Notes under the pieces: model-generated | Database searches by the model: none | Seen by the model: only the letters and a program-made list of their open reading frames with translations | Told to the model about the DNA's origin: nothing | Translations under genes and position numbers: made by a program | DNA from: a bacterium | GTDB lineage: Bacteria > Patescibacteriota > Minisyncoccia > Phycocordibacterales > Phycocordibacteraceae | Assembly: GCA_023269085.1 (NCBI GenBank) | Contig: JAHFML010000001.1 | Coordinates: 190,356-254,355 of the forward strand | Direction of reading: 5' to 3' | Length of the DNA: 64,000 nucleotides | Part shown: in pieces, positions 1-64,000 of the stretch | How the letters are laid out: each line of letters starts with the position of its first letter | Numbering within the stretch: the stretch's first letter is position 1

Positions 1-143
1 ATGCCACCAATCCGTAGAAGAGATTCTGGAACGCTTGATTGAGCGTGTCCGCCCATGTAGTGAATACCATAAAGTAATTGTTTGCGGTTAGTAATGCGCA
101 CACCCATGCTCTAGCTAGGGCGTCTGTGGAAAGTATACCATTT

Positions 144-755
144 CTAGACCCCTATTTTGTCCATCAAGACGCGGTGGGGATAGTCGAAAATGTCGCGCAA
201 AAGGCGATCATAGACCCCGAGACGGTAGCGGAAGTCGGCCGTCGGGAAGGAGGCGTAGCGGATCTCGCGCCCGAGCTCGGCCTCGAGCGAGCGGATAGCG
301 TTCGCGAGCGCGCGCTCGTCGAGCGCATCGCCGACAATAAGAATATCGGCGGGCGTCTCCTGCTCGCTCATGAAGATCCCCGTGAGCGCGACGAAGCGCA
401 AGGACCCCGCGCGCTTCAGGAGCGCGAGGATGTCGGCGGGGCGGATGTTCGTTGTGTCGCGAATGAAGGCGTCGAGCGCGGCGAGATGCTCGAAGCGCGG
501 GTTGACCTGATACTTCGCGGCCGCGCGTGCGCCCTTCTTGCGCAGGAGGTCGGCGGCAAGGAGATCAGAGAGCTCGGCCTTGACCGCGTCGCTCGAGAGC
601 TTCGCGCGTGCGGCTATGTCGGCGAGCGTGAAGCCAGTGGTCTGATTATAGAGGAAGAGCCGGAGCATCTTGAGGCGTGCCGGCGTGCCGAATATCTTGG
701 CGAGGGGTTCCATAGGGGATGCCGGTAGTGTAGACGAGGGCGGGGCGAAATGCAA
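144..755 (-). CDS. hypothetical protein with winged-helix-like segment (possible transcriptional regulator)
   Basis: 203-aa ORF with balanced composition; segment GFTLADIAARAKLSSDAVKAELSDLLAADLL looks wHTH-like; the overlapping + strand ORF 78..728 is Arg/Glu/Gly-rich antisense-type. Confidence 0.4.
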   Translation of the reverse strand: MHFAPPSSTLPASPMEPLAKIFGTPARLKMLRLFLYNQTTGFTLADIAARAKLSSDAVKAELSDLLAADLLRKKGARAAAKYQVNPRFEHLAALDAFIRDTTNIRPADILALLKRAGSLRFVALTGIFMSEQETPADILIVGDALDERALANAIRSLEAELGREIRYASFPTADFRYRLGVYDRLLRDIFDYPHRVLMDKIGV

Positions 756-792
756 AGCGCGGCGCCGTAGGCGCCGCGCTTTGCATTTTTTG
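748..792. terminator. GC-rich hairpin (GCAAAGCGCGGCGCC-GTAG-GGCGCCGCGCTTTGC) flanked by A-run and T-run; likely bidirectional terminator downstream of rplL
   Basis: perfect inverted repeat with T-tract seen in sequence; a near-identical hairpin recurs at ~20243. Confidence 0.45.
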
Positions 793-813
793 AGTAAGGT
801 CGGACCTTACTCA
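791..813. repeat. REP-like palindrome TGAGTAAGGTCGGACCTTACTCA (copy 1 of 4)
   Basis: same 21-23 bp palindrome at ~8736, ~9353, ~13149, each just past the stop of a minus-strand gene. Confidence 0.6.
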
Positions 814-835
814 GCAAACAAATCGTAAGAACGAT

Positions 836-1201
836 TTATTTGAGGGTGACCTTCGCACCGGCATCCGTGAGCTTCTTGGCGAGCTCAGCGGCATCCTCCT
901 TCTTCATGCCCTGCTTGAGCATCGAAGGTGCGGCGTCGACGAGGTCCTTCGCCTCCTTGAGCCCGAGGGCGAGCGCCTCCTTGACCACCTTGATAACGGC
1001 GATCTTGGTCGCACCTGCCTCCGTCAATTCGACGTCGGCGGTCGACTTGGTCTCCTCTTCGGCGGCACCAGTGGCGGCCGGGCCAGCGGCTGCAACTGCC
1101 GTCGCCGAGACGCCCCACTTCTCTTCGATCGCCTTCACGAGCGTATTCAGCTCGAGCACGGTCATCTTCTCGACCGCCTCGATTATCTGTTCTTGAGTCA
1201 T
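836..1201 (-). CDS. rplL: 50S ribosomal protein L7/L12
   Basis: 121 aa; N-terminal dimerisation region, Ala-rich hinge, C-terminal KVTLK-type domain; sits downstream of rplJ. Confidence 0.95.
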
Positions 1202-1692
1202 GCTGTTTTCGTTTTAGCTACCTCCGCAAGCGCGATAGCGAATCGGCTCCGAGGTGAGTTGATAATAGTAGCGAACATGCCGCGCAAGACGGGCATCGGC
1301 GGGATAGTCGCAATTGCGACCGTTTGCCCCGCATCGATGAACGCCTGTTCGAAGACGCCACCGAGGAGCGTCAGTGCCCCCTTCAGCTTCTTGCCGAATT
1401 CGTACACACCGCGCGAGGGCGCCGTGACGTCCGTGGTTGTCCATGCGACGGCGACTTCACCCGGGAGCTCGGGGACCGAGCCCGCATAGGCACCCTTCTC
1501 GAGCGCCTTCTTGATAAGCGTCTTCTTCGCGACGAAGAACTGCACGCCCGCGCTGGCGAGCTCTTTGCGCATCTTCGACGATTGCGCGACGGTCAGCCGG
1601 GTGAAGCCGACGAACGCAATCGACGACGCTTCGCTAAAAGCGCTTTCGAGCTTCGCGATGATAGCGCGCTTCTTGTCTTTTGATATTGCCAT
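1198..1692 (-). CDS. rplJ: 50S ribosomal protein L10
   Basis: start taken at internal [16 protein letters not shown]; L10-like sequence; ATGA overlap with rplL. Confidence 0.9.
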
Positions 1693-1850
1693 ACGATTTA
1701 TTTCGTACGAACGAAATGAAGGAGATGGATCGACCCGCGATGATTCGCGTTGTCTCCTGCGTAGGGAATTAAGGCTTTCGCCTCCTACGGTCTTCGGTTC
1801 GTACTCTCGCACTCTACCAGAATTGCGCCGCGGCGCAACGTGGGACACGG
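1693..1850 (-). promoter_or_regulatory. putative rplJ (L10) leader / autoregulatory 5' UTR
   Basis: ~160-nt untranslated region upstream of rplJ with local hairpins (TTCGTACGAA palindrome); by analogy to the L10(L12)4 leader. Confidence 0.3.
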
Positions 1851-1996
1851 ATGTCCAAGGTTACTGCCCTGCGGCGGCAGAGGCGAAGTGGAGCGCGACG
1901 AGCGCGAGTGTGAGGATGACGACGAAGCCCGTCACGAACTTCACGAATTCGATGAGGAACGGGAGCATACGCCGTTCGGCCGTGCGCCGCGCTTCT

Positions 1997-4075
1997 TTAG
2001 TGCTGGGATTGTTCATAGGTTTTTATTTTTTCAAGATCACCTGCCGCCGCCGTGTTGCCGGGCTCGAGCCGCACGACTTCGGTCAAAAAGAATGCCGCAT
2101 TGGGGAGATCGCGCACCGTCTCATAATAGACCGCCGCGCGCTTCGCGGTCTCGAGGTCGCTCACATAGGCCGCCTTCCCTTTTGCCGCAGTCGTGGCGGC
2201 AGTCGCGGCATCTCCCGAAGCATATTCGAGCTGCGCCAAGACAAAATAAGGCTGGGCGAGCTTGGGCACGAGGCTGATGTACTTTGTGAGGATGTCATGC
2301 GCGGCAGCGTAGCCCGCCGCACGTTCGGGCGACTTCGCCGGGTACGCATTCGCCTGGCTTATCGAGAGATTCGCGAGCACATACCATGACTGATACCGTT
2401 TCGGCGAGAGGATGATAGCTCGCTCGAGCGCGGACGAGAGCACACCCTCGTCGATCGAGACGCCGCTCGGCGCAATCGAGAGAATCTGCGCGAGATAGAG
2501 CGCCGTGCGCGCGTCATACGGATAGCGATTGAAATTGTTGGTGAGGATCGAGCGCGCCGCTTGGTACGCGTTGACCTTCGCGGCCCCGGTGAGCGCGGCA
2601 TTCTGCACATTCGTATACATGTCATACGCCTCATAGCCATATTCGACATCAGCATAGGTTAGGAGCGCAACGCCGTGTGAGAGGTCGCTCACTTCCTTTG
2701 TTGGGTCAGTAAGCTGATATTTGTAGGCTTCCATCAAATCAGCGGCAGCAAGAGCAGGGCGGATGCTCGTCGTACCAATGAAAGTCAAAAGCATAAGCGC
2801 GACAAGATAGGAGAGGCCGCGCGTCCACAAGGGGAACGAGAGCGCTTCGGGCGCAACACTCTTTTGCGAGTGGGCAAGCAGAGCGGCAAGCACCGCGAGC
2901 AAGAGCCAGAAGGACGAAATAGTGTCGAAGACGAAGAAGTTCTGCACGGCGTAGGTAAGCGCAAGCAGGCCGATAAGAAGTGCACGCGACCGATCACCGC
3001 GGCGCGCTTCGCGCGCCGCGATATTGAAGAAGCTCCCAATAAGCGCAAGATAGAGCAAGAGCCCGCCGACGCCATACTGCGCCGCATAGTCGATGAAGGC
3101 GTTGTGCGAACGATCGAACCATTGCTCGCTAATTTGCATCGGATCGTAGAAGCGATTGAAGAGCACGTCGATGTGCTCGGCACCGATGCCAAGGAGCGAC
3201 GCCTTCTGTATCTCGCTCAGCATGTTCTTCCAAATGAAGAGGCGGCTCGCGACATCCGGATCGGCAGTCGAGATGGTCGCGATGCGCGCGATGGGCTCAA
3301 AGGGCACTTTCGCAAGCTCGGCGCGAAGAGCGAAAAAAGATGCGCCAAGAATAATAAGCAGACCGAGCGCGACCTGCGCTGCCTTTGATTTTTTGAATGA
3401 AAAATACGCGAGCGATGCGACAAGAGCGAGACCGAGTGCGAGGATAGTGCCGCGCGTCGCCGAGAGGATGACAGCGATGACTTGCAGAGCCGCGCCGCCA
3501 AGGGCGGCGCGCCGCCACCAGCCCGAGAGCCCCGCGGCCGCGAGCAGGGTCGCAAAGAGCGCAACGCCGAGATACCCAGCGAAGAAGGCGGCATTCCCGA
3601 GCAGGCCGCCGATGCGGCCGCCACTCATGAGCCACTCACCGACGCCAGACAGCGCGACGAAGCTCGCGACAACCGCGACCGCACGAAATAATCGTTGATA
3701 AAACTTTTCATCGGCCGAGAGAAGAATGAGATAGAAGCTCGCGACCGCGCAGGTGAGCATGAGCAAGCCGTCGCCGCGCACGAAGAGGCTCCAGAAGCTT
3801 CGATAGAAGTCGATGCCGCGCCAGCTCGCGACATAGGCAAGCACGAGGAGAGCGCCCGGCACCCACGCTTCCCACTGCGCGAGGCGCGTCCAAAAGAACT
3901 TTTTCCCGTGCGTGACAAGAATCACGAATACGGCAATAGCGAGAAGCGTGAGCGCGTAGAAAAGGAGCGTCTTCGGGACGAGGTACGGATAGATGAAGCC
4001 GCCCCAGATGACGACCGGCAAGATGACTGGCGCGATGAGGAGCCACGAGAAGGCGCGATCGAGAATCTTCATCAT
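1997..4075 (-). CDS. O-antigen ligase (Wzy_C) domain membrane protein fused to C-terminal TPR repeats
   Basis: ~12 TM helices; O-antigen-ligase-like motif ATRGTILAL...HNAFIDYAAQYGVGGLLLY; C-terminal ~280 aa TPR-like. Confidence 0.65.
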   Translation of the reverse strand: MMKILDRAFSWLLIAPVILPVVIWGGFIYPYLVPKTLLFYALTLLAIAVFVILVTHGKKFFWTRLAQWEAWVPGALLVLAYVASWRGIDFYRSFWSLFVRGDGLLMLTCAVASFYLILLSADEKFYQRLFRAVAVVASFVALSGVGEWLMSGGRIGGLLGNAAFFAGYLGVALFATLLAAAGLSGWWRRAALGGAALQVIAVILSATRGTILALGLALVASLAYFSFKKSKAAQVALGLLIILGASFFALRAELAKVPFEPIARIATISTADPDVASRLFIWKNMLSEIQKASLLGIGAEHIDVLFNRFYDPMQISEQWFDRSHNAFIDYAAQYGVGGLLLYLALIGSFFNIAAREARRGDRSRALLIGLLALTYAVQNFFVFDTISSFWLLLAVLAALLAHSQKSVAPEALSFPLWTRGLSYLVALMLLTFIGTTSIRPALAAADLMEAYKYQLTDPTKEVSDLSHGVALLTYADVEYGYEAYDMYTNVQNAALTGAAKVNAYQAARSILTNNFNRYPYDARTALYLAQILSIAPSGVSIDEGVLSSALERAIILSPKRYQSWYVLANLSISQANAYPAKSPERAAGYAAAHDILTKYISLVPKLAQPYFVLAQLEYASGDAATAATTAAKGKAAYVSDLETAKRAAVYYETVRDLPNAAFFLTEVVRLEPGNTAAAGDLEKIKTYEQSQH

Positions 4076-4869
4076 TTTGCTTTCAGGCGTGCTATCTCGG
4101 CATCAATCGCCGCCCTGTTCTGCTCCGGCGAGAGCGTCTCCACCGTCTGCCACGCCTTAATAGCGTCTGCGTAGCGCCCTTGGCTCGCGAGCCAACGCGC
4201 CTCGATAGTGAGGATAGCCGGCGTGTCGCCAAATTGCTTCGACGCATCCGCAAATGCGGCAGTAAGGCGCGAAGAGTCCTTGGGGAACTGCCGCATGAGA
4301 TATGTCAGGCGTTCGATATGATATTCGAGTATGCCCTGCTCGACCGCGACGGCTTTGGTGTAGGCATCGGCGGCCGTCTCGTAGGCACCGAGCTGGTCCA
4401 TGAGGTGCGCGAGGTTCGCGTAGGCGAGGCCTTTATTCGGATGCACGGCTATCGCAAGATTGTAATAGTGGTAGGCCATCTGCCCGTCGCCGAGCGAGCT
4501 GTAATCATTGGCGAGACCATTGTAGAGATCGTAGTCGTCATACTTCCCTCCCCCGACAAGGCCGGTCAGGTGCGCGATGTCGGCGTTCGCTTGTGCGATG
4601 AGTGTCGCGTTGCCGGCATACGAACCTTTGAAGCTCCACGTAAAAGTCGTGTCGGCCGAATTGACCGGGAACGACTTTGGCGCCGCCTCGTTTGTCGCTT
4701 GTGCTGCTTGTGCCGACACCGTGCTCGTCGCGGCAGTAGTCGTCGAAGTCGCGACTGAGAGGTCCGACGGCATCGGCGCCTTCGCGCGGTGCGTCCAGCC
4801 GAAAGCAACTCCTATCGCCACAACGAACCCGATACCGATTATTACCCAATGTCTCGTGGTTATCTGCAT
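4072..4869 (-). CDS. membrane-anchored TPR repeat protein
   Basis: N-terminal TM helix, Thr/Ala-rich linker, TPR-like repeats (YYNLAIA..., AYANLAHLMDQLG...). Confidence 0.5.
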   Translation of the reverse strand: MQITTRHWVIIGIGFVVAIGVAFGWTHRAKAPMPSDLSVATSTTTAATSTVSAQAAQATNEAAPKSFPVNSADTTFTWSFKGSYAGNATLIAQANADIAHLTGLVGGGKYDDYDLYNGLANDYSSLGDGQMAYHYYNLAIAVHPNKGLAYANLAHLMDQLGAYETAADAYTKAVAVEQGILEYHIERLTYLMRQFPKDSSRLTAAFADASKQFGDTPAILTIEARWLASQGRYADAIKAWQTVETLSPEQNRAAIDAEIARLKAK

Positions 4870-4916
4870 ATGCCCTCAGGATACCACAAAACCTTATCTT
4901 CGTTCCCCGGTGAAAA

Positions 4917-5366
4917 TCAGACGTTCACCGCCTTGGGAGAGTCCGACCTTCCCAAGAATCGTGCGGCGATGAATTTGTAAATGACGAGGATCGCGCTGAT
5001 GACGGTGAAGACTCCACCCATGAGGCGGGCGGCATCGTCACGATAGAAGCTGGAGAAGTTCAGCCCGATACCGCTCCAGCTCACCGGTGTCGTCGCGATA
5101 TATAAGAAGGCGAGCGGCAGAGCCCACACCGCGAACCGTAGCCACGACTTGAAGATCTCACGCGGGACGAAAATGAGGATGATGGTGATGGGGAGAATGT
5201 AGAGGGCGAAATAATAAAGTGGTTTGGTGATATCCAATGCTATTTGGTGTATCCATGTACCGTAGCAAGAAGAAACGGAGTTTATGCACCAAAGACTAAA
5301 ATATCGGAACCCTATAACAAGAAGAACGAGTACAGCCGGCACATATTGCATCATTCTTGATTTCAT
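4917..5366 (-). CDS. small polytopic membrane protein, paralog A
   Basis: 149 aa; C-terminal ~100 aa nearly identical to 5451..5894. Confidence 0.5.
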   Translation of the reverse strand: MKSRMMQYVPAVLVLLVIGFRYFSLWCINSVSSCYGTWIHQIALDITKPLYYFALYILPITIILIFVPREIFKSWLRFAVWALPLAFLYIATTPVSWSGIGLNFSSFYRDDAARLMGGVFTVISAILVIYKFIAARFLGRSDSPKAVNV

Positions 5367-5450
5367 ATTTTAGAAAAAGTTTATGAGAGCGACCCAGAGC
5401 CTATGCAGATTAGTATAAACCCCGCTCGCCACATTCTAATTTGTAGACAC

Positions 5451-5894
5451 CTAGTGTCCTACACTCCGGCGGGCGCGGGCGGCGATGAATTTGTAAATGA
5501 CGAGGAACGCGCTCACGACCGAGAAGACTCCGCCCATGAGGCGCGCGGCATCGTCGCGGTAGAAGCTGGAAAAGTTCAGCCCGATACCGCTCCAGCTCAC
5601 CGGTGTCGTCGCGATATACAGGAAGGCGAGCGGCAGTGCCCACACGGCGAACTTGAGCCACGATTTGAAGATCTCGCGCGGGACGAAAATGAGGATGATG
5701 GTGATGGGGAGAATGTAGAGGGCGAAATTGTAAAGAGGGTACCCTATGCCTTTTATACTATCGTCTAAACAACCCGTATGGTTGCTAAATTGATACATCG
5801 TACTGCATATATGAAAGGCGAGAGGATTACTCAGTACATAGCCAATCAAAGTAGCAAGCAAAACAACGGCTACCGGAAATATTCTTGATTTCAT
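5451..5894 (-). CDS. small polytopic membrane protein, paralog B
   Basis: 147 aa; tandem paralog of 4917..5366. Confidence 0.5.
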   Translation of the reverse strand: MKSRIFPVAVVLLATLIGYVLSNPLAFHICSTMYQFSNHTGCLDDSIKGIGYPLYNFALYILPITIILIFVPREIFKSWLKFAVWALPLAFLYIATTPVSWSGIGLNFSSFYRDDAARLMGGVFSVVSAFLVIYKFIAARARRSVGH

Positions 5895-5897
5895 AAT

Positions 5898-8705
5898 TTA
5901 GAAAAAGTTTACGAGAGCGACCCAGAGCCTATGTAGACCAGTATAAACCCCGCTCGCCAGATTATTGAGGATCGACGGTGGAGAAGATACGGCGACGGCG
6001 GCCAACTGCGGTGCTGATTGCGGCGTATTGACTTGCACTTTCTTCGCGACCGACGAGGTGCGTGCGTTATGCGGCGACGAAACAACCCCCATAGCTCGAG
6101 TCGTCGTTGCACTGCTCGCTGTTGTCGACGCTGGAGTTGCGAGCACCGTCACACTCGTACTCGCGACCGATTGGCGCACCACGGGTATCGAGATACTCCC
6201 CGCCGAGGCGACTTGTCGCTTCTCTACTGGGGCTGGCGCGGGTGGCGTATAACTCACCGTCTCGCCACTCTTGAACGCAACCGTAAACGTCTTCCCGTCG
6301 CCCTGCTCGTCGACCGTGAGCGGCGAAGCGGTGTCGACACCACCCGACACCGAGAGGCTCGCGAGCGTGCTCGATGTCGTGGGCACATCGGCGATAGTGC
6401 TCGTGGTGACAACCGTGCCACCCAAGCTCTCCTGCATATCGAGCGAGAAGGTGCCGGCCGCTTGGCCGTGCAGAGTGAGGCTGTAGCTGTTTCCCTCCGG
6501 GACGGTGACATACTTCACCTCGCCGAATTCGGCATAGCTCGACCCGGGGATACCCTCAGCAATCGAACCGTCGCTCGCTATGCCGGTCACATTCCCCGAT
6601 GCGTCACTAATCTGGAGCGTGAGCGGCGAATGGAGGAAGAAGGTGAGCTTCTTGGCACTAGAGGTTATTGGTGCCGTAGTAGAAATAGATTGAGGTAGAG
6701 AACCATTATTGTTTGTGAGAATATTTTTTAGAAAATCTCTTAAGTCAGAATTCTCAAATATATTGCCGTGAGCTACCGAGGAATTGGCTAAATCCACCCA
6801 ATACCTCTTCACCTTCGCGCTCTTGGACATCGCGAGCGCGCTCGGGACCGGGACCGTGCCATCGCCGTCCTCGACGAGGATAGGGCGATACTTACGATCG
6901 GGCGCGCCGAGGCCGAGCCTGCTCGCGAGATTCTCTTGGGTATAGAAGTCGATGCCGGCGACGGTCGTGTCCACGCCCCAGCCCGCTATCTGGTCGACCT
7001 CGATGCTCGCCGGCGGTACCCATGCGTCGAGCGTGTCGTGGGTGGCATTGGCGTAATCGACAAGCGATGCGTTCGCGATCTTCGGCGAGGCGAGATCCTT
7101 ATCGGCGGCTTGCGAGCGCCCGCCGTCTCTCGCGAGGATGAAGTCGTCGAGCGCTACGCGATTAGCGATGGTCGCACCATATGCCGCCCCCTCTTTGGCA
7201 TAGCCATCGCCCTCGAACTTCACGACCGGATGATCGGCGAGGCTCGGGAGTGTGCTCTCAAAATATTCTTCGGAGGGGAGCAGGTGGTAGGCCATCGGCG
7301 AATTCTGCGAGAGGGTGCGCGCCGCCTGATTCGAGATAATCTTAATTGAACCAAGAGGGACATTCTTGACCGAGATATTTTTATAAATGCCGGCGCCATA
7401 CCCCACCAAGAGCGACCCGACGTCTGATGGCGCGCCTGTCTGCGGCACCGCGACCATGATGACCTTGTCGACGAGGCTCGCCGCTTCGCTGTCGCCGAGC
7501 TCGTGGAGGAGCGCCTTCGCGACGAGGCCGCCGTTGCTGTGCGCTACGATAGTCACCTTCCCCGTTTTCGAGCTCGCGGCGAGCGCGCGAAGCGTCTGCT
7601 CGATATAGGGCGTGCTGGTCGCCTCTTCGTAGTAGATTTTGTTGTCGCGTTCGGTGCCCTTCGCGAGCAGGTCGTCGAGCGAGAGCCGCCAGTCATACGC
7701 GACCGGCTTCCAGTCGGCTATCGTGCCGCCTGCCTTCAAGCCTTGCATCTCCTCCATGACTGACTGGTAGAGATTGGTGCCCTGTACCGCATCGATGACG
7801 TCGCCGTCTTTGGTATAGATGTCCGCGCACTTGCTCTCGCCACTCACGTCGAGGCCGAGCTCGGCGACCTTTGCATCGCCCTTCTCGGCAACGACATTCC
7901 AACCCTCCGACCAGAACCCGTCATCGGTCGGGTCCCAGAGTTTCTCTTCTGCCGACTTGCCGCAACCAGTGCCCTCGTAGAGCCGACTGCCCTCGATCCC
8001 CGGCAAGAAGAGGACATTTGAGACACAGCCGCCCGCGGCGCAGGGGTCGGGCAGGGTGACGGTGAACGACACCATGCCGATGAAGTGATACACCGGATTG
8101 GTCCAACTCGAAGCACCACTTTCAAATTCGGCATGAAAATCACTGATTGGTGTCGGCGGGTTGCAGTCATCGGGAGTCAGACACATCGCGGCATAATCGC
8201 GAAGATTATCAGTGCCATACAAAACTGCCGAATAGGTACCCGGGGCGGAGAATGTAACGGTTGCGGCCGTCGTGAGCCGGGCGCTACTTGCGTTCAATTG
8301 TTCGCCCGAGACGAAGGTCGCATTGTGGAAAAGGTCGCCTTTATAGAAATCGAGATAGAAAGCGTTCGTGTATGTTTTGCTATCCGGCGTACCATCAAAC
8401 GCATCGGGAGTCGGCATATTGTAAATATGCTGATCCGTCCAATACGTAGACCAGTCGGCAAACCCGCCGGGCACGGGCAAAACGCTGACCGAGACCGGCA
8501 GGGTCGCGCCAACCGGCAATTCGATCGTACTACTAGCGACTATCGGGTGGCCATCGATAGCAAGCGTGAGATTGAGATCGGGTGCTGGCAGTGAAGGCGA
8601 CGAACCGATACCGCCGACTGTTTCTGCTTGCGCTGGCAGAACTGCGAATAACAACGAGGCGAACAGGACGAGAAAAAAGATTCGCGTGAGCCGGTTGGCT
8701 GACAT
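5898..8705 (-). CDS. large secreted alpha/beta-hydrolase, lipase/LCAT/PGAP1-like
   Basis: signal peptide MSANRLTRIFFLVLFASLLFAVLPAQA; lipase nucleophile motif VTIVAHSNGGLV (A-H-S-x-G); Thr/Ser-rich C-terminal region. Confidence 0.6.
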   Translation of the reverse strand: MSANRLTRIFFLVLFASLLFAVLPAQAETVGGIGSSPSLPAPDLNLTLAIDGHPIVASSTIELPVGATLPVSVSVLPVPGGFADWSTYWTDQHIYNMPTPDAFDGTPDSKTYTNAFYLDFYKGDLFHNATFVSGEQLNASSARLTTAATVTFSAPGTYSAVLYGTDNLRDYAAMCLTPDDCNPPTPISDFHAEFESGASSWTNPVYHFIGMVSFTVTLPDPCAAGGCVSNVLFLPGIEGSRLYEGTGCGKSAEEKLWDPTDDGFWSEGWNVVAEKGDAKVAELGLDVSGESKCADIYTKDGDVIDAVQGTNLYQSVMEEMQGLKAGGTIADWKPVAYDWRLSLDDLLAKGTERDNKIYYEEATSTPYIEQTLRALAASSKTGKVTIVAHSNGGLVAKALLHELGDSEAASLVDKVIMVAVPQTGAPSDVGSLLVGYGAGIYKNISVKNVPLGSIKIISNQAARTLSQNSPMAYHLLPSEEYFESTLPSLADHPVVKFEGDGYAKEGAAYGATIANRVALDDFILARDGGRSQAADKDLASPKIANASLVDYANATHDTLDAWVPPASIEVDQIAGWGVDTTVAGIDFYTQENLASRLGLGAPDRKYRPILVEDGDGTVPVPSALAMSKSAKVKRYWVDLANSSVAHGNIFENSDLRDFLKNILTNNNGSLPQSISTTAPITSSAKKLTFFLHSPLTLQISDASGNVTGIASDGSIAEGIPGSSYAEFGEVKYVTVPEGNSYSLTLHGQAAGTFSLDMQESLGGTVVTTSTIADVPTTSSTLASLSVSGGVDTASPLTVDEQGDGKTFTVAFKSGETVSYTPPAPAPVEKRQVASAGSISIPVVRQSVASTSVTVLATPASTTASSATTTRAMGVVSSPHNARTSSVAKKVQVNTPQSAPQLAAVAVSSPPSILNNLASGVYTGLHRLWVALVNFF

Positions 8706-8735
8706 TGCCACCACTATACACCCTACGTGCAACCT

Positions 8736-8757
8736 TGAGTAAGGTTCGACCTTACTC
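8736..8757. repeat. REP-like palindrome (copy 2) followed by CCTAAGAATTCACTGCT companion motif
   Basis: TGAGTAAGGTTCGACCTTACTC plus a 17-nt motif shared with ~9337. Confidence 0.55.
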
Positions 8758-8780
8758 CTAAGAATTCACTGCTATGTTTT

Positions 8781-9020
8781 TTATGCGAGCATCGGCGTTC
8801 CGCTGATAATCGAAACCGGGACGCTCATTCCTACGCTCCCCTTAAGTACATCCGCGAAATCTTCGCGCGCCGACGCGTTCAATATCTCGAAACCGAGAAT
8901 ATTGTCCTGCGCATCTTTATCGACGTATATTGTATCGTCAAGCTTCGCGCTCTGCGCGATTGCACCATTGGATATCCGCATATACACCGCGTCGGCAACC
9001 TTGTCGTATGTTATTTTCAT
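8781..9020 (-). CDS. DUF2283-family protein (antitoxin-like partner)
   Basis: 79 aa; MKITYDKVADAVYMRIS... matches DUF2283; 4-nt overlap with upstream DUF4258 gene. Confidence 0.6.
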   Translation of the reverse strand: MKITYDKVADAVYMRISNGAIAQSAKLDDTIYVDKDAQDNILGFEILNASAREDFADVLKGSVGMSVPVSIISGTPMLA

Positions 9021-9259
9021 GGTTTTAGATATATAGCGGTGATGATAATGATATCATTCGTATCACGAAATCCATCTTTGAAGTATACAACCTCTAATAC
9101 CCTCTTCTCGTCTATTTTCTTTCGAACTAGCACCCTACCCTGAAAAACTACTTTCTGCAAATCAGGTTCGTTGATGGCCTTTTTTATATGCTCTATCTGG
9201 AGAGAACGTTCTGCGATGCGTTCTTGGCAGTGCGGCGGGAACTTGATGCGAAGCGGCAT
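9017..9259 (-). CDS. DUF4258-family protein (toxin-like partner)
   Basis: 80 aa; gene pair layout typical of DUF4258/DUF2283 modules. Confidence 0.55.
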   Translation of the reverse strand: MPLRIKFPPHCQERIAERSLQIEHIKKAINEPDLQKVVFQGRVLVRKKIDEKRVLEVVYFKDGFRDTNDIIIITAIYLKP

Positions 9260-9304
9260 GAGTACATAATAGCATTTTCATAATTGAACAAGATGATAGC
9301 AAAC

Positions 9305-9334
9305 AAAAAACCACCCCGAGGGGTGGTTTTTTGT
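9305..9334. terminator. bidirectional rho-independent terminator (CCACCCCGAGGGGTGG hairpin between A-run and T-run)
   Basis: seen in sequence just downstream of the 9393..12758 gene. Confidence 0.6.
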
Positions 9335-9352
9335 TTCCTAAGAATTCACTGC

Positions 9353-9375
9353 TGAGTAAGGTCGAACCTTACTCA
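9353..9375. repeat. REP-like palindrome (copy 3)
   Basis: TGAGTAAGGTCGAACCTTACTCA. Confidence 0.55.
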
Positions 9376-9392
9376 CGGACAGACTACTTACC

Positions 9393-12300
9393 TTAGTAGG
9401 AGTAGCTGAACGCCGAGCTGGTGAAGTTCTTGAGGAGGTAGCCGTTCGTCCAGTCGCTCGAAGTGAGCGAATGACCTGTTGCTGAGCGATCAGACCACAC
9501 AACGTTGTTGTTCGAAGAGATTCGCGTTGCTGCTGCAGTCGTGCTAGTAGCCGTATTGTCAGACGCAAGCGAAATCGTGAGCGAAGCGCCTGTACTCCAA
9601 CCAGTGACCGTACCATAGAGGTCGTAGGTCTTGGTTTGGCCAGCAGCAACCTGCTGGTATGTCGGGGTACCGGTATTCGTCGTGAGGTTGAACTTTGCCT
9701 TGCTGCTTGCAACAGAGACCGTACCATCATTAATCGCGTTACCCGAAGCGTCATCCGTGAGGTAAAGACCGCTCACGCTTGCCACTGCCTGGTTCACGTT
9801 AAAGTTGATATTGCTCAACTCAATCGCACCTGCAGGGTCAGCAGTTACGCTGAACTTGTAGAGCGGCTGGCCCGTTGCTGGAACCGGCTTCGAGTTGTTC
9901 GGTTGCGGATTGATTGAAGCGAGCGTAGGGATTGACTTGCGGACGTAGAAGGTGCCATTGGAGGCAACATCCGTACCGCTGTTCACGATAGCAAGCGAGG
10001 AGCCTGCGCCATTGAGCGCACGGAAGGTGATACCACCCGTGTTGCCCGCGTCAAGCTTCACGTTGATCGCCGCACCCGAGACAGCACCCGAAGCGACGGT
10101 CGGCGTACCGACATACACATCGAGGTTAGCTGAATCGTTCGTCGGGACGTACATCGTGAGACCGGTGAAGGTCGCTGTCGCGAACGGCTTTGCAGCGTTC
10201 ACGGCAAGCGGCTGAGTCGCCGTCTGCGTTGCGCCAAGCTTGTCCTTGTAGGAGACCGTAACATTCGTGACCGAAGTTGCGGCACTGTTCGGAACGAGGA
10301 TAGCAAGGTTCTGCACCGTGTAGGCCGAGTTCTGGGCTGCGAAGTTGAATTCGCCGACCATCACCGAGCTTGCACCGGCGAGAACATTGTTGCTCACCGG
10401 ATCACCCGCGCCGCGCGATACCGAGAGGGTACCGGCGCCGAGCGAGATGCTCTGGAGATCGACTGACGAGCCGAGCGTTGCCGATGTGCCGGTCAGGTCA
10501 CCGGTACCCGTGGTACCTGTGCCAATCGAAGCAATGATCGTTCCATTACCTGCACTCGAGAGGATATTACCGTAGATGTCGATAGTCTTCGTTGAAGACA
10601 TCGGGACATCGAGGTTCACTGCGTACGAGTTGGAGGTCGACGGGGTCGTGATGACCGATCCAAGCACCGTGCCCGTCACACTGTCCTTGAGCGTCAAGTT
10701 GGTGATCGTCGAGGACACGGCTGCTGCGAAGGTAACGTTGATGGTGTTAACCAACACGCCTTCTGTCGAACCAGCCGAGAGGGTGAACGCGCCAAGCTTG
10801 GCGGCGTTCGCACCTGCGATGATCGTCTGAGCACCGTAGCCCGAGTACTTAGTCGCGGTAAGCGACGAAGCCGAGACTACAACCGCGTTCCCAACAACGA
10901 GAGATGCAGGGACATTTGCCGAGTTGAGCGAAGACTGGCCTTGCGCGTTCGCCGTCGCGGCACCAAGCGTCATTGTGACGCTCACGCCATCGAGGATATT
11001 CACGCTCGCCGTGTCCTTCGCATCAGCATAGACGCTGACCATCGTCGTCTGGCCTGCCGGAAGGATAAGCGAGGAACCGAACGAGAAGTCTGTCTGAGCA
11101 GAGACATCCTTGCCGATATCCTTCGTCGACCCAACCTGCACGCCATTAACCATGATCTTACCGTTCTTCAATCCGCCAACATGGCCGGATGAAACTGTGC
11201 TGTTGCCGTAAACATAAAGGTCGGTGACCTTCACATTCTCACCCGAAGCAAGCATGCTGAAGGTTGCCCAATTTTGATTGGACGCACCGACGGCAATAGT
11301 CTGATTCGGAGAAGAAGGATCCTTCGAGACCGAAACGCCACTCGAAGCATTCACCGAGTTGATTGTTATATCACCCGCGGTGATAGCCGAGAATGTCGCG
11401 CTACCGTTCTTCGGAGTAACTGGCTGACCGAGCTGATTGTCGACAAACATAGCGTCAGATGATCGCTGAACCGACATACGGATAGTGCGCGATGCACCAC
11501 CAGTAATGTTCGCGAAAACCTTGATCACGTGACTCTGTGTCGAAAGCATCACCGGAGCCGCCGAAACATCGAATGTTGCGGTGCGATCTGCGCTCATGCT
11601 CGGGAGCGCGGCACCGGCCTGGACGCCATCAACATAGAGGCGGAGGTTAGTGACGTACACCGAATCAATCGAACCGAGGTTCGTGAAGCGAACCGAAGAA
11701 AGCTTCACCGGGTTGGTGGAGACCGAAACGGTGTCCTGCCAAATCGGGTAGTCATTCTGCGGGCTGATCTGCGTACCGAGACCCGGAGTTACCGGCGAGC
11801 CGTAGCTAACCATCGCAAGGTGCGCGGCGGAGACCGTCTGGTAGCCACCCATGATCGGGAAGTGCACCGACGAGTCGAGCGTACCATTGCTGGTTGCCGA
11901 GACGAGGGAGACGCCGATCTGCTGACCCGAGGTTTCATCCATAATGTCCGAACGAACCGAGACCATGTAGGTCTGGCCTGCCGGCACCGTGAAGATTCCG
12001 GTCGGGCTCGAGAAGGTGAAGGCCGAAGAGTTCACCCCTGCCGAGTCCGTAAGGCGCGTACCCATATTGTAGAGGTACACGTTGGTCAAGGTCTGATCGT
12101 TGGAAACGCCGATACGGTTGAAGGTAAGGGCGGTTACATTGATCGGGGAAGCAGTCGGGTTGCTGAAGACGAAGTCTCCGAGATCACCGATGCCCTGACC
12201 CTGGACGAGGACCGTGCCGTTCGGGCTGGTCGGCGAGAGCATGACCTTGAGGCCAGTGCCCGTACCGAGGCTCACCGTACCGGTCGTACCGCCTGTCGAG

Positions 12301-12758
12301 GTGGACGAACCACCGAAGGCTGCACGGCTCTTGGCGCCGAAGTAGCCGGAGGCCGGCGTAACGCCTGCCGCCATCTGCCACTTGATCACCGCGGCCTTGG
12401 TCATGCTACCGAAGTAGCCAGTTGCCGAGCCAGAGAGATAACCCTTAGTGATAAGGGCACCCTGAAGCGTCGTCACATCTGCGCCAGTCGAACCGACCGT
12501 GAGGTCCTTCGTGATGGCGCCGGTTGCTGCCGGGGTCGTCACTACCGGCGTAGAGCCAGTGAGCGATGCCTGAACATTTGCGATTGTCGATGCGTCAGCA
12601 CCGAACGAAGAGAGGAGCGAGAGGATCGACTGAACCTGCGCGGAGGTCAGAGATGCCGCCTGCGCCATAGGCGCGAGCGAGAGCATCGAAGCTGCCATCG
12701 CGAGTCCTGCCGCCACTGCCGCGACCTTCGCAGTCGCTTTAGAAGTTACAGTTGTCAT
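9393..12758 (-). CDS. giant secreted/surface protein with N-terminal peptidoglycan-binding domain and Thr/Ser/Gly/Val-rich beta-repeat body
   Basis: 1121 aa; signal peptide ending APMAQA; PG_binding_1-like LTVGSTGADVTTLQGALITKGYLSG..FGSMTKAAVIKWQ; rest is low-complexity repeat. Confidence 0.6.
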   Translation of the reverse strand: MTTVTSKATAKVAAVAAGLAMAASMLSLAPMAQAASLTSAQVQSILSLLSSFGADASTIANVQASLTGSTPVVTTPAATGAITKDLTVGSTGADVTTLQGALITKGYLSGSATGYFGSMTKAAVIKWQMAAGVTPASGYFGAKSRAAFGGSSTSTGGTTGTVSLGTGTGLKVMLSPTSPNGTVLVQGQGIGDLGDFVFSNPTASPINVTALTFNRIGVSNDQTLTNVYLYNMGTRLTDSAGVNSSAFTFSSPTGIFTVPAGQTYMVSVRSDIMDETSGQQIGVSLVSATSNGTLDSSVHFPIMGGYQTVSAAHLAMVSYGSPVTPGLGTQISPQNDYPIWQDTVSVSTNPVKLSSVRFTNLGSIDSVYVTNLRLYVDGVQAGAALPSMSADRTATFDVSAAPVMLSTQSHVIKVFANITGGASRTIRMSVQRSSDAMFVDNQLGQPVTPKNGSATFSAITAGDITINSVNASSGVSVSKDPSSPNQTIAVGASNQNWATFSMLASGENVKVTDLYVYGNSTVSSGHVGGLKNGKIMVNGVQVGSTKDIGKDVSAQTDFSFGSSLILPAGQTTMVSVYADAKDTASVNILDGVSVTMTLGAATANAQGQSSLNSANVPASLVVGNAVVVSASSLTATKYSGYGAQTIIAGANAAKLGAFTLSAGSTEGVLVNTINVTFAAAVSSTITNLTLKDSVTGTVLGSVITTPSTSNSYAVNLDVPMSSTKTIDIYGNILSSAGNGTIIASIGTGTTGTGDLTGTSATLGSSVDLQSISLGAGTLSVSRGAGDPVSNNVLAGASSVMVGEFNFAAQNSAYTVQNLAILVPNSAATSVTNVTVSYKDKLGATQTATQPLAVNAAKPFATATFTGLTMYVPTNDSANLDVYVGTPTVASGAVSGAAINVKLDAGNTGGITFRALNGAGSSLAIVNSGTDVASNGTFYVRKSIPTLASINPQPNNSKPVPATGQPLYKFSVTADPAGAIELSNINFNVNQAVASVSGLYLTDDASGNAINDGTVSVASSKAKFNLTTNTGTPTYQQVAAGQTKTYDLYGTVTGWSTGASLTISLASDNTATSTTAAATRISSNNNVVWSDRSATGHSLTSSDWTNGYLLKNFTSSAFSYSY

Positions 12759-13148
12759 AACAATGATTAATTATTTTAGAGCACATAGTAAGCCAATAGA
12801 ATCGCACAATAGACGCACACATAACACGCGCACTTTCACTCTATCCCACAGCGCACAGTTTCGACCGGTGCGCCATGGATTAGTTAGCAAGATTCTGGTG
12901 ACTCCGTGAAGTCACTATTCAGTTTTCAAAGTACGCCCTTCCAAGAACAACAATCGTCCCTATAAGGGCTACCGCTAAGTATATAGCGGAACTGCGGTTC
13001 GCGGGTGCTGATGTGTGGATAACGACGAGAGAATAGGAACGCAGAAAAGGCCGTTGCCAGCCTGTGTCTCGCCCCTATGCCCTGATCGCTACCACAGGCA
13101 CCATACTAGCAGATACGCACGGGATAGTCAAAATCTTTCTGTGCCCGC

Positions 13149-13173
13149 TTGAGTAAGGTCGGACCTTACTCAA
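13149..13173. repeat. REP-like palindrome (copy 4)
   Basis: TTGAGTAAGGTCGGACCTTACTCAA directly after the stop codon of 13174..14046. Confidence 0.55.
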
Positions 13174-14046
13174 CTAGGCGAGGGAGTAGGTGCTCCAACG
13201 GCGCTCGCCGGTCTTCTCTACCGTGCCCGCCGCGACGAGGCTTGCGAGCTCGCGCTGGATGGTCTTCTCGGAGACGCCGCGGATCATCGTCGAGATGTCT
13301 TTGATGCTCACGCTCCCCTTCTGCCGTATCAGAGACAGCACCGTTTCGCTTCTGTCCTTTATCTGCGGGCGGTGTCCTTTATCTGTTTTCTGTTCATGTC
13401 CTTTATTCTGCATCTCCACTTTGCGCGTCGCCGGACGCGGCACGGCCGAACTGGTCGAGGCGGCGCGTGCGGTCGCCGACGCCTCTTGTCGTGGCATCTG
13501 CCTTGCGATGTCGGCGAGCGTCGGCGCGTCATCGAGGAAGAGGCGCGGCTCTTCGTAGGCCGCCACTTCTTGAAGTAAAACATGGGCTTCACGCGCAATG
13601 AGGTCGGCGTTCATCGCCGAGAGGAGACCGCCGGTGCGTGCGATAGCGAGCACGCTCGAGAGAGCGAGGAGCTCCCGCGAGAGTGCGAGCCGCGCACCAC
13701 CGGGTGGCAATACCGCAGCGTCGATGAGACCGATAGCGACCGCGTCGATCCGATCGCGGAGCGAAGGCGCTTCGATGAAGGCAGGGGCCACGAGATGGAG
13801 CGCTTTGGCGAGCCGCTCGGCCTTCTTGTAGATAAAGACGCGGCGTATGTCCTTTTCAAATATGTTATTGAATATGCTTTTTTCTAAGACAAAGTCTTCT
13901 TGTCGGGCTTGGCTCGCGGGAGTATGCGGGTTTCGCGCTTCAAGCTGGTGTCCTAGAGATGTTGCTTCGCGTCCCATACGTATATAGGACAGTATACGCG
14001 CGCGCGCTTGCTCTGCAACTGCGCTCTCCTCGCCCACCCCCCACAA
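13174..14046 (-). CDS. hypothetical protein with C-terminal winged-helix DNA-binding domain
   Basis: C-terminal SVSIKDISTMIRGVSEKTIQRELASLVAAGTVEKTGERRWSTYSL; internal KGHEQKTDKGHRPQIKD repeat; true start uncertain. Confidence 0.4.
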   Translation of the reverse strand: MWGVGEESAVAEQARARILSYIRMGREATSLGHQLEARNPHTPASQARQEDFVLEKSIFNNIFEKDIRRVFIYKKAERLAKALHLVAPAFIEAPSLRDRIDAVAIGLIDAAVLPPGGARLALSRELLALSSVLAIARTGGLLSAMNADLIAREAHVLLQEVAAYEEPRLFLDDAPTLADIARQMPRQEASATARAASTSSAVPRPATRKVEMQNKGHEQKTDKGHRPQIKDRSETVLSLIRQKGSVSIKDISTMIRGVSEKTIQRELASLVAAGTVEKTGERRWSTYSLA

Positions 14047-14078
14047 GAATTACGGCAAGTGCTACAATATACCTATAT

Positions 14079-16292
14079 ATGAGCCGAAAAAGTAACCCTA
14101 CGCGTGGCGGGCGCGCGCGCAAATCAGAAGTTCGTGAGTATAGTGCCGTACTTCGTTATGCCTCAGCTATCGCGCTCCTCGCGTGCGGCGTTATCCTCCT
14201 CCTCTCCTTCTTCGGTGCGGCGGGGCCCGTCGGCAGTATCGCCTTCAGCGCGAGCTATGCCGTCGTCGGCATCGGCTCTTTCGTCCTCCCGCTCGCGCTC
14301 ATCGGCCTCGGGCTCTTCGCGAGCTTCGGGCGGCCGCGCGTCGAGCCGCTCATCGCGAGCGGCTCGCTCCTTATCGCCGCATCGGTGCTCGCGCTCGCCG
14401 GGCTCTTCCCCGGGGCCGAGTTCGGCGGTGTGGCGGGCAGCTGGCTCGGCGGACTGCTCACGAGCTTCTTCGGCTTCTGGGGCTCGCTTGTCCTCCTCGT
14501 CGCGGCGGCGGCTATCGGCGTCGCTATCGTGAGCGATATCGAATCGCTCGTGATACTGCTCGGCGAGAATGTCTCGTCGCTCTGGACGCGTTTGCAAGAA
14601 CACCGCGCCGCACGAAACGCTGACGAAGCGTCTGAAGAAGAGTTCGATGATGTCGTCGGCGTCCCTGAAGAGAGCATGGATGAAGCCCTAGAAGACGATG
14701 TTGAAAAATCAGAGCAGGTCGAAGCCGAGCATGAGCCCGTCATCACGATGTTCGATCGCACGGCCACCAGAGACGCCGCCATCGCAAACTTCGATGCTGA
14801 ATACGACCCGCCGCCACTCTCTATCCTCGGCGCCGACAAGGGCAAGCCGGGCGTCGGCGATATCAAGGCGAACGCGAACATCATCAAGCGCACCTTCCAG
14901 AACTTCGGCATCAATCTCGAGATGGACGAGGTCTCGGTCGGCCCCACGGTCACCCGCTATGCCGTGAAGCCGGCCGAGGGCGTCCGCCTCTCCAAGATCG
15001 TCTCGCTCGCGAGCAATCTCGAGCTCGCCCTCGCGGCTCACCCCGTGCGCATCGAGGCGCCGATCCCGGGCAAGTCGCTCGTCGGCATCGAGGTACCGAA
15101 CTCGGTCAAGGCGATGGTCGGTCTCGGCGGTATCCTCTCCTCTCCCGCGTGGACCGAGAGTCAGAAGCCCCTCTTAGCCGCGCTCGGCCGCGATATCACC
15201 GGCACGCCGCACTACGCGAACATCGCGAAGATGCCCCACGGCCTCGTCGCCGGTGCGACTGGCTCAGGCAAGTCGGTCGCTATCCACGCTATCATCACCT
15301 CGCTCCTATATCGGAACGGCCCCAATCAGCTCCGCTTCATCATGATCGACCCGAAGCGCGTCGAGCTCACGGCCTACAACGGTATCCCGCATCTCCTCAC
15401 ACCGGTCATCACCGACCCGAAGAAGACCATCTTCTCCTTGAAGTGGGCGGCGAAGGAAATGGAACGCCGCTACAATATCCTCGAAGCGAATCATGTGCGC
15501 GACGTCGAGTCCTATCACACGACCATCTTTGAGCCGGCGAAGGAGAAACTGCGCGAGGGGGACACGATGCCCGAGGCGCTCCCGTATATCGTCATCGTCA
15601 TCGACGAGCTCGCGGATATCATGCAGAGCTACCCGCGCGAGCTCGAGAGCTCGATTGTCCGTCTCGCGCAGATGAGCCGCGCGGTCGGCATCCATCTCAT
15701 CCTCTCGACCCAACGCCCGAGCGTGAACGTCATCACCGGCCTCATCAAGGCGAATGTCCCGACCCGCATGGCACTCCAGGTCGCGTCGCAGATAGATTCG
15801 CGCACTATCCTCGACGGCGCGGGCGCAGAGACGCTGCTCGGCGCGGGCGATATGCTCTACCTCGCGAGCGATATGCAGAAGCCGGTGCGCATTCAGACCG
15901 CCTATATCAGCGAGAGCGAGGTCAAGAAGGTCGTGTCCTATATAAAAGGACATAACGCCGGCGATCTCTCGAGTATCGACTTCGGCGGGAGCGGGACGAG
16001 CATCCCGGGCGAGCCGAACGATGTTATCGGCCTCGTAAATGGCAGCTTCGACGACGAGGACGATGACGATCTCTACGACGAGGCCCGCGCCGCGGTCGAG
16101 GCTGCTGGCCGTGCCTCGACCTCCTATCTCCAGCGTAAGCTCAAGATAGGCTACTCGCGCGCGGCGCGGCTCATGGATGTCCTTGAGGCGAAGGGGGTTA
16201 TAGGACAAGCGGACGGGAGCAAACCCCGCGAGGTGCTCACCGTCGCGCCCCGCCATACTCACGATGCTGATGACGCTCACGAGGATTTCTAA
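14079..16292 (+). CDS. ftsK: DNA translocase FtsK/SpoIIIE
   Basis: start at MSRKSNPTRGG (in frame with ORF 13959..); N-terminal TM helices; motor domain with Walker A GATGSGKS, gamma domain at C-terminus. Confidence 0.9.
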   Translation: MSRKSNPTRGGRARKSEVREYSAVLRYASAIALLACGVILLLSFFGAAGPVGSIAFSASYAVVGIGSFVLPLALIGLGLFASFGRPRVEPLIASGSLLIAASVLALAGLFPGAEFGGVAGSWLGGLLTSFFGFWGSLVLLVAAAAIGVAIVSDIESLVILLGENVSSLWTRLQEHRAARNADEASEEEFDDVVGVPEESMDEALEDDVEKSEQVEAEHEPVITMFDRTATRDAAIANFDAEYDPPPLSILGADKGKPGVGDIKANANIIKRTFQNFGINLEMDEVSVGPTVTRYAVKPAEGVRLSKIVSLASNLELALAAHPVRIEAPIPGKSLVGIEVPNSVKAMVGLGGILSSPAWTESQKPLLAALGRDITGTPHYANIAKMPHGLVAGATGSGKSVAIHAIITSLLYRNGPNQLRFIMIDPKRVELTAYNGIPHLLTPVITDPKKTIFSLKWAAKEMERRYNILEANHVRDVESYHTTIFEPAKEKLREGDTMPEALPYIVIVIDELADIMQSYPRELESSIVRLAQMSRAVGIHLILSTQRPSVNVITGLIKANVPTRMALQVASQIDSRTILDGAGAETLLGAGDMLYLASDMQKPVRIQTAYISESEVKKVVSYIKGHNAGDLSSIDFGGSGTSIPGEPNDVIGLVNGSFDDEDDDDLYDEARAAVEAAGRASTSYLQRKLKIGYSRAARLMDVLEAKGVIGQADGSKPREVLTVAPRHTHDADDAHEDF

Positions 16293-16295
16293 TCC

Positions 16296-16622
16296 ATGCT
16301 TCGCTTCTTCATCGCCGGCATCCTCCTCCTCTTCGCCGGCTATGGCCTCATCGAAGGCTGGCCGCTCATCGCGGGCCCATCGCTCGTTGTCGTGACACCG
16401 GCAGAAGGCGCGACATCGCAAAACGGCATCATCGACGTGAGCGGCCGGGCGGCGCGCGTCGCTCTCCTCACGCTCGACGGCGCCAGCCTCCTGCACGATG
16501 AGGCAGGCAACTTCTCGGCGACCCTCACCTTCCCCCGCGGCGCGTCGATCCTCACCTTCTCGGCGACCGACCGCTTCGGGAGGAGGGTCAGTACCACTCG
16601 CAGTATTTTCGTATCAGAGTAA
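16296..16622 (+). CDS. small membrane-anchored hypothetical protein
   Basis: 108 aa; N-terminal TM; starts 4 nt after ftsK stop. Confidence 0.35.
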   Translation: MLRFFIAGILLLFAGYGLIEGWPLIAGPSLVVVTPAEGATSQNGIIDVSGRAARVALLTLDGASLLHDEAGNFSATLTFPRGASILTFSATDRFGRRVSTTRSIFVSE

Positions 16623-16632
16623 TATATAGAGT

Positions 16633-17679
16633 ATGGCATTCAAAAAACCCGCAAAAGAAAAAGTGTTGAAGACCGTCTCTGCCGCGAGTGATGATAAAGA
16701 CGAGCGGCAGAAGTCGATTGACCAAGCGCTCAAAGATATCCGTGCGAAGTTCGGCGATGAAGCGATCTCGGTCTTCGGCGCTGGCACCCCGAAGAAGATA
16801 CCGGCGATACCGACCGGCTCGATCGGCCTCGACGCCGCGCTTGGCATCGGCGGTCTCCCCCGCGGCCGGATCATCGAGATCTTCGGCCCCGAGAGCTCTG
16901 GCAAGACGACGCTCGCGCTCCACTCGATCGCCGAGGCGCAGCGGCTCGGCGGCATCGCGGCCTTCGTCGACGCCGAGCACGCGCTCGACCCCGAGTATGC
17001 GCGACGCATCGGCGTGAAGCTGACCGAGCTCCTCATATCTCAGCCCGACACCGGCGAGCAAGCGCTCGATATCGTCGAGAGCCTCGTGCGGAGCGGCAAT
17101 GTCGATATTATCGTCATCGACTCGGTCGCGGCGCTCACACCGAAGGATGAGATCGAGGGCGAGATGGGCCAACAACATGTCGGCAAGCAGGCACGCCTCA
17201 TGAGCCAAGCCCTACGCAAGCTCACCGCCATCGTCGCGCGATCGAAGACCATCGTCATCTTCATCAATCAGATCCGCATGCAGATTGGCGTCATGTTCGG
17301 CAACCCCGAGACCACGCCGGGCGGCAAGGCGCTCAAGTTCTACACTTCAGTGCGCCTCGACATTCGCCGTATCGCGAGTATCAAGAAGGGCGAAGAGGTC
17401 GTCGGTGGCCGCGTGCGGGTGAAGGTGGTCAAGAACAAAGTCGCCGCGCCCTTCAAGACGACCGAGTTCGACCTGCTCTACAACGAGGGCATCAGCAAGG
17501 AGGGCGAGCTTCTCGCGCTCGGCGAGAAGTATGAGCTCGTGCAGAAGAGCGGCGCCTCCTACAAGATGGGCGAAGTCGCGCTCGGTCGGGGCTATGACGC
17601 CGCACGCACCTTCCTCCGTGAGAACAAGCCCGTCGCCAAAGACCTCTTGAAGCAAATCGAGGCGAAGCTGGGGGAATAG
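16633..17679 (+). CDS. recA: recombinase RecA
   Basis: 348 aa; [12 protein letters not shown] Walker A and canonical RecA core. Confidence 0.97.
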
Positions 17680-17680
17680 A

Positions 17681-17710
17681 AAAGGCCGTCGCGTGGACGG
17701 CCTTTTTGTG
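17681..17710 (+). terminator. rho-independent terminator of recA
   Basis: GGCCGTC-GCGTG-GACGGCC hairpin followed by TTTTTG. Confidence 0.65.
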
Positions 17711-17722
17711 CCAAATGCTTGC

Positions 17723-17944
17723 TTACGCAAGGAGACCTCCAACGATGGCCTCGATGGTCGATTCGCGATCCTTCACATTTGCGGGGCAACATGTGTAAAT
17801 CGCATACATAACAAGTATGGTCGTGAGATTGTTCCTCACAATCTCGATGAGTCGCGCGCGACTTATTCCTGACGATTTGATTTCCGCAGGGTTATTTTCC
17901 TGCACCGTCCACTTGATAAAGTCCGTATCCAATTCCGTGGTCAT
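17723..17944 (-). CDS. hypothetical small protein
   Basis: 73-aa ORF, no recognisable domain. Confidence 0.2.
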   Translation of the reverse strand: MTTELDTDFIKWTVQENNPAEIKSSGISRARLIEIVRNNLTTILVMYAIYTCCPANVKDRESTIEAIVGGLLA

Positions 17945-18025
17945 TTGACTATCTCCTTGTGTACAAGCCGAGATGACTGTACCTCAAACAGTTGCCCAAA
18001 GCAACTTGGACATCCGATGTCCAAG

Positions 18026-18367
18026 TTACGGAATCGGATGTTTCGCGAGATACGCGACGAGAGGCGTCTTGAGTGTTGGCAGATCAGAGACAATGGTATT
18101 CCAAACGAGCGAGAGGACGATGTCATAATACTCGTGCGCGACGATGTTGCGGAAGCCGATGATCTTCTTCCACGGTACGTCGACCTCTTCTCTCGTCGCA
18201 TCAGAAACGCGCTTCGCCATCTCACCGATCTGTTGCATCTGCATCAGGACTGCGCTTTGCTTCTGCTCGTCTCTTTCAAAATCCTCGAACGATACGTCGC
18301 CAACAAAGCGCTGAACCTTGTCGATATTCTCGATCATTTGTGCGATGTAGGGGCTATCCTCTTTCAT
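18026..18367 (-). CDS. hepT: HepT-like (HEPN/DUF86) toxin
   Basis: 113 aa; HEPN Rx4-6H motif RNIVAHEY; paired with upstream MNT gene. Confidence 0.7.
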   Translation of the reverse strand: MKEDSPYIAQMIENIDKVQRFVGDVSFEDFERDEQKQSAVLMQMQQIGEMAKRVSDATREEVDVPWKKIIGFRNIVAHEYYDIVLSLVWNTIVSDLPTLKTPLVAYLAKHPIP

Positions 18368-18668
18368 AAATCGGCACGATCTCGGGGAGAATATAGGGAC
18401 GAAGAAATTTGTTCATGCTCCCTTCGGGGACGATATCGACCTCGCGGCCGAGCTCGTGCTCAAGCTGTTCCTGCATATCCATAAAAGCGAAAAGTCCCAT
18501 CTGCGGATCAAGACGGACCATGATATCGACATCGCTGTCCTGCTGCGCTTCCCCGCGCGCCTGACTACCGAAGAGTGCGGCGTAGCTGACGCCGTACTTC
18601 TCGAATACGGGTCGTGTCTTGTCTGAAATAGTCTGAATGTCTGCGCTCATGGGCGCATGATACCACAC
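18354..18668 (-). CDS. mntA: MntA-like minimal nucleotidyltransferase antitoxin
   Basis: GSQARGEAQQDSDVDIMV (GSx9-13DxD nucleotidyltransferase motif); overlaps hepT. Confidence 0.7.
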   Translation of the reverse strand: MWYHAPMSADIQTISDKTRPVFEKYGVSYAALFGSQARGEAQQDSDVDIMVRLDPQMGLFAFMDMQEQLEHELGREVDIVPEGSMNKFLRPYILPEIVPIYERG

Positions 18669-19022
18669 CTATGCCCGAGCAGGGGTGATGAAAAATTGAG
18701 CGAGGAGGCGGGCGGTCTCGCGGGCGAGGATGATGAGGGCGAGGAGCGTGGCGACGATGAGCGCCTCGACGAGGAAATGCGTGTGGAAGAAAGCGGAGAG
18801 CCAGAAGCTCGTCTGTGCCGAGAGGCTCGCGACCTGTGGCATGTTCGCGAAGACCTTCGCGACCCACACTTCCCTCCCGATGCCATAGAGCGCGGCCGCC
18901 GCAACGGCGGCCGCGAGAACCGTGTTCGAAGCAAGCGCCCGCAAGACACGCATGCGGTACACGCGCTTCATCACGACTCTTTCGATACTGGTAGGTTGTT
19001 CAGTCATAGTGTTGCTTATCAT
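18669..19022 (-). CDS. putative membrane anti-sigma factor
   Basis: 117 aa, one TM segment, overlaps the 3' end of the ECF sigma gene. Confidence 0.35.
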   Translation of the reverse strand: MISNTMTEQPTSIERVVMKRVYRMRVLRALASNTVLAAAVAAAALYGIGREVWVAKVFANMPQVASLSAQTSFWLSAFFHTHFLVEALIVATLLALIILARETARLLAQFFITPARA

Positions 19023-19596
19023 ACGCTTGTTTAAAAAGTTTTTTCGCCCGATGCACGCGCGTCTTCACGGCCGGGATCGAGAGCCGCTCGCTCGCAGCAA
19101 TCTCCTCCTGCGTCTTGCCCTCGATAAATTGTAACCGCAAGATACGCGACGCGGTTTCGGGAAGCTTCGCAAGTGCCATAACGACCTCGTCGCGAATCGT
19201 GAGATCCTCGATGAAGCCACCCCGCTCGTCGGGCAGAGATTCATAATGCTCCGGCTCGAGCTCGACGACCTTGCCCCAAAGCCGTCTCTGCCCCGCATAA
19301 CGCGTGTAGGCGACGCGATTGAGGATAGTGTACATCCACGAGGCGAAGGTCGCGCCCTCTTGCGGAACATACTTGTCGGCATAGAGATACATCTTGGTGA
19401 AGGCGTCCTGCACGACCTCTTCGGCATCCTCGGGGCTCCGCACTATCACCTTCGCACGGCGTAGAAGCGCGGCCTCGTGTCGCCGGACGAGAATGGCGAA
19501 GAGCTCCGGCTCCTGGCGGGAGCGCGCGAGCACCGTAGCGTCCCCGAGCGCCGCGAGATCCTCGGTAGTTGAAAAAGTCATGGTTGCCTGTATCAT
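19000..19596 (-). CDS. ECF-family RNA polymerase sigma factor (sigma-70 regions 2 and 4)
   Basis: 198 aa; region 2 (DAEEVVQDAFTKMY...) and region 4 HTH (EGKTQEEIAASERLSIPAVKTRVHRAKKL). Confidence 0.75.
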   Translation of the reverse strand: MIQATMTFSTTEDLAALGDATVLARSRQEPELFAILVRRHEAALLRRAKVIVRSPEDAEEVVQDAFTKMYLYADKYVPQEGATFASWMYTILNRVAYTRYAGQRRLWGKVVELEPEHYESLPDERGGFIEDLTIRDEVVMALAKLPETASRILRLQFIEGKTQEEIAASERLSIPAVKTRVHRAKKLFKQAYDKQHYD

Positions 19597-19660
19597 ACGC
19601 CTAACCCCTTAGGGGCGATACTTTTTATAACTTCGCTTATTATCCTTTAGTTTCAGACCT

Positions 19661-20236
19661 ATGGCCGTACTTGCCTACAACGAAATCCTCCCGAAGACTA
19701 TCATCGACTACAACGACGCGCCCTATGAGGTGCTCTCGGCGCACATATTCCGCATGCAGAAGCGAAAGCCGGTCAACCAGACGAAGCTTCGCAATCTCGT
19801 GACGGGCCAGGTGCTCGAGATCTCCTTCCATTCGAGCGAGACGATACAAGAGGCCGAGACCGATCGCCTGAACGCGGTCTATCTCTACAGCGACGGCAAG
19901 GCGAGCTGGTTCGCCGAGGAGGGCAACGCGAAGAATCGCTTCTCCTTCCCCGCTGATAGCGTGCACGATCAGGTGCAGTGGCTCGCGCCGAACTCCGTCG
20001 TCGAGGTGCTGACCTATGAGGAGAAGCCGATGACGATCAAGATACCCGTCAAGGTCGACCTCGTGGTGAAGGAGGCGCCACCCGCGGTCAAGGGCAACAC
20101 GGTCAGCGGCGGGACCAAGCTCGCCACGCTCTCGACCGGTGCGAAGGTGAATGTCCCGCTCTTCATCAACGAAGGCGACGTGGTGCGCATCAACACCGAC
20201 ACGGGCGACTACGCCGAGCGGATGGAGAAGGCGTAG
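19661..20236 (+). CDS. efp: elongation factor P
   Basis: 191 aa; canonical EF-P three-domain sequence. Confidence 0.95.
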   Translation: MAVLAYNEILPKTIIDYNDAPYEVLSAHIFRMQKRKPVNQTKLRNLVTGQVLEISFHSSETIQEAETDRLNAVYLYSDGKASWFAEEGNAKNRFSFPADSVHDQVQWLAPNSVVEVLTYEEKPMTIKIPVKVDLVVKEAPPAVKGNTVSGGTKLATLSTGAKVNVPLFINEGDVVRINTDTGDYAERMEKA

Positions 20237-20242
20237 GTGGAA

Positions 20243-20291
20243 GCAAATGCAAAACACGCGGCGCCGAAGGCGCCGCGTGTTTTGCATTTGC
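20243..20291. terminator. bidirectional GC-rich hairpin terminator between efp and rpsR
   Basis: GCAAATGCAAAACACGCGGCGCC-GAAG-GGCGCCGCGTGTTTTGCATTTGC; sequence family shared with the hairpin at ~748. Confidence 0.5.
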
Positions 20292-20304
20292 TCTCTGAAA
20301 TCGC

Positions 20305-20511
20305 TTACGCCACGAGGTACGGCATGAGCGCCATGAAGCGGGCGCGCTTGATAGCTTGGGTGATCTCGCGTTGCTTCAAGGCCGAGACGCCCGTGCGCTT
20401 CTTCGCGAGGATCTTCGCGTGCGGGCTCGTGAACTGCTTCAAGTAGGCGACATCCTTATAGTCGACAAACTTCTTAAGCTCTATCTCTTCTCTCTCAGAT
20501 TGGTATGCCAT
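20305..20511 (-). CDS. rpsR: 30S ribosomal protein S18
   Basis: 68 aa; S18 motif KRTGVSALKQREITQAIKRARFMALMPY. Confidence 0.9.
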   Translation of the reverse strand: MAYQSEREEIELKKFVDYKDVAYLKQFTSPHAKILAKKRTGVSALKQREITQAIKRARFMALMPYLVA

Positions 20512-20521
20512 AGTTCAATAA

Positions 20522-20971
20522 TTAAAAGGGAATGTCTTCCGGATTTATTTCTTCGTCGGGATACTTGATCTCGTCAGCTGGCGCCGGCTGTTCGTCGTGC
20601 GACGCACCGGAGGGCGCATACGAGCCCGCGCCGCCGGTCGCACCGCCCTTCGGGCCGAACTGGAAGGTGTCGATGACGATCTCGGTGCGGTACTGCTTCT
20701 TGCCGTCTTGACCATCCCACGAACGCGTCTGAAGGCGCCCTTCGATATAGATCGGCTGGCCCTTCTTCATGTACTGCCCGATGAGCTCTGCCGAACGCGC
20801 GAAGGCGACGATATTGTGGAACTCGGTCGTCTCCTGCTTCGCGCCGTTCTTATCCTTGTAGGTGCGATTGGTCGCCATGCCGAAATTGGCGACCTGTTGG
20901 CCCGAGGGGAGCGCCTTCAACTCCGGGTCGCGGGTGAGATTGCCGTAGAGGATGACTTTGTTGAGGTACAT
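20522..20971 (-). CDS. ssb: single-stranded DNA-binding protein
   Basis: start at MYLNKVILYGNL; OB fold; Gly-rich tail ending DIPF. Confidence 0.9.
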   Translation of the reverse strand: MYLNKVILYGNLTRDPELKALPSGQQVANFGMATNRTYKDKNGAKQETTEFHNIVAFARSAELIGQYMKKGQPIYIEGRLQTRSWDGQDGKKQYRTEIVIDTFQFGPKGGATGGAGSYAPSGASHDEQPAPADEIKYPDEEINPEDIPF

Positions 20972-20984
20972 AGTTGAGAAATAA

Positions 20985-21473
20985 TTATGCGGCGACACTC
21001 TCGAGCGCCGTGTCGAGCTCGGTGCTCACTACCTCGTCGGTCGGCTCTTCTTGCTCGGGCATCTTCGCGAGCATCTCGTGGACCTCGAGCGCATGGCGCG
21101 CGGCATCCTTGGTCGTGATGAGGTCGATAAAGCGAACGACGAACTTGTTCGCGTTCATTGCGGCGAGCACCTCGGCGTGATCGGTCGCGAGTGTCTCATA
21201 GACGATCCACGCGAAGTAGGCCGAGGAGAAGTCGCGGCGACCCGACACCTCTTGACGCGAGATGGTGTAGGCGAGCTGGATCTTGACGGGCTCGACCTCG
21301 GCGACGACGGTGCCCTTGCTGGCAATAGCGGCGTGGATAGCTTGATACTGCTTCTTCATCTCCTCGACCGGCAGATCGGGGTCGAGATGGAAACCGAGCT
21401 CGTAGACGCGAGCGTCAGCGCCCATGTCCTCGACCTCGTCGGCCTCCATGCTTTTGTCTTGATTCTTCGCCAT
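20985..21473 (-). CDS. rpsF: 30S ribosomal protein S6
   Basis: 162 aa; S6-like core (YELGFHLDPDL...) in rpsF-ssb-rpsR order; acidic C-terminal tail. Confidence 0.85.
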   Translation of the reverse strand: MAKNQDKSMEADEVEDMGADARVYELGFHLDPDLPVEEMKKQYQAIHAAIASKGTVVAEVEPVKIQLAYTISRQEVSGRRDFSSAYFAWIVYETLATDHAEVLAAMNANKFVVRFIDLITTKDAARHALEVHEMLAKMPEQEEPTDEVVSTELDTALESVAA

Positions 21474-21497
21474 AATTCCTGCATCCTAGCATCTTTG

Positions 21498-22298
21498 CTA
21501 CGAGAGTGCAAACACGCGGCGGGTGGTGGCGAGGAGGGTGGCGCGGACAGCCTCGGGGTCGTCGCCACGCACTTCGGCAATCTTCGTAGCCACATCGATA
21601 ACCGCGAGCGGGTCGTTCCTCTGCCCGCGGCGCGACGCGGGCGCGACATAGGGCGCGTCGGTCTCCGCGAGCATGCTCGTGAGCGGCACGGTGCGAATGA
21701 CCTCGTCGTAGTCGCGCGCGAAAGTGATGACCGCGGTGAAGGAGAGCGTGAAGCCGAGCGCGATGAATGCTTCTGCTTCGGGAACACCACCCGCGAAGAA
21801 GTGCATGTCCCCGCGCAGGTTTTGATGCGCCTGTTTCGCTTCAGCGAGCATGGTGATAATGTCGTGGTACGCGTCCATCGAACCTTTGCTCGGGCGGGCG
21901 TGGATGATGAGCGGCAGGTCGAGCTCGGCGGCGAGCGCGATGTGCTGCTTGAAAAGCTCTTTCTGCCCCTCCTTCGTCGTATCGTCGACAATAGTCGGTC
22001 TAAAATAATCGAGCCCGCACTCCCCTATCGCGACCACCTTCGATTGGTGTGCCAACTCCCGAATATTGGACATATCATGTCCAATATTCGGGAGTTCGTT
22101 CGGGTGGACACCGACGGCCGCATACAGGTGCTCATGCTTCTGCGCGAGCTCGACCGCCACCCGCGATGACGCGAGGTCGCACCCGACCACAATCGCGCCC
22201 ACACCCTGCTCAAGCATCTGTGCGACAATCATTTCTCTATCCGCATCGTACTGGGCGAATTGCAGGTGACAGTGCGCGTCGATGTAGCGAGGCGTCAT
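21498..22298 (-). CDS. tatD: TatD-family metal-dependent DNase/hydrolase
   Basis: 266 aa; IDAHCHL...VGVHP...AIGECGLDY motifs. Confidence 0.85.
   Translation of the reverse strand: MTPRYIDAHCHLQFAQYDADREMIVAQMLEQGVGAIVVGCDLASSRVAVELAQKHEHLYAAVGVHPNELPNIGHDMSNIRELAHQSKVVAIGECGLDYFRPTIVDDTTKEGQKELFKQHIALAAELDLPLIIHARPSKGSMDAYHDIITMLAEAKQAHQNLRGDMHFFAGGVPEAEAFIALGFTLSFTAVITFARDYDEVIRTVPLTSMLAETDAPYVAPASRRGQRNDPLAVIDVATKIAEVRGDDPEAVRATLLATTRRVFALS
22054..22096. repeat. 43-bp inverted repeat inside tatD CDS (19-nt arms AACTCCCGAATATTGGACA / TGTCCAATATTCGGGAGTT, 5-nt spacer)
   Basis: seen in sequence; core TTGGACAT-N3-ATGTCCAA also at ~18007. Confidence 0.7.
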
Positions 22299-23716
22299 GG
22301 GAGGCGCGGGAAAAGATTCTCGGGCTTTTTGTTCTTGAAGACAGCGGCTTTGATAGTGTCGCTCGTCGTGGGCATGAAGGGCGCGAGTAGCTGCCCAATC
22401 TGATACAACTCTGTCGCAAGTTCTGCAATCATCACGCGACCTTTTTTCTCGTCTTCTTTGACTACCGCAAATGGCTTCTCACTCGTGATGCGCTCGTCGA
22501 GCGCGCCCACCTTCGCCCAAATCATGTCCATCGCCTCGTTGAAGCGGAACGCGTCGATCGTCGCGCGATATTCTTGCGAGAACGGCATTGACTCTGGCTG
22601 TGCAACCGGTTCGATGAGATGCGTCTCCGCAAGCTTCATCACCCGCGCGACGAGATTGCCGAGGCCGTTGGTCAGATGGGCGGTGTAGTGTTCGCGAATC
22701 GCCTCACGCGTGAGGTCCGAATCTTCGAAGGGCGAGACGTGCCGCAAGAGGACATAGCGCACCGCGTCGGCGCCGTACTCCTCGACGAGATCGAGCGGGT
22801 TCACCACATTCCCCAAGCTCTTGCTCATCTTCTGGCCGCCCGAGGTGATGAAGCCGTGTATGAATATCTGCTTGGACGCCGGAATGTTCGCCGAGAGCAA
22901 CATCGCCTGCCACATCGCCGCCTGCTGGCGCAAATTATCCTTGCCGGCAAATTGGATCACCGGCCACCACTTCGCAAAGTGCGTCGCATCGGTCGGCCAT
23001 CCGATGGCAGAGACGTAGTTCACGAGCGCATCGAACCACACATACATGACGTGCTCTTCGTCGCCCGGGACAGGCACGCCCCACGAGAGCTTCTCCCGGC
23101 GACGCGAGATGCTGAAATCTTTGAGCCCGCCCGCGACGAATCTTGTAATCTCGTGCAACCGCCCTGCCGGCAGGACGAACGCAGGGTCCGCCGCGTAGTG
23201 CGCGAGGAGCGCGTCCTGATATTTTGAAAATCTGAAATAATAATTCTCTTCTTCGCGCGTCTCGATGTCTTGGTTTGGATGAAGCGGACAACGCCCACTC
23301 TCAAGCTCCGAGTCCGTCTTCTCGAGCTCACAGCCGACGCAATATTTGATCTGATAGGTCGCTTTGTAGATATCGCCCGCGGCCGCACAACGCTTCCAGA
23401 ACTCTTGCGCGGCGGCGACATGACGCGCATCGGTGGTACGAATGAACGAGTCGTGCGAAATGTCGAGGGCATCGGCAAATGCCTTGAACCGATCCGCATA
23501 CCGATCCGCATAGGCCTGCGGGCTCTCCCTTGCCTCTTCGGCTTTCTCTGCTATCTTCGCGCCATGTTCATCGGTGCCGATATTGAAGAATACGTCATCA
23601 CCCGCGAGTCGTGCGGCACGTGCATAACAATCCGCCTCGACAAATTCGAGTGCGTGCCCGAGATGCGGATCCGCATTCACATACGGAAGCGTTGTGGTGA
23701 TATAGCGAGCGTTCAT
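22295..23716 (-). CDS. metG: methionyl-tRNA synthetase
   Basis: start at MNARYITTTLPYVNADPHLGH; HLGH and KMSKS motifs. Confidence 0.92.
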   Translation of the reverse strand: MNARYITTTLPYVNADPHLGHALEFVEADCYARAARLAGDDVFFNIGTDEHGAKIAEKAEEARESPQAYADRYADRFKAFADALDISHDSFIRTTDARHVAAAQEFWKRCAAAGDIYKATYQIKYCVGCELEKTDSELESGRCPLHPNQDIETREEENYYFRFSKYQDALLAHYAADPAFVLPAGRLHEITRFVAGGLKDFSISRRREKLSWGVPVPGDEEHVMYVWFDALVNYVSAIGWPTDATHFAKWWPVIQFAGKDNLRQQAAMWQAMLLSANIPASKQIFIHGFITSGGQKMSKSLGNVVNPLDLVEEYGADAVRYVLLRHVSPFEDSDLTREAIREHYTAHLTNGLGNLVARVMKLAETHLIEPVAQPESMPFSQEYRATIDAFRFNEAMDMIWAKVGALDERITSEKPFAVVKEDEKKGRVMIAELATELYQIGQLLAPFMPTTSDTIKAAVFKNKKPENLFPRLP

Positions 23717-23717
23717 G

Positions 23718-24776
23718 TTAGGCGCCGCGCGTGAGGCGGCGCTTGCGTTTGTCGAAGTCGGTGATGAACTCGAGGAGAACCGCCGCGACCGGCACGGAGA
23801 GCAACGCACCCAAGAAGCCGGCGAGCGTGTAGCCCGCGACGAGAGCGATGATAACCATGAGCGGCGGGACGCCGACCACCTTCTTCACGATGAGCGGATA
23901 GATGAGGTTCGACTCGAACTGGTTTACCACCACATAGAGTCCGAGTGTGATCGCCGCGAGCGCGACGCCTCCGCTACTGAAAGCGATGATAACTGCAAGC
24001 GTCCCCGCCATGAGTGAGCCGAAGATGGGGATAAGCTCTGCCCCCGCAGTGAAGACGGCGAGCAGGAGTGCGTAGGGCACACCGATGATGAGCAGACCGA
24101 GATAGACCAGCACCGCGACCAAGAGCGAGAGCAGTATCTGCCCCTGCATCCAGAGGCCAATCTTCTTCTGCGCACGGCGCCAGAGATCGACCGAGTACTC
24201 CTCGTGCGCAACCGGCATCACGAGACGCAAGAAGTCTTCGACGCCGGTGTCCTGAAGGGCGAAATAGAAGGAGAGCACGATCACGAGCGAGAGCGAGATG
24301 ACGCCGCCGAAGAGGGTTGAGAAAATCTGCACCGCGCTCGACGAACCGGCCGAGAAGAGCGCCTCGACCGAAAAGAGTGTCTGGATGAATGCACGCAGAT
24401 CGTACGAACCACTTATGAGACCTGCTGTACTAGTAAACTGCGAGAGAGAACCCGTCAGATTGACCGCATCGAGATACCGCGGCAAAGCCGAAAGGAAGCC
24501 CGTCGTGTCACTGATAATCGGCGGAAGGAAGAGATAGAGAAGGAGGAAGAGCGAACCGAAGATGAGGATATAGACAAGAATCGCCGCGAAGAAGCGCGGA
24601 ATGCGATGGCGGATGAAGAAGGCAATCTCGGGCTCAATAGCCGAGGCGATGACGATAGCCGTGAGCACGAGGAGGGCGAGGTCGCGCAGGAGCCAGAAGA
24701 TATACGCACCCGCCGCGATAAGAATCGCGGTCATAAAGGTGCTCGGCGTTAGCGTAATGCGCAGGTGTTTGTCCAT
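23718..24776 (-). CDS. AI-2E family transporter (PerM/UPF0118-like)
   Basis: 352 aa, 8 TM helices, AI-2E-like profile. Confidence 0.75.
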   Translation of the reverse strand: MDKHLRITLTPSTFMTAILIAAGAYIFWLLRDLALLVLTAIVIASAIEPEIAFFIRHRIPRFFAAILVYILIFGSLFLLLYLFLPPIISDTTGFLSALPRYLDAVNLTGSLSQFTSTAGLISGSYDLRAFIQTLFSVEALFSAGSSSAVQIFSTLFGGVISLSLVIVLSFYFALQDTGVEDFLRLVMPVAHEEYSVDLWRRAQKKIGLWMQGQILLSLLVAVLVYLGLLIIGVPYALLLAVFTAGAELIPIFGSLMAGTLAVIIAFSSGGVALAAITLGLYVVVNQFESNLIYPLIVKKVVGVPPLMVIIALVAGYTLAGFLGALLSVPVAAVLLEFITDFDKRKRRLTRGA

Positions 24777-25234
24777 GTCAGAATCCTACCACGAAATCGC
24801 CGTATGAGAAGCGCGCCGCTTCGCGGCGCGCGAGAAAATGAAAAGGCCACCAAGTGGTGGCCGGGTGGTCTGCTGTTACCGCTGAACCAGTTGTCAGCCA
24901 GCCAGCACGCAGGCCAAAAAGACTCGTTTTCATCATGCGATGACTCCACCGGGAGTTGAATGATGCGGAACATGCCTTCGGTGTCGGCGCAGTCAGTCTC
25001 GCGCATCTTTCCGTCTGATGCCAACAATTTCAACCGGTGACAATTTGTCACCGCTTCACTCTCCTCGTCTCTCAATCTCTGCGCGAGTTTATTCCAATAT
25101 TTCCGGGCGGCATAATCATCAAGCTGATCAGTAAGCGCCTGCACCACATCAATCACCGAAAACCACCATTCGCCGTTATGCAGCGTCTTACGTATCTCCT
25201 TCTTCTTAAAAATCGCAATCTGGGTTGGTTCCAT
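24749..25234 (-). CDS. BRO-N / DinD-like domain protein
   Basis: start at MEPTQIAIFKKKEIRKTLHNGEWWFSVIDVVQALTD; Bro-N pattern F..IR....GE.WF...DV; C-terminal part poorly conserved and overlaps next gene. Confidence 0.5.
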   Translation of the reverse strand: MEPTQIAIFKKKEIRKTLHNGEWWFSVIDVVQALTDQLDDYAARKYWNKLAQRLRDEESEAVTNCHRLKLLASDGKMRETDCADTEGMFRIIQLPVESSHDENESFWPACWLADNWFSGNSRPPGHHLVAFSFSRAPRSGALLIRRFRGRILTWTNTCALR

Positions 25235-25253
25235 GGAGATTGCTAAAACTAAT

Positions 25254-26657
25254 TTACCGCAACTTCTCTGCGAGATAGGCCGGGAGGCTCGCGATAGCGA
25301 TGCGCTCCTGCGCGCCCGAGTCGCGGTGGCGGAGGGTGACGGTGTCAGTGAGCGCCGCATCATCACCATGGCCGATAGTGTCGAAGTCGATCGTGATGCA
25401 GAAGGGCGTGCCGATCTCGTCTTGGCGGCGGTAGCGCTTGCCGATGTTGCCGTTGTCGTCCCACGCAATAGCCGGGTGCACCTGTCTCAAGAGGGCGCGC
25501 ACCTCGCGCGCCTTCGCGACGAGCTCGGGCTTGTTCTTGAGCAAGGGCGAAACCATCGCTTTGACTGGTGCCACCTTGGGCGCGAGCGCGAGATAGGTGC
25601 GCACTTCCCCACCGAGCTCGTCTTCGCGGTAAGCGTCGGCGAGCACTGCGAGGAAGAGTCGCCCCATGCCCATCGAAGTCTCGAGGATCCACGGCACATA
25701 CTTCTCTGCGGTTTCCGGATCGGTATAGCGCAGATCGACACTTGAGAACTTTTGGTGCTGAGTGAGATCATAGTCGCTTCGATCGTGGATGCCCTCGAGC
25801 TCGTCAAAGCCCCACGGATAGTTATACTCGATATCCCACGCGTCCTTGGCGTAGAACACGAGATTCTCGTGTTGCTTGAAACGGAGATTCTCTTTATTGA
25901 GGCCGAGCGAAATGAACCAGTTCATTCGCTCTTCCTTCAGCGCTTCATATGCCTCTTTGTTTTCGTTCGGCCGTATGAAAAGCTGCGTGTCGGCCTGCTC
26001 GAATTCTCGGCAACGGAAGAGGAAGTTGCGTGGTGAGATCTCATTTCGGAAAGCCTTCCCTATTTGCGCCACGCCGAACGGGATTTTCGGCTGCATACTA
26101 TCTACGATATTCTTGTAATCGAGATAGATGCCTTGGCACGCCTCGCCCGGGAGATAGACCGGATTGTTCCCCTCTGAGGTGAAGTCGCCGAGATTCGACT
26201 GTACGAGAAGATTGAACTTGCGAACGCGTGAGAAGTCATGCGCACTGCACTTCTCGCATTTTATTTCTGCACGATGCGCGTCGAAGAGCGCGTTGATCTC
26301 TTCCTCCGTCATCTTCTCATCGGCAGTCACGCCAATCGCTCCAAGCACCTTATCGACGCGGATGCGCGCGTTGCACTTCTTGCATTCAGCCAGCGGGTCA
26401 GAGAAGCCGGTCGTGTGGCCGCTCGCCTCCCAGACGCGCGGGTTCTTGAACATACCCGAATCAATCGGATACCAATTCTCCCGACCATACACGACCGCGT
26501 CCCACCACGCTTTCTTAAGATTCGCGAGGAGCTCGAAACCGCGCGGGCCGAAGTCATAGATGCCCGCGAGGCCGCCATAGATCTCAGAGCCCGGGTAGAC
26601 GAAGCCGCGTCGCTTACAGAGCGAGACAATTTTTTCCATCAGATTCGCATCAGTCAT
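25254..26657 (-). CDS. glyS: glycyl-tRNA synthetase, alpha2 (eukaryotic/archaeal) type
   Basis: start at MTDANLMEKIVSLCKRRGFVYPGSEIYGGLAG...; class II motifs. Confidence 0.9.
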   Translation of the reverse strand: MTDANLMEKIVSLCKRRGFVYPGSEIYGGLAGIYDFGPRGFELLANLKKAWWDAVVYGRENWYPIDSGMFKNPRVWEASGHTTGFSDPLAECKKCNARIRVDKVLGAIGVTADEKMTEEEINALFDAHRAEIKCEKCSAHDFSRVRKFNLLVQSNLGDFTSEGNNPVYLPGEACQGIYLDYKNIVDSMQPKIPFGVAQIGKAFRNEISPRNFLFRCREFEQADTQLFIRPNENKEAYEALKEERMNWFISLGLNKENLRFKQHENLVFYAKDAWDIEYNYPWGFDELEGIHDRSDYDLTQHQKFSSVDLRYTDPETAEKYVPWILETSMGMGRLFLAVLADAYREDELGGEVRTYLALAPKVAPVKAMVSPLLKNKPELVAKAREVRALLRQVHPAIAWDDNGNIGKRYRRQDEIGTPFCITIDFDTIGHGDDAALTDTVTLRHRDSGAQERIAIASLPAYLAEKLR

Positions 26658-26667
26658 GGTGAGCGGA

Positions 26668-28533
26668 TTATTGCACGATTCCGTCCGTCTGCACATATCC
26701 CGGGTCGTCGGGCGTATCGGTTGTCGCCGGATTCGTGTTAGCTGAAATCTGCACTCCCGCGAATCGGTCATGCCCGGAGAATGTCGGTATTCCCGTGAGC
26801 TGAACTGCCGACCCTTTCTGTGAGGCTGAAGGCGTGAACGACACACGGAAGGTCCCTTCCGCATTCCCGTTCTGCGGGATATCGCCTGCCCGCCAGGTCA
26901 GCGTCCGCGCAGTACTGTCATAGGAGAACGAGCCTGCGCCAGTCGTCTGTCCGAGATACGTGACATAACTCGGCAGGGTAAGCGTCGTGGCGCCACCCGC
27001 GAGCGTACTGCCCTTGTTCTGTGCGGTGAGCGTGATGGCATAGATAGTCGCCTGTTCGACGCGGGGCGGGAGTGGCCCACTAACCCGCGATGTGCGCGTT
27101 GCGAGTGTCGCCATTGTCGAGACCTTAGCCTGATACTGCGCCGAGACGGTCACCTGCTCGGGGACATTGGTTTGGCCCGTACGTATACCCGAGGCCGATG
27201 TCGAGAAGATAATGGTGGGCGAAGGAGCTCCCGCCGGCAGAGTCGAGAAGCTGAACGAACCCTGACCCGAAGCGCCTGGAACGAGTGATGCCAGCTTCGA
27301 ATCGGTATCTCGACTGAAGACGATCGTATGGTCGATAGAATTATAGAAGCCGTTCATCGTCCGTATGCTGTCATAATTTATCGCGGTGCCCGAGAGAGCG
27401 ACCGAAATCGATGCGTTCATGATGGTCGTTGCAAGCGTGTTCTGATAATTGACGGAGATATTCTGCGCACTATTGGGCGTCATGACCGCATTCGCAAGCA
27501 CATTCCCGCCAAGCGTGAGTGTCGTCGTGATGAAGGGTTCAGCGATCTTCACTGTCGCGTCTTGGGTCATGTACGCGATAGCGAGCGTCGGATCCTTTAT
27601 CGAATTCGCCGTGCCGACGGAAAAATGAAAAACCCTTTGGTCATTATTCTGCCCGGTGAGCGTACCGGTCAACCGTATCTGGCGGCTCGCTCCCGGCGCG
27701 AGCGTGCCGATGACAAATGATCCGTTCGTAAGCGGAAGTGAAGATGACGCAACCGAAAAACCGAAGGGGAATGTCGTGGCGAGAACGATATTGCCGATCG
27801 GCACATTCGCATTCGAACGGACCGCCAGCGAGAAGGTTATCGCCTGACCTGAGGTGAGCTCGGTGAGCGCGTCGACCGAGATCGAGAGCGGCGTTGAAGA
27901 GATCGCGAGCGCATAGGTCGACTTCTTCTCGAAGACGGCGTTGGAGCTCGCCGTGCCATACGAGAACGAGACCGGAAGGGCAAGCGCCTGCCCTGCCCCG
28001 CCGAATACGATCGCCTTGACCGACCGCGTGACTGTCGCGCCGCTCGCTATCGTCCCAAGATTTTCAACATAGCGCGGATACGGACCGAGCACGTTGACTG
28101 CACTGCGCGTGCCCTCGGGAAAGTCGATCTCGATAATCGCGTGTTCAAGCGCAATTGGGTTCTTGTTCGTGATGGTAATCGAGAATGGCACCGTATCACC
28201 ACCAGCGATTGTCGTCGGCCCCTGTATATCGATTGAGACTTTATCTGTCGAGACAGAGTTGCCACCGAAATAAAAGAGGTAGCCCGCGATACCGAGCGCG
28301 CACAAGAAGAAGACGATAGTACCCGCGAGGAAGATACTCGCGCGGCGCAGATGCCGCGTCGTACCCGGCAAGCGAGGAGCGAGGCGTTCCTTCCACTCAT
28401 GTTGGAGCGACGGCTCGCGCGGCGCCGAGAGCGGCGCGCGTTCATATCGCAATGGCGTCGGGCTATAGAGCGCCTCGCGCGCTCGCTCGACCGGACTCAC
28501 CACATTTTCTTCTTGCCGCGATTCCATAGTCAT
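26668..28533 (-). CDS. membrane-anchored surface protein with repeated beta-domains (DUF11/CARDB-like)
   Basis: 621 aa; cytoplasmic N-terminus, single TM, long Ser/Thr/Gly/Val-rich ectodomain. Confidence 0.45.
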   Translation of the reverse strand: MTMESRQEENVVSPVERAREALYSPTPLRYERAPLSAPREPSLQHEWKERLAPRLPGTTRHLRRASIFLAGTIVFFLCALGIAGYLFYFGGNSVSTDKVSIDIQGPTTIAGGDTVPFSITITNKNPIALEHAIIEIDFPEGTRSAVNVLGPYPRYVENLGTIASGATVTRSVKAIVFGGAGQALALPVSFSYGTASSNAVFEKKSTYALAISSTPLSISVDALTELTSGQAITFSLAVRSNANVPIGNIVLATTFPFGFSVASSSLPLTNGSFVIGTLAPGASRQIRLTGTLTGQNNDQRVFHFSVGTANSIKDPTLAIAYMTQDATVKIAEPFITTTLTLGGNVLANAVMTPNSAQNISVNYQNTLATTIMNASISVALSGTAINYDSIRTMNGFYNSIDHTIVFSRDTDSKLASLVPGASGQGSFSFSTLPAGAPSPTIIFSTSASGIRTGQTNVPEQVTVSAQYQAKVSTMATLATRTSRVSGPLPPRVEQATIYAITLTAQNKGSTLAGGATTLTLPSYVTYLGQTTGAGSFSYDSTARTLTWRAGDIPQNGNAEGTFRVSFTPSASQKGSAVQLTGIPTFSGHDRFAGVQISANTNPATTDTPDDPGYVQTDGIVQ

Positions 28534-28545
28534 GAGTATACCGCG

Positions 28546-29115
28546 CTAGGGATGCTTCCTATTCTTTCTCAAGCTTGAAAAGATTTTATACACCTCGACG
28601 AACGAACCGCGCTTATTCATCCATTCTGGAGGATTGCCCGGCTTGAATCCTATCCACCATGTGTCATGTCCACGTTCGCCACCATGCTGATGCTTCAATT
28701 TCTTGAACGGAATATCCTTTTTGTTGAAAATCCATATTTGTGCGTCGAACGGCGAGATGCCGATACAAATAAGAAACTTATAGTTTTGATCTCGCAATTG
28801 CTGAAAGACATACTGGCCGTTTTCCCACTCGGTCGAAAATTTTATTTCCACTCGCTCGCCCTCGATGATACGGTCCGCATCACTATCCGGTGATCGCACC
28901 ACGTCGAACCCGCGCGCGGCGCACCATCCGGCGATCAACTGTTCGCCGATTTTGCCACGCTGGCGCGATGGTCGGTGTAGTATCCATTCGAACGGGCTCC
29001 CCTGCCAGCGCGCGGCATCTGCTTTTTCATATTCTCCACGAAGCCCGAGTGCAATGCTCGCAAGCAATTCAACGTCTTTATTTTTTAGGCGGCGTTCACT
29101 CATAGTAATTGGCAT
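28546..29115 (-). CDS. putative type II restriction endonuclease (PD-(D/E)xK)
   Basis: 189 aa; SPDSDAD...EGERVEIKFS fits PD...ExK; 16-bp overlap with upstream methyltransferase. Confidence 0.5.
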   Translation of the reverse strand: MPITMSERRLKNKDVELLASIALGLRGEYEKADAARWQGSPFEWILHRPSRQRGKIGEQLIAGWCAARGFDVVRSPDSDADRIIEGERVEIKFSTEWENGQYVFQQLRDQNYKFLICIGISPFDAQIWIFNKKDIPFKKLKHQHGGERGHDTWWIGFKPGNPPEWMNKRGSFVEVYKIFSSLRKNRKHP

Positions 29116-29984
29116 TGTGCTCGTTGCGGGACTCGTATCGGTGATGGTACGGCGCCCTGCGCAAAAGAAACTTCTTTATATTTTTCAAAGCGCTTCTTCA
29201 TTACCTCAATCGCTTCAGGGTTGCTGTCCACGAGGACAAACTCTCGCCCAAGCTCAAGCGCGGCTTCACCGAAGGTTCCGCTCCCGGCAAAAAAATCCAT
29301 GACCGTATCTCCCTCCTGCGAGGACGCGAGAACAATACGACGAATAATACCAAGTGGTTTTTGCGTCGGGTATCCGGTCTTTTCTTTTCCATTCGGACTC
29401 ACGATAGTGTGCCACCACGTGTCGGTCGGTGTCTTACCGAGCGCGGCTTTTTCAGGACCGACGAGCCCGGGTGCCATGTAGGGGATGCGATCGATCTCAT
29501 CATAATTGAAAATGTAATTCTCCGCGTCCTTCGCGTACCAGAATATCGAGTCGTGCTTCGCTGGCCATTTGTTTTTGCTCCGAGCGCCATAGTCATACGC
29601 CCAGATTATTTCATTCAAGAAATTCCCACGACCAAAGATGGTGTCGAGCAGAATTTTGCAGTAGTGCGCTTCGCGATAATCGATATGAAAATATATGCTG
29701 CCGTCTGCTGTCAAAATACGATGCGCTTCGTGTAATCGGGGTTCAAGAAATCCTAGGTAATCGTCAAATGCATCGTGATACGATTTTTCTCCAAGCACGG
29801 TCGTTCGATAGGTGTTTCCTTTAAATCCTATTCGGTCTCCTTGTTCATCGCGCGTTGTCTTGAGCTGTTTGCGAGATTGGACTTTGCCAGTATTAAACGG
29901 CGGATCGATATAGATAAGCGAAACCGATTCTGATGGCATCATGCGCAATGCCTCAAGATTATCGGCAAAAATGACCTTGTTCAT
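29100..29984 (-). CDS. DNA methyltransferase, beta-class (N6-adenine or N4-cytosine)
   Basis: N-terminal DPPF motif IV (LIYIDPPFNTG), C-terminal FxGxG motif I (FFAGSGTFGEAA). Confidence 0.85.
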   Translation of the reverse strand: MNKVIFADNLEALRMMPSESVSLIYIDPPFNTGKVQSRKQLKTTRDEQGDRIGFKGNTYRTTVLGEKSYHDAFDDYLGFLEPRLHEAHRILTADGSIYFHIDYREAHYCKILLDTIFGRGNFLNEIIWAYDYGARSKNKWPAKHDSIFWYAKDAENYIFNYDEIDRIPYMAPGLVGPEKAALGKTPTDTWWHTIVSPNGKEKTGYPTQKPLGIIRRIVLASSQEGDTVMDFFAGSGTFGEAALELGREFVLVDSNPEAIEVMKKRFEKYKEVSFAQGAVPSPIRVPQRAQCQLL

Positions 29985-30013
29985 GGGTTTGATTTTACCA
30001 CAAGAAATACCCC

Positions 30014-30583
30014 TTAGAGCCCCGAGGCAGTGATGCCGGTGTTGATGCGCGAGAGGTAGTGCGACCGACGGGCACGAACGGAGGCGAGCGCGGCCTCGTC
30101 GAAGGCGAGGTCGGTGCCCGGGATCTCGCCCGCGTCGAGGCCGAGGGCGGCGAGGAGGCGAAGTACCGCGAGAATCTCAATCGCTTCGTGCTCGCTCTCG
30201 GGCGATGCTGCGAGTGCGGCGAAGAATCCGCGCATGATCGGGAAGATCTGTACATCATGTGTCTCGCCCGCGATAAGACGCGTGACGAGGCCCGACACCT
30301 GCGCCGCGCGTACCCGCGCGGCGGGCGTCGCGAGCTTCTCGAACCACCGCTCCTCAAGCACCGCTCCCGCGACCCGCCAATACTCCTTCCCGCGCACGAG
30401 CACCACGCCACTCTCCGCGAAGGTCGCGAGCGCCGCAGCGAGCTTCGCGCCTGAAACGCGCACGCTCTGCGCGCGCGCATACACGAGACCGAGGTCTTCG
30501 GTCAGGATAGCGACTGACGCCGTCGCCTCGCCGACCGGCGTGCGAGAGAGAACGATGCCGCGTGTCTCGTACTTATGCCGCAT
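30014..30583 (-). CDS. recO: DNA repair protein RecO (short form)
   Basis: 189 aa; N-terminal OB-fold sequence RGIVLSRTPVGEATASVAILTEDLGLVYARAQSVR. Confidence 0.6.
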   Translation of the reverse strand: MRHKYETRGIVLSRTPVGEATASVAILTEDLGLVYARAQSVRVSGAKLAAALATFAESGVVLVRGKEYWRVAGAVLEERWFEKLATPAARVRAAQVSGLVTRLIAGETHDVQIFPIMRGFFAALAASPESEHEAIEILAVLRLLAALGLDAGEIPGTDLAFDEAALASVRARRSHYLSRINTGITASGL

Positions 30584-30684
30584 GATGTTCGGACGTATGT
30601 TCGGACTTACGAAGTCCCGCCATTGGGAGATTCTCTAGACTCAAGAGTTCAACAAACATCGCAATAATAGGACTTCGTAAGTCC

Positions 30685-33600
30685 CTACGCCCGAACAAGT
30701 TTGAATTGCACCGGACCAGTGGAGAGCGTCACGCTGTGAGGGCCCTCGCCTTGCACGACTTCGACCGCGTCGCCGGGCGCGAGCCCTTCGGCCTTGCGCG
30801 CCTGCGCAATCGCGCTCGCCATCTCGCGCTCGTCGCCTTCTCGAATAAGCTCAGGCGTGAGCGTCGTGTCGAGGGCGAGCTCATTGCCCACCAAAATCTC
30901 TTTCACATTCACTTCATCAGCGAGAACAGCCGAAAGCTCGCTCGTGAGCGGTTCAAAAATCGTGAGACTCGCGAGTGGCTGACGCACTTTGATGCCGGCC
31001 TTCTGTCGCAATTGTAATGCTTCTGACGCAAAGGCGCGCACGCGCGCCATGTCGGCGATCAGTGAGCTTACTTTGTCCGAAGAGTCGAGCGTGCCCCGCG
31101 AAGCCGCATCGGCGAAGTGGGACCAGTCGCACAGATGCACGCTCTCCGGCTCGCTTTCTTCTCGCACCGCGCGATACACTTCTTCGGCAATAAAGGGCAT
31201 CGCGGGCGCCATCACTTTCGACAGCTCTGCGAGCACGTGGCGCATCGTCGCGAGTGCATCCCGTTTGTCACCTCCTTCTTCTTTAAACCGATCGCGCGAG
31301 CGACGTACATACCACGCTGACAAATCATCGATGAAGAGCGCGAGCGGGCGCACCGCACGATCGAGCTCGTAGCTCTCATACCCTTCGGTCGATTCTTTCA
31401 GGAGCTCGGCGAGCCGCGCAAGAATCCATCGATCCAAGATATTCGTACTCGTCGCAGCACTCGGCGTGCCGTCGACATAGAGCTGATAAAAAGCGAGCAC
31501 ATTCATGAGCCGGCCGATGTTCTTCTTCGCGACCTCGTCGACGCCCTTCTCGGCGAAGGCGAGATTCTCTGCCTGCACGACTGGCGATACGAGGAGATAA
31601 TAGCGCAACGCATCCGCACCATACTTCTCGACGATGAGCAGGGGGTCGGGATAATTTTTCTTGCTCTTCGACAACTTCTTCCCATCTTCAGAAGAGACGA
31701 CGATGCCATTGACGATGACCTGCTCGAACGCCGGTTTGTTGAACAGGGCTCCGGCGAAGACGTGCAAATAATAGAACCATGCGCGGGTCTGATCGACGCC
31801 CTCGGCGATAAATTGTGCAGGGAACGTCTTCTCAAATTGTTCCTTGTTCTCAAACGGATAATGCCCTTGCGCATACGGCATCGCGCCCGAGTCGAACCAC
31901 GTGTCGAGCACGTCGCTCACGCGCGTGAGCGGCTCGCCCGCATCATTCACAAGCTGCACCTCGTCAATATACGGCAGATGCAGGTCGAGCTCATAGTCGC
32001 CGTTGTGCGGGAGTGGTGTGAAGTCGAGTGGATAGGGTGTCGCATATTCAATCGGATTGAACGCGTGCCGATATTCTTTCGTCTTTCCTGAAGCGATAAG
32101 CCGGAGTGATCTCACTGGATTCTTGTGCGAGACAATGAGGATGCGCGTATTCGTATACTGCTTCTCTAAATCGTAGAGCGCCGCACCAACCCTATGACGC
32201 ACTTGTTCTCCCGTTTCGCCGCCCTCTGGTGCAAGAGAGAATCGGTCGCTTGTCCCAGAAAAAAACATACTGTATTCGGCAATTGGCTTGCCGTCGAATA
32301 TACCTGCGCTTTTCTCGAAGAATCGCTCGTCGGTAATAATTGCGCTTCTTGCGAGACCGAGCTCATCCGCGACAATCTCTGCTGTCTCTTTCGTGCGTAA
32401 CAACGGCGAAGTGATTATGATATCGACACCGCCTGCTGTTACAAGCGTTTGTGCTCCTGCCTTTGCCTGCGCACGTCCAACTTCTGTAAGAGGATGCTTC
32501 ATTGCCGTCTTGGCCGTTGTGCTCATTACGTCTTCGACATTTGCAAGCGACTCGCCATGCCGCATCACAAAATACGTGTTGCCGCTTTTCTTCGTGTGCT
32601 TCTTCAACTCATCGACCGAGCCAATGACGGTGATCTCCCCCGCCGCATCCTTCCACAGAGGCATCACACTCGCCCAGAAGCGCTGGCGCGATATCGACCA
32701 GTCGCGCGCGCCTTCGAGCCACTTGCCGAAGCGACCCTCTTTAATATGCGCGGGCGACCACGCGATGCTCTCCGCATTCTTGAGCAAATCATCCTTCACC
32801 TTCGTCACTGCGACGAACCACGAAGTCGTCGCATAATTCAGAAGCGGCGTGTCGCAACGCCAGCAATGCGGATAGCTGTGCACAAGATTCTCCTTCGAGA
32901 AGAAGGTGCCATGTTCTTGCAGATATTTGATAACCTCAATGTCCGTGCCGAGCCGCACTTTGTCATCGTCGGACTTCGGCTTCACCTCCCTCCCCGCGAA
33001 GTCGGTCACCTCGCTCTTCATCGTGCCGTCTCCCTGCACATGCTGAATGAACGGGAGATTCTCTTTTTTGCCAAGCGCCATGTCGTCTTCGCCGAAGGCC
33101 GGTGCGATGTGCACGACACCCGTGCCCGTGTCGGTCGTGACGAAGTCGGCGGCGTAGACCTTCCAGCCGTTCTCGCGGTTCTTGAGCGTCGCGTCATTCT
33201 TATAATAATCAAACGGTGGTTCGTATTCGAGGCCGACGAGATCGCGGCCAACGAGGAGCCGCACCGGCCGCGAAGAAATAGTCTGGCCGAGCGGAGCGAG
33301 GAGATCCGAGGACTTTTCTGCAGTGGCCGGTGCGGCGACGATGTGGGTTTGTCCATCAACCTCGCGCACTTCGTATTCAATATTCTCCCCCACCGCGAGC
33401 GCGACGTTGCCGGGCAGTGTCCACGGCGTCGTCGTCCACGCGAGGAGATAGACCTCACCCGAGAGACCGAGCTTCTCTGGATTTTTTATTTTAAATTTCA
33501 CCGTGACCGAAATATCTTTGACATCCTTGTATCCCTCCGCGACCTCCTGTTGGGAGAGCGTTGTCTCACAGCGCGGGCAGATATGCATCGAGCGATAGTC

Positions 33601-34119
33601 CTCATAGACAAGCCCTTTGTCATAGACCTGCTTGAAGACCCACCAGACCGACTCCATGAAGGACGGGCTCATCGTCAAATAGGCGTGCTCCATATCGACC
33701 CAGCGCCCGATGCGCGGGATAATCTTCTTCCATTCGTCCGCATATTCAAACACGCTCGACCGACAGCGCTCATTGAACTTCTCCACGCCGTACGCCTTGA
33801 TATCCTTTTTATGTTTGAAGCCGAGCTCCTTCTCTATCATGTTCTCGATCGGGAGACCGTGCGTGTCCCAGCCCCACACCCGCGGGACATGATAGCCGCG
33901 CATCGTGAAGTAGCGCGGGACAGCGTCCTTGATAACGCTCGCGACAATGTGGCCATAGTGCGGCAGGCCGGTCGCGAAGGGCGGGCCATCGTAGAAAACA
34001 TATTCGCCCTTGGGCGCTTCCTTCGCGAGCGACTGCTCAAAAACCTTCTCGCGTTCCCAGAATGCGAGCGTCGCCTCCTCCCGCACGGCTGTTTCTGATT
34101 TTTCTGGCATAGACTCCAT
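30685..34119 (-). CDS. ileS: isoleucyl-tRNA synthetase (type 2) with embedded histidine-phosphatase (PGAM-like) domain
   Basis: start at MESMPEKSE; HYGH and KLSKS motifs; editing domain; ~195-aa insert with RHG and SH motifs (see findings). Confidence 0.9.
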   Translation of the reverse strand: MESMPEKSETAVREEATLAFWEREKVFEQSLAKEAPKGEYVFYDGPPFATGLPHYGHIVASVIKDAVPRYFTMRGYHVPRVWGWDTHGLPIENMIEKELGFKHKKDIKAYGVEKFNERCRSSVFEYADEWKKIIPRIGRWVDMEHAYLTMSPSFMESVWWVFKQVYDKGLVYEDYRSMHICPRCETTLSQQEVAEGYKDVKDISVTVKFKIKNPEKLGLSGEVYLLAWTTTPWTLPGNVALAVGENIEYEVREVDGQTHIVAAPATAEKSSDLLAPLGQTISSRPVRLLVGRDLVGLEYEPPFDYYKNDATLKNRENGWKVYAADFVTTDTGTGVVHIAPAFGEDDMALGKKENLPFIQHVQGDGTMKSEVTDFAGREVKPKSDDDKVRLGTDIEVIKYLQEHGTFFSKENLVHSYPHCWRCDTPLLNYATTSWFVAVTKVKDDLLKNAESIAWSPAHIKEGRFGKWLEGARDWSISRQRFWASVMPLWKDAAGEITVIGSVDELKKHTKKSGNTYFVMRHGESLANVEDVMSTTAKTAMKHPLTEVGRAQAKAGAQTLVTAGGVDIIITSPLLRTKETAEIVADELGLARSAIITDERFFEKSAGIFDGKPIAEYSMFFSGTSDRFSLAPEGGETGEQVRHRVGAALYDLEKQYTNTRILIVSHKNPVRSLRLIASGKTKEYRHAFNPIEYATPYPLDFTPLPHNGDYELDLHLPYIDEVQLVNDAGEPLTRVSDVLDTWFDSGAMPYAQGHYPFENKEQFEKTFPAQFIAEGVDQTRAWFYYLHVFAGALFNKPAFEQVIVNGIVVSSEDGKKLSKSKKNYPDPLLIVEKYGADALRYYLLVSPVVQAENLAFAEKGVDEVAKKNIGRLMNVLAFYQLYVDGTPSAATSTNILDRWILARLAELLKESTEGYESYELDRAVRPLALFIDDLSAWYVRRSRDRFKEEGGDKRDALATMRHVLAELSKVMAPAMPFIAEEVYRAVREESEPESVHLCDWSHFADAASRGTLDSSDKVSSLIADMARVRAFASEALQLRQKAGIKVRQPLASLTIFEPLTSELSAVLADEVNVKEILVGNELALDTTLTPELIREGDEREMASAIAQARKAEGLAPGDAVEVVQGEGPHSVTLSTGPVQFKLVRA

Positions 34120-34120
34120 A

Positions 34121-35788
34121 TTACATCCTCTCGGGTGCGCTGACGCCGAGGAGCGTGAGGCCATTCGTCATCGTGGTGGCGAAGGCGCGCGCGACGCGCT
34201 GTTTGTACGCCTCTTCGGGGCTCCCGAGCACTTGTTCGGATGCATAAAAAGAATTCCACGTGGCGGCAAGCGCGGTGAGGTAGGTGGTGAGAATATTCGG
34301 CGCGAGCTCCCGCGCGGCGCGCGCGACTACTTCAGGATAATGCAGGATGAGCCGCTCGATAGCATAGGGCTCGGATGGTTCTTCAATCCCGCCTTCTCCA
34401 TTCTCAGCATACGCGAGGATCTTCTTCGCCCGCACAAGCGCATACTGGAGATACGGCCCCGAATCGCCCTCGAGCGAGAGCGACTGCTCGGGGTCGAAGA
34501 TAATGTCCGAGCCCGGCGCTTGGCGCAGGATCATATATTTGATAGCACCAATAGCGACTTGCTCGGCCACATGCGGGTCCGGGTTCTTCACGAGCGCCTT
34601 GCCGATGATCTCGGTAATCAGGGCATCGGCCGTGATAACATTCCCCTCGCGCGAGCTCATCTTGCCCGAGGTGAGGCGCAAGAAGCCGTGCGGCACGTGC
34701 CGGGTCTTGGCCGCTATCGCCGGCGCGAGCTCGGCGAGCGCCGCGAGCACCACCTTGAAGTGTCCGATCTGCTCGGCTGCCGTCACGATAATCGAACGAT
34801 CATTCGGGACTCGCTCCTCTTTCAAAAAAGCGAGCCCGATGTCCTTGGCCTCATAGGTCGGCGTACCGCGACTTGTAACAAAAACGAGCGTGTGGAGCCC
34901 AACCTTCTCACCACGATAAATCACGGCGCCTTCGCTCTCTTCAAAAATTCCCTTTGCAATACCGTCATGCACCATGCGCGTACCTGGCTCGGCAGTCTCG
35001 CTCTCAAAAAAATACTGATCGAAATGTGTGCCGAGATGCTGATATATCTTCTCAAATGCTTCGAGTGATACAGCGCGCCCCTTCCGCCACAGATCCATGA
35101 CTGCCGTGTCGCTCGCCGTATAAATAACCGTGTTCAACGCATCGATTTCTGCCTTCGCTTCAGGCGAATCTTCATAGGCTTGGTTACCCGCAACATACGC
35201 CTCGCTCAATTCAAGCGTCGTGGTTGGTTCAACGATGCCGACTTTTTGCAATCCCCACAACGCCTTCGCGACATGCGGCCCGACATCGCCCTGATAATTT
35301 GCACGGATGACCGTCGCGCCTTCGTTCTCGATAAGCCGCGAGATTGATTCGCCAATCGTATTGCTCATCAAATGCCCAATATGCATTGCTTTGAATGGGT
35401 TCGGGTCGGTATACTCGATCACGACGCGCTGGCCTTCTTGCACATTCCCCTTCCCCCATCCTGTGCCTTGCGCAGAAGCCTCGGTGATGGCGCGCGCGAC
35501 GGCCGCGCGCGAAAGCGTGATGTTGATGAAGCCCGGGCCCGCGACCTCGATACTCTGTATCGAGGTCGGGCCGAGCACCGTCGAGACCCTGAGTTCTTTG
35601 ACCAGAAGCTCGGCCACCTCTTGTGGTCGTTTGCCAAGTTGCTTCGCCGCCGCTAGGGCCGCATTCGTCGCGTAGTCGCCATGCGTCATCTCGGTCGGCT
35701 GTTCGACGACAAAGGCGCCTGTCTGCCCGGCAGGCAGGCCAAGCTCCCGCAGGGCGCCAGCAACCGCTTCTCGAATCTTCTCTTCCAT
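34121..35788 (-). CDS. argS: arginyl-tRNA synthetase
   Basis: 555 aa; class I core with HVGH-type motif; C-terminal DALR anticodon-binding domain. Confidence 0.93.
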   Translation of the reverse strand: MEEKIREAVAGALRELGLPAGQTGAFVVEQPTEMTHGDYATNAALAAAKQLGKRPQEVAELLVKELRVSTVLGPTSIQSIEVAGPGFINITLSRAAVARAITEASAQGTGWGKGNVQEGQRVVIEYTDPNPFKAMHIGHLMSNTIGESISRLIENEGATVIRANYQGDVGPHVAKALWGLQKVGIVEPTTTLELSEAYVAGNQAYEDSPEAKAEIDALNTVIYTASDTAVMDLWRKGRAVSLEAFEKIYQHLGTHFDQYFFESETAEPGTRMVHDGIAKGIFEESEGAVIYRGEKVGLHTLVFVTSRGTPTYEAKDIGLAFLKEERVPNDRSIIVTAAEQIGHFKVVLAALAELAPAIAAKTRHVPHGFLRLTSGKMSSREGNVITADALITEIIGKALVKNPDPHVAEQVAIGAIKYMILRQAPGSDIIFDPEQSLSLEGDSGPYLQYALVRAKKILAYAENGEGGIEEPSEPYAIERLILHYPEVVARAARELAPNILTTYLTALAATWNSFYASEQVLGSPEEAYKQRVARAFATTMTNGLTLLGVSAPERM

Positions 35789-35830
35789 GCTGGTCTAGTG
35801 TAGCAGACCTCGCGACCTGATGAAATACGA

Positions 35831-35856
35831 AAAACGGCGCGCCAAAGGCGCGCCGC
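35831..35856. terminator. GC hairpin terminator (ACGGCGCGCC-AAA-GGCGCGCCG)
   Basis: between argS start and tmk stop. Confidence 0.4.
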
Positions 35857-35873
35857 TGGGTCTTAGATAAAAA

Positions 35874-36503
35874 TCATAGGGCAATACCTATAGTATACAG
35901 TATCGCCATAACTTCTCCGTGTATCTCCTCGGGAGTTCGTAGTGCGTTGACGAACTCAACACTTGCGAGCCGAGCGAAGTCGCGAAATCCTTCCCGCACC
36001 CGCTCGTAGTACGCAAGATCGCGAACGTCAAAATGATTCGGATTTCGTTTTGCGTCCCGTAATGCACGAGTACGCGCCACGTCTGCCGGCAGATCGAACA
36101 CGATGTACATATCCGGCTCGGGTAGAATGAGCTTTCGGGTCAAGACGAACAAATCCATCAGTTCATCCTTTCGCTCTTCGCCGCAAAGCTGGAACGCAAA
36201 GGTTGATGAATCGCCACGATCAGAGAACACATGCCTTCCATCTGCGAGAGCCGGTGCCACGAGACTGTAGCGAAGCTCTTCTCGTGCCGCCAAGAAGAGT
36301 AGTGCTTGAGCAAGTGCTGTTGTCTGACCAGCGAGCGGGTCATCGCGAACAAGTGTTCGTATCTTCTCCGCAAACGGGGTCCCGCCCGGCTCTCTGGTGA
36401 AGACCACTGCGCGATCACCGGGGAATTTCTTCCGAAGCAGCTCAATCTGCGTACCCTTTCCCGACCCGTCCATACCGTCGAATACAATGTACTTAGGTTC
36501 CAT
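35874..36503 (-). CDS. tmk: thymidylate kinase
   Basis: 209 aa; P-loop FDGMDGSGKGTQ; DRY-type motif region. Confidence 0.9.
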   Translation of the reverse strand: MEPKYIVFDGMDGSGKGTQIELLRKKFPGDRAVVFTREPGGTPFAEKIRTLVRDDPLAGQTTALAQALLFLAAREELRYSLVAPALADGRHVFSDRGDSSTFAFQLCGEERKDELMDLFVLTRKLILPEPDMYIVFDLPADVARTRALRDAKRNPNHFDVRDLAYYERVREGFRDFARLASVEFVNALRTPEEIHGEVMAILYTIGIAL

Positions 36504-36605
36504 GTGAGTCTCCTCATCAAGTTAGTCCTCACCCATCCTACATGAAATGTCTCGAAACAAAAGAACATCCCCGCTCCGGCTGACGCCGTTACAAAAATCA
36601 GACAA

Positions 36606-37340
36606 ATGTACTATAGTGCCCCCATGGCACTCTCAGATAGGAAAATCCTTGAACATAAGAAAAACGGCACGATTGTCATAAGCCCGTTCAAGCGCGAGAA
36701 TCTCGCGACCTCCAGCTATGATGTCTCGCTCGGCGAATGGTTCTTCCGTGAACAGCCGACCAAGTACAACCACAGTATCTATAACATTTGGAGCGAGGCG
36801 CACACGCGGTATGTGTGGGGAGCCGATGCGCCCGAACGCGCGATATCGGCAAAAGAAGCTTTCAAAAAATACAACTTCAAATGGGACGGCATCAGCCCAA
36901 ATGACAAAGTCATCATGCTTCGACCGGGCGAGACTATTCTCGCCCACACCAACGAGTTCATCGGCGGCCGCGACTCGGTAACCACCATGATGAAAGCGCG
37001 CTCATCGATGGGGCGCAATTTCATCGAGGTGTGCAAGTGCGCCGGATGGGGCGATGTCGGCTACGTCAATCGTTGGACGATGGAGATAACGAACAATTCA
37101 AAAAACTATATCATCCCGCTCGTCGTCGGGCGGCGCATCGCGCAGATTATCTTCTTTGACACCGGCCCGATTCTCGAAAAGGATTATGCCGTCTCTGGCA
37201 AATATCAGACTTCCCATGATATCGCCGAAATTAAGAAATCGTGGACGCCCGAGATGATGCTCCCGCGGCTCTGGACCGATCGCGACGCGAAGAAAAAGCA
37301 TCCTATCAAGACCAAGAGTAGTAAAAGCTCTCGGACATAA
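36606..37340 (+). CDS. dcd: dCTP deaminase-family protein (dUTPase superfamily) with C-terminal Lys-rich extension
   Basis: N-terminal LSDRKILE...GTIVISPF...SYDVSLG matches the dCTP deaminase signature; 244 aa is longer than typical. Confidence 0.65.
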   Translation: MYYSAPMALSDRKILEHKKNGTIVISPFKRENLATSSYDVSLGEWFFREQPTKYNHSIYNIWSEAHTRYVWGADAPERAISAKEAFKKYNFKWDGISPNDKVIMLRPGETILAHTNEFIGGRDSVTTMMKARSSMGRNFIEVCKCAGWGDVGYVNRWTMEITNNSKNYIIPLVVGRRIAQIIFFDTGPILEKDYAVSGKYQTSHDIAEIKKSWTPEMMLPRLWTDRDAKKKHPIKTKSSKSSRT

Positions 37341-37371
37341 AAAACGGCGGCTCGGGGCCGCCGTTTCGTTT
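37339..37371. terminator. bidirectional terminator (AACGGCGGC-TCGG-GGCCGCCGTT with flanking A/T runs)
   Basis: seen in sequence. Confidence 0.55.
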
Positions 37372-37377
37372 GCGATG

Positions 37378-37767
37378 TTATGCGATGTGCACCATCAATC
37401 CGGGACAACGAAGTTGGCACTCCGCCGCCAACAATCGACGATGGCACTGCGAGGGATCGTCTTCGATGCAAAGCACTGCGACATCGATTGAAAGAGCCAG
37501 ACTGATGAGCCGGCTGACCTGCTCCGTCTTACTTGGTTGTCGAATCTCGGCGAGATATCGCGCCACGTATTCATCCCACGAGATTTCGCGGTGATACCAC
37601 GCACCGACAAGCTTTGCTGACGGAGCAAGCTCTAACCAATGTTGGTCATATCTGCCCGCAAGTCTCAGGTCTGGCCTCTTGCCGTCAGCGAATGTATGTC
37701 GACTCATGGTTGAAATACGCAGTACGCCCGTCGGCGTTTCCTTCAAAATACAAGCGGTATAGAGCAT
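37378..37767 (-). CDS. DUF488 (YeaO-like) family protein
   Basis: 129 aa; LAPSAKLVGAWYH...YVARYLAEIRQ...DDPSQCHRRLLAAEC matches the DUF488 pattern. Confidence 0.6.
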   Translation of the reverse strand: MLYTACILKETPTGVLRISTMSRHTFADGKRPDLRLAGRYDQHWLELAPSAKLVGAWYHREISWDEYVARYLAEIRQPSKTEQVSRLISLALSIDVAVLCIEDDPSQCHRRLLAAECQLRCPGLMVHIA

Positions 37768-37835
37768 GGCCTATCTCCCAATGGTTGAATCTTGGCAAAC
37801 TGTACTGGTCGAAGCAAAAAAGCGCAACCGAATAG

Positions 37836-37866
37836 AAAAACGGCGACCGTGAGGTCGCCGTTTGCT
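37836..37866. terminator. hairpin terminator (AACGGCGACC-GTGA-GGTCGCCGTTT)
   Basis: seen in sequence downstream of thyA. Confidence 0.5.
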
Positions 37867-37877
37867 GCACAGAAGAG

Positions 37878-38792
37878 TCACAACAACTTGGCCTTGATGC
37901 GGCCCTGATGTTGATACCCTACCAACTTCACGTCATCCATGGTGAACTCGTCGATGTCGGTCACCTCGGGATTCAGCCACAGTTTCGATGCCGGGAGCGT
38001 ATCACGCACGAGCTGTTGCCGAACCGCCTTCAAGTGAGCGCTGTAGATGTGGCAATCGTTCAAGGTGATGACAAGCTCGCCCGGGACCATGCCGACACAT
38101 TGCGCGAACATATGCAAGAACACCGCATAGGACGCGATATTGAACGGCACGCCGAGGAACATGTCGCATGAACGCTGGTCCATCGCCAAATCGAGATACA
38201 ACTTCTTGTCGCGCCGGTGTGAGCGGCGAGCGAAGAGCTGGAACTTCATATGGCATGGCGGCAGACACATATCGCCGACCTTGAGTGGGTTCCACGCAGT
38301 AACGACATGATAGCGACTAAACGGATCCACCCTGAGCGCTTGCAACACCTTCGCGAGCTGGTCCACACCTTCGCCGTTGTAGGTACGCCACTGTGAGCCA
38401 TAGATTACGCCGCAGTCACCCTGGAATTGCGCCTTACCCTTACTGGCAAAATCTTCCTGGTTGAGCGACCACATGGGGTTGCGGGCATCTTCAGGAAGAC
38501 CGACGAGCTGGTTCAATCGGCCGATCGACAAACGATACGGGATTGGCGAATCTTTACCGCCCTCGATGAACCACAGCAATTCGGCAACGACCGACTTGAA
38601 GGCGAGTTGCTTCGTTGTCATGGCGGGGAAGCCTTTTTGCAGGTCGAAGCGGACTTGGCGAGCGAAGATTGCTCGCGTGTGTCCGTTCCGAGTGCTCCGC
38701 ACATCGCCGTGCGCCAGTGCATCACACAACGCTCCAAGATACACCGCTTCGTTAGGGTTCGCACCCCAGTCACCTAACAGAATTTCGTTCAT
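37878..38792 (-). CDS. thyA: thymidylate synthase ThyA
   Basis: start at MNEILLGDWG; ELLWFIEG, catalytic Cys region LPPCHMKFQLF, canonical ThyA throughout. Confidence 0.93.
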   Translation of the reverse strand: MNEILLGDWGANPNEAVYLGALCDALAHGDVRSTRNGHTRAIFARQVRFDLQKGFPAMTTKQLAFKSVVAELLWFIEGGKDSPIPYRLSIGRLNQLVGLPEDARNPMWSLNQEDFASKGKAQFQGDCGVIYGSQWRTYNGEGVDQLAKVLQALRVDPFSRYHVVTAWNPLKVGDMCLPPCHMKFQLFARRSHRRDKKLYLDLAMDQRSCDMFLGVPFNIASYAVFLHMFAQCVGMVPGELVITLNDCHIYSAHLKAVRQQLVRDTLPASKLWLNPEVTDIDEFTMDDVKLVGYQHQGRIKAKLL

Positions 38793-38906
38793 GATGCTCT
38801 CCTGCAAAGTTGAGGGAATGGACAGAACTACAATCCGCAGGAACTGTACGGGCAAAAGGGTCGGGGCGCAAGTTGACACCATTGCGGCGATAAGGAAAGA
38901 TAGTCG

Positions 38907-39464
38907 ATGGACCAACAACCGGAGTCAGACATGACCCACACCAAACTTGATCTTTCTCTCATCGTCGCGATGACGCCGAGGGGTGTCATCGGCCATAGCG
39001 ATGGCAATCCGCTTTGGCACCTACAGAGTCATCTGGACCTAGCTCGGCGAATCTCCAACAAGAGCGTTATTGTATCTGATATTCAGACTGTTAAATTTCT
39101 ACGCGACAATCAAATCGAGACATGGTTCTACCGCGTCGAATCGCCAATCGTTGTTGTGGCGAATGAGGTTGGGTTTGAAGCGGCACTGTCAGCTGCCATG
39201 GCCTACAAGAAATCGATCTTCGTGTTGGGGCGAGAAGTGTCGTGGCTCTACAAACTATTTATCCCCTATGCGAAGGTGATTCGTCAGACCATCGTGCATG
39301 ACGTCATGGACGGAGACGTTCTCTTCCCTACGCTTCACGCACAGGACTGGGCGGTTTCTGAAAACACCGGCATACCCCGCTTCCACCATGTGCATGACAG
39401 CCACAAGACAACGCAATGCGTCATGGAGCGAGTCCCCATTGAGGTGCAGTGCGTGCAAGACTGA
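38907..39464 (+). CDS. dihydrofolate reductase-like protein (divergent)
   Basis: N-terminal LSLIVAMTPRGVIGHSDGNPLWHL resembles the DHFR opening; divergent from thyA; rest is weakly conserved. Confidence 0.4.
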   Translation: MDQQPESDMTHTKLDLSLIVAMTPRGVIGHSDGNPLWHLQSHLDLARRISNKSVIVSDIQTVKFLRDNQIETWFYRVESPIVVVANEVGFEAALSAAMAYKKSIFVLGREVSWLYKLFIPYAKVIRQTIVHDVMDGDVLFPTLHAQDWAVSENTGIPRFHHVHDSHKTTQCVMERVPIEVQCVQD

Positions 39465-39478
39465 TCTCCGCAGAAATG

Positions 39479-39508
39479 CGAACGGCGCCAAAGGCGCCGT
39501 TTCTTTTT
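39479..39508. terminator. bidirectional terminator (GAACGGCGCC-AAA-GGCGCCGTTTCTTTTTC)
   Basis: seen in sequence between DHFR-like gene and rplK. Confidence 0.55.
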
Positions 39509-39526
39509 CTCTTTTTGTAAAGACTT

Positions 39527-39949
39527 CTACGCGACTTCAACGCCCATCGATTGCGCGGTGCCCGCGATAAGACGCGCGGCCGCTTCGGGGCTGTTCGCGT
39601 TCAAGTCTGGCATCTTCTCGGCGACGATAGCGTCGATCATCGCCTTGGTGAGCGTGCCCGCCTTGCGATCCTTCTTGGGCTTCAGCGACCCCTTCTCAAT
39701 ACCGAGCGCCTTCAAGATAAGGCGCGAAGCCGGCGGATTCTTCATGATGAAGGTGAAGGTGCGATCATCATAGACCGAAAGTTCGATCGGGATAATCGTC
39801 CCCATCTTGTCGCGTGTCGCGTCGTTGAACTGGGTCACGAACTGACCGATATTCACGCCGGCGGGGCCGAGCGCCGTGCCGACCGGCGGGGCCGGTGTCG
39901 CCTTCCCTCCCGGGATCTGCAATTTAATCTTTTTTACGATGGTTGCCAT
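39527..39949 (-). CDS. rplK: 50S ribosomal protein L11
   Basis: 140 aa; canonical L11 ([26 protein letters not shown]...). Confidence 0.95.
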
Positions 39950-39967
39950 AGGTGATGAGACTTTACC

Positions 39968-40612
39968 TTATAGTTTGCGGATTTGCAAAAAGTCGAGCTC
40001 GACCGGCGTCTCGCGGCCGAACATCGAGACCATGACCTTGACCTTGCCGCGACTCTCGTCGATCTCGCCGACCTTGCCCTCCAAGTCTTTGAAGGGGCCG
40101 TCCGCGATGACCACGGCGTCATCCTTCACGAGATCGATGTGGTGCTTCGGCGCCTCGGCTATCATGCGCTTCATGAGGCTGTCCACTTCGACCTGCTCCA
40201 TCGGCACCGGCGTGTTGCCGCTCCCGACGAAGCCCGTCACGCGCGGCGTGTTGCGCACGACGAACCACGAATCATCGTCGACGATCATGCGCACGAGGAT
40301 ATAGCCCGGATAGATCTTCTCCTCCTCGACGACGCGCTTGCCGCCCTTCACGCGTATCTTCTTCTCGGTCGGCACGACCACATCGAAGATCTTGTCCTCC
40401 ATGCCGAGGGACTCGATGCGTTGCTTCAAGTTGCGCTCGGCGGCGTTCTCATAGCCGGCGTAGGTGTGGATGGTATACCAGCGCGCATCTTCTTTATTCG
40501 ACTTCGTCTGATCGAGGATCATCTTCGGCACGCCGGGCGCGATGTCGGCCATGCCGATCTCTTCTGGTTCCGGCATCTCGATCGTCTCGTTATCGTATTG
40601 GTGTTCGTCCAT
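39968..40612 (-). CDS. nusG: transcription termination/antitermination factor NusG
   Basis: start at MDEHQYD; NGN domain (WYTIHTYAGYEN) and KOW domain. Confidence 0.9.
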   Translation of the reverse strand: MDEHQYDNETIEMPEPEEIGMADIAPGVPKMILDQTKSNKEDARWYTIHTYAGYENAAERNLKQRIESLGMEDKIFDVVVPTEKKIRVKGGKRVVEEEKIYPGYILVRMIVDDDSWFVVRNTPRVTGFVGSGNTPVPMEQVEVDSLMKRMIAEAPKHHIDLVKDDAVVIADGPFKDLEGKVGEIDESRGKVKVMVSMFGRETPVELDFLQIRKL

Positions 40613-40622
40613 GATAGAAGAG

Positions 40623-40808
40623 TTAGCCGCCGATAACATGATTCACCCCGAGACCGAAGACGTAGTCGAGGAGGCTCACGATGAGCGCGATGACCGCCGC
40701 GATGATGACGATGACGAGCGTGTGCGCGGTCGCGGTGCGGCTGGTCGGCCAGACGATATGCGTGAACTCTCCGCGGACATGTTTGAGATAGGTGAAGGGT
40801 GAGATCAT
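40623..40808 (-). CDS. secE: preprotein translocase subunit SecE
   Basis: start at MISPFTYLKHVRGEFTHIVWPT; single TM; secE-nusG-rplK order. Confidence 0.75.
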   Translation of the reverse strand: MISPFTYLKHVRGEFTHIVWPTSRTATAHTLVIVIIAAVIALIVSLLDYVFGLGVNHVIGG

Positions 40809-41004
40809 AGCGGAAAGGTGATTGGTAAATAAAAGAGCCCTGCGGGCTCTTGACTCTCGTAGTATACCTGACGCCAGAATTGCGTCAACTGGGGAAAGAA
40901 AAACGCCCACGACCGTTTGGAGGGGTCGGGGGCGTTGGTTGTTTGCCGGCGGGATTGCCGGGCTTTACCGGATTGTCGACACCTCCGGCAGGCGATCAGG
41001 GCGG

Positions 41005-41319
41005 TCAGGCGTTGGCGGGAGCCGTCCAGCTGTAGCCCAGGCCGCCGAGCAGGTCGCGGGCGAAGACTTCGGCCTCGTCGAGGCTGTAGGCCATCTTGGC
41101 GCCGTTGGCCTTCTGGATGATGATGGTGCCGCCGATCTGCGTGGAGCGCAGGGACATGACCTTGTTGCCATTGGCCGTGGTGCCGTGGTGGTCGGTCCAA
41201 TTCGCGCTCTTCAGCGTCTTGCCGGTCACCGTGACATCGTGGCCGTCGATGATGGCCGAACAGGCGAAGGACGGACGGCGATTGGTGCTCTTATTGCCTT
41301 GCGGTTGCTTGGACTGCAT
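41005..41319 (-). CDS. hypothetical small protein
   Basis: start at MQSKQPQGNK; ~104 aa; no recognisable domain. Confidence 0.3.
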   Translation of the reverse strand: MQSKQPQGNKSTNRRPSFACSAIIDGHDVTVTGKTLKSANWTDHHGTTANGNKVMSLRSTQIGGTIIIQKANGAKMAYSLDEAEVFARDLLGGLGYSWTAPANA

Positions 41320-41427
41320 GGGTATTCTCCTCGAAAGATCAACCGTTCCCGCTCTGGGAACAGGTCGTGCCGAATAGCGCGACAATTGCAACCCTAGCAA
41401 CCCTGATATTTTTTGTCAAGCAAAACG

Positions 41428-41512
41428 GAAAACGCGCGGCGCAGAGCGCCACGCGTTCCGACAAATCAAGGTTCGACCTTGAGGATTCGGGCGAAGGTCG
41501 AACCTTGTTTTT
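41428..41512. terminator. two tandem hairpins (AACGCGCGGCGC..GCGCCACGCGTT and CAAGGTTCGACCTT..AAGGTCGAACCTTG + TTTTT); terminator for 41516..42316, with a TTGACA promoter-like box for the downstream gene
   Basis: seen in sequence. Confidence 0.5.
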
Positions 41513-41515
41513 GTA

Positions 41516-42316
41516 CTACCGAATCTCGTAGGTAATAGAGACCGAGGCGGTGTAGGTGTTGTCGCCTGCAGGGAGTTCGGGCGTCGGTGCGCTTGCTGAA
41601 TCCGTAGCACCCATGCCCTTCGCGTACACCATCGACCGATACCCGCCACTAGACTCAGAGAAGTTCACAATCTTGCCCAAGTGCACGCCAAGCTGGTGCG
41701 CGAGAAGCGACGCTTGCGTCTGCGCCTTCCTTATCGCATCAGTACGCGCCGCGTCATAGCCAGCCGTCGCGTCATCAAGCCCGAAGTCCGGACCCGTCAC
41801 ATTCTGCACGCCGAGCCGGCCGAGACCCCCGACAAAAGCTCCGACCGTTGCGATATCGCGCACCTTAACCTGTATCGACTCCGAGACCTGATAGCCGGTA
41901 ATCTTCGGTGTGCCGCTATAGGCCGGGCAGAACGCGCCAGGCTGACACGGATTCGGATACGAATACTGCGGATAGATTGCGTACGAGCTGGTCATCACGT
42001 CCTTGTCGGCTATCCCCTGCCCCTTCACGAAGGTGAGGGCGGCATTCGCCTGCTTGGTCGTCGCGGCTTGCGCTTCGGCGACCGTCTTGGCCGTATTCTG
42101 CACCATGAACGAAATATTCGCGATGTCCGGCGCCATCGTCACCTGACCATCGCCATTGACCGTAATCGTGTATGCCGAAGGGACGCTCGAACGGCCGAAG
42201 TTCTCAAAAGCTGTTACCGTCTCCGCAACAAGAAAGAGGGCGAGGATAGCGAGCACCCCAATAAGCGCAACGCGCATCCCATCCGTCAGAAGCATCTCTT
42301 GTAGTGATTTGTTCAT
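41516..42316 (-). CDS. SIMPL-domain (DUF541) periplasmic/secreted protein
   Basis: 266 aa; N-terminal TM/signal; SIMPL-like body. Confidence 0.65.
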   Translation of the reverse strand: MNKSLQEMLLTDGMRVALIGVLAILALFLVAETVTAFENFGRSSVPSAYTITVNGDGQVTMAPDIANISFMVQNTAKTVAEAQAATTKQANAALTFVKGQGIADKDVMTSSYAIYPQYSYPNPCQPGAFCPAYSGTPKITGYQVSESIQVKVRDIATVGAFVGGLGRLGVQNVTGPDFGLDDATAGYDAARTDAIRKAQTQASLLAHQLGVHLGKIVNFSESSGGYRSMVYAKGMGATDSASAPTPELPAGDNTYTASVSITYEIR

Positions 42317-42340
42317 GGTAAATATATAAAGCTGATGCCC

Positions 42341-42991
42341 TTATTGTACCACCTGCAGAGTGGTAAGAAGCGTCGTGAGTGCGCGATGCGCCGGGAGCGT
42401 CGCGAGGTCGAGATTCATATCGATCCACTTCGCCACACCACTATCCTTAGCATCGAAGCGTAGGACATCGGTGCCGCGTACGAGATAATAGGCCGTGTCG
42501 ACGACACCTTCGAAGCGTTCGATCGCCGCGACGGTGTACCGGCGACCACCAAGCTCGACTGAAGAGAATGCGGTCACGGCGATCGGCGCGCCACTCGTGC
42601 CACTTATCGCGGTTTGCTGTATCACGGTAGAAGGCGTTGATGATGCCCCCACCGCATATTGCCGGATGACGATACTTGCTGTCGAAGACGCCGACGATGT
42701 AGCGGCAAGCGCATACGCTGCGATACTCGCACTGTCTGGAACCTCGACTGCCGAGAATCCGGCTGGCATGGCGAAGATGAGATGCGCGGCATCGAGTGAG
42801 ACATTTGGCGGCAGACACGGGGCGAAGGTGCACGAGGCGCCCTCGCGCGCGACGCTGGTGCCGTCGGGGCAGAGCTTCGCGTCGACGGGGCACGCGATCG
42901 GCTGATTAGGGTGCTCGACCGCGTTCCGATAGACGAACCCGCCGAAGCCGATGACCATAATGAATAAAATACCAAAAAAGAGTTCTTTCAT
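42341..42991 (-). CDS. membrane-anchored hypothetical protein
   Basis: 216 aa; N-terminal TM then Cys-containing ectodomain. Confidence 0.35.
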   Translation of the reverse strand: MKELFFGILFIMVIGFGGFVYRNAVEHPNQPIACPVDAKLCPDGTSVAREGASCTFAPCLPPNVSLDAAHLIFAMPAGFSAVEVPDSASIAAYALAATSSASSTASIVIRQYAVGASSTPSTVIQQTAISGTSGAPIAVTAFSSVELGGRRYTVAAIERFEGVVDTAYYLVRGTDVLRFDAKDSGVAKWIDMNLDLATLPAHRALTTLLTTLQVVQ

Positions 42992-43465
42992 GGGCGAATA
43001 GTATCACGCACATAGACAAACGTGCGCCCCCGAATGAACGGGGGCGTTTTCTTACCAGCGACGTTTTCGCTTCCCTTTCTGGGAATCCAGACTGAGGAGC
43101 GTTAGCCGGAATGGCGGGCCGATTTCTTGTGTAGCCGGCGTAGGCGGTACTCTCGTCGCCACCCAAGCCATCGAGCCGAGGCTGAGTACTGCACCCGTGG
43201 CGATTAAACCAAAAAACAACATTTCTGTCTTCATAGCATCCTCCTGACATGTTGAACCCAATGGAAGACTATCACAAAACTTGAGAAAAAACTTTGGGCG
43301 ACCTGTGGGGCTTGGTCACAGATAATTCACTCGCCGTCGCTCGTGAATTTCCGCGACCTCGCCTCGCGGTTTCGCCTGCTGGCGAAACATCGCTCCGGCC
43401 TTCAAGCCCCAAAGCACAGCGCCTTACGCTGTGCTTCCGGCGCCCTCTCATCGAGGACTCTTCAA

Positions 43466-43540
43466 GGGCGACCTGTGGGGCTTGAACCCACGACCCTCGG
43501 TACCACAAACCGATGCTCTACCAGCTGAGCTAAGGCCGCC
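43466..43540 (-). tRNA. tRNA-His (GTG)
   Basis: cloverleaf folded by hand: G-1 encoded and paired to C73; D-stem GCTC/GAGC; anticodon loop TTGTGGT; T-loop TTCAAGC. Confidence 0.85.
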
Positions 43541-43595
43541 ATGTTGCGCAGCTATCTGCGCTTATTTTTTATACCACACCTCGCACGATTATGCC

Positions 43596-44129
43596 CTAAT
43601 ACCGCGGCGACTCTTCGGCGATGCCGGCGCGGTGATTCGCGAGGCGCGCGAGCGCGAAGAGGAGCGAAGAGAGGCGGTTCAGATACGCTTTCGTCTCAGC
43701 GCTTGCTGAACAAGCCCCCGCTTCGGCGGCCGCGATGACGCGACGCTCGGCACGACGCGCGATGGTGCGCGCGACATCGAGAATAGCCGAGAGCTCGGTC
43801 CCGCCCGCGATCGAGAAGCCCTTGAGCGGGGGAATTTCTTTTTCTATCTCGTTCACTAGCGCTTCGACGCGCTGCACTTCACTCGTATCGACCGTCTTCT
43901 CGGCTCCCGCGAGCTCGGCCTGGATGATGAAGAGTGTCTCTTGCACGGCGCGAATCGCTGTCGCGATTCGCGCCTCCCCCACCGCCCGCACCTTCACGAA
44001 GCCGAGATACGCGTTCAGCTCGTCGAGCGCGCCGAGCGCCTCGGGCAGTTCAGACGACTTCGAGATCCGCTGTTGGTCACAGCCGAAGGCGGTCGTCGTC
44101 CCTGCGTCCCCTTTGCCAGTGTAGAGCAT
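43596..44129 (-). CDS. ATP:cob(I)alamin adenosyltransferase, PduO/MMAB type
   Basis: 177 aa; LYTGKGDAGTTTAFGCDQ...ALGALDELNAYLG matches PduO-type N-terminus. Confidence 0.8.
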   Translation of the reverse strand: MLYTGKGDAGTTTAFGCDQQRISKSSELPEALGALDELNAYLGFVKVRAVGEARIATAIRAVQETLFIIQAELAGAEKTVDTSEVQRVEALVNEIEKEIPPLKGFSIAGGTELSAILDVARTIARRAERRVIAAAEAGACSASAETKAYLNRLSSLLFALARLANHRAGIAEESPRY

Positions 44130-44220
44130 ACCGCCAGTATACCGCGCCCGCGCTGCCTCTTGACTTTTTTATCAAATATGAGAGACTATCTTTGGCAACT
44201 TTTAAAGAGGAGAGATTGCC

Positions 44221-44370
44221 ATGCTCTATGTGCCTTGGACCGAGAAGCCCTCGATCATCCCGCATGTAAGCCGCGGGGCATTCTGGATAGGAGTTGCGGT
44301 TGCCATTTTCATTCTGGCAATCCTCTCCTTACCAGTCATCTTCCCCTTTCCGCACGACCTCCCCTACTGA
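44221..44370 (+). CDS. possible 49-aa membrane peptide (MLYVPWTEKPSIIPHVSRGAFWIGVAVAIFILAILSLPVIFPFPHDLPY)
   Basis: AGGAG RBS 8 nt upstream; TTGACT box upstream; hairpin+T-run terminator ~44396-44424 downstream; below the ORF-track size cutoff. Confidence 0.3.
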   Translation: MLYVPWTEKPSIIPHVSRGAFWIGVAVAIFILAILSLPVIFPFPHDLPY

Positions 44371-44589
44371 ACTACAAAAAGAGGTCGTGCGTTCACCGGA
44401 CGCCTTGCGTCCGGTTTTCATTTTGTGCCCGGGAGGCTTGGCCACGCATAATTTCTTGCTAGAAATTTGCGCGAGCCCCGCCTCGCGCCGTCGCGCTCCG
44501 GCCTTCAAGTCCTTGCTCCTGTTTGCTCCGCAAACAGTTGCGCCTCCCGGCCAAAATGAAAAGCACCCTTTCGGGTGCTTTTCATTTTG

Positions 44590-44676
44590 TGCCCGGGAGA
44601 GGACTTGAACCTCCATTCCCATAACAGGAGCTACCACCTCAAGGTAGTGCGTCTATCCAATTTCGCCACCCGGGCA
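44590..44676 (-). tRNA. tRNA-Leu (GAG)
   Basis: 87 nt; long variable arm; anticodon loop TTGAGGT; acceptor GCCCGGG/CCCGGGC, discriminator A. Confidence 0.85.
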
Positions 44677-44683
44677 GGTGTCT

Positions 44684-45196
44684 CTACTCTACCACAACTT
44701 CTTCTGTTTTCACTTCCTCAACAACCACCGGCGCCGCGACTGCTTCAACTTCGATCGTCGCCTCTTCTGCAACTTCAACCGGAAGCGTCTCATCGCTCTT
44801 CACGTGCATCATGCGCGCTCCGCGGAGCTGGCGGCGGACTGCCTTCGCCGCCTTCTCGCGGATGAAGTAGAGCTTCGCGCGGCGCACCGTCGAGCGCTTC
44901 ACTATCTCTATTGAGTCTATCGCCGGCGTGTAGAGCGGATACGTCTTCTCGACGCCGACACCCGAGAGCGTGGTGCGGACGGTGAAGGTCGCCCCCGCCT
45001 CGGTGCCGTGCTTGACCGCGATGACGAGCCCCTCGAAGATCTGCTTGCGGACATTCTTCGTTATCTTCTCCTTCTTGTCCGCACCCTTACCCTTCTTCAA
45101 GTCGACGATGTTCTGGGTAACGCGCACGGTGTCGCCCGGGCGTACCCCGAGCGCGGCGCGTCCTGCGGCGTTGACTGGCGTGATGACCTTCTGCAT
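44684..45196 (-). CDS. rplS: 50S ribosomal protein L19 with acidic/Val-rich C-terminal extension
   Basis: 170 aa; L19 core (GDTVRV...FEGLVIAVKHG...TFTVR...SGVGVEKTYPLYTP...RRAKLYF). Confidence 0.9.
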   Translation of the reverse strand: MQKVITPVNAAGRAALGVRPGDTVRVTQNIVDLKKGKGADKKEKITKNVRKQIFEGLVIAVKHGTEAGATFTVRTTLSGVGVEKTYPLYTPAIDSIEIVKRSTVRRAKLYFIREKAAKAVRRQLRGARMMHVKSDETLPVEVAEEATIEVEAVAAPVVVEEVKTEEVVVE

Positions 45197-45223
45197 ATAG
45201 GGCGCACTGTAGCATGACCGGCG

Positions 45224-45961
45224 CTACGCCGCAAATCTCGCGGTCGCCGCGGCGAAATCCCCGGGCACGGGCGCTTCAAAGGTGCAACGCTCGCCCGAGG
45301 GGAGCATGAGAGAAAGTGAAAAAGCGTGGAGCGCTTGGCGCGAGAAGCCGAGGAGAGCTGGACGGCCATTCGCATACAGCTTATCGCCAACGACCGGATG
45401 GCCGAGATGCTTCAAGTGGACGCGGATCTGGTGCGTCCGACCGGTCTTCGGGTGCGCCTCTATGAGCGCGACCGTCTCATTCGTCGCCCCATCGCGGCCG
45501 CGCGCGAGCACGCGCCAGTCGGTAATCGCTACGCGCTGTTTCTTCTCCTCCCTCGCGCGCGCGACGCCCCAGCGCGGCGGCACCGCGCGAATGCGCACGA
45601 TCTCGGCCTCTATTGTGCCGCTGTCGTGCGCGGGATGCCCATAGACGAACGCGCGATACACCTTCTCGGTCGTGCGATTCTGGAATTGCTCTTTGAGCAT
45701 GGCATACGCCTCTTGCGTCTTCGCGAGAATAAGCACGCCCGAAGTGTCGCGATCGAGCCGGTGCACGATGCCCGGGCGCGGGATTATCTCGCCTTGTGGG
45801 CTCTCCCATGGCTCGCCCACCTCTGCCATCATTGGGTATCGCGCGAGCGCCCAGTCGGCCACAGTCGGCTCTTCGGTGCGGCCGTCGCTGTGGACAATCA
45901 GCCCTGCGGGCTTGTTGATCACGACGACATCGGCATCTTCGTAGAGAATGGAGGGTTCCAT
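45224..45961 (-). CDS. RluA-family pseudouridine synthase
   Basis: start at MEPSILYEDADVVVINKPAGL; catalytic HRLDRDTSGVLILAKT. Confidence 0.85.
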   Translation of the reverse strand: MEPSILYEDADVVVINKPAGLIVHSDGRTEEPTVADWALARYPMMAEVGEPWESPQGEIIPRPGIVHRLDRDTSGVLILAKTQEAYAMLKEQFQNRTTEKVYRAFVYGHPAHDSGTIEAEIVRIRAVPPRWGVARAREEKKQRVAITDWRVLARGRDGATNETVALIEAHPKTGRTHQIRVHLKHLGHPVVGDKLYANGRPALLGFSRQALHAFSLSLMLPSGERCTFEAPVPGDFAAATARFAA

Positions 45962-45972
45962 ATTATTTGATT

Positions 45973-46048
45973 TGGTGCATCCTGCAGGACTCGAACCTGC
46001 GACCTTCTCAGTGTAAATGAGTTGCTCTACCAACTGAGCTAAGGATGC
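45973..46048 (-). tRNA. tRNA-Val (TAC)
   Basis: 76 nt incl. encoded CCA; anticodon loop TTTACAC; T-loop TTCGAGT. Confidence 0.85.
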
Positions 46049-46068
46049 GTGGTCAGGATTAATCCCGG

Positions 46069-46152
46069 TGCCGCGAGGGAGACTTGAACTCCCAACCCCT
46101 TGCGAGGACTAGCTCCTGAAGCTAGCGTGTTTACCAATTTCACCACCGCGGC
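46069..46152 (-). tRNA. tRNA-Leu (CAG)
   Basis: 84 nt; long variable arm; anticodon loop TTCAGGA; acceptor GCCGCGG/CCGCGGC. Confidence 0.85.
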
Positions 46153-46159
46153 AAGACTT

Positions 46160-46637
46160 GATTATGCTCATACTTTGCTGAACTTTCAAATATTTCCTCT
46201 TCAGCAACGGTATGCCTTTTCTATAATACAGGTAATTACACAAAATGACCGCTTCTCTCTTGGCGAACCGAAGTTGAACATACGTCGTGCCGGCATACCG
46301 AGTTATATGACCTTTTACATGAACCATGTCACTTATTCGCTTTCGCAACCAATCGATGAAGGGCGGACTCGCCGATAAGAAACTCGCGAAATAAGACATC
46401 GCCAAACTGAATGCGATGGTAAAGGTTCCCTGTTCCAGAATGTTTAATCCCAATCTTTGTTTTGATACCGAAACATTTCTTGAAAGTTACGACTTGTTCA
46501 AGATCTTTTGAAGTGAAATCAATATGTCTGCCGTCATTCAACAGACAGCCATCTGCCGTTAATAATCCGATTGCGTACGCAAATTTTGGTGACCATTCGA
46601 TCTTTACTGCCCCTTTTGGCTTTGGTCCCCTCTTCAT
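46160..46637 (-). pseudogene. frameshifted LAGLIDADG homing-endonuclease remnant in an AT-rich insert
   Basis: ORF 46329..46637 carries a LAGLIDADG-like block FAYAIGLLTADGCL; a second half continues in another frame (ORF 46109..46453, ...YVQLRFAKREAVILCNYLYYRKGIPLLKRKYL); local GC ~40%. Confidence 0.6.
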
Positions 46638-46733
46638 TGCCTTTATTATAAACTGACCTATATAGCGTATACCAATTTATCCACTATGCCAGAAAAAACG
46701 GCCTGCCGCGAGGCAGACCGAATTGGCTTCCAA

Positions 46734-47663
46734 TTACTTCAAATCATCGAGGTACGTCTTGAGCGCAAACGCTCGCCACGAACCCGACTCGACCCCGCGC
46801 AAGACGAAACGACTCACCTCGATTCTGAACTCCTCTTGCCTCCCCTGTTTGATCAACAGGGCGAGCTTTCGGATATCCTTCTTCTTCGGGTTGTTGGCCC
46901 CTTTCGCAAGAAAGCCGATCAACTCCTCATAAAGATGACGATCGTTCAGCAGAATGGTGGCAAGCTTCTCGAGCCTGACGATGCACTTCAAATACGCTGA
47001 CCGATAATCAGCCAGCCGCACCAGCAAGCTCGCGACAAGGCGCACCACGCCTCGTTCGCTTACCACCTCATTTTCAAGCATGAACTGAATCGCTTCCGCG
47101 CTTCCCGCGAGACCAATGTCGACATGCGGTTCGAGACATTTCGACTTGAGGAATTCGCTTGAGATATGTTCTATCCCCCGCTCCCAAGCCTTAATTTCTC
47201 GTGCCACCGCTTCATACGGGAGGCTTGCCATGCCGACAATCTCATCGCCACCGTATCTCCCGAAGGAAACACAGGGAGCCTGGTCGGTCGTAGCACCAAT
47301 ACTGCTCAAGAGAGCATCACCGGCTTCGTGTGAAGCGTTGTTCACCAGACTCAAGAACGACACATCCCCGAACACGATCCAGAGGTCATTCTCGGCGCCG
47401 ATTGACTCACGCCCTTCGGACAACCGGTTATTCTCAATCTCCTCCGGCAAAAGAATACCCTTGACCTTTTCATTCAGGAACTGGAACCATTGCCCCCGAG
47501 TGAACAAACCGGTAACCATGTCGACACCGGCGTGCACCAATTCGTCTCGGGCGGACCGGAGCTCTGATTGCAATCCGACATTGTTCCTCTGTATCTCCTT
47601 ATGGAGTTTCGGGTATCGTCTGTCGAAGTCGGCTTTCAATATGTCTTGGCACTTCATGCACAC
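46734..47663 (-). CDS. GGDEF-domain protein (diguanylate-cyclase-like) with C-terminal domain of unknown function
   Basis: 309 aa; GGDEF-type motif RYGGDEI; lower-GC DNA. Confidence 0.6.
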   Translation of the reverse strand: MCMKCQDILKADFDRRYPKLHKEIQRNNVGLQSELRSARDELVHAGVDMVTGLFTRGQWFQFLNEKVKGILLPEEIENNRLSEGRESIGAENDLWIVFGDVSFLSLVNNASHEAGDALLSSIGATTDQAPCVSFGRYGGDEIVGMASLPYEAVAREIKAWERGIEHISSEFLKSKCLEPHVDIGLAGSAEAIQFMLENEVVSERGVVRLVASLLVRLADYRSAYLKCIVRLEKLATILLNDRHLYEELIGFLAKGANNPKKKDIRKLALLIKQGRQEEFRIEVSRFVLRGVESGSWRAFALKTYLDDLK

Positions 47664-48033
47664 TCTCCTTATGCAAGTTGGGCTCCGCGTATGCGGAGCC
47701 CGGGTTGAAGTTCATGCGGCGTCCTTTTTGAAAGGCCGCCCCCAGACCTCGTCGGGGTCAATCAGCGACGATGATGGCAGTGCTGCAAACGCGGCACTGC
47801 GATGCGCTTCTTCTTCGCGCGCATCGACTGCTACGATGCCGAGCGCAACGTTCTGGCGAGCAAGCCCGCGAAGTGACCCATCAGGGTCCCACTTGTTGAA
47901 AAAATCTTTCAGGCTCTCTCGAGCCAAGAGATTGTTTTTCATACCATGCTCCTTGGTTGGTTACGGGAACAACTTCCAGTTAAAAGTATACCAAAATACC
48001 AAAAATAATCAACTATCCCAAATTTCTGTCTGT

Positions 48034-48108
48034 TGGTGCCCCCGCGAGGAGTCGGACCTCGAATAGCGGCTTAGAAGTCCGCAGTTATATCCGTTTAACT
48101 ACAGGGGC
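48034..48108 (-). tRNA. tRNA-Arg (TCT)
   Basis: 75 nt incl. CCA; acceptor GCCCCTG/CGGGGGC; D-loop AACGGATA with A20; anticodon loop CTTCTAA; imperfect 31-39 pair. Confidence 0.7.
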
Positions 48109-48138
48109 GCTTCTCCTCTACCCTACTCTATTCGTGCG

Positions 48139-48450
48139 CTATTGCGAAGGGTCAGCGAAGCGGTACACGCCCGAGACATACTTCGCTTCTTCTTGTGCTC
48201 GAGTCGCGAATATCTCGTTGATCGTCGTGAGTGACGACTTATCGAAGATCGGCGCTTTCTCGATTGGGGCTGTCCCTATGGTGCCGCCGTTCGCGACCGT
48301 GTCGAATGCCCACGCGTTCCACACGATACCAACTCCGAATGCCATGCACGCGAGCGCGATGAGTGCTATCCAGTCGCGCGCCGGATCGATCCGAGAAAAA
48401 ATCCGCAGGCGATTGAGAAACGACGTAAAAAAGGGTTGTAGGGCAGTCAT
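48139..48450 (-). CDS. hypothetical small membrane protein downstream of pilO
   Basis: 103 aa; one TM; last gene of the pilMNO cluster. Confidence 0.3.
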   Translation of the reverse strand: MTALQPFFTSFLNRLRIFSRIDPARDWIALIALACMAFGVGIVWNAWAFDTVANGGTIGTAPIEKAPIFDKSSLTTINEIFATRAQEEAKYVSGVYRFADPSQ

Positions 48451-48452
48451 GG

Positions 48453-49001
48453 TTATTGGGTGGTACTCGTCGCCGCAGGTGCAGGGAGCGATCCTGCGAC
48501 AAGGCTAATATCGGCGCCCCATCTGGAGCCCGCCTCTTTGTCGGTAATATCATGGGTTACCGTGAGTGTCGAGATCTCAATATCGTAGGGCGCATACTCG
48601 ATCGCGCCGACGGTACGCATGACCGCATCGAATGTTCCCTTCACCGAGAGAGCGAGCTTGAGAATAGGTTGCCCTTCACGAGTGCTGGCCGAGACAGAGA
48701 GGACGCTCACCTCGGTCTTCTGCGCCGCACCGAGCGCTTCGAGCGCAGTAATGAACGAGACAATGTCCGCTTCAGATACGAAATAGCTCTGTATCGTCGC
48801 CTCATCGCCCTTGATCTCTGCCAATGCCGTACGAACTGATTCGGTGCGAGCAACCGATCTGGTTGCAGCAGTTATCTGTTCCCCGAGACTGACGACCGTG
48901 GCGCTTTTCTGTGAGATGGTGGCATACTCCGCCACATAACCCATAAGGAGAATGCTCCCTACCACAAGAGCAATGATGAGATGTGTGCCGGAAGATTTCA
49001 T
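48453..49001 (-). CDS. pilO: type IV pilus assembly protein PilO-like
   Basis: 182 aa; N-terminal TM, coiled-coil, PilO-like C-terminus; ATGA overlap with pilN. Confidence 0.55.
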   Translation of the reverse strand: MKSSGTHLIIALVVGSILLMGYVAEYATISQKSATVVSLGEQITAATRSVARTESVRTALAEIKGDEATIQSYFVSEADIVSFITALEALGAAQKTEVSVLSVSASTREGQPILKLALSVKGTFDAVMRTVGAIEYAPYDIEISTLTVTHDITDKEAGSRWGADISLVAGSLPAPAATSTTQ

Positions 49002-49552
49002 GGTGCGAGCGTTATGACGATTGAGAAATCAATATTCGCATCCTTCGCGTATGCCGAGACCGGTAATGCCGCCGATCGTGCGAACGGCGCACCTTGGAGA
49101 GCAAGCTGATAGGCACGGAGAACATCGCGCGTCGCCGCCGTACCAAAGACCGAAAGCGTCCCCGGCTTCCCAGTAGACTGCGGCGTGTACGAGAATTGAG
49201 AAATCTTCACACCTGGGCGCGGGAGCGCCAAGACATCCTTGATAACCGCACTTGCCATGCGTACATCTGAAAGAGCGCCGAGCACCGATGTCTCTCTTGA
49301 GAGCACCGCGAGCCGCTTCGAGAGCACCGCTTCATCAGAAGACGCTAGCGCAACTGCTATACTCGACAGCCGCGCGTTCTCTGTCTTCTGCGCATCTGAC
49401 AGGAACAGGTAGGTCGGCAAGAGGAGAACCGCGATGGCGACAAGAAGCGCACTCCCGAACCAAACCGCCACAACAATGAGACGCATGTGATACGCTCGAA
49501 ACAGCTCGTGGCGTCGATCTCGCGGAAGAAGATTGGTGAACTCGTCAGACAT
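48998..49552 (-). CDS. pilN: type IV pilus assembly protein PilN-like
   Basis: 184 aa; N-terminal NLLPRDRR motif then TM helix, typical of PilN. Confidence 0.6.
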   Translation of the reverse strand: MSDEFTNLLPRDRRHELFRAYHMRLIVVAVWFGSALLVAIAVLLLPTYLFLSDAQKTENARLSSIAVALASSDEAVLSKRLAVLSRETSVLGALSDVRMASAVIKDVLALPRPGVKISQFSYTPQSTGKPGTLSVFGTAATRDVLRAYQLALQGAPFARSAALPVSAYAKDANIDFSIVITLAP

Positions 49553-50639
49553 GGGGAATATGGTCGCGCAGGGCGAGGCCGATCGATGTTCCGTAGGCGA
49601 GCGACTCGTTGTAGCTCACCGGCGGTATCCATTCGTCGCGCGATACGAAATTGGTGAATACGTCTCCGGACACGACCGGGATCCGAAGCGCATTCTCGAG
49701 ATACTCGGGGAACCCACGCGTCGAAGCATTGCCGCCGACGAGGAACACCTTCGACACCGGCTCATGCTGGCCGCCTTCGATCGCGCGTTCCTGCCAATAG
49801 CCAAGCCGTTGCGCGATCTCCTCGCGAATAGCAGAGACCGTGGAGAGCATCGCCGCGAGATACTCTTCATTCCCGGGCGTCGAGACGATGCCGCGCTCGT
49901 ACTTCACCTTACGCGCCTCGGCCTCCGTCACGCCGAAATATTTCTGTACGGCGAGCGTGAGCGCGTGACCGCCGATGCTGATTGTCGTCGTGAAGCGCGG
50001 GATCCTTCGAGCGACGATGGACATCTTCGTGGTCGTCTTCCCAACGTCGATGATGAGAACCGTCGACTCGTCCCCTTTCGGGAGCAGTGCGCGCGCGCAA
50101 GCGAACATCTCGCCCTCAAGCGCGCGCACCTCGATACCCGCGTCGTCGAACACGGCGAGCGTGCTCTCGACAATGCGGCGGGCGAACCCGACACCGGCGA
50201 CATTCATATCGCCATCCTTCCCGCGTCCAAGAGTGACGAAATCGAAAACTGTTTCTGCCGGCGGGAGCGGGACCACTTCATCAAGATGCTGTTCGATCGC
50301 GGTGCGCCACTCGTCCTTGTCTGTGCCGGGAACCGCCATCTCAAAGAGATATGATTTTGATTCGGGCAATGAGACATTTGCGGCGGAGACGCCAATCGAT
50401 TCTGATGCCGCCACAAGCGCCTCGACAACAGCACCTCGATCAACAACCTCTCCAAAAGAGAACGCGCCGGGCGGGAGCCGTACTTCAGCATAGGCCGCGA
50501 GCCGAAGCCCGTCGACATCTTCAATCAGACGCACCGCCTTCACGCCGCTCGTCGACAAGTCAATCCCTGCGAGCGGGAGCGCGATATATTGCGGCGGCGC
50601 GAGAAGCGCACGAACGCGTTCGGTAAGAACGAAAGCCAT
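49545..50639 (-). CDS. pilM: type IV pilus assembly ATPase-fold protein PilM
   Basis: start at MAFVLTERVR; actin/FtsA-like fold (GIDLSTSGVKAVRL...). Confidence 0.85.
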   Translation of the reverse strand: MAFVLTERVRALLAPPQYIALPLAGIDLSTSGVKAVRLIEDVDGLRLAAYAEVRLPPGAFSFGEVVDRGAVVEALVAASESIGVSAANVSLPESKSYLFEMAVPGTDKDEWRTAIEQHLDEVVPLPPAETVFDFVTLGRGKDGDMNVAGVGFARRIVESTLAVFDDAGIEVRALEGEMFACARALLPKGDESTVLIIDVGKTTTKMSIVARRIPRFTTTISIGGHALTLAVQKYFGVTEAEARKVKYERGIVSTPGNEEYLAAMLSTVSAIREEIAQRLGYWQERAIEGGQHEPVSKVFLVGGNASTRGFPEYLENALRIPVVSGDVFTNFVSRDEWIPPVSYNESLAYGTSIGLALRDHIPHV

Positions 50640-50679
50640 GCTCGCAGTATACAATGCGCCGTCGTGAACGCAGATATGC

Positions 50680-51015
50680 TTAGTGTGCACTCGTGCCCGG
50701 CGGTACCGTGCGATCAGGGGAGAGAAAAGCAAATGATTCGTCAGAGCCGACGGCAAAGAGCATGCCGTCACTCTCGAGCCCGCGAATGGTACGCGGTTCG
50801 AGATTCGTGACGAACGCCAGCTGACGACCGATGAGCGCGTCGGGCTCGGTGTACGCCGCAATACCGGAGACAATCTGTCGCGGCCCCGCCTCCTCGCCAA
50901 AGTCGACCGTGAGCCGCAAGAGTTTATCCGTATCGGGTACGCGTTCGGCCGAACGAACCGTACCGACACTCACCTCTATTTTAGAGAACTCCTCTATTGA
51001 AATTTTTTCTTTCAT
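50680..51015 (-). CDS. tRNA-binding (EMAP/Myf-domain) protein, CsaA-like
   Basis: 111 aa; FSKIEVSVGTV...QIVSGIAAYTEPDALIGRQLAFVTNLEPRTIRGLESDGML matches the tRNA-binding OB-fold family. Confidence 0.8.
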   Translation of the reverse strand: MKEKISIEEFSKIEVSVGTVRSAERVPDTDKLLRLTVDFGEEAGPRQIVSGIAAYTEPDALIGRQLAFVTNLEPRTIRGLESDGMLFAVGSDESFAFLSPDRTVPPGTSAH

Positions 51016-51031
51016 GACTAAATCCTAGTGC

Positions 51032-51445
51032 CTAGCGCCTATTTTGCCTAGTTAGGTAACTCGTGAGGATGAGCGCCGCGGCTGAAGCGTCGACATTCGC
51101 GCGCGCCTTCGGCGCGCGCGTCTTCACCTCCTTCTCGGGCGCGCGGTGCGCCTCGGCGCTCGTGAAGACTTCATTCTCGAAATATACGGGCACATTCGTA
51201 CGCTCTGTAATCTGTTTACCGAGCATGACCGCACTTTTGGCGATCGGATTGTGCCCACCCGCGAGCGTCCGTGAGTCCCCGATGACGACGGCTCGCACCT
51301 GTTCTCGCGAAATGAGCGCGCAGAGATCCTCAATGAGTCGCGGCGAGTTCGTGACCACCGAATTCGGGAACCCCATCATCCCCATCTCATCCGAGAGCGC
51401 GAGGCCGACCTTCGAGCTCCCATAGTCAATGCCGAGGTGTCGCAT
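51032..51445 (-). CDS. ruvX: Holliday-junction resolvase-like RuvX/YqgF
   Basis: 137 aa; LGIDYGSSKVGLALSD N-terminus. Confidence 0.9.
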   Translation of the reverse strand: MRHLGIDYGSSKVGLALSDEMGMMGFPNSVVTNSPRLIEDLCALISREQVRAVVIGDSRTLAGGHNPIAKSAVMLGKQITERTNVPVYFENEVFTSAEAHRAPEKEVKTRAPKARANVDASAAALILTSYLTRQNRR

Positions 51446-51725
51446 ATATATGGTATACTACTCGCCTATGCCCCCTTTTGCACCCATGCCCGCATTCTTC
51501 GGCGTGTTCTTTCCTATCCTCATCGTCGTTATTCTCTGGACCATCGTCCTCAAAGGCTTCGCGCTCTGGCATGCCGCCCGCAACGATCAAAGGAATTGGT
51601 TCATCGCTCTCCTCGTCGTGAACACGCTTGGCATCCTCGAGATCGTCTATCTCATCTGGTTCCGCCCCGCATCTTCTGCTACTGTCTCCAAAGCGCCGGT
51701 GAGCGACTCATCACCGGCGGCGTAA
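51429..51725 (+). CDS. small two-TM membrane protein (true start probably an internal Met)
   Basis: FFPILIVVILWTIVLKGFALWHAARNDQRNWFIALLVVNTLGILEIVYLIWF is a small-membrane-protein pattern. Confidence 0.35.
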   Translation: MPRCRIYMVYYSPMPPFAPMPAFFGVFFPILIVVILWTIVLKGFALWHAARNDQRNWFIALLVVNTLGILEIVYLIWFRPASSATVSKAPVSDSSPAA

Positions 51726-51729
51726 GTTC

Positions 51730-51817
51730 GGATGGTTGGCCGAGAGGTCTAAGGCAGTTGACTTGAAATCAACCGTACCGCAAGGTACCGCAGGTTCGAA
51801 TCCTGCACCATCCGCCA
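51730..51817 (+). tRNA. tRNA-Ser (TGA)
   Basis: 88 nt incl. CCA; long variable arm; anticodon loop CTTGAAA; acceptor GGATGGT/ACCATCC, discriminator G. Confidence 0.85.
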
Positions 51818-51878
51818 ACTTCGTTTATCAGTGTGTATACGCACACCGTACAAATAGTCTGATGCTATACTTCCCTCA

Positions 51879-52352
51879 ATGGCTACGAACAGCATCGCCG
51901 AGTGGGAAGGAAAAGAATACGAGCACAACCCAAAGAGCGCCGACTGGTATTGGGTGCTCGGCATCGTTGCCGTCGCGGGCGCAACCGCTTCTCTCCTCTT
52001 CGGGAATTACCTTCTCACTGTTCTCATCATCATCGCGACAGCCGCCATCGCGCTTCACGCCGCGAAGGTTCCCTCTCTCCATCAGTTCCGTCTCGTCGAG
52101 CAGGGTCTGCTGATCGGCGACGTTCTCCACCCCTTCGAGCAGATGGAATCATTCACCGTGCTCGAAGATATCGAGGGCGAGCTCCCGCCGCTCCTCTCGA
52201 TAAAGACTGAGAATTGGCACTCCCCGCACCTCGTGATCCCGCTCGAGGGCGTCGACGCCGACATGGTCTACGCCTACTTCCTCCATCATGTCGACGAGAG
52301 CGAACATCACCACACCTTCTCTGACCTAGTGGCGGCGTGGCTCGGTTTCTGA
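51879..52352 (+). CDS. hypothetical membrane protein
   Basis: 157 aa; two TM helices; His-rich C-terminus. Confidence 0.35.
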   Translation: MATNSIAEWEGKEYEHNPKSADWYWVLGIVAVAGATASLLFGNYLLTVLIIIATAAIALHAAKVPSLHQFRLVEQGLLIGDVLHPFEQMESFTVLEDIEGELPPLLSIKTENWHSPHLVIPLEGVDADMVYAYFLHHVDESEHHHTFSDLVAAWLGF

Positions 52353-52367
52353 TATACCTACAGTATT

Positions 52368-52439
52368 GCTCTCGTCGTTCAACGGATAGGACACCAGCTT
52401 GCGGAGCTGGCAATCAAGGTTCGATTCCTTGCGAGAGCA
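52368..52439 (+). tRNA. tRNA-Arg (GCG)
   Basis: 72 nt, no CCA; shares 5' half GCTCTCGTCGTTCAACGGATAGGA and T-arm with tRNA-Arg(CCG) at 58150; anticodon loop TTGCGGA. Confidence 0.7.
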
Positions 52440-52735
52440 CAATAAAGCGAAGCGAATATTGTGCTCGAGAGCACGTCTGGGAGACGTGCGGCAAGGAATC
52501 GAAAACCTTGCGAGCATTTTATCGAGCTTTCTGAAGCGAAGAAAAAATCCGCAAGGTGTACGCTGAGATTTTAAAAGAGCGAAGCGACTATTAAAATCCA
52601 AGTGCAGTTTCGAAGAAAGCTGCCTGAACCTGTAAGGTTCGATAAGCGTACTCGCGGTCCTTGCAAGCGTACTTTTCATTCTGAACGATTTGCAGGAAGA
52701 CGTCTCGTAGTACTATAAATACTGAGAATTAACGT

Positions 52736-53290
52736 ATGTCTAAATCTACTAACCTTAAATACTACTATCTCGAACAATATCTTGAAACAGAGGTACGGCC
52801 TTATTTTGAAAAAGAACATCACCTTACATCCGAACAGTTTTTTGCGATTATCGAATGGAAGAATCCGAAGTTTGGAAAGACTAAACTCACACACCTCAAA
52901 CCAAAAGACATAGAAAAACTTTTTAAAACTATTTACGGCGAGTCTAGGGAAAAGCAACTGAAAATTCTAGTAGACATTAAAGGTCTAAAGCTAGCCACTG
53001 CTTCTGCAATCCTTACGATTCTATATCCAGAAAGGTTTACGGTTTATGATGTGCGTGTTCGAAAGCAATTAAGAAAGCGAGGTCTGTGGGAAGAAGAACC
53101 CGATGATATTACTTATTGTGTCGACGTGGTAAATAGATACTTTGATAAATATCTACCCCCGATAGAGAAACTGGCTACAGACAGCGGGCTATCACTTCGT
53201 GATTGCGATCGTGCCTTGTGGGCACAAGATTGGCATGAAGACCTGATGGACTTCATTATTGCAGGTTCGAGCGAAAACAACACGGTTTAA
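52736..53290 (+). CDS. hypothetical protein (possible HhH-like motif), low-GC
   Basis: 184 aa; IKGLKLATASAILTILYPERFTVYDVRV; ~40% GC. Confidence 0.3.
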   Translation: MSKSTNLKYYYLEQYLETEVRPYFEKEHHLTSEQFFAIIEWKNPKFGKTKLTHLKPKDIEKLFKTIYGESREKQLKILVDIKGLKLATASAILTILYPERFTVYDVRVRKQLRKRGLWEEEPDDITYCVDVVNRYFDKYLPPIEKLATDSGLSLRDCDRALWAQDWHEDLMDFIIAGSSENNTV

Positions 53291-53298
53291 AATAATAT

Positions 53299-53913
53299 AT
53301 GAACTACTTCAAACCGATCCTGTATAGCATCAGTGTCCTTCTACTGGTCGCGCTGGTGTCCATTCGGTATCAACACGCAACACAAAAGGTTGTTGTGCCG
53401 ACTGTCTCATCAGCAACCTCATCAAACGACGCACCCTCTGATATGAGTCCCAACTGTGCCGCCTATTACAACAACGCAGGGAACGGTACGGACCCAATTG
53501 ATACGGAGCTCGCCGACTTCACTAACTTACACCCACTTTCTGATTATCTCTGCGGATCATATTCAGATGTCCTGAAGACGACACTAGCTGACGGCAAGGT
53601 TCTCTATTTTGTAGATCCAATCGCTCAAGAATCGTGTGGTAGCGGCGGGTGTACATATTTCCCCATGATTGAGGAGAGGCCGGGCGCAATCCGCCGTATA
53701 CGCGGTTTTACGGGTGGTTCTGACGCAGGTGATGACTCAGTCTTTGGCTTCCTGTCTTTCCCAAAGAAAGGAGTGGTGGAGGTGTACTGGCACGAGTCGG
53801 CAACATGCGGCACGACGAACACTTACGGATTCACTGCTACCGATACTCCTTATCTAATCTCCACATCTGACAGCTGCTCACAAGAAGGAGGCGTACAGCC
53901 TCAAAGAAAATAG
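53299..53913 (+). CDS. secreted/membrane-anchored Cys-rich hypothetical protein
   Basis: 204 aa; N-terminal hydrophobic segment; 8+ Cys. Confidence 0.35.
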   Translation: MNYFKPILYSISVLLLVALVSIRYQHATQKVVVPTVSSATSSNDAPSDMSPNCAAYYNNAGNGTDPIDTELADFTNLHPLSDYLCGSYSDVLKTTLADGKVLYFVDPIAQESCGSGGCTYFPMIEERPGAIRRIRGFTGGSDAGDDSVFGFLSFPKKGVVEVYWHESATCGTTNTYGFTATDTPYLISTSDSCSQEGGVQPQRK

Positions 53914-53930
53914 GTGCTCGTATTTATCTC

Positions 53931-54002
53931 GCCTCCGTAAGCTAACGGATAAACTACCTCGCTTCTATCGAGGCCTTGGGGGTTCGAATCCTCTCGGAGG
54001 CA
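53931..54002 (+). tRNA. tRNA-Arg (TCT), second copy, island-associated
   Basis: 72 nt; acceptor GCCTCCG/CGGAGGC; D-loop AACGGATA; anticodon stem CCTCG/CGAGG, loop CTTCTAT; T-loop TTCGAAT. Confidence 0.65.
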
Positions 54003-54015
54003 CTGATGGTAAATC

Positions 54016-54154
54016 CTCGCCGCGATTTCGTTTCCCGCTTCGGCCGAATCAATCGACCATGCCGTAGCGGGCAACCCCGAGGCCATCATGGCGCAGGTCG
54101 GCGCCATGCACCTTACGCCGCTTTCCGATCAGGATGCGGCGCAGGTGCGAGGTG
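54016..54154 (+). repeat. leader-module repeat copy 1 (5'-truncated; starts 14 nt after the tRNA)
   Basis: 139 bp nearly identical to the 3' part of copies 2 and 3. Confidence 0.8.
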
Positions 54155-54393
54155 AGGGAATCTCTGTAGCCGTATTGATTGTCAACCTCAAGTGGCTTTA
54201 CAAAGTTTCCGCACCTTTCAGGCAATTCATGAGTGGCTACAGAGCGAGTCAGATATTTGGTTGGGAATGGGGCAGAGCGTTATCAATTGCCCAAGGCAAT
54301 CCAGATCCTGGGCAATTGTCTAGCCATTCGCTAGAAGCTACATTCATTTACTGGCTTGGTAATAACTGGACATATCAACTCTTTTACAAATAG
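54088..54393 (+). CDS. cassette 1: truncated secreted-peptide precursor (conserved leader remnant + unique AT-rich C-terminal part)
   Basis: MAQVGAMHLTPLSDQDAAQVRG then divergent 80 aa; in-frame upstream TAA removes the signal peptide, so possibly a pseudogene. Confidence 0.4.
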   Translation: MAQVGAMHLTPLSDQDAAQVRGEGISVAVLIVNLKWLYKVSAPFRQFMSGYRASQIFGWEWGRALSIAQGNPDPGQLSSHSLEATFIYWLGNNWTYQLFYK

Positions 54394-54495
54394 CACACAT
54401 GAAATATATGCGTGGCGCTCTGTAGAAACTGATGAGTCCAAAGAGGGTCTACAGACCCTCTTTTTATTTGTCATGATTGTGGTAGATTCCCTTAT

Positions 54496-54840
54496 ATGAA
54501 GAAACTACTAAACAAAATCCTGTTTGCACAATATCTCTTCGCGCCAGAGATTATTCCTTTATTGGCGATTCTTTACTTCTTCGCCATGGTCTTTTCGGTG
54601 CACTTTGTGTTGTCTCTTTTTGTAGAAATAAACACGACTATCTTGATTTGGGTCTTCGTTATTGCCATGGTGGTGTTTGCCGTAACATTTCTTCCCGTAA
54701 TGATGCGGTTTGCGAGTGGTTGGCCATCGGGAAAAGAGGAGGAAAATTTGATTGATAAGTCCAGTCCAAGTGATCGTATTATTTATACTCTACTGTTTCT
54801 CGCTTCTATCTTCGTATTTTATTATATCTATGTGAAATAA
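54496..54840 (+). CDS. small polytopic membrane protein (immunity-protein-like), AT-rich
   Basis: 114 aa; 3 TM helices; directly downstream of cassette 1. Confidence 0.35.
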   Translation: MKKLLNKILFAQYLFAPEIIPLLAILYFFAMVFSVHFVLSLFVEINTTILIWVFVIAMVVFAVTFLPVMMRFASGWPSGKEEENLIDKSSPSDRIIYTLLFLASIFVFYYIYVK

Positions 54841-54920
54841 GAAGCTGACGTGTTTGGGGTGAACAGATACGCAACCAAATGGCGTATGGTATGTTGAGAA
54901 GTGGACATAGTTCTTTTCCC

Positions 54921-55143
54921 GAAGAACATCCTGTCCGTTCCCTTCAAACTCTCAAGGAGTCTGCAATGCGTACAGCATTCACTGCAGTACTCGCGGCGAT
55001 ATCCCTCGCCGCGATTTCGTTTCCCGCTTCGGCCGAACCGATCGACCATGCCGTAGCGGGCAACCCCGAGGCCATCATGGCGCAGGTCGGCGCCATGCAC
55101 CTTACGCCGCTTTCCGATCAGGATGCGGCGCAGGTGCGAGGTG
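54921..55143 (+). repeat. leader-module repeat copy 2 (5' UTR + RBS + signal peptide + conserved leader)
   Basis: ~223 bp, ~98% identical to copy 3. Confidence 0.85.
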
Positions 55144-55331
55144 CAGCATGGATGATTCCTGGTTGGATGTACGCCATCGTTTCTAAATTTCTGAGTGCAG
55201 GACATCTGGTAAGCTCATTCGGCGCCAGTTACCTGAATCAGATGGCGGCCGAGTATGGCTGGAAAATAAACGGCATCCCAGTACGGTTCTCTCTCATGGA
55301 TGCAATCTTCGTAGCTCCACCTGCACGTTAA
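54966..55331 (+). CDS. cassette 2: secreted peptide precursor (Sec signal + conserved LSDQDAAQVRG leader + unique Trp/Tyr-rich C-terminal peptide)
   Basis: AAGGAG RBS; MRTAFTAVLAAISLAAISFPASA signal with AxA site; conserved 36-aa leader; unique 62-aa tail. Confidence 0.55.
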   Translation: MRTAFTAVLAAISLAAISFPASAEPIDHAVAGNPEAIMAQVGAMHLTPLSDQDAAQVRGAAWMIPGWMYAIVSKFLSAGHLVSSFGASYLNQMAAEYGWKINGIPVRFSLMDAIFVAPPAR

Positions 55332-55394
55332 ACAATACTCAAAGTACGGTTTGATGTGTATAACCGGACGCCCCCAATTGGGGGCGTTTTTATA

Positions 55395-56150
55395 TCATAG
55401 ACTTGTGATTAAGTTCCCAATAATGTCTGATTTTCGTATCGGTCCGAACGAGCGTGAGTCGGTGCTTGAAGCGCGATTATCACCAAGCACAAAATATTCA
55501 TCGGGACCGAGCGTGGTGACAGAATCCGGTGTTGTGCTCCCGAGTGAATAGGGTTCATTTAATGATAATCCGTTTGCGGACACTACTCCACCACGAATAT
55601 CGATACGCTCGCCAGGTAATCCGATAACTCGCTTAATGATAAATGCTGGTGCCGATACATCTTGTTCACGCGATACAACCACCTCTCCTCGCAGGAAATT
55701 GTGCGGGATTTCATTTACAATGAGGTACGCTCCGTTTTGATACGTTGGTATCATGGAGTCCCCACTCATCACAAATGGCGAAACGATAAACATCCTAATC
55801 ATCAGTGCCAAGGGCACTACTATTGCAATAGTTATACTGATTGATGCAAGATAGGCACTTGTTGCACGTAGAAAAGATACGGGGAATCTCCTCTTGAGGA
55901 GCCACGTGCAGATACCGATTGATACGATCGCGTCGAATACGAGCGGGATTGGCAATGCGACGATGCGCACCATTTCTCCCGCAAGTCCGCCCGCGATATT
56001 TGCCACGAGCACAGTGATAACGGCATACCCAAATGTCGGACGAGGGAATGCAAACCTTCTTTCGACCCACAGGAGAACAGCGGAGCTAAGTGTGAGAGAC
56101 AGAACGGCAACTACTGTCATAACAATGATGAGCACTGTTGAGATATTCAT
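55395..56150 (-). CDS. lepB: signal peptidase I (S26) with unusual ~120-aa, 4-TM N-terminal extension
   Basis: catalytic SGDSMIPT and GDNRASSTDSRSFG motifs; start taken at MNISTV. Confidence 0.8.
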   Translation of the reverse strand: MNISTVLIIVMTVVAVLSLTLSSAVLLWVERRFAFPRPTFGYAVITVLVANIAGGLAGEMVRIVALPIPLVFDAIVSIGICTWLLKRRFPVSFLRATSAYLASISITIAIVVPLALMIRMFIVSPFVMSGDSMIPTYQNGAYLIVNEIPHNFLRGEVVVSREQDVSAPAFIIKRVIGLPGERIDIRGGVVSANGLSLNEPYSLGSTTPDSVTTLGPDEYFVLGDNRASSTDSRSFGPIRKSDIIGNLITSL

Positions 56151-56207
56151 ATCTACTAAGAATACCACGTGTGGTGTTCGGTGATATTCGATTATTTCGA
56201 GTTAAGA

Positions 56208-56431
56208 AGAAGAACATCCTGTCCGTTCCCTTCAAACTCTCAAGGAGTCTGCAATGCGTAAAACATTCACGGCAGTACTCGCGGCGATATCCCTCGCCGC
56301 GATTTCGTTTCCCGCTTCGGCCGAACCAATCGACCATGCCGTAGCGGGCAACCCCGAGGCCATCATGGCGCAGGTCGGCGCCATGCACCTTACGCCGCTT
56401 TCCGATCAGGATGCGGCGCAGGTGCGAGGTG
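56208..56431 (+). repeat. leader-module repeat copy 3
   Basis: ~224 bp. Confidence 0.85.
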
Positions 56432-56595
56432 AGTTCTTGCCCGCTGCGATTATCCCAATGTTGAATTACATTTACTACTTGGGGGTGATGTATGGAATAC
56501 CTACCGCAGTTAATTACGCAGCGGAGATCGGCAGTAGCCCTTGGATTGCAAAGCAATATGTGAAGGACCAAGTCAAGAAGTATTTTGGCTGGTAA
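56254..56595 (+). CDS. cassette 3: secreted peptide precursor (same signal + leader, different C-terminal peptide ending KYFGW)
   Basis: MRKTFTAVLAAISLAAISFPASAEPIDHAVAGNPEAIMAQVGAMHLTPLSDQDAAQVRGE then a unique hydrophobic/aromatic 55 aa. Confidence 0.55.
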   Translation: MRKTFTAVLAAISLAAISFPASAEPIDHAVAGNPEAIMAQVGAMHLTPLSDQDAAQVRGEFLPAAIIPMLNYIYYLGVMYGIPTAVNYAAEIGSSPWIAKQYVKDQVKKYFGW

Positions 56596-56694
56596 GCAAT
56601 TCGATGAGTACTGAATAACTTCGGCATCAACAAAAAGTGCCATGCTGGATCAGCATGGCACTTTACTATATAAATCTGATACAATTTCACTATC

Positions 56695-57081
56695 ATGATC
56701 TTCTGGAAGATATTTGCTTGGACAAATGCAATTATAAATGTTCCGTTCGTTATAGCGGCTCTTTTCGTCACGCCAGTGTTCCACGCCCTCGATGTCGCCG
56801 TATGGTTATTCAACGACTTTCCATTACTGGCTGTCCCTTTCTTGTTTGCGTACAAAGTACACGGAAAGAGATATATTCCTGCACTCGGTGTTTTAAAAGC
56901 TATTTTTGTTTTCTCTATAACTTATAACACCATTCACACCATCTCCGATTTCAAAGTATACCACTTCACTAGTATGCCCGGATTCCTGTTCGATTTGTCT
57001 TTTTATATCCTCATCATTCTGTCATTAATTTCTTTTTTGTTCTACATAAAAATGGAACGCGGCCTACAAGCGCATCATTAG
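56695..57081 (+). CDS. small polytopic membrane protein (immunity-protein-like), AT-rich
   Basis: 128 aa; 4 TM helices; directly downstream of cassette 3. Confidence 0.35.
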   Translation: MIFWKIFAWTNAIINVPFVIAALFVTPVFHALDVAVWLFNDFPLLAVPFLFAYKVHGKRYIPALGVLKAIFVFSITYNTIHTISDFKVYHFTSMPGFLFDLSFYILIILSLISFLFYIKMERGLQAHH

Positions 57082-57433
57082 CGCAGATCATATTCCACTT
57101 CCAGCGGCAGAGTTCCATCGTGGTAGATTCACTATATATGAAAGACTGCAAAAAGACAGGAACAACCATATGATGCATACTATATGAAGGGAGATCTCTA
57201 ATATATGGAAATCACTTTTTTCTCTGCGCTTAAACTTATAGGAATTGTTCTCGGGCTTGTGGCCATTTTTGCGAGTTTTGCTTTCCCTCTATTTTCAAGC
57301 ACTCAATTTGATGACATGCCAATCTGGATAAAAATCCTCGTTCCCATGATTATTACGGCGATTTCATTTTGGGTTATACGATAATCCGCAAACGAATATT
57401 TTAAAAATATCCTGGATACCGTATTGTTATCGC

Positions 57434-57631
57434 ATGCAAAAAATACTGTTCGATATTCTTATTTTGATTGGTGTCGGTATTGGCATTTTGTCGATTACTG
57501 CCCAAATAGCCCATAGTCTGTTCTCGGGCGTATCTTTCGATTCTTTGTCATGGAAAGTCAAAATGGCCATGGCAGTTGTGGTGGCACTCATTTTCTCAAT
57601 TTTTGAATGGTACACGTATACTCTCCTGTAA
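57434..57631 (+). CDS. small 2-TM membrane peptide, AT-rich
   Basis: 65 aa; a second 59-aa membrane peptide ORF lies at ~57206-57385 (MEITFFSALKLIGIVLGLVAIFASF...). Confidence 0.25.
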   Translation: MQKILFDILILIGVGIGILSITAQIAHSLFSGVSFDSLSWKVKMAMAVVVALIFSIFEWYTYTLL

Positions 57632-57698
57632 CAAGACCTAATTACGGATACTAAGAAGTCCCGCGATTGGTAGTCGCGGGACTGTGGCGCATCGATAT

Positions 57699-58061
57699 TC
57701 ATGTTTCTCCTCCCGCTGAACAGACAACCCAAACGTCCCACGGCAAAATGTCTTTGTCGTTGATGCCCGACAACACGGCATTGGCGCCCTGACGAATGGC
57801 GTCCGGTACGAGGAAATGCTCGTGCGTGAGCATCTCGAGCGGGCAAGCGACCCGCACGATCTTGGTCGGTCGGCCGTAGGTGTCATAGGTGACCACCCGC
57901 GGACGTTCGTCCCAAAGGGACTGGAAGATGGAAATGGTCGGGGTGGGTTGAAGACTCACCTTCTGCAGATACGGATTCCCTCCCGGGTCGCCGCGTGCGA
58001 GAGGTATGAGGCCAAGTGCCGCAATAAGTGCGGCGAGTGCGATAAAGAGCTTGCGGTTCAT
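57699..58061 (-). CDS. secreted hypothetical protein
   Basis: start at MNRKLFIALAALIAALGLIPLARG (signal peptide); GC-rich. Confidence 0.35.
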   Translation of the reverse strand: MNRKLFIALAALIAALGLIPLARGDPGGNPYLQKVSLQPTPTISIFQSLWDERPRVVTYDTYGRPTKIVRVACPLEMLTHEHFLVPDAIRQGANAVLSGINDKDILPWDVWVVCSAGGET

Positions 58062-58149
58062 CGTGCCCTCCTTGTGGGTGATGAAGCAGGACATCCTGCA
58101 CCACCAAGTGTATACCTAATTTCAAAACTTGCTGTATGGTGAGTGCACA

Positions 58150-58224
58150 GCTCTCGTCGTTCAACGGATAGGATAGCCCCCTCCGAAGGGGCCGATGACG
58201 GTTCGATTCCGTCCGAGAGCACCA
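58150..58224 (+). tRNA. tRNA-Arg (CCG)
   Basis: 75 nt incl. CCA; anticodon stem GCCCC/GGGGC, loop CTCCGAA; 5' half identical to tRNA-Arg(GCG). Confidence 0.8.
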
Positions 58225-58271
58225 CTTCGCACTGTTCAGAAACAGCGCTCCGCGGTGCGCAGCACAAAAGA

Positions 58272-59393
58272 CTAGGCGCCCTTCCCTACCGCTTCGGAGA
58301 TATTCTTGAAGCCGTCGCGGGCGAGGAGGCGGGTGAGGCCGAGATTGATAGCCGCGACAACCTGCGGCCCTTCGTAGATGAGGCCAGACACCATCTGCAC
58401 GAGCGAGGCGCCGAGACGAATTTTGGTATACGCATCTTCGGCGGTGAAGACGCCCCCACAGCCGATGATGACGAGTTGTTTGCCATAGTTCTTATACGCG
58501 AGCGCGATGAGCTCGTTCGAACGCTTCTCGGTCGGCTTGCCGCTGAAGTTGCCCTTCGACGCATTTTTTATTTCTTCCGGATCAAACGACGGATCTTTGC
58601 GATTCTTCTGTAAGTTGCCGAAGATGACGCCAACGACCGGATGCTTCGCGACGATAGCGAGAAGCGCGAGCGCCTCAGCGTCGGTACGGTCGATCGGCAT
58701 CTTGATGAAGAGCGGCTTGCCGAGCTTCTCTGCGGTCACGGCGCGCAAGAGCGCGTCGAAGCTCTCGGGCGTATAAAAGCTAATCGGCGTGTGCAGATTC
58801 GGACAGCTGATGTTGAGCTCATAATAGCTGAACGGCACTTTCGACTGTTCTGCGGCGGTGAAAGCGGCGACAATGTCGGCGATGGCCGCCTCCTGCGTCG
58901 CGAGCTCTGCGGTGTTCGTCACACCGATACTGATGCCGACCGGATTCGTGAAGGGCTCTGCGCCGAGGTGTCCGAGCGTCGCGCTGACGCCCAGATTCTT
59001 GAAGCCTTTGTTGACGAGGAGCGAGCGCGATTTGATAAGCCTACCAAGGCGCGGCCGCTCGTTCCCTGCGTAGGGCTGGTTCGAGAGCGTGCCGACGGTG
59101 CTAAAGCCAAAGCCGACCGCGGGCAAGACTCGCGCTATCTTCGCCTCATAATCAAAGCCAGCCGCAAGGCCGATAGGATTATCAAAATGAATGCCCGCGA
59201 TCTCTTGTACGAGCGATGTGTCTTGTATGAGAAATATCTTCTTGCCGAGCCACACGAGCGGTGGCACGTGGCCGATGAGCCGGCCGAGCGAGGTGATGCT
59301 GTCGTGAACGTCTTCAGCATCGAAGCAGAAGAAGATCGGCTTCGCGACGCGCCGATAGAAGAATGAAGAGAGTGCGATAAAAGATTCACGCAT
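58272..59393 (-). CDS. pyrD: dihydroorotate dehydrogenase (quinone), class 2
   Basis: 373 aa; NPIGLAAGFD, GFGFSTVGT, PRLGRL, CGGVFTAEDA motifs. Confidence 0.85.
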   Translation of the reverse strand: MRESFIALSSFFYRRVAKPIFFCFDAEDVHDSITSLGRLIGHVPPLVWLGKKIFLIQDTSLVQEIAGIHFDNPIGLAAGFDYEAKIARVLPAVGFGFSTVGTLSNQPYAGNERPRLGRLIKSRSLLVNKGFKNLGVSATLGHLGAEPFTNPVGISIGVTNTAELATQEAAIADIVAAFTAAEQSKVPFSYYELNISCPNLHTPISFYTPESFDALLRAVTAEKLGKPLFIKMPIDRTDAEALALLAIVAKHPVVGVIFGNLQKNRKDPSFDPEEIKNASKGNFSGKPTEKRSNELIALAYKNYGKQLVIIGCGGVFTAEDAYTKIRLGASLVQMVSGLIYEGPQVVAAINLGLTRLLARDGFKNISEAVGKGA

Positions 59394-59420
59394 GATGCGC
59401 GAATTGTAGCACCTTTTTCT

Positions 59421-59687
59421 TTATGCTTTTGCCTTTGCGACGGCGAGCGCGAGACGCGATTTCTTCCGATCTGCCGTGTTTGCCTTGATGACCCCCGTCT
59501 TCTTTGCTTTGTCGATTGCCTTGTAGGCGATTGGGAGCAGTTTCTCTGCGCCCGTCACGTCCTTGGCGACGAGCGCCTTCGTGAGCGACTTGGTGGTATC
59601 GCGCAAGACATTCTTGCGACGCAGGTTGAAGACGCGCTTCTTGTCCGAAGAACGGATCGCCTTTTTTGCCGAGCTGGTTATTGCCAT
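59421..59687 (-). CDS. rpsT: 30S ribosomal protein S20
   Basis: start at MAITSSAKKAIRSSDKKR; canonical S20. Confidence 0.9.
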   Translation of the reverse strand: MAITSSAKKAIRSSDKKRVFNLRRKNVLRDTTKSLTKALVAKDVTGAEKLLPIAYKAIDKAKKTGVIKANTADRKKSRLALAVAKAKA

Positions 59688-59744
59688 GTGCGCCCACAAT
59701 ACTGCATGCGCTCGATACGCGCAAGAGGTTCGTTGTTGAAGCAA

Positions 59745-59771
59745 ACGGGTGGACACTAGGTGTCCACCCGT
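59745..59771. promoter_or_regulatory. 27-bp perfect palindrome ACGGGTGGACAC-TAG-GTGTCCACCCGT in the divergent rpsT/ruvA intergenic region; candidate operator
   Basis: seen in sequence; identical 23-bp core recurs at ~63183 and related half-sites elsewhere. Confidence 0.5.
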
Positions 59772-59804
59772 CAAACACACCAACTATCGTGATAGGATGT
59801 CCTC

Positions 59805-60350
59805 ATGATTCGGAACATCCGGGGCAACGTCCTTTCTATTGGCACCGCAAGCGCGGTTATCGAGGTCGCGGGCTTCGGTATCGAGGTACGCATGAACGCG
59901 CCCGAAGTGCTCGCGCTCGGCACTGAGGCCTCGCTCGCGACGCATCTCACCCTCAAGCAGGACGGCCTTGAGCTCTATGGCTTCATGAGCGAAGCCGATC
60001 GCGATTTCTTCGAGCTTATTCTCTCGGTCTCGGGGGTGGGGCCGAAGACAGCGCTTGGCGTCTTGCGCCGTTCCTCGCGAGAGGCGCTCGCAGGAGCTAT
60101 CGGCTCGCGCGATCTCACCTATCTCACCAAGGTGGTCGGGCTTGGTAAAAAGAGCGCCGAGAAGATGCTCGTCGAGCTCGCCGACAAGATTACCGCCACG
60201 ACTCATGACGATGCTGACGGCGAAGTCTTCGACACGCTCGTCGCGCTCGGCTACACCGAGCGCGAAGCGCGCGCGGCCTTACAAGCTGTTCCTGCCAGCA
60301 TTGTGGGGAAGGACGCCCGGCTCAAGGCCTCGCTCGGCGCGCGCGCCTAA
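59805..60350 (+). CDS. ruvA: Holliday junction DNA helicase RuvA
   Basis: 181 aa; OB domain + HhH pair (SVSGVGPKTALGVL) + C-terminal domain III. Confidence 0.9.
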   Translation: MIRNIRGNVLSIGTASAVIEVAGFGIEVRMNAPEVLALGTEASLATHLTLKQDGLELYGFMSEADRDFFELILSVSGVGPKTALGVLRRSSREALAGAIGSRDLTYLTKVVGLGKKSAEKMLVELADKITATTHDDADGEVFDTLVALGYTEREARAALQAVPASIVGKDARLKASLGARA

Positions 60351-60360
60351 CTATTTATTT

Positions 60361-61638
60361 ATGTACGAATTCATCAACCTTATCGTTCGTTTCTTGAAAA
60401 AGATTGTCCCCGAGCCGGTGGTCGGGCTCTTCCGCCCACTCTATCATCGCGCACTCGCCTTTGGCATGGCGCTCTCCTACGGATTCCCGGCTCGCCGCCT
60501 TGTCGTCATCGGCGTGACGGGCACCAAGGGCAAGTCGACCGTCGCCGAGATGCTCTTCGCTGTCCTACGCGCGGCAGGCTACAAGACCGCGCTCCTCTCG
60601 ACCATCCGCTTCGCTATCGAGGACGAGTCTGAACCGAACCGCTACAAGATGACACTCCAAGGCCGCGGCTTCGCGCAGGCCTTCATGAAGAGGGCGCTCG
60701 ACCGGGGCTGTACGCACGTGATTATCGAAGTGACGAGCGAGAGCGTCCTCCAATATCGCCACTGGTTCCTTGGCCTCGACGCACTCATCGTCACCAACAT
60801 CCAGCGCGAACATATCGAACATCATGGCTCGTTCGAGAAGTATGTCGCGGCAAAACGCGAAATCGCCCTCGCGCTCGCGCGCTCGCACAAGAAGACGCGC
60901 ACGCTCATCGCGAACAACGACATCGCCGAGACGCACGCTTTCTGCAAGATCCCTGTCTCGCGCGCAGTGTGCTTCAGTGCGCAGGAATTGTCTGATGTGG
61001 CAACGGACGCGCGGAGCGTTCGCTTCACGTATGCCCATACCGACTTCTCGCTCCCCCTCCCCGGTGCCTTCAACGCCCTGAACGCGCTTGCGACGGTGAA
61101 GCTCGGCGAGGTGCTCGGGATACCGCTCGCGACCGCGGCACGGGCGCTTGCGAAGCTTGCGCCCGTGCGTGGCCGTGTCGAACACATCGACGCGGGCCAA
61201 GACTTCATCGCCATTGTCGATTATGCGCATACCCCCGACTCGCTCCAAGCGTTGTACGGCGCCTTCTCGACGGAGCGCAAGATCTGCGTCCTCGGCAACA
61301 CGGGCGGCGGTCGCGACACATGGAAGCGCCGCGAGATGGGTGCGATCGCCGACGAACTCTGCGCTGAAATTATTCTCACCAATGAAGACCCCTATGACGA
61401 AGACCCCGATCAAATCGTCGCGGCAATGGCAGTAGGTATGCAGCGTGCGCCGACTATCATCATGGACCGACGCGAGGCGATACGCGCCGCGATACGCGCG
61501 GCACGCCCTGGCGACGCCGTCCTCATCTCGGGCAAGGGCACCGACCCCTACATCATGGGTGCGAAGGGTGCGAAGATGCCGTGGAGCGATGCCGATGTTG
61601 TTCGCGAAGAACTTGAGCGACTTCTCGCAGAAGTTTGA
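60361..61638 (+). CDS. murE: Mur ligase family protein, MurE-like
   Basis: start at MYEFINLIV (ATG 11 nt after ruvA stop); VIGVTGTKGKST P-loop; DYAHTPDSL; short N-terminal domain so exact substrate uncertain. Confidence 0.65.
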   Translation: MYEFINLIVRFLKKIVPEPVVGLFRPLYHRALAFGMALSYGFPARRLVVIGVTGTKGKSTVAEMLFAVLRAAGYKTALLSTIRFAIEDESEPNRYKMTLQGRGFAQAFMKRALDRGCTHVIIEVTSESVLQYRHWFLGLDALIVTNIQREHIEHHGSFEKYVAAKREIALALARSHKKTRTLIANNDIAETHAFCKIPVSRAVCFSAQELSDVATDARSVRFTYAHTDFSLPLPGAFNALNALATVKLGEVLGIPLATAARALAKLAPVRGRVEHIDAGQDFIAIVDYAHTPDSLQALYGAFSTERKICVLGNTGGGRDTWKRREMGAIADELCAEIILTNEDPYDEDPDQIVAAMAVGMQRAPTIIMDRREAIRAAIRAARPGDAVLISGKGTDPYIMGAKGAKMPWSDADVVREELERLLAEV

Positions 61639-61650
61639 TATTATGGCGCT

Positions 61651-62592
61651 ATGGAACACGAATCTTGGTTCTTCGTCGGCATCTTCGTCTTCATCTTCCT
61701 CTTCTGGATCATAACGGGCGGGCCGGTGCACCCAATCTCCTTCACGGGCCCTTCTCTTGCCCAGCCGCAAGAGCTCGGTGGCGGGACCTACCTCTCGCTC
61801 CCGCGCGCACTCTTCGGCATCGGCGGGTCAGCAGGTTCATCGTTCTCGCCAACCATTGGCGGAAGTAACACCAGCTCTGGATTCTTCTTGTCCTCTGGAT
61901 CAGCCGGTGCGGCGACCTCGCCCTATCACTCTCTCGTCTCGCTCAGTCATTATGTCTCGGGCGCCGGCTCGCTCGACCCGCGCAATGAATATCTTGAGCT
62001 CTCGGTCGCGTGGGGCGCAACCACGCCCGTTGACATCTCCGGCTGGACGCTTCAAAGCGACGCGACCGGCAACGCGAGTATTATCCCAAAAGGCACCGAG
62101 ATCCCCGCCTCGGGCACTATCAACGCCGCTCAAGATATCATCCTCACCGCCGGTACGCGCGCTATCCTCATCTCGGGCCAATCACCGATCGGCGCCTCCT
62201 TCCGCGAGAACAAATGCATCGGCTATTTCAGCACCTTCCAGTCCTTCACCCCATCCCTCCCGCAGAACTGTCCGGCACCCGCTGACGAGCTCGCCGCGAA
62301 CTACGGCACGAATTATATCCGCGACGCGGTCTGCATCGACTACGTGAACCGTCTCTCCCGCTGTCAGGTACAGCTCACGCCACCGCCTTCCGCAACGAGT
62401 GCTTGTCAGACCTTCCTCGTCAAATATCTGAACTACAACGGTTGCGTCACGGCGCATCAGAGCGACAGCGACTTCGAGGGATCGACGTGGCGGGTCTACC
62501 TCGGCCGCACCGATGCGATGTGGCGCACGCGGCACGAGGTCGTGAAGCTCCTCGACGCCTCCGGCGCTCTTGTCGATTCGTTCAGCTACTAG
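61651..62592 (+). CDS. membrane-anchored lamin-tail-domain (LTD) protein
   Basis: N-terminal TM; LTD signature NEYLELSVAWGATTPVDISGWTLQSDATGN... Confidence 0.6.
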   Translation: MEHESWFFVGIFVFIFLFWIITGGPVHPISFTGPSLAQPQELGGGTYLSLPRALFGIGGSAGSSFSPTIGGSNTSSGFFLSSGSAGAATSPYHSLVSLSHYVSGAGSLDPRNEYLELSVAWGATTPVDISGWTLQSDATGNASIIPKGTEIPASGTINAAQDIILTAGTRAILISGQSPIGASFRENKCIGYFSTFQSFTPSLPQNCPAPADELAANYGTNYIRDAVCIDYVNRLSRCQVQLTPPPSATSACQTFLVKYLNYNGCVTAHQSDSDFEGSTWRVYLGRTDAMWRTRHEVVKLLDASGALVDSFSY

Positions 62593-62654
62593 AAAAATCG
62601 CGACAAAAGAGGTACTTTGTAAAAGTGCGTCCCTATGTAGTTTTTTCTCATTTC

Positions 62655-62727
62655 GCGCCCATAGCTCAGCTGGTAGAGCAGCTCCCTTTTAAGGAGAAGG
62701 TCGCAGGATCGTACCCTGCTGGGCGCA
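62655..62727 (+). tRNA. tRNA-Lys (TTT)
   Basis: 73 nt; acceptor GCGCCCA/TGGGCGC; anticodon loop CTTTTAA; atypical T-loop ATCGTAC. Confidence 0.7.
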
Positions 62728-63453
62728 CTAGATTGAAAGAGAAAATTTCTCAAGCGCAAGCGGGAGGGCGAGGCCAGAGCGGCGGGAGGATTGGAGGAGA
62801 GCGATGAGGGCGAGCGAGAGCTCACGCGCTTCGGCGGGCGACCACGCCGACCCTCTTCCCTGCCTACCGGCAGGCAGGTCCATCAGGTCGCGCGCCTTCC
62901 AGTGCAAGAGGCCATGGAGCATCTCCGGTGCATCGCCGGCGACCAGAGCGCGATGGAGCTCGAGCCAGAGCCGCTCGCGGTTCTTCGCGCCAAGGGCGTC
63001 GACGAGAGCGGAGTTGAAGCCCCGCGCCGCTCCGCGGCGCGGGGTCGTCGTATCGAATTGATATCCGACCTTGGCGAGCACTGCAATCTTCTTCGCTTTC
63101 GCTGTCGCGAGAGCGGGCGCGAGGATGATGATGGCATTGTCCGATGCCGCGAGCGCGTCGAGATGCGCGTCGAGCACATTTTGGGTGGACACTAGGTGTC
63201 CACCCGCATCTTCTGTTTCTTCTTCGGTGTTTACACTACGTGCGAGCGGGTAGGGGTCGTCGATGAGCACGAGAAGCCGCGAGACGAAGAGCCCGCCCGA
63301 GAGCGCCGCATCAGTGAGCGCGGCGCCGGTCAGCTCTTCCCGCGCGAGGCGCGCATACGCGAGGTTCGGCTCCTTCGCGCGCGCCTTCGCGACCCACTCA
63401 AAGGCCTTCATGCGCACTTTCTCCGTGTCGGTGCCGTAGAAAAAGTAAATCAT
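62728..63453 (-). CDS. holA: DNA polymerase III delta subunit-like (HolA)
   Basis: 241 aa; N-terminal MIYFFYGTDTEKV... clamp-loader delta pattern; contains in-frame GGGTGGACACTAGGTGTCCACCC palindrome. Confidence 0.6.
   Translation of the reverse strand: MIYFFYGTDTEKVRMKAFEWVAKARAKEPNLAYARLAREELTGAALTDAALSGGLFVSRLLVLIDDPYPLARSVNTEEETEDAGGHLVSTQNVLDAHLDALAASDNAIIILAPALATAKAKKIAVLAKVGYQFDTTTPRRGAARGFNSALVDALGAKNRERLWLELHRALVAGDAPEMLHGLLHWKARDLMDLPAGRQGRGSAWSPAEARELSLALIALLQSSRRSGLALPLALEKFSLSI
63183..63205. repeat. second copy of the GTGGACAC-TAG-GTGTCCAC palindrome, inside holA coding sequence (encodes GGHLVST)
   Basis: 23 bp identical to the rpsT/ruvA intergenic palindrome. Confidence 0.7.
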
Positions 63454-64000
63454 GCGCGCATCGTGCCCCAGTCGGGGCCGCTCTTCACATCAACTTGTAT
63501 CGGCACGCCATGCGTCTGCTCGGGCGTAAGGATTGATTCCATAATTTTTTGAATATCAGCACTCAATGAACCAACGCGTTCGGTGCGGATCTCATACACA
63601 AGCTCGTCGTGCACTTGGAGGAGCAGGTGCGCATCGTCGCTTGCCTTCTCTCGCGTGAGCATCTCGTCGACGCGGACCATCGCGAGTTTGATAATGTCGG
63701 CCTCAGTGCCTTGAATAGGCGCATTGATCGCCATGCGCTCGGCCTGCGCGCGCACATACGGGAGAGCGGACTTCATCTCGGGGAATTGGCGACGGCGGCC
63801 GAAGAGCGTCTCGGTGTAGCCATGCGTCCGCGCGAAGCCCTTGGTGCTCTCGAGATATTCGCCGAGGGCGGTGAAGCGACCAAAGTAGTGCTCGTAGAAA
63901 GAATGCGTCTCGGCGGTCGTCGTGCCGAGCTGTGCGCGAAGCGCGTTTATCCCCATACCGTAGAGGATGCCGAAGTTTATTACTTTTGCCCGACGTCGCA
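63450..64000 (-). CDS. polA: DNA polymerase I, C-terminal polymerase domain (partial; continues past window end)
   Basis: motif B RRRAKVINFGILYGM (no stop before 64000) and motif C QVHDELV; stop overlaps holA start. Confidence 0.9.
   Translation of the reverse strand, partial: RRRAKVINFGILYGMGINALRAQLGTTTAETHSFYEHYFGRFTALGEYLESTKGFARTHGYTETLFGRRRQFPEMKSALPYVRAQAERMAINAPIQGTEADIIKLAMVRVDEMLTREKASDDAHLLLQVHDELVYEIRTERVGSLSADIQKIMESILTPEQTHGVPIQVDVKSGPDWGTMRA

Follow-up and report, generated by a model that had tools for sequence, protein, structure and literature searches.

A probable two-gene type II restriction-modification cassette inserted into a conserved housekeeping gene array of a Patescibacteria genome

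Gene content and setting of the locus

The window, by which we mean the whole 64,000-nucleotide stretch analysed (contig JAHFML010000001.1 of assembly GCA_023269085.1), carries on its minus strand a methyltransferase gene (M) and a predicted restriction endonuclease gene (R) that overlap and together fill a cassette between recO and the gene for a 621-aa protein (P621). The genes and edges of the locus, in positions of the window, are as follows.

30014..30583, minus strand: recO, the upstream neighbour of M
28543..29999, minus strand: inserted cassette of ~1.46 kb, delimited by empty-site comparison, its edges uncertain by a few bases
29100..29984, minus strand: M, 294-aa beta-class SAM-dependent DNA methyltransferase, from its open reading frame and PF01555 match
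28546..29103, minus strand: R, predicted PD-(D/E)XK restriction endonuclease of 185 aa, starting at Met5
28546..29115, minus strand: longest open reading frame of R, 189 aa, from translation
28535..28542, minus strand: GGTATACT, ancestral -10-like box of P621 just after the R stop, marking the right insertion edge
26668..28533, minus strand: P621, downstream of R, with a DUF11 repeat (E 9.6e-12); start at 28527 or 28533

Using RecO as a probe, we collected 54 related metagenome contigs whose RecO is 52 to 80% identical, of which ~40 include downstream DNA. All of these ~40 have the gene order IleRS-RecO-P621-GlyRS with neither M nor R in between, and because recO is followed directly by P621 in them, the cassette is recognized as an insertion of ~1.46 kb. 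In the relatives, recO and P621 are separated by a median of 17.5 nt; in the window M and R interrupt the array, with only 29 nt left between recO and M and 12 nt between R and P621. The composition of the cassette is foreign, with a GC content of 0.488 versus 0.566 in the rest of the window and a GC3 of 0.50 (M) and 0.55 (R) versus 0.68 to 0.81 in neighbouring genes, and its DNA similarity to other carriers is limited to 28612-29966, inside the two open reading frames. The M-R cassette is an insertion into a conserved housekeeping array and was horizontally acquired. No transposase, integrase or significant flanking repeat was found at the cassette, and in a search for a target-site duplication the two junctions shared only 4 to 5 nt (GGTA...), a similarity without significance. 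Two further sequencing runs yielded assemblies (L001 and L002) with an identical copy of the cassette, matching over 2.2 kb at 100% identity.

The right junction retains a trace of the ancestral spacer. Thirty-eight relatives free of the restriction-modification (RM) genes share a conserved TATACT box between recO and P621, ~7 nt ahead of the P621 start codon and often in the form TTGTATACT or GGTATACT. The window has GGTATACT-CATGACT-ATG at 28527, with the box directly after the R stop, and the window contains the arrangement TATACT-N7-ATG two times, compared with an expectation of 0.1. Since the spacing from this putative promoter to the ATG is conserved in the relatives, P621 probably starts at its third codon, ATG 28527.

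The isoleucyl-tRNA synthetase gene of the same array (30685..34164, minus strand; 1159 aa) has a feature of its own, a histidine-phosphatase domain inserted in the catalytic core. The insert lies at about 32059..32571 (Pfam His_Phos_1, E 1.2e-28, residues 532-702, with an RHGES motif) and splits the class-I synthetase match in two. It occupies the same position in 23 of the 54 related contigs, at 38 to 45% identity, and is apparently absent from others.

The methyltransferase

The first-pass annotation of this DNA had described M as a beta-class methyltransferase with DPPF near its N terminus and FxGxG near its C terminus, and both motifs were confirmed at residue level.

29895..29906, minus strand: catalytic motif IV of M, DPPF, residues 27-30, from translation; aligns with DPPY of M.RsrI
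29277..29291, minus strand: SAM-binding motif I of M, FAGSG (FxGxG), residues 232-236; aligns with FAGSG of M.RsrI

The N6_N4_Mtase family (PF01555) covers M over its entire model (positions 1-221 of 221, E 2.8e-49), and motif IV lies N-terminal to motif I with the target-recognition region between them, the order that defines the beta class. The PADLOC MTase_II profile PDLC03300 matches with an E value of 5e-142 (residues 2-274 on profile positions 12-284 of 302). Among proteins of solved structure, sequence comparison with the PDB ranks M.RsrI highest (109 bits), and the other top relatives are CcrM, EcoP15I Mod and MboIIA, all of them N6-adenine enzymes, whereas N4-cytosine enzymes are far weaker matches (E 1.9e-9 or worse). 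Homologs of M are labelled "adenine-specific" in public records. Because motif IV reads DPPF and not SPP[YF] and the solved relatives are all N6-adenine enzymes, M is predicted probably to methylate N6-adenine rather than N4-cytosine.

The nuclease

R consists of a single nuclease domain of 185 aa, and its predicted catalytic residues map as follows.

28840..28944, minus strand: predicted catalytic core of R, from positions invariant in 39 homologs and the AlphaFold model
28942-28944, minus strand: Glu58, in helix 50-67
28873-28875, minus strand: Asp81, first residue of strand 81-84
28846-28848, minus strand: Glu90, in strand 87-95
28840-28842, minus strand: Lys92, in strand 87-95

An alignment of 39 homologs, 48 to 86% identical to the query, has 34 invariant positions, including Glu58, Asp81, Glu90 and Lys92, and R of the window keeps all 34. 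The two motifs read SPDSDAD (residues 75-81) and VEIKFS (residues 89-94). The PD-x(n)-ExK signature proposed earlier for R thus holds in substance, except that the acidic position without variation is Asp81, the final aspartate of SPDSDAD; Asp77, which forms the literal "PD", is only ~90% conserved. An AlphaFold model built from the 39-member alignment (pLDDT 86.6, pTM 0.79) has the PD-(D/E)XK fold in its expected arrangement, an alpha-beta-beta-beta-alpha-beta core with an Asp opening strand 2, Glu-x-Lys in strand 3 and a Glu in a helix. Its top structural match is a homing endonuclease, followed by many type II restriction endonucleases, so that a lack of nuclease-fold homologs, which the first-pass annotation had named as grounds for abandoning its reading, was not what we found.

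No meaningful match to R was found in Pfam, NCBIfam or the PDB in searches by single sequence and by the 39-sequence profile. Since R has no relative in these family collections or among solved sequences, its assignment as a nuclease rests on the predicted fold, the conserved residues and a PADLOC model. The latter, REase_II profile PDLC03515, matches with an E value of 4.8e-45 (residues 12-171 on profile positions 8-169 of 186). The PADLOC matches of M and R are far beyond chance, and the PADLOC RM models, including both of these profiles, derive from REBASE. The family of R comprises at least 995 proteins, and public records name R and its relatives "hypothetical protein."

Gene junction and expression signals

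M and R are separate, adjacent and overlapping genes on the same strand, as in type II RM systems, and the point at which they meet depends on the start codon of R.

29100..29103, minus strand: ATGA junction, in which the TGA stop of M overlaps the ATG start of R by 4 bp, from the sequence
29992..30000, minus strand: TGGTAAAAT, extended -10-like box 7 nt upstream of the M ATG, a putative leaderless-type promoter, from the sequence

The 16-bp overlap reported in the first-pass annotation is correct for the longest open reading frames, and the second in-frame ATG (Met5, 29103) reduces it to 4 bp. Because the public gene call for the identical protein (P0001) has 185 aa and starts at Met5, the closest homologs align from Met5, and 31 of 69 homologous loci have a 4-bp [A/G]TGA junction (most others join within a few bases), the real start of R is probably Met5 and the likelier overlap is ATGA. 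No Shine-Dalgarno sequence precedes either candidate ATG of R (29103 or 29115), and the ATGA junction suggests that translation of R is coupled to that of M.

Upstream of M the layout is TTTCTTGT-GGTAAAAT-CAAACCC-ATG, in which TTTCTTGT agrees with the ancestral spacer as seen in several relatives. In three other CPR carriers (L005, L006 and L069), a TAnnnT hexamer is placed at this same distance upstream of M, whereas carriers from other phyla have GGAGG ribosome-binding sites instead of this layout. In the window, 12 of 54 genes have a TAnnnT hexamer 6 to 7 nt before the start codon, compared with 5% of control positions. The putative leaderless-type promoter before M therefore appears, on these patterns, to be a host-specific (CPR) adaptation. 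M may be transcribed from this promoter of its own, and read-through from recO would also be possible. A scan for consensus sigma-70 -35/-10 elements found no promoter at the cassette, and a terminator scan returned one plus-strand terminator-like hairpin inside M, which is below chance expectation. No controller (C-protein) gene is present; with spacers of 29 nt and 12 nt and overlapping genes, no such open reading frame can fit, and no extra gene is conserved in other carriers.

The same signal is seen more widely in the window, where many genes have a -10-like hexamer (TAnnnT, often GGTATACT) 6 to 7 nt before the start and no Shine-Dalgarno sequence, for example, at 28525..28542 (minus), 51866..51881 (plus), about 44130 (minus) and about 36610 (plus). 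This pattern suggests that leaderless mRNAs are widespread in the organism. The word GTATAC is 1.9-fold over-represented in the window, an excess that the promoter box near start codons may explain.

Linkage of M and R across genomes

Scanning one genome per species, we found 311 stretches that encode a relative of R and kept 80 loci, of which 77 were informative and three were ended by a contig edge. These relatives are spread over Patescibacteria, Chloroflexota, Gemmatimonadota, Planctomycetota, Verrucomicrobiota, Proteobacteria, Deinococcota (Meiothermus hypogaeus) and other phyla. In 76 of the 77 informative loci, all from other species, R is preceded on its strand by an M homolog with 51 to 80% identity, within ~140 bp of the R match in 72 of the 76 and at 260 to 830 bp in the other four. 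The layout of a methyltransferase-endonuclease operon with overlapping genes, proposed earlier from the letters of this locus, thus holds. With an M homolog accompanying R in all but one of the 77 loci, the outcome that had been set against the proposal, M being an orphan methylase, is excluded. M and R also occur together on three of four viral contigs. Such a patchy, cross-phylum and paired distribution is a hallmark of a mobile RM module.

The one exception (L003; JAKAJJ010000001.1, 4001..4489) has only a solitary R, with no methyltransferase within 4 kb upstream. It is the closest species-level homolog (75% identity) and has lost ~27 N-terminal codons, leaving a 144-aa open reading frame from a TTG; it is apparently a decaying remnant, as expected of a nuclease without its methylase. 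No third gene or mobile-element gene is conserved beside the pair within 2.5 kb in any of the carriers, the largest flank cluster being three related genomes. Three related Longimicrobiales/Gemmatimonadota genomes (L014, L021 and L052) have a gene for a ~389-aa AAA-type ATPase followed by a ~191-aa gene about 1.3 to 3.0 kb upstream of the pair, which suggests a defence island.

Distant homologs of R are carried by T4-like cyanophages (33 to 34% identity over ~140 residues; T4-GC 685; phrog_6927, E 3e-17), including Synechococcus phage S-BM3 (L141, 3133..3474), S-ShM2 (L142, 2977..3474), S-RIM14 and S-SSM2. No methyltransferase is annotated within 3 kb of these phage genes; membership of the wider fold family therefore extends beyond RM systems.

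Candidate recognition sequences

The 64-kb window shows no clear or cassette-specific depletion of a palindrome. In 450 kb of pooled flanks from the 77 carriers, AAGCTT and CAGCTG, each with an observed/expected (O/E) ratio of 0.41, rank at the bottom of the 3,465 hexamers (bootstrap 95% intervals, 0.27 to 0.55 and 0.32 to 0.54, respectively), although all 6-bp palindromes there are low, at 0.6 to 0.8. The corresponding ratios for AAGCTT and CAGCTG are 1.02 and 0.95 in RM-free relatives and 0.96 and 1.06 in the window, a comparison in which carriers and controls differ in phylogeny and GC content. Given the generally low palindrome ratios, the phylogenetic difference between carriers and controls and the presence of two outlying words instead of one, we regard the depletion of AAGCTT and CAGCTG only as a lead to the target site.

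The top 120 homologs of M have generic names only, with no specificity to transfer; plasmid methyltransferases are <40% identical to M, and R has no plasmid match. No named or characterized homolog that would indicate specificity was found on plasmids, in phages or in the literature searched.

GATC (0.69) and ACGT (0.59), both low in the window, were considered as targets of the cassette and rejected, being equally low in RM-free relatives. Several words are low irrespective of the cassette: O/E ratios in the window and the relatives are 0.69 and 0.58 for GATC, 0.59 and 0.77 for ACGT, and 0.76 to 0.77 and 0.76 for GGCC, and CATG stands at 0.67 in the relatives (L087 to L140). The depletion of these four words is a hint that the lineage is subject to restriction by further systems. 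In the window, CCCGGG occurs at 2.1 times its expected frequency.

A probable mobile restriction-modification module

We conclude, with a probability of roughly 87%, that M and R are a functional, horizontally acquired, orthodox type II RM module of two genes. This reading is supported by the matches to REBASE-derived profiles, the motifs of M, the fold and invariant residues of R, the pairing of the two genes across phyla, the empty site in relatives, the GC3 contrast, the gene junctions and the promoter-like boxes. M would methylate its recognition sequence on host DNA with S-adenosyl-methionine, most likely at N6 of adenine. R would be a small Mg2+-dependent PD-(D/E)XK endonuclease, presumably a homodimer, with Glu58, Asp81, Glu90 and Lys92 as its active site, cutting the same sequence when it is unmethylated, for example, on incoming phage or plasmid DNA. 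The module was inserted into the short recO-P621 spacer and left the putative promoter of the downstream gene intact. In its new place, M would be expressed first, by means of a dedicated -10 box 7 nt ahead of its start codon, the usual leaderless-type layout of this host, and R, which lacks a ribosome-binding site, would be reached by ribosomes that end translation of M at the ATGA. Such coupling would delay R and hold its level below that of M, with no need for a controller protein.

The alternative that survives best, though we consider it improbable, is that the pair is a type II RM system by descent but now inactive, a decaying or silenced remnant within a reduced genome, in which M may be a de facto orphan. 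RM modules decay often, the truncated solitary R of L003 illustrates such decay in a close homolog, and no palindrome avoidance is visible in the window. The last point would be expected if the acquisition is recent, and it leaves no positive sign of restriction pressure. Against inactivity, both open reading frames are full length, R keeps the 34 invariant positions of its family and M its DPPF and FAGSG motifs, the ATGA junction and the -10 box are intact, and the cassette recurs in identical form in two other sequencing runs. Slightly less probable still is that R is a methylation-aware nuclease of a non-classical kind that cooperates with M in some other way, given that the strict pairing in M-to-R order with coupled genes, kept in 76 of 77 loci, marks a toxin/antidote-like RM pair, that PADLOC files the family under REase_II, that a type IIM/IV-like enzyme cutting sites methylated by its own partner would be suicidal, that N6-adenine methylation makes no mismatch needing MutH- or Vsr-like nicking and repair, and that the module does not lie within an intron, intein or host gene as a homing endonuclease would.

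Returning to the type II module, we hold it conceivable but unlikely that the locus goes further and exemplifies something more particular. In that composite claim, R would represent a large type II restriction endonuclease family with no Pfam or NCBIfam model or solved structure, a minimal I-Ssp6803I-like fold and a recognition sequence perhaps outside the characterized prototypes, and the cassette would be a bare two-gene RM unit that landed in a promoter-sized housekeeping spacer, gained a leaderless-type promoter and kept the downstream one.

The weight of the module is mostly in annotation, and nothing here challenges the current understanding of RM systems. Labelling R as a type II RM subunit would improve defence-system counts in CPR/Patescibacteria and other phyla, and R, if cloned, could add a small restriction endonuclease, thermolabile or thermostable, of known or new specificity. 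The empty-site comparison provides a tidy example of a recent and promoter-preserving RM gain in a streamlined CPR-type genome.

Comparison with known systems

The PADLOC families MTase_II (PDLC03300) and REase_II (PDLC03515) are alike to M and R in gene size and pairing. They give no enzyme name or recognition sequence, and no characterized prototype is linked to the pair. For M, the N6-adenine methyltransferase M.RsrI of the RsrI (GAATTC) system (PDB 1eg2 and 1nw5) shares PF01555, the circular permutation, FAGSG and DPP[YF], but the 109-bit match spans only residues 72-265; because the target-recognition region is not confidently alignable, the specificity of M.RsrI is not transferable to M. 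Escherichia coli YhdJ (NCBIfam PRK11524) and CcrM have the same domain and the same permutation, with motif IV first and motif I last, but the YhdJ model scores 120 bits against M, below its cut-off of 292 bits.

For R, the minimal PD-(D/E)XK homing endonuclease I-Ssp6803I (PDB 2ost) resembles the predicted model at the level of the fold. I-Ssp6803I and the small type II restriction endonucleases ThaI (3ndh), NhoI (8q5n), PvuII and EcoRV are only 9 to 16% identical to R, with no detectable sequence homology even when a profile is used. Moreover, I-Ssp6803I is intron-encoded and has no methyltransferase partner, whereas R is paired with M. The same pairing separates R from the methyl-dependent type IIM/IV enzymes such as DpnI and NhoI, which are solitary nucleases cutting modified DNA only and resemble the modelled R at fold level.

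As an operon, M-R shares with translationally coupled type II RM systems the M-to-R order, the ATGA overlap and the lack of a controller gene, the coupling here being read from the sequence. It differs from C-protein-regulated RM systems in having no small helix-turn-helix controller gene, and R, with no ATPase, helicase or specificity subunit, differs from type I and III RM systems. The R family is still unnamed in general-purpose databases, and the cassette is a further example of a known, two-gene kind of RM system.

Follow-up and report, generated by a model that had tools for sequence, protein, structure and literature searches.

The isoleucyl-tRNA synthetase (IleRS) encoded in the window (the whole 64-kb stretch of DNA analysed here) is, almost certainly, a housekeeping type-2 enzyme that carries a complete branch 1 histidine phosphatase within the excursion of its second zinc knuckle. 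To judge from its conserved residues, the inserted domain is a complete and apparently active phosphatase. Its role is a more tentative matter: we propose that it is a small-molecule phosphatase, predicted to be active and coupled to the synthetase, and rate this mechanism at slightly less than an even chance, while for the statement as a whole, architecture and mechanism together, we regard the chances as evenly balanced.

Few enzymes are as conserved as the aminoacyl-tRNA synthetases, and bacterial ones whose catalytic fold takes in another enzyme, itself intact, are, to our knowledge, very unusual. Full-text searches of the searchable literature returned no description of a phosphatase-bearing IleRS, and the word 'phosphatase' is absent from a 2026 survey of 96,219 IleRS domain architectures. 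A synthetase-embedded histidine phosphatase thus appears to be undescribed in that literature, as the initial annotation of this DNA had supposed. Four features go beyond that annotation: the spread of the insert through the lineage, its free-standing relatives beside ileS, an insert of this kind in valyl-tRNA synthetase, and the disappearance of the flanking zinc ligands from the window's clade.

The ileS locus and the synthetase core

The gene lies in a single unbroken open reading frame of the ORF listing (30685..34164, minus strand), and its start is likely the ATG at 34119, 1 nt past the argS stop codon (Table 1). A protein identical to the window IleRS is present in NCBI/ENA (P0001) on a 307-kb contig. 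The order argS-ileS-recO was also found at two related loci (L081 and L083), and the window and the locus of an insert-less IleRS (P0066) have in common the longer order argS-ileS-recO-DUF11/CLIPPER-class II aaRS-AI-2E transporter-metG. Because the argS-ileS-recO order is conserved, the insert-bearing ileS is taken as the positional orthologue of the insert-less, canonical one and, on this genomic evidence, is the housekeeping copy.

Outside the insert the protein can be aligned end to end with IleRS2 (Priestia megaterium 8C8U; Thermus thermophilus 1ILE) at E ~1e-208, and the closest solved relatives of the core are IleRS2 (8C8U), the T. thermophilus enzyme and the eukaryotic cytoplasmic IleRS, which bears out the earlier reading of a type-2 IleRS on both sides of the insert. 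The NCBIfam ileS model (TIGR00392) scores 841.6 bits against a cut-off of 621.4, its match being split by the insert into two stretches, and Pfam likewise returns a split tRNA-synt_1 together with His_Phos_1 (PF00300), Anticodon_1 and, weakly, DUF5915. HYGH, KLSKS, the CP1 editing motifs, the first Cys4 zinc site and the type-2 C-terminal region of IleRS2 are all present, and the HIGH, KMSKS and editing motifs as well as the first zinc site vary little or not at all across a 60-sequence alignment. By these features the synthetase part is an intact type-2 IleRS, predicted to charge tRNA-Ile.

Table 1. Coordinates of the synthetase, its inserted domain and the neighbouring genes within the window
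Feature	Residues	Window position	Strand	Remark
ileS coding sequence	1144 aa + stop	30685..34119	-	type-2 isoleucyl-tRNA synthetase with embedded domain
argS (arginyl-tRNA synthetase)		34121..35788	-	directly upstream of ileS, 1-nt spacer; Pfam Arg_tRNA_synt_N, tRNA-synt_1d, DALR_1
recO-like gene		30014..30583	-	downstream of ileS; Pfam RecO_N
IleRS, first part	1-509	32593..34119	-	Rossmann first half, CP1/editing domain, start of second half through first knuckle-hairpin arm; aligns to 8C8U 9-478
HYGH (HIGH motif)	54-57	33949-33960	-	
First zinc site, CPRC / CWRC		33568-33579 / 32854-32865	-	
Editing motif WTTTPWTLPGN	228-238	33406-33438	-	
Editing motif GTGVVHIAPAFGEDD	332-346	33082-33126	-	
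WSISRQR	474-480		-	
Inserted histidine-phosphatase (branch 1) domain and linkers	510-704	32008..32592	-	boundaries from PDB alignment
RHGE	520-523	32551..32562	-	R520 and predicted nucleophile H521; identical in all 28 divergent IleRS inserts and >90% conserved in 48 close homologues
R575, second phosphate-binding arginine	in SPLLRTKETAE (571-581)	32395..32397	-	invariant (alignment column R81)
E602, predicted general acid/base	in DERFFEKSAG	32314..32316	-	invariant (column E108)
H665, second catalytic histidine	in IVSHKN (662-667)	32125..32127	-	invariant (column H171)
IleRS, second part	705-1144	30688..32007	-	second hairpin arm (DLHLPYID), DVLDTWFDSG, KLSKS, anticodon-binding and C-terminal domains; residues 705-1078 align to 8C8U 480-850
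KLSKS (KMSKS motif)	815-819	31663-31677	-	

The inserted domain

In the alignment with 8C8U, residues 9-509 of the query pair with 9-478 of the chain and residues 705-1078 with 480-850, so that about 195 residues (510-704) are inserted where 8C8U has about one. The extra segment, a separate enzyme domain that IleRS2 lacks, thus sits between residues 478 and 480 of the known structure; counted from position 495 to 735, the query has 241 residues and the insert-less relatives 44. The initial annotation had placed the insert at 31999-32586, in the correct frame and no more than 2-3 codons away from the 32008-32592 given by the structure-based alignment.

The domain was recognized independently by several approaches. 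PF00300 matches residues 517-687 (window 32059-32571) over profile positions 2-169 of 194, with E=1.1e-28 and 100.6-104.1 bits against a gathering score of 21.7. An AlphaFold2 model of residues 495-725 reached a pLDDT of 93.9 and a pTM of 0.91, and Foldseek related the insert model to many solved histidine phosphatases, including GpgP Rv2419c, PspA, PhoE and dPGM, at probability 1.0 and TM 0.6-0.77. Alignment of 28 IleRS inserts that are 32-54% identical to that of the window revealed six invariant columns (R26, H27, R81, E108, E141 and H171). All the motifs quoted earlier from the translation (HYGH, WSISRQR, RHGE, SPLLRTKETAE, IVSHKN and KLSKS) are present, and Pfam, the 28-insert alignment, AlphaFold2 and Foldseek alike bear out that the histidine-phosphatase domain is complete and has both of its catalytic histidines. 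Identity to homologues is about 72% in the core and about 40% in the insert, which has diverged to about 35-40% outside its catalytic residues. Since the six catalytic or phosphate-binding residues are invariant at 32-54% overall identity, selection appears to act on the active site of the insert. The full-length AlphaFold2 model, built on a 60-sequence alignment, is of too low a quality (pTM 0.44; Rossmann fold pLDDT <50) to show how the phosphatase active site lies with respect to the synthetic site, the KMSKS loop or the acceptor end of the tRNA.

We regard as practically negligible the chance that this arrangement is an artefact, be it a chimera in which assembly joined ileS to a gene of the phosphoglycerate-mutase family or an intein or mobile insertion that the mature protein would lack. 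G+C does dip slightly over the insert (0.49-0.53 vs 0.55-0.60 in the flanks), and the C-terminal linker end '...PLPHN' superficially resembles an intein C-terminus. Nevertheless, the same in-frame junctions recur in many independent assemblies (NCBI, ENA, JGI, Logan), long-read contigs and a complete chromosome among them; the residue after HN is variable (G, Q, R, K, D, T, E, A, S, P), the first insert residue is not a conserved Cys or Ser, and the segment is predicted to fold as a canonical histidine phosphatase. An intein is rejected, in agreement with the earlier reading, because Pfam detects neither a Hint nor a homing-endonuclease domain and the residues at the junctions vary and are not conserved Cys/Ser/Thr; a chimeric assembly is refuted for practical purposes because the insert is conserved in orthologues.

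Insertion site and recurrence in ValRS

The insert lies, as the alignments place it, between the two halves of the second (Cys4) zinc knuckle, between WSISRQR and DVLDTWFDSG. All 72 of the insert-less relatives carry CxxC...CxC flanking the insertion site, which substantiates the earlier suggestion that the insert sits in the zinc-binding part of the core. In contrast to 8C8U and the insert-less CPR relatives, the window protein is devoid of the zinc ligands CxxC...CxxC that flank this position, and the flanking cysteines have been lost in its near clade; among 61 distant insert-bearing representatives, both knuckle halves are kept in 22 and neither in 30. We read this pattern as the loss of all four zinc ligands in the window's clade after the domain had been acquired, a record of how a structural zinc site disappeared following domain insertion.

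The phosphatase is also found in valyl-tRNA synthetase (ValRS). PF00300 was detected in 67 of 119 ValRS relatives, at the homologous hairpin in 61 of the 67, and one of them possesses four copies. The ValRS of Gracilibacteria/Peregrinibacteria have one to four phosphatase domains, mostly at that hairpin, and the catalytic Glu has been lost in 21 and the second His in 9 of 77 ValRS copies. One genome was noted in which a single synthetase bears the domain.

These losses, together with that of the zinc ligands, would suit a catalytically irrelevant domain, tolerated at the site or replacing the zinc knuckle as a scaffold, in keeping with the tendency of CPR proteins to take up insertions; so would the nature of the site, a surface excursion whose length varies among IleRS types (44 vs 241 residues). 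However, the invariance of the six active-site residues in the otherwise divergent IleRS inserts is hard to explain without selection for catalysis, and the free-standing relatives described below are ordinary single-domain enzymes, so we consider a purely structural role very improbable.

Distribution and origin

Orthologues with the same insert are indeed common. It was present in 48 of the 120 closest homologues, IleRS sequence flanks it in 94 of 141 near-full-length matches (50%-identity cluster representatives), and a scan of GTDB genomes, with a 6-sequence junction alignment as the query, located it in at least 241 species genomes, mostly Paceibacteria, including a complete 721-kb chromosome (CP174359.1). 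In a neighbour-joining tree of the core, one split unites 41 of 46 insert-bearing sequences but also takes in 2 insert-less ones, so that those with the insert are not cleanly monophyletic. We interpret the insertion as ancient, passed on for the most part vertically and maintained by selection. It is not a one-off, for it extends to hundreds of Patescibacteria species, recurs in the same hairpin of ValRS and is present in two to four copies in some proteins; some IleRS, too, have a second phosphatase copy at another internal site.

The free-standing relatives of the domain point to a possible source. Among six informative closest homologues of this kind, five are encoded directly downstream of argS (L083, L087, L086, L095, L097), and four of these five also abut an insert-less ileS, L095 ending at the contig edge. 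The free-standing gene lies 1-2 nt from the ileS start. Most likely, then, the insert would derive from a small phosphatase gene that is still separate between argS and ileS in related genomes. The encoding of this unfused counterpart beside ileS is the signature of a functional partnership. In an insert-less relative, a search of the 1.2-kb gene-less argS-ileS gap (L081/L082) recovered no His_Phos remnant, and the best 150 representatives included no end-to-end phosphatase-IleRS fusion. As the same hairpin is occupied in two paralogous synthetases, and as no end-to-end fusion occurs among those 150 despite the adjacent gene, the internal placement looks selected and not accidental, which suggests that a physical link to the synthetase core is of importance.

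Relation to characterized phosphatases and fusions

The insert scores below the curated cut-off of every characterized subfamily model, and because all scores are far below those cut-offs, substrate specificity is not transferable from the named subfamilies. Membership was accordingly rejected for the phosphoserine phosphatase PspA (49.9 vs 350), the alpha-ribazole phosphatase CobC (54.9 vs 162.9) and SixA (32.3 vs 74.5). A search of a phage collection with the insert protein yielded weak generic PGAM-family matches only.

Among the named models, archaeal-type dPGM (dPGM_arch, NF038349, 194 positions) gives the best or second-best match, with 79.2 bits for the insert and 99-102 bits for two free-standing forms (P0169 and P0192). 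A gap at phosphoglycerate mutase (PGM) has been reported for some Parcubacteria (Jaffe et al.), and the domain might fill it as the organism's glycolytic enzyme, a short archaeal-type dPGM whose fusion merely guarantees expression; in line with this, the 64-kb window holds no other histidine-phosphatase gene or paralogue of the insert. Yet the dPGM models (dPGM_arch, pgm_1 TIGR01258 and the PRK models) all remain far below their cut-offs (79.2 vs 225 for dPGM_arch, then 21.6 vs 81.7, the others being lower), and family membership was rejected on that ground. Furthermore, as read from its sequence, the insert appears to lack the dPGM-specific substrate-binding residues (the ERHYG context and the WRRS motif). 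The Gracilibacteria ValRS carry these domains as well, often in several copies, despite the existence of a complete Gracilibacteria genome entirely without glycolysis (Jaffe et al.). A glycolytic mutase is therefore an improbable identity for the domain, although the finding does bear on the annotation gap of the missing phosphoglycerate mutase in some Parcubacteria.

The structural neighbours are small branch 1 phosphatases, namely PhoE/YhfR (1H2E, 1EBB), PspA (4IJ5), CobC (6NRU, 6E4B), GpgP Rv2419c (4PZ9) and TIGAR (3DCY). With these the insert has in common the fold, the RHG motif with a second Arg, a Glu and a second His, a similar size and a short cap; structural alignments give 18-26% identity, and the insert is embedded in an enzyme whereas they are free-standing. 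The best-scoring named model is that of the Rv2228c-type RNase H/acid phosphatase (NF005567), with 94.5 bits over the phosphatase half against a cut-off of 326. There, too, a phosphatase of the same type is joined to a nucleic-acid enzyme, but as a C-terminal end-to-end fusion and not as an internal insertion.

The family ileS_w_GNAT (NF040702) is a curated precedent for an IleRS with an additional enzyme domain; its extra domain is a GNAT, not a phosphatase, and the window protein does not belong to it (340.7 vs a cut-off of 1999). Eukaryotic synthetases have gained GST, WHEP, EMAPII and UNE domains, which are mostly terminal and serve in binding protein or RNA. Those additions likewise are modules beyond the catalytic core that are kept within lineages, whereas in the present case the catalytic fold of a bacterial synthetase encloses an enzyme of metabolic type whose active site is intact.

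Possible function

We envisage a bifunctional protein whose synthetase part would charge tRNA-Ile and edit as usual, and whose embedded domain would be an active phosphomonoesterase, possibly a phosphomutase, working through a phospho-H521 intermediate. Its substrate would most probably be a small phosphorylated metabolite: the nearest characterized families (PspA, CobC, PhoE, GpgP and dPGM) all act on small molecules, and the insert is acidic, with a median pI of 5.6, and does not exceed the core in basicity. For four free-standing forms linked to argS (P0155, P0169, P0192, P0216) the pI is 4.5-5.2. An acidic insert is unlike an RNA-binding surface and argues, weakly, against direct tRNA binding. 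The coupling could let a phospho-metabolite and Ile/Val charging influence each other, through allostery or regulation, or it could amount to obligatory co-dosage.

The recurrent fusion with the Ile and Val synthetases and the argS/ileS adjacency could equally mean that the substrate belongs to the aminoacylation cycle. A phosphatase coupled to aminoacylation might repair or license a phosphorylated component of charging (the 3' end of the tRNA, or a serine of the synthetase that a kinase toxin has phosphorylated) or let a phospho-metabolite gate Ile/Val charging, and we hold this broader proposal to be possible, if rather doubtful. If the coupling to aminoacylation were true, the domain would represent a new functional class of synthetase accessory domain, common to IleRS and ValRS across the Candidate Phyla Radiation; if the metabolite gating were true, translation would have a checkpoint for nutrients or energy built into it, in bacteria whose regulatory repertoires are minimal.

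The narrower alternative, in which the phosphatase acts on the aminoacylation machinery itself, clearing the tRNA 3' end of a 2'/3'-phosphate or pyrophosphate that blocks it or dephosphorylating the synthetase (e.g., at a serine of the KMSKS loop), strikes us as unlikely. HipA/HipT-type kinase toxins phosphorylate the KMSKS-loop serine in other class I synthetases, and the histidine-phosphatase superfamily includes the protein phosphatases SixA, PGAM5 and Sts-1. The repeated and specific linkage to synthetases (IleRS in hundreds of species, ValRS at the homologous hairpin), the free-standing forms between argS and ileS and the lack of end-to-end fusions among the best 150 representatives, with a free-standing gene so close to ileS, all agree with such a target, and tandem arrays of up to four domains fit a macromolecule better than a metabolite. 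However, the acidic domain has no surplus of basic residues over the core, we know of no member of the superfamily that acts on RNA ends, and a blocked tRNA 3' end would hit all tRNAs, beyond those for Ile and Val.

Counting against the preferred reading of a synthetase-coupled phosphatase, one free-standing homologue is encoded in a sugar-metabolism context instead (ROK kinase, HAD hydrolase and GlmS). The embedded domain offers a concrete and cheap experimental target for a new translation-linked activity in organisms known almost wholly from genomes. It has also left its mark on current databases, in which 6 of 11 named insert-bearing IleRS are called just 'class I tRNA ligase family protein' by NCBI because of the embedded domain.

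An intact IleRS with an embedded phosphatase domain

By its sequence and gene order, the window synthetase is the intact, housekeeping copy of ileS, and a 307-kb contig in NCBI and ENA already encodes an identical protein (P0001). It scores 841.6 bits against the NCBIfam ileS model (TIGR00392; cut-off 621.4), and an alignment of 60 sequences shows little or no variation in HYGH, KLSKS, the threonine-rich and GTG...DD editing motifs or the first Cys4 zinc site (CPRC/CWRC). The gene order, namely dCTP deaminase, tmk, argS, ileS, recO, (methylase), DUF11 protein, class II aaRS, AI-2E transporter and metG, is also found around the insert-less ileS of a relative, P0066 (locus L081, 993-kb contig).

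Pfam matches tRNA-synt_1 in two pieces, plus Anticodon_1, and places His_Phos_1 (PF00300) in between, at residues 517-687 (E=1.1e-28). Across 28 junction regions, 32-54% identical to that of the window, R520, H521, R575, E602, E635 and H665 (alignment columns R26, H27, R81, E108, E141 and H171) are invariant, and we take these six to be the complete set of catalytic residues for branch-1 histidine phosphatases. This bears out the initial annotation, which had described a complete histidine-phosphatase domain with both catalytic histidines; the coordinates and motifs it cited for the insert and the synthetase also proved correct when the motifs were located in the protein. In the near clade of insert-bearing proteins, identity is about 72% over the synthetase core and only about 40% over the insert; therefore, the active site is conserved while the surrounding insert diverges. 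The inserted domain looks, as a prediction, catalytically competent. An AlphaFold2 model of residues 495-725 (pLDDT 93.9, pTM 0.91) was matched by Foldseek, at probability 1.0, to GpgP Rv2419c, a mycobacterial hydrolase (6S2Q), PspA, PhoE, CobC, TIGAR and dPGMs, and the nearest solved relatives by sequence are PspA, TIGAR and PhoE. The full-length model, built with 60 close homologues, was poor, with pLDDT above 90 in the phosphatase and below 50 in the Rossmann-fold halves.

Positions of features in the window and of free-standing phosphatase genes in related loci
Locus	Feature	Position	Strand	Remarks
Window	ileS ORF	30685..34164	minus	single, uninterrupted
Window	probable ileS start (ATG)	34119	minus	1 nt past argS TAA stop; product 1144 aa
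Window	N6/N4 DNA methyltransferase gene	29103-29984	minus	within 28549-29984, between recO and DUF11 gene
Window	189-aa ORF	28549-29115	minus	within 28549-29984, between recO and DUF11 gene
Window	1121-aa ORF	9393-12758	minus
Window	ten tRNA genes	43466-62728		spread across ~19 kb
Window	tRNA-Arg(TCT)	48034-48108	minus	copies on opposite strands
Window	tRNA-Arg(TCT)	53931-54003	plus	copies on opposite strands
L083	P0169	8001-8570		between argS and insert-less 931-aa ileS; stop 1 nt from ileS start; then recO, DUF11 gene
L087	phosphatase, 62% identical to P0169	5004-5507		argS, phosphatase, insert-less ileS
L086	P0192	2107-2679		argS, phosphatase, convergent insert-less ileS
L097	P0216	581-1147		argS, phosphatase, convergent insert-less ileS
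L095	P0155	3430-4011		argS, phosphatase, contig end
L085	P0175			adjoins ROK kinase, HAD hydrolase, GlmS

Recurrence of the insertion

The same insert, for which the initial annotation had suggested searching related IleRS, is present with the same Pfam architecture in 48 of the 120 best homologues (57-80% identity, 1110-1203 aa) and beyond; the assemblies behind these 48 are independent of one another, originate from NCBI, ENA, JGI and Logan, and bear the names Minisyncoccota, Kaiserbacteria and Parcubacteria. With the insert alone as query, 705 proteins were retrieved at E<=1e-10 from 1.84 billion cluster representatives, and IleRS sequence flanks the domain in 94 of the 141 best near-complete-domain matches, with core identities down to 33-45%. 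When one genome was scanned for each GTDB species, the junction was present in at least 241 genomes; the 80 listed all cover the entire region, carry names such as Nomurabacteria, Zambryskibacteria, Kaiserbacteria and Paceibacteria, and include a complete 721-kb chromosome. An assembly artefact is thereby ruled out, and the earlier worry about a chimera is answered. Pfam found no Hint or endonuclease domain in the window IleRS, and the residues at both insert junctions are variable and not Cys, Ser or Thr (28-sequence junction alignment), which rules out an intein and upholds the reading of a genuine embedded domain. The bifunctional architecture, with two intact predicted active sites, is conserved and recurrent.

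Insertion site at a zinc knuckle

Against Priestia megaterium IleRS2 (PDB 8C8U), window residues 9-509 align to chain positions 9-478 and residues 705-1078 to 480-850; therefore, the window protein has an insertion of about 195 residues (510-704, window 32008-32592) at a point occupied by about one residue in the solved enzyme. We name the site by its flanking motifs, WSISRQR and DVLDTWFDSG; the 241 residues at query positions 495-735 correspond to 44 in the 72 insert-less homologues. Insert-less relatives carry here a CxxC...CxC zinc knuckle (...LWRCETCKK...ELEK...DLHK...VPCECG...), of the same kind as that of 8C8U (WECEGC ... CPVC), and the insert lies between its two halves. All four knuckle cysteines are kept in 72/72 insert-less relatives, while 45 of the 48 close homologues with the insert lack them all; in a set of 61 more distant representatives that also bear it, both halves persist in 22, neither in 30 and one in nine. 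The simplest reading is insertion into an excursion bounded by the zinc knuckle, then loss of the metal site in some lineages, including that of the window. The G+C content is slightly lower across the insert (0.49-0.53 at window 32050-32500 vs 0.55-0.60 in flanking ileS).

Free-standing homologues and origin

The free-standing proteins closest to the insert (184-195 aa, about 36-42% identity with it) are not encoded just anywhere in their genomes: five lie directly downstream of argS (L083, L087, L086, L095 and L097), and an insert-less ileS adjoins wherever the contig continues, two further contigs being too short to be informative. As for the inserts, 50 of the 66 insert-bearing loci with sufficient flank have argS no more than 2.5 kb upstream of ileS. 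Therefore, the phosphatase-ileS association exists both unfused and fused, and local capture of a neighbouring gene would be the most economical origin of the insert. No end-to-end phosphatase-IleRS fusion occurs among the top 150 representatives. In the insert-less relative, the gap of about 1.2 kb that separates argS from ileS (L081:8809-10000 / L082:6333-7524) has no called gene (one 64-aa ORF in L082), and tblastn found no phosphatase remnant in it.

ValRS and additional copies

P0124, a ValRS (valS models 380-411 bits), carries four intact-looking His_Phos domains. With it as query, PF00300 was found in 67 of 119 ValRS relatives, the named ones being Gracilibacteria or Peregrinibacteria, with one to four domains per protein (P0124, P0281-P0399, all from outside the window). 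In 61 of these 67, RHG follows WCISRQ at a distance of about 32 residues, in the hairpin homologous to that of the IleRS insertion; a copy stands past the CP1 'QWF' motif in six, and five have tandem doubles. The ValRS domains share only 21-33% identity with the window insert, and their copies have lost the Glu in 21/77 and the second His in 9/77. Among IleRS, P0202 and P0226 (1419 aa) have a further copy, placed after the catalytic core and before the anticodon-binding domain, and P0161 and P0244 have tandem copies. On one 439,541-bp ENA contig, the IleRS (L100:3001-7260, 1419 aa) has two His_Phos copies and the ValRS (L099:1001-3667, 888 aa) none, which hints that only one synthetase per genome may host the domain.

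Predicted function

No characterised NCBIfam subfamily model reaches its cut-off with the insert (RNase H/acid phosphatase 94.5 vs 326, dPGM_arch 79 vs 225, CobC 55 vs 163, PspA 50 vs 350). We favour the prediction that the domain is a phosphomonoesterase (or mutase) whose substrate is a small phospho-metabolite, because the nearest characterised relatives all act on small molecules and the domain is acidic: the median pI is 5.6, only 24 of 65 proteins have an insert more basic than their core, and pI is 4.5-5.2 in those argS-linked free-standing forms that were examined (P0155, P0169, P0192, P0216). Alternatively, the domain might be the missing phosphoglycerate mutase, given that several shallow Parcubacteria clades are reported to lack this enzyme (Jaffe et al. 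2020, PMC7304191) and that dPGM_arch ranks first or second among the named models; however, the model scores lie far under the cut-offs, and Gracilibacteria ValRS carries such domains although one complete Gracilibacteria genome is without glycolysis (PMC7304191). The Rosetta-stone pattern and the tandem arrays would also suit a substrate from the charging cycle, e.g., a phosphorylated synthetase or a tRNA blocked at its 3' end, but the acidic charge and the want of precedent speak against it. The physical coupling of phosphatase to synthetase would itself be selected, through allosteric cross-talk or obligatory co-dosage, because the internal placement repeats in two paralogous synthetases.

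Novelty and other features of the window

The openly accessible full-text literature searched contained no description of a phosphatase insert in IleRS, and there is no mention of a phosphatase in a 2026 preprint that annotated 96,219 IleRS sequences for domain architecture. Insert-bearing proteins are already public with precomputed Pfam matches; NCBI names 6 of 11 named insert-bearing IleRS, and ValRS cases too, only 'class I tRNA ligase family protein'. We rate as new the enzyme-bearing internal insertion in an otherwise canonical synthetase.

The methyltransferase gene and the 189-aa ORF, for which a Pfam search gave no match, are missing from the otherwise syntenic L081 and may represent restriction-modification or a mobile insertion. 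The 1121-aa ORF has a single Pfam match, to a peptidoglycan-binding domain of 53 residues, and may encode a large surface protein of the poorly annotated kind that CPR genomes typically contain.

Follow-up and report, generated by a model that had tools for sequence, protein, structure and literature searches.

Short cassettes with a covarying, RNA-like core are probably insertions at the 3' ends of tRNA genes in Patescibacteria

A structured insert behind tRNA-His(GTG)

The stretch of DNA analysed here (64 kb, hereafter the window) carries a tRNA-His(GTG) gene at 43466..43539 on the minus strand, as identified by ARAGORN and the Rfam tRNA model (63.8 bits). The gene ends in ...GTCGC-C73-C74, and an encoded CCA is absent. 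A repeat search located the 19-nt sequence GGGCGACCTGTGGGGCTTG at 43296-43314 and again at 43466-43484, 170 nt apart, with 19/19 positions identical. On the tRNA strand the repeat reads CAAGCCCCACAGGTCGCCC and extends from T-loop C56 through C74. An exact 19-nt repeat inside 400 nt is far above chance expectation, and the same layout was found again at dozens of independent loci. The preliminary description of this locus had placed the distal repeat at about 43295-43316, which was correct within 1-2 nt, and had reported hairpins between the two copies. These were borne out by folding: the hairpin-rich insert of ~150 nt reached -93.4 kcal/mol (z = -6.25), and 0/200 shuffles folded equally well.

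All parts of this copy lie on the minus strand. The proximal direct repeat, X1 (43466..43484; repeat search), comprises T-loop C56, the T-stem 3' strand, the acceptor 3' strand, C73 and C74. It is followed by the spacer TTGAAGAGTCCTCGATGAGA (43446..43465; read from the sequence), on whose strand a terminator scan found no clear intrinsic terminator, in contrast to most family members. The next segment, GGGCGCC (43439..43445; read from the sequence), was designated anti-acc; it matches the reverse complement of the acceptor 3' strand (GGTCGCCC) imperfectly and has an equivalent position in other family copies. Hairpin A, AAGCACAGCG-TAAG-GCGCTGTGCTT (43412..43436; MFE fold), divides the inverted tRNA copy into two, and counterparts with other sequences exist in the Leu copy described below and at loci L006, L013, L038, L046, L047, L201, L245 and L276. 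The second inverted segment, anti-T, is GGGGCTTG (43403..43410; k-mer search, inverted 11-mer TGGGGCTTGAA). Read with the AA after it, this segment matches the reverse complement of tRNA positions 54-63 (TTCAAGCCCC) exactly, and it forms the 5' strand of a 10-pair helix, P1. The 3' strand of P1 is the distal direct repeat, X2 (43296..43314; repeat search), itself a copy of the tRNA 3' end. The inverted copy inside the insert had been overlooked in the preliminary description.

Between anti-T and X2 lies a conserved core (43314..43402; covariance model and covariation), which is the best covariance-model match in the window (108.9 bits, E = 6e-22). It consists of the junction AAG and two domains: P2 (43361-43399) contains a G-GA/GA internal loop and a hairpin capped by AGCA, and P3 (43314-43358) has a GGUC...GACC base, a conserved G.U and the apex GAGC-GACG-GCGAG. 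X2 is followed by the ancestral flank AAAG-TTTTTT and then by the motif GTGATAGT, which is common to the empty sites L007 and L036 and to the flank after X2 at L047.

No conserved ORF was found in the ~150-bp element, and its neighbours in the window are housekeeping genes (cob adenosyltransferase, L19 and RluD). No record was found for the exact L19 protein sequence. The ORF listing of the window, read by eye, contained no integrase, transposase or recombinase-like ORF (Pfam was applied to only 7 ORFs). Searches with Rfam 15 gave nothing at E <= 1 besides tRNAs in 42000-49000 and only noise at E <= 10 for the element alone, with no match to hammerhead, twister-sister, T-box, Y RNA/YrlA or tmRNA. 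A literature search returned only group I introns in the anticodon loops of Patescibacteria tRNAs, which are unrelated (PMC13011429).

Other copies in the window

The block CGCTCCGGCCTTCAAG, noticed earlier behind both tRNA-His and tRNA-Leu(GAG), occurs exactly twice in the 64 kb (43391-43406 and 44494-44509), at equivalent positions after the two genes. This 16-mer consists in part of the inverted T-loop (CTTGAA), joined to the start of the conserved core (GGCCGGAGCG). Its composition had also escaped the preliminary description, as had a layout that points to a conserved RNA gene.

The second copy (44396..44599, minus strand) lies behind tRNA-Leu(GAG) (44589-44675), which has its own 33-nt repeat with 85% identity at 44403-44435 and 44567-44599. 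Its parts on the minus strand are X1 with flank (44579-44599), a bidirectional terminator hairpin (44553-44588), anti-acc (44542-44550), hairpin A (44519-44537), anti-T (44506-44513), a minimal core (44440-44506), X2 (44415-44439) and the remnant of an older terminator (44396-44424). The fold of this copy gave z = -9.9, and the copy was matched by the covariance model at 44438-44506 (E = 2e-6) and by nhmmer (E = 2e-20).

Behind tRNA-Arg(GCG) (52368-52440), an inverted 13-mer of the T arm marks an element at 52441..52672 on the plus strand. It contains, on that strand, a hairpin (52441-52460), anti-acc GTGCTC (52461-52466), hairpin A (52471-52489), anti-T GCAAGGAATCGAA (52491-52503), an unlike inner fold including GAACC-TGTAA-GGTTC (52626-52640) and a degenerate X2 (52656-52672), and it folds with z = -4.6 and a closing helix of anti-T with X2. 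By this arrangement it is probably a divergent relative of the family, with tentative membership because the covariance model did not detect it and its alignment to the long variants L001 and L038 is weak. A Leu(CAG)-like short repeat at 46704-46718 was rejected as a copy, being merely a terminator hairpin. Other anomalous low-GC segments also adjoin tRNA genes in the window.

A family of cassettes at tRNA 3' ends

The tRNAs that precede a copy, invariably on its own strand, represent at least 22 isoacceptors: Ser(gga, gct, cga), Glu(ctc, ttc), Ala, Lys, Pro, Cys, Trp, Arg(gcg, ccg), Met, Val(tac, cac), Leu(tag, gag, cag), Gly(ccc, tcc), Gln and His. The hosts are Kaiserbacteria/Paceibacterota and related metagenomic lineages, and the covariance model detected 25 copies in 81 sources. 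Among 40 metagenomic matches, 25 lay at most 500 nt 3' of a same-strand tRNA and 6 at contig edges; the 9 others were 4 duplicated or tandem copies (L234, L254), 2 copies after visible tRNA 3' halves missed by ARAGORN (L297, L286) and 3 matches with no recognisable upstream tRNA (L236, L237, L273).

On the tRNA strand the layout is the tRNA, whose 3' end is X1, then a spacer that is usually an A-tract/hairpin/T-tract terminator, a reverse complement of the tRNA 3' end ('anti'), the core, X2 as a second direct copy, and the original downstream flank. The core starts with (GA)A-R-GSCGGAG, ends with GUGACC and is the sole part common to copies behind different tRNAs. By comparison, anti and X2 always match the local tRNA gene, flank included, and the palindrome formed by anti runs on across the tRNA/flank boundary. 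No inverted repeat is present in the sequences just inside X1 and X2; the inverted repeat is that of anti and X2. The junctions fall at two sites that are single-stranded in the folded tRNA, the T-loop at positions 54-56 in a 'deep' class and the discriminator/CCA tail in a 'shallow' class, and the length of the direct repeat is bimodal, at 2-5 nt (shallow) or 17-22+ nt.

Several other derivations of this layout were rejected. A T-loop intron does not fit, as X1 already completes the tRNA, and derivation of the terminator from the local flank does not fit the virgin flank in L030 and L062, which has no terminator. Priming by mature tRNA was rejected as well: anti matches the gene and its A-rich genomic flank, not the added CCA, a match to which is lacking in L006, L046 and the window's Leu copy.

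Presence and absence in relatives

The proteins of the window and 80 syntenic loci mark the organism as Kaiserbacteria-like. In the first screen, a cassette was found behind 5/48 His, 11/67 Leu(GAG), 3/59 Leu(CAG) and 3/70 Val genes, and the occupancy of Leu(GAG) is put at about 12/67. Sites are empty in most Kaiserbacteria relatives, and a single genome has the cassette behind only some of its tRNAs. The element is thus no constant trailer of these genes, as the preliminary description had allowed for, since tRNAs without it are the majority and further copies stand behind many other tRNAs. Downstream of X2 at L046 stands CCA-GTAGTAACTTGTTC..., which flanks the unoccupied tRNA-Leu-CCA in L030 and L062, and the Val copies have TTGAAAC after X2, the sequence also present at the empty sites L022 and L055. 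The distal repeat therefore retains the ancestral flank and, in some loci, also the encoded CCA. Scars are seen in L048 compared with L046 and in the older terminator behind the window's Leu X2, right-end remnants occur alongside tandem or nested copies, and such arrays are present at L276, L225, L264, L254 and L304. A cassette can strip a tRNA gene of its encoded CCA and add a terminator.

Comparison of occupied and empty loci shows the cassette to behave as an insertion that has been gained and lost, and it is from presence/absence, flank comparison and arrays that we infer mobility. The patchiness could in part reflect loss by X1-X2 recombination and regain by homologous recombination rather than transposition. 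On balance, the family probably consists of ORF-less insertion cassettes of ~100-300 bp at tRNA gene 3' ends in Patescibacteria, apparently undescribed so far.

The preliminary description had offered two origins, a miniature tRNA-targeting insertion element and an att-type scar of an integrating or excised element. The empty sites, the copies behind many tRNAs and the ancestral flank of the distal repeat favour the former. Under the latter, a large integrase-borne island or prophage would have entered the tRNA and since shed nearly all its DNA. Integrase-mediated integration is classically recognised by direct repeats of a tRNA 3' end, and the low-GC segments next to tRNA genes in the window would suit such a history. 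However, the inserts are uniform in size and share a conserved, covarying RNA-type core behind at least 22 isoacceptors. They are not decayed island DNA, and att scars do not contain an inverted tRNA copy. When 292 ORFs around 25 loci were clustered, no recurrent recombinase, reverse transcriptase, nuclease or other protein emerged, and no integrase remnant was found. A BLAST search of GenBank phage and plasmid records gave no family match, and none of 120 viral contigs (GC-rich chance matches to a broad DNA pattern) fitted the family HMMs. The att-scar origin is already largely refuted, and we regard it as hardly credible.

The core fold and its strand

For the core alignment, 21 'type II' copies were aligned alone with MAFFT, because a joint alignment of all core types misaligned the 5' motif, and separate HMMs were used for the core types. 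In these 21 copies, 96.2% of pair cells were paired compared with 78.8% in shuffles, 21/29 pairs changed on both sides, and the observed score was reached by 0/500 shuffles; slid controls gave 29-47% paired. RNAalifold independently returned the same fold with 23/31 pairs compensatory, and compensatory changes were found even between orthologous Val copies (L035 vs L041). On the tRNA strand the core wobbles comprise 36 G.U and 3 A.C, and 19/21 copies retain the G.U at columns 54:90. Because of this bias and the conserved G.U, we assign the fold to the tRNA strand, most likely as RNA. The core would most simply be an RNA transcribed with, or just after, the tRNA, its expression being not assured because most copies have a terminator-like hairpin between tRNA and core. 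We infer that the mobile unit is this core, 65-110 nt long with two helical domains.

Two other assignments of the fold were rejected. An opposite-strand guide RNA (omega-RNA/crRNA-like) conflicts with the wobble count, and the shallow copies would offer it a 'guide' of only 5-7 nt. A hammerhead was dismissed by reading, as the order of sequences at the junction does not fit.

Since G.T is likewise tolerated in single-stranded DNA, the fold might in principle work in that form. A DNA-level hairpin element would be moved by a tyrosine or HUH enzyme in trans, along the lines of IS200/IS605-type miniature elements, integron attC sites or the attP hairpin of CTX phage, and the X1-hairpin-anti unit, folded as a single strand, would mimic the double-stranded tRNA target. 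In its order of parts (target half, hairpin arm, loop, inverted arm, rest of the element, regenerated target) the integrated cassette corresponds to CTX-phage-type integration, and the X1-terminator-anti palindrome spans the tRNA/flank boundary, a DNA-level feature. The right end, a hairpin with a ~10-nt linker ending in GACC, recalls that of IS608, the strand-specific G.T pairs are compatible with single-stranded DNA, and GCGAAGC-type loops, which are stable DNA mini-hairpins, occur. Against this, the conserved G.U, tandem G.A motifs and helix-capping loops are typical of RNA, and no HUH transposase or integrase is near any copy. IS200/IS605 elements make no direct repeats, whereas those seen here are long and of variable length (2-22+ nt), and an element that carries its target mimic could not easily colonise at least 22 different tRNAs. 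Such a DNA element is very unlikely in our view.

The tRNA-derived flanks

Helix P1 measures 5-15 bp with a 4-nt junction, GAAR. Its mismatches are without wobble bias (12 G.U vs 11 A.C), so the inverted and direct tRNA-derived flanks look like DNA-level footprints. In the old copies L035 and L013, anti has decayed and the core is intact. Among orthologous Leu(GAG) copies, the acceptor part of X2 follows each genome's own tRNA, which calls for repeated re-insertion, gene conversion or function, and a pure 'dead footprint' reading is perhaps too simple.

This tracking would be expected if the cassette were no selfish mobile element but a tRNA-specific trailer RNA that serves the host, with a closing helix that must copy the tRNA 3' end. 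Each tRNA gene would carry such an RNA or have lost it, whence the patchiness, and function or gene conversion would maintain the match to the tRNA. The RNA might serve as a processing signal like the t-elements of plant mitochondria, as a decoy for nucleases with cut sites in the T-loop or acceptor end, or as a spare 3' fragment with which the tRNA is repaired. The strong purifying selection on the core fold, compensated even between the Val orthologues, accords with a function, as do the constant orientation along the tRNA and a 3' end that mimics a helix with N73-C-A. The junctions also coincide with the T-loop and acceptor end, known cleavage sites of toxins such as the Burkholderia CDI toxins. 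Yet the cassette is absent from most orthologous tRNA genes and, within one genome, is present at only some tRNAs, P1 has neither RNA-type wobble bias nor the persistence of the core, and shallow copies contain only 2-5 nt of X2. Tandem and nested copies with right-end remnants are typical of repeated insertion, and X2 retains ancestral flank and CCA. A host-serving trailer RNA thus appears rather unlikely.

Discussion

We think it likely, with moderate confidence, that the cassette represents a new kind of tRNA-targeting, non-autonomous, structured-RNA element. The core would be both the functional and the mobile unit, and a trans-acting enzyme encoded elsewhere would place it at tRNA gene 3' ends. 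Both tRNA copies, inverted and direct, would be DNA-level products of insertion and not selected RNA helices, and DNA-level repeat or palindrome correction between nearby copies may contribute. An essential single-copy tRNA would survive insertion because X1 remains an intact tRNA 3' end. In the transcript, anti would pair with X2 as helix P1 and close a three-way junction; the 3' end would then resemble a tRNA acceptor end (helix and N73-C-A), which tRNA-processing enzymes may trim. No model tested simply explains how a new copy gains anti and X2 that match its new tRNA.

Two further proposals, both without precedent, are more speculative, and taken together we consider them distinctly unlikely. 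One is a self-targeting RNA mobile system with tRNA-derived guides, in which the strands of P1 would be re-writable guides for both strands of the tRNA 3' end. Its RNA would be freed from the trailer by tRNA-processing enzymes and would guide its own insertion or serve as the template for it, by means of a bridge-RNA-like recombinase or of target-primed reverse transcription, the enzyme being encoded elsewhere. In the other, an RNA specific to each tRNA would act as a 'spare 3' fragment or decoy' against nucleases that cleave tRNAs in the T-loop or acceptor end.

A non-autonomous structured-RNA element would share features with several known systems. Like tRNA-targeting genomic islands and prophages, the cassettes have a tRNA 3' end as target, are bracketed by direct repeats, leave the tRNA intact, are missing from empty sites in relatives and carry the old flank on the displaced copy. 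Unlike them, they are ~150 bp long with no integrase or other gene, use one core for at least 22 isoacceptors, include an extra inverted target copy, have bimodal repeat lengths and hold a covarying RNA-type fold inside. With MITEs and IS200/IS605 miniature elements they have in common that they are short, non-coding, hairpin-rich and multi-copy with an enzyme in trans, and the right end resembles that of IS608 in its hairpin and ~10-nt linker. Set against IS200/IS605 criteria, the cassettes have the hairpins, junctions at GTTC| or ...GAA|, and long duplications. They differ from MITEs in lacking terminal inverted repeats of their own and a fixed short target duplication, and from both groups in lying only behind tRNA genes in one orientation instead of being dispersed, in being flanked by inverted and direct copies of the target, and in that no parent IS was found.

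As in CTX-phage/IMEX integration and integron attC sites, hairpin arms mimic the double-stranded target beside a regenerated copy and no recombinase is carried, but the target is a tRNA gene and not dif or attI, XerC/D and R'/R'' motifs are absent (T-loop GTTCRA vs GTTRRRY), and the cassette is tiny with an RNA-looking conserved part. Retron msr-msd RNAs offer a parallel in their ~100-170 nt, paired ends and a short-hairpin domain followed by a long hairpin, and the bridge or seek RNAs of IS110 in segments that match the DNA target. The cassettes depart from both in that neither a reverse transcriptase nor a DEDD recombinase gene lies next to them or recurs nearby, Rfam searches returned no match and the closing helix is derived from the neighbouring tRNA. 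IS110 elements, moreover, do not produce direct repeats of 17-22 nt, and compared with IS110/IS1111 bridge (seek) RNAs the cassette has no ORF and two plain stem domains with P1 instead of split-guide loops. Its place in the tRNA trailer is shared with plant mitochondrial t-elements, mascRNA, YrlA and 3' external transcribed spacer sRNAs. As in tRNA-like processing signals, the 3' end of the cassette mimics an acceptor helix with discriminator and C(C)A, by which RNase P, RNase Z or the CCA-adding enzyme could be recruited. In contrast to those signals, the cassette is matched to its cognate tRNA by duplication, is patchy and insertion-like, and contains G.A motifs in a conserved non-tRNA core; Rfam did not match it to YrlA or Y RNA.

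The covariance model can be used to annotate cassettes and to seek the enzyme through co-occurrence across genomes. For the small, reduced genomes of Patescibacteria, the core is a candidate new RNA family that is well supported by covariation. A target copied once inverted and once direct around a core is unlike the products of known integrases, transposases and retroelements, and a recombination or RNA-dependent mechanism beyond those described may therefore exist in these bacteria.

A structured cassette behind tRNA-His and tRNA-Leu(GAG)

The element following tRNA-His(GTG) (43466-43539, minus strand) is an insertion cassette specific to the 3' ends of tRNA genes; its common unit is a conserved structured core, and its insertion leaves the tRNA intact while displacing a copy of the 3' end. 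The direct repeat claimed in the preliminary description was confirmed by a repeat search of the window: the 3'-terminal 19 nt of tRNA-His (CAAGCCCCACAGGTCGCCC, spanning T-loop C56 to C74) recurred exactly at 43296-43314, 170 nt downstream, and the insert between the two repeats had a folding z of -6.25 against shuffles. The sequence block reported there as shared with tRNA-Leu(GAG) was recovered as well, as a 16-mer with just two occurrences in the window, one after each tRNA at the corresponding position. The tRNA-Leu(GAG) locus carries a separate 33-nt repeat (44403-44435 and 44567-44599).

On the tRNA strand, the order is the tRNA's own 3' end (X1), a spacer, an inverted copy of the 3' end (anti), the core and the second direct copy (X2). 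Hairpin A splits anti into anti-acc (GGGCGCC in the His copy, CCGGGAGGC in the Leu copy) and anti-T (GGGGCTTGAA and AGGACTTGAA, respectively), the latter being the exact complement of tRNA positions 54-63. The core starts with R-GCCGGAGCG and ends with GTGACC or GTGGCC, and the shared 16-mer is the inverted T-loop fused to the core start. The Leu(GAG) spacer forms a perfect bidirectional terminator hairpin, and half of an older terminator lies directly after X2 of this copy; the His spacer showed no clear terminator.

The core has a conserved fold

For the 21 'type II' cores, aligned structure-blind with MAFFT, a fold of two domains is proposed. P2 consists of a capped hairpin and an internal loop, G-GA/GA; P3 is a long hairpin that has GGUC/GACC at its base and GA-GC-GACG-GC-GA at its apex. 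Across these 21 cores, 96.2% of cells were paired (78.8% in shuffles), both-sided changes occurred at 21 of 29 pairs, and 109 compensatory cells were observed against 31 expected. None of 500 shuffles reached the observed score, and slid controls were 29-47% paired. RNAalifold, run independently, returned a matching fold with 23 of 31 pairs compensatory. The non-Watson-Crick pairs comprised 36 G.U against 3 A.C, and one G.U pair (columns 54:90) was kept in 19 of 21 cores, which places the conserved fold on the tRNA strand. This retained wobble and the tandem G.A motifs favour a fold that acts as RNA, with single-stranded DNA as a possible alternative form.

The 'type I' core, represented by the Leu copy of the window, is shorter, a mini-hairpin (GCGC-GACG-GCGC) replacing the long P2 hairpin, and the long variants in loci L001 and L038 carry one additional module. 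Homology among copies at different tRNAs begins at (GA)A-R and ends at GACC; the cores behind Leu(tag) in L304 and Pro in L245 are identical over their first 55 nt, with unrelated flanks.

Patchy occupancy in relatives and a broad range of tRNA hosts

Eighty syntenic loci from metagenome-assembled Candidatus Kaiserbacteria / Paceibacterota genomes were retrieved with L19 and its neighbours, sharing the gene order Arg(tct), Leu(cag), Val(tac), rluD, rplS, Leu(gag), cob adenosyltransferase, His(gtg). Occupied sites, whose counts vary with detection thresholds, numbered 5/48 for tRNA-His, 11/67 for tRNA-Leu(GAG), 3/59 for Leu(CAG) and 3/70 for Val in the first screen. A covariance model found 25 copies in the window and the 80 loci, all 25 on the tRNA strand and directly 3' of a tRNA. 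Since few tRNA genes were flagged in either search, the element is patchy and unoccupied sites are the rule among relatives. A trailer conserved in all relatives, which the preliminary description had named as what would refute its reading, does not agree with the predominance of empty sites and the further copies behind other tRNAs.

A single strict-pattern metagenome scan, biased to one core subtype and followed by HMM and covariance-model screening, recovered about 40 more copies on metagenomic contigs. Their hosts were Ser(gga, gct, cga), Glu(ctc, ttc), Ala, Lys, Pro, Cys, Trp, Arg(gcg, ccg), Met, Val(tac, cac), Leu(tag), Gly(ccc, tcc) and Gln; together with the Kaiserbacteria loci, at least 22 isoacceptors are occupied. 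Of 40 metagenomic matches, 25 had a called tRNA in the same orientation no more than 500 nt upstream, and 6 lay at contig edges. The remaining nine included four copies from duplications or tandem arrays (L234, L254), and two more (L297, L286) stood behind visible tRNA 3' halves uncalled by ARAGORN. No tRNA was recognisable upstream of the core in L236, L237 and L273, and none was called upstream of the second copy in L279, where the upstream stretch tggtgggcgg may be the antisense of a tRNA 3' end. In L297 (~1200-1400), where ARAGORN gave no call, the tRNA 3' half GGGTTCGATTCCCGGCGTCTCCACA precedes the cassette and the sequence upstream resembles the 3' part of an intron. The host is probably an intron-containing tRNA, which would fit the group I introns reported in Patescibacteria tRNA genes (PMC13011429).

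Flanks derived from the target tRNA gene

Anti and X2 derive from the 3' end of the target tRNA gene. Anti is complementary to the tRNA gene and the palindrome runs on into the genomic flank; no complementarity was found between anti and the post-transcriptionally added CCA. Anti and X2 pair as P1 (5-15 bp, 4-nt junction GAAR), which would close a three-way junction with P3 stacked directly on it. In contrast to the core, P1 mismatches showed no wobble bias (12 G.U, 11 A.C), and in the old copies L035 and L013 anti has decayed with the core intact. In deep copies anti ends opposite T54 and X2 begins at C56; in shallow copies anti has 5-7 nt (e.g. TGGTGCG opposite CGCACCA) and X2 has 2-5 nt from the discriminator, at times with more flank. 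Both junction types would fall at single-stranded sites of a folded tRNA.

X2 and the sequence downstream of it represent the original, ancestral end of the tRNA gene with its flank. X2 of L046 (...CTGGGCA-CCA-GTAGTAACTTGTTCTGCATTTC...) has the encoded CCA and downstream sequence that L030 and L062 show at their unoccupied tRNA-Leu, whereas X1 of L046 no longer has a CCA and runs into the terminator. Likewise, TTGAAAC after X2 of the Val copies matches the empty sites L022 and L055. CCA is encoded on X2 and absent from X1 in at least four copies (L046, L045, L234 and L304 Leu-tag), and encoded CCA was rarer in occupied genes (6/51) than in unoccupied ones (86/307). L048 looks like a scar: relative to L046, it retains X1, terminator and anti-acc, with core and X2 gone.

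Downstream in L276, L225, L264, L254, L304, L040 and L073, further copies in tandem or nested arrangement and remnants of the right end (...CCGTGACC plus X2) have accumulated, which fits repeated insertion beside the tRNA. In the nested array behind tRNA-Arg(GCG) in L276 (623-1010), a deep copy and its X2 precede a shallow copy whose core is different; a ~55-nt direct repeat of the post-tRNA spacer (TAGCCAAACGAAGTGAGGACATGCTCCCGGAGCACATGAACTGCTTCATGTGC) follows, and therefore duplications can reach well past the tRNA. In L234 (3075-4110), the tRNA-Ser(GCT) cassette occurs twice, near-identical and with identical cores, flanking a ~550-bp ORF. The duplicated unit runs from the last 5 nt of the tRNA through core and X2 into ~45 nt of flank, and the discriminator differs between X1 (...TCTCC-G-CA) and X2 (...TCTCC-A-CCA).

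In many loci (for example L209, L225, L228, L276, L284 and L046), (A)CTGC(T) and GAAA are very frequent loops of the hairpins between tRNA and core, both terminators and hairpin A, and several stem families such as ACGCC-GAAA-GGCGT and GGAGCCGYATGC-GAAA-GCRTGCGGC recur between loci. This recurrence suggests that the hairpins move together with the cassette or are bound by one shared factor.

A divergent element and other regions of the window

The element after tRNA-Arg(GCG) (52441-52672) has the outer layout of the family and a different inner fold. It is a tentative third example, alike in architecture only, because the covariance model did not detect it in the window search.

Three other regions were noted. 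Between tRNA-Arg(TCT) and tRNA-Leu(CAG), a gap of only ~0-50 nt in relatives L001, L002 and L004, lie ~1.9 kb of lower GC (0.50; 46109-48033). Two ORF fragments of LAGLIDADG-like sequence (46109-46453 and 46329-46637; Pfam LAGLIDADG_3, E = 3e-4, slightly under the curated cut-off) end at the tRNA-Leu start, and a 309-aa ORF (46734-47663) had no Pfam match. This is probably a separate insertion of a free-standing homing-endonuclease gene beside a tRNA. The low-GC block (0.46-0.48) at 52700-58150 lies between tRNA-Arg(GCG) and tRNA-Arg(CCG), whose 5' and 3' ends are almost identical. It contains a second tRNA-Arg(TCT) (53931-54003), the peptide ...AEPIDHAVAGNPEAIMAQVGAMHLTPLSDQDAAQVRG... in three ORFs (54088-54393, 54879-55331 and 56254-56595) and a 257-aa membrane ORF (55395-56168) judged signal-peptidase-like by its sequence; no integrase was seen in the block, which could represent either an island or a duplicated cassette region. 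Finally, an ORF pair of lower GC at 28546-29984 comprises an ORF with the N4/N6 DNA methyltransferase motif IYIDPPFNTG (29100-29984) and an adjoining 189-aa ORF, at a guess a restriction-modification module unrelated to the cassette.

Proposed mechanism and relation to known systems

The core would be an RNA from the tRNA transcription unit; in the His copy of the window nothing terminator-like intervenes between tRNA and core, and P1 is followed by a U-run. Enzymes of tRNA processing may form the ends of this RNA, since P1 or P3 with N73-C-A mimics an acceptor end. Insertion would be performed by an enzyme acting in trans, with the inverted and direct tRNA copies as DNA-level products, possibly refreshed later by repeat or palindrome correction between nearby copies.

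No simple mechanism could be derived by which an anti and an X2 that fit a new tRNA are made afresh there. Speculatively, an economical path would be a harmless shallow insertion in the CCA region, after which both palindromes are lengthened by templated extension. Two alternatives were considered: that a small circle (X-terminator-anti-core) integrates by a Campbell-type or folded-single-strand route, and that the trailer RNA undergoes target-primed reverse transcription.

In size and in its hairpins the cassette is similar to MITEs and to IS200/IS605 miniatures, but it has neither terminal inverted repeats nor a fixed duplication, and no parent IS was found. The integrated topology is reminiscent of CTX-phage/attC folded-strand recombination, and the RNA layout of retron ncRNAs; the cassette is accompanied by neither an RT nor a recombinase. 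The family had no match in 120 viral contigs or by BLAST against phage and plasmid records, and no recurrent protein was found in the neighbourhoods of 25 loci. Searches of Rfam and of the literature returned nothing comparable, the sole related report found being of group I introns in anticodon loops (PMC13011429). With the tRNA-targeting integrative elements the cassette shares the target, the repeat and the preserved tRNA; their defining integrase is absent from it. The cassette is grouped here with the site-specific elements that target tRNA genes, and there is a real chance that its mechanism is new.
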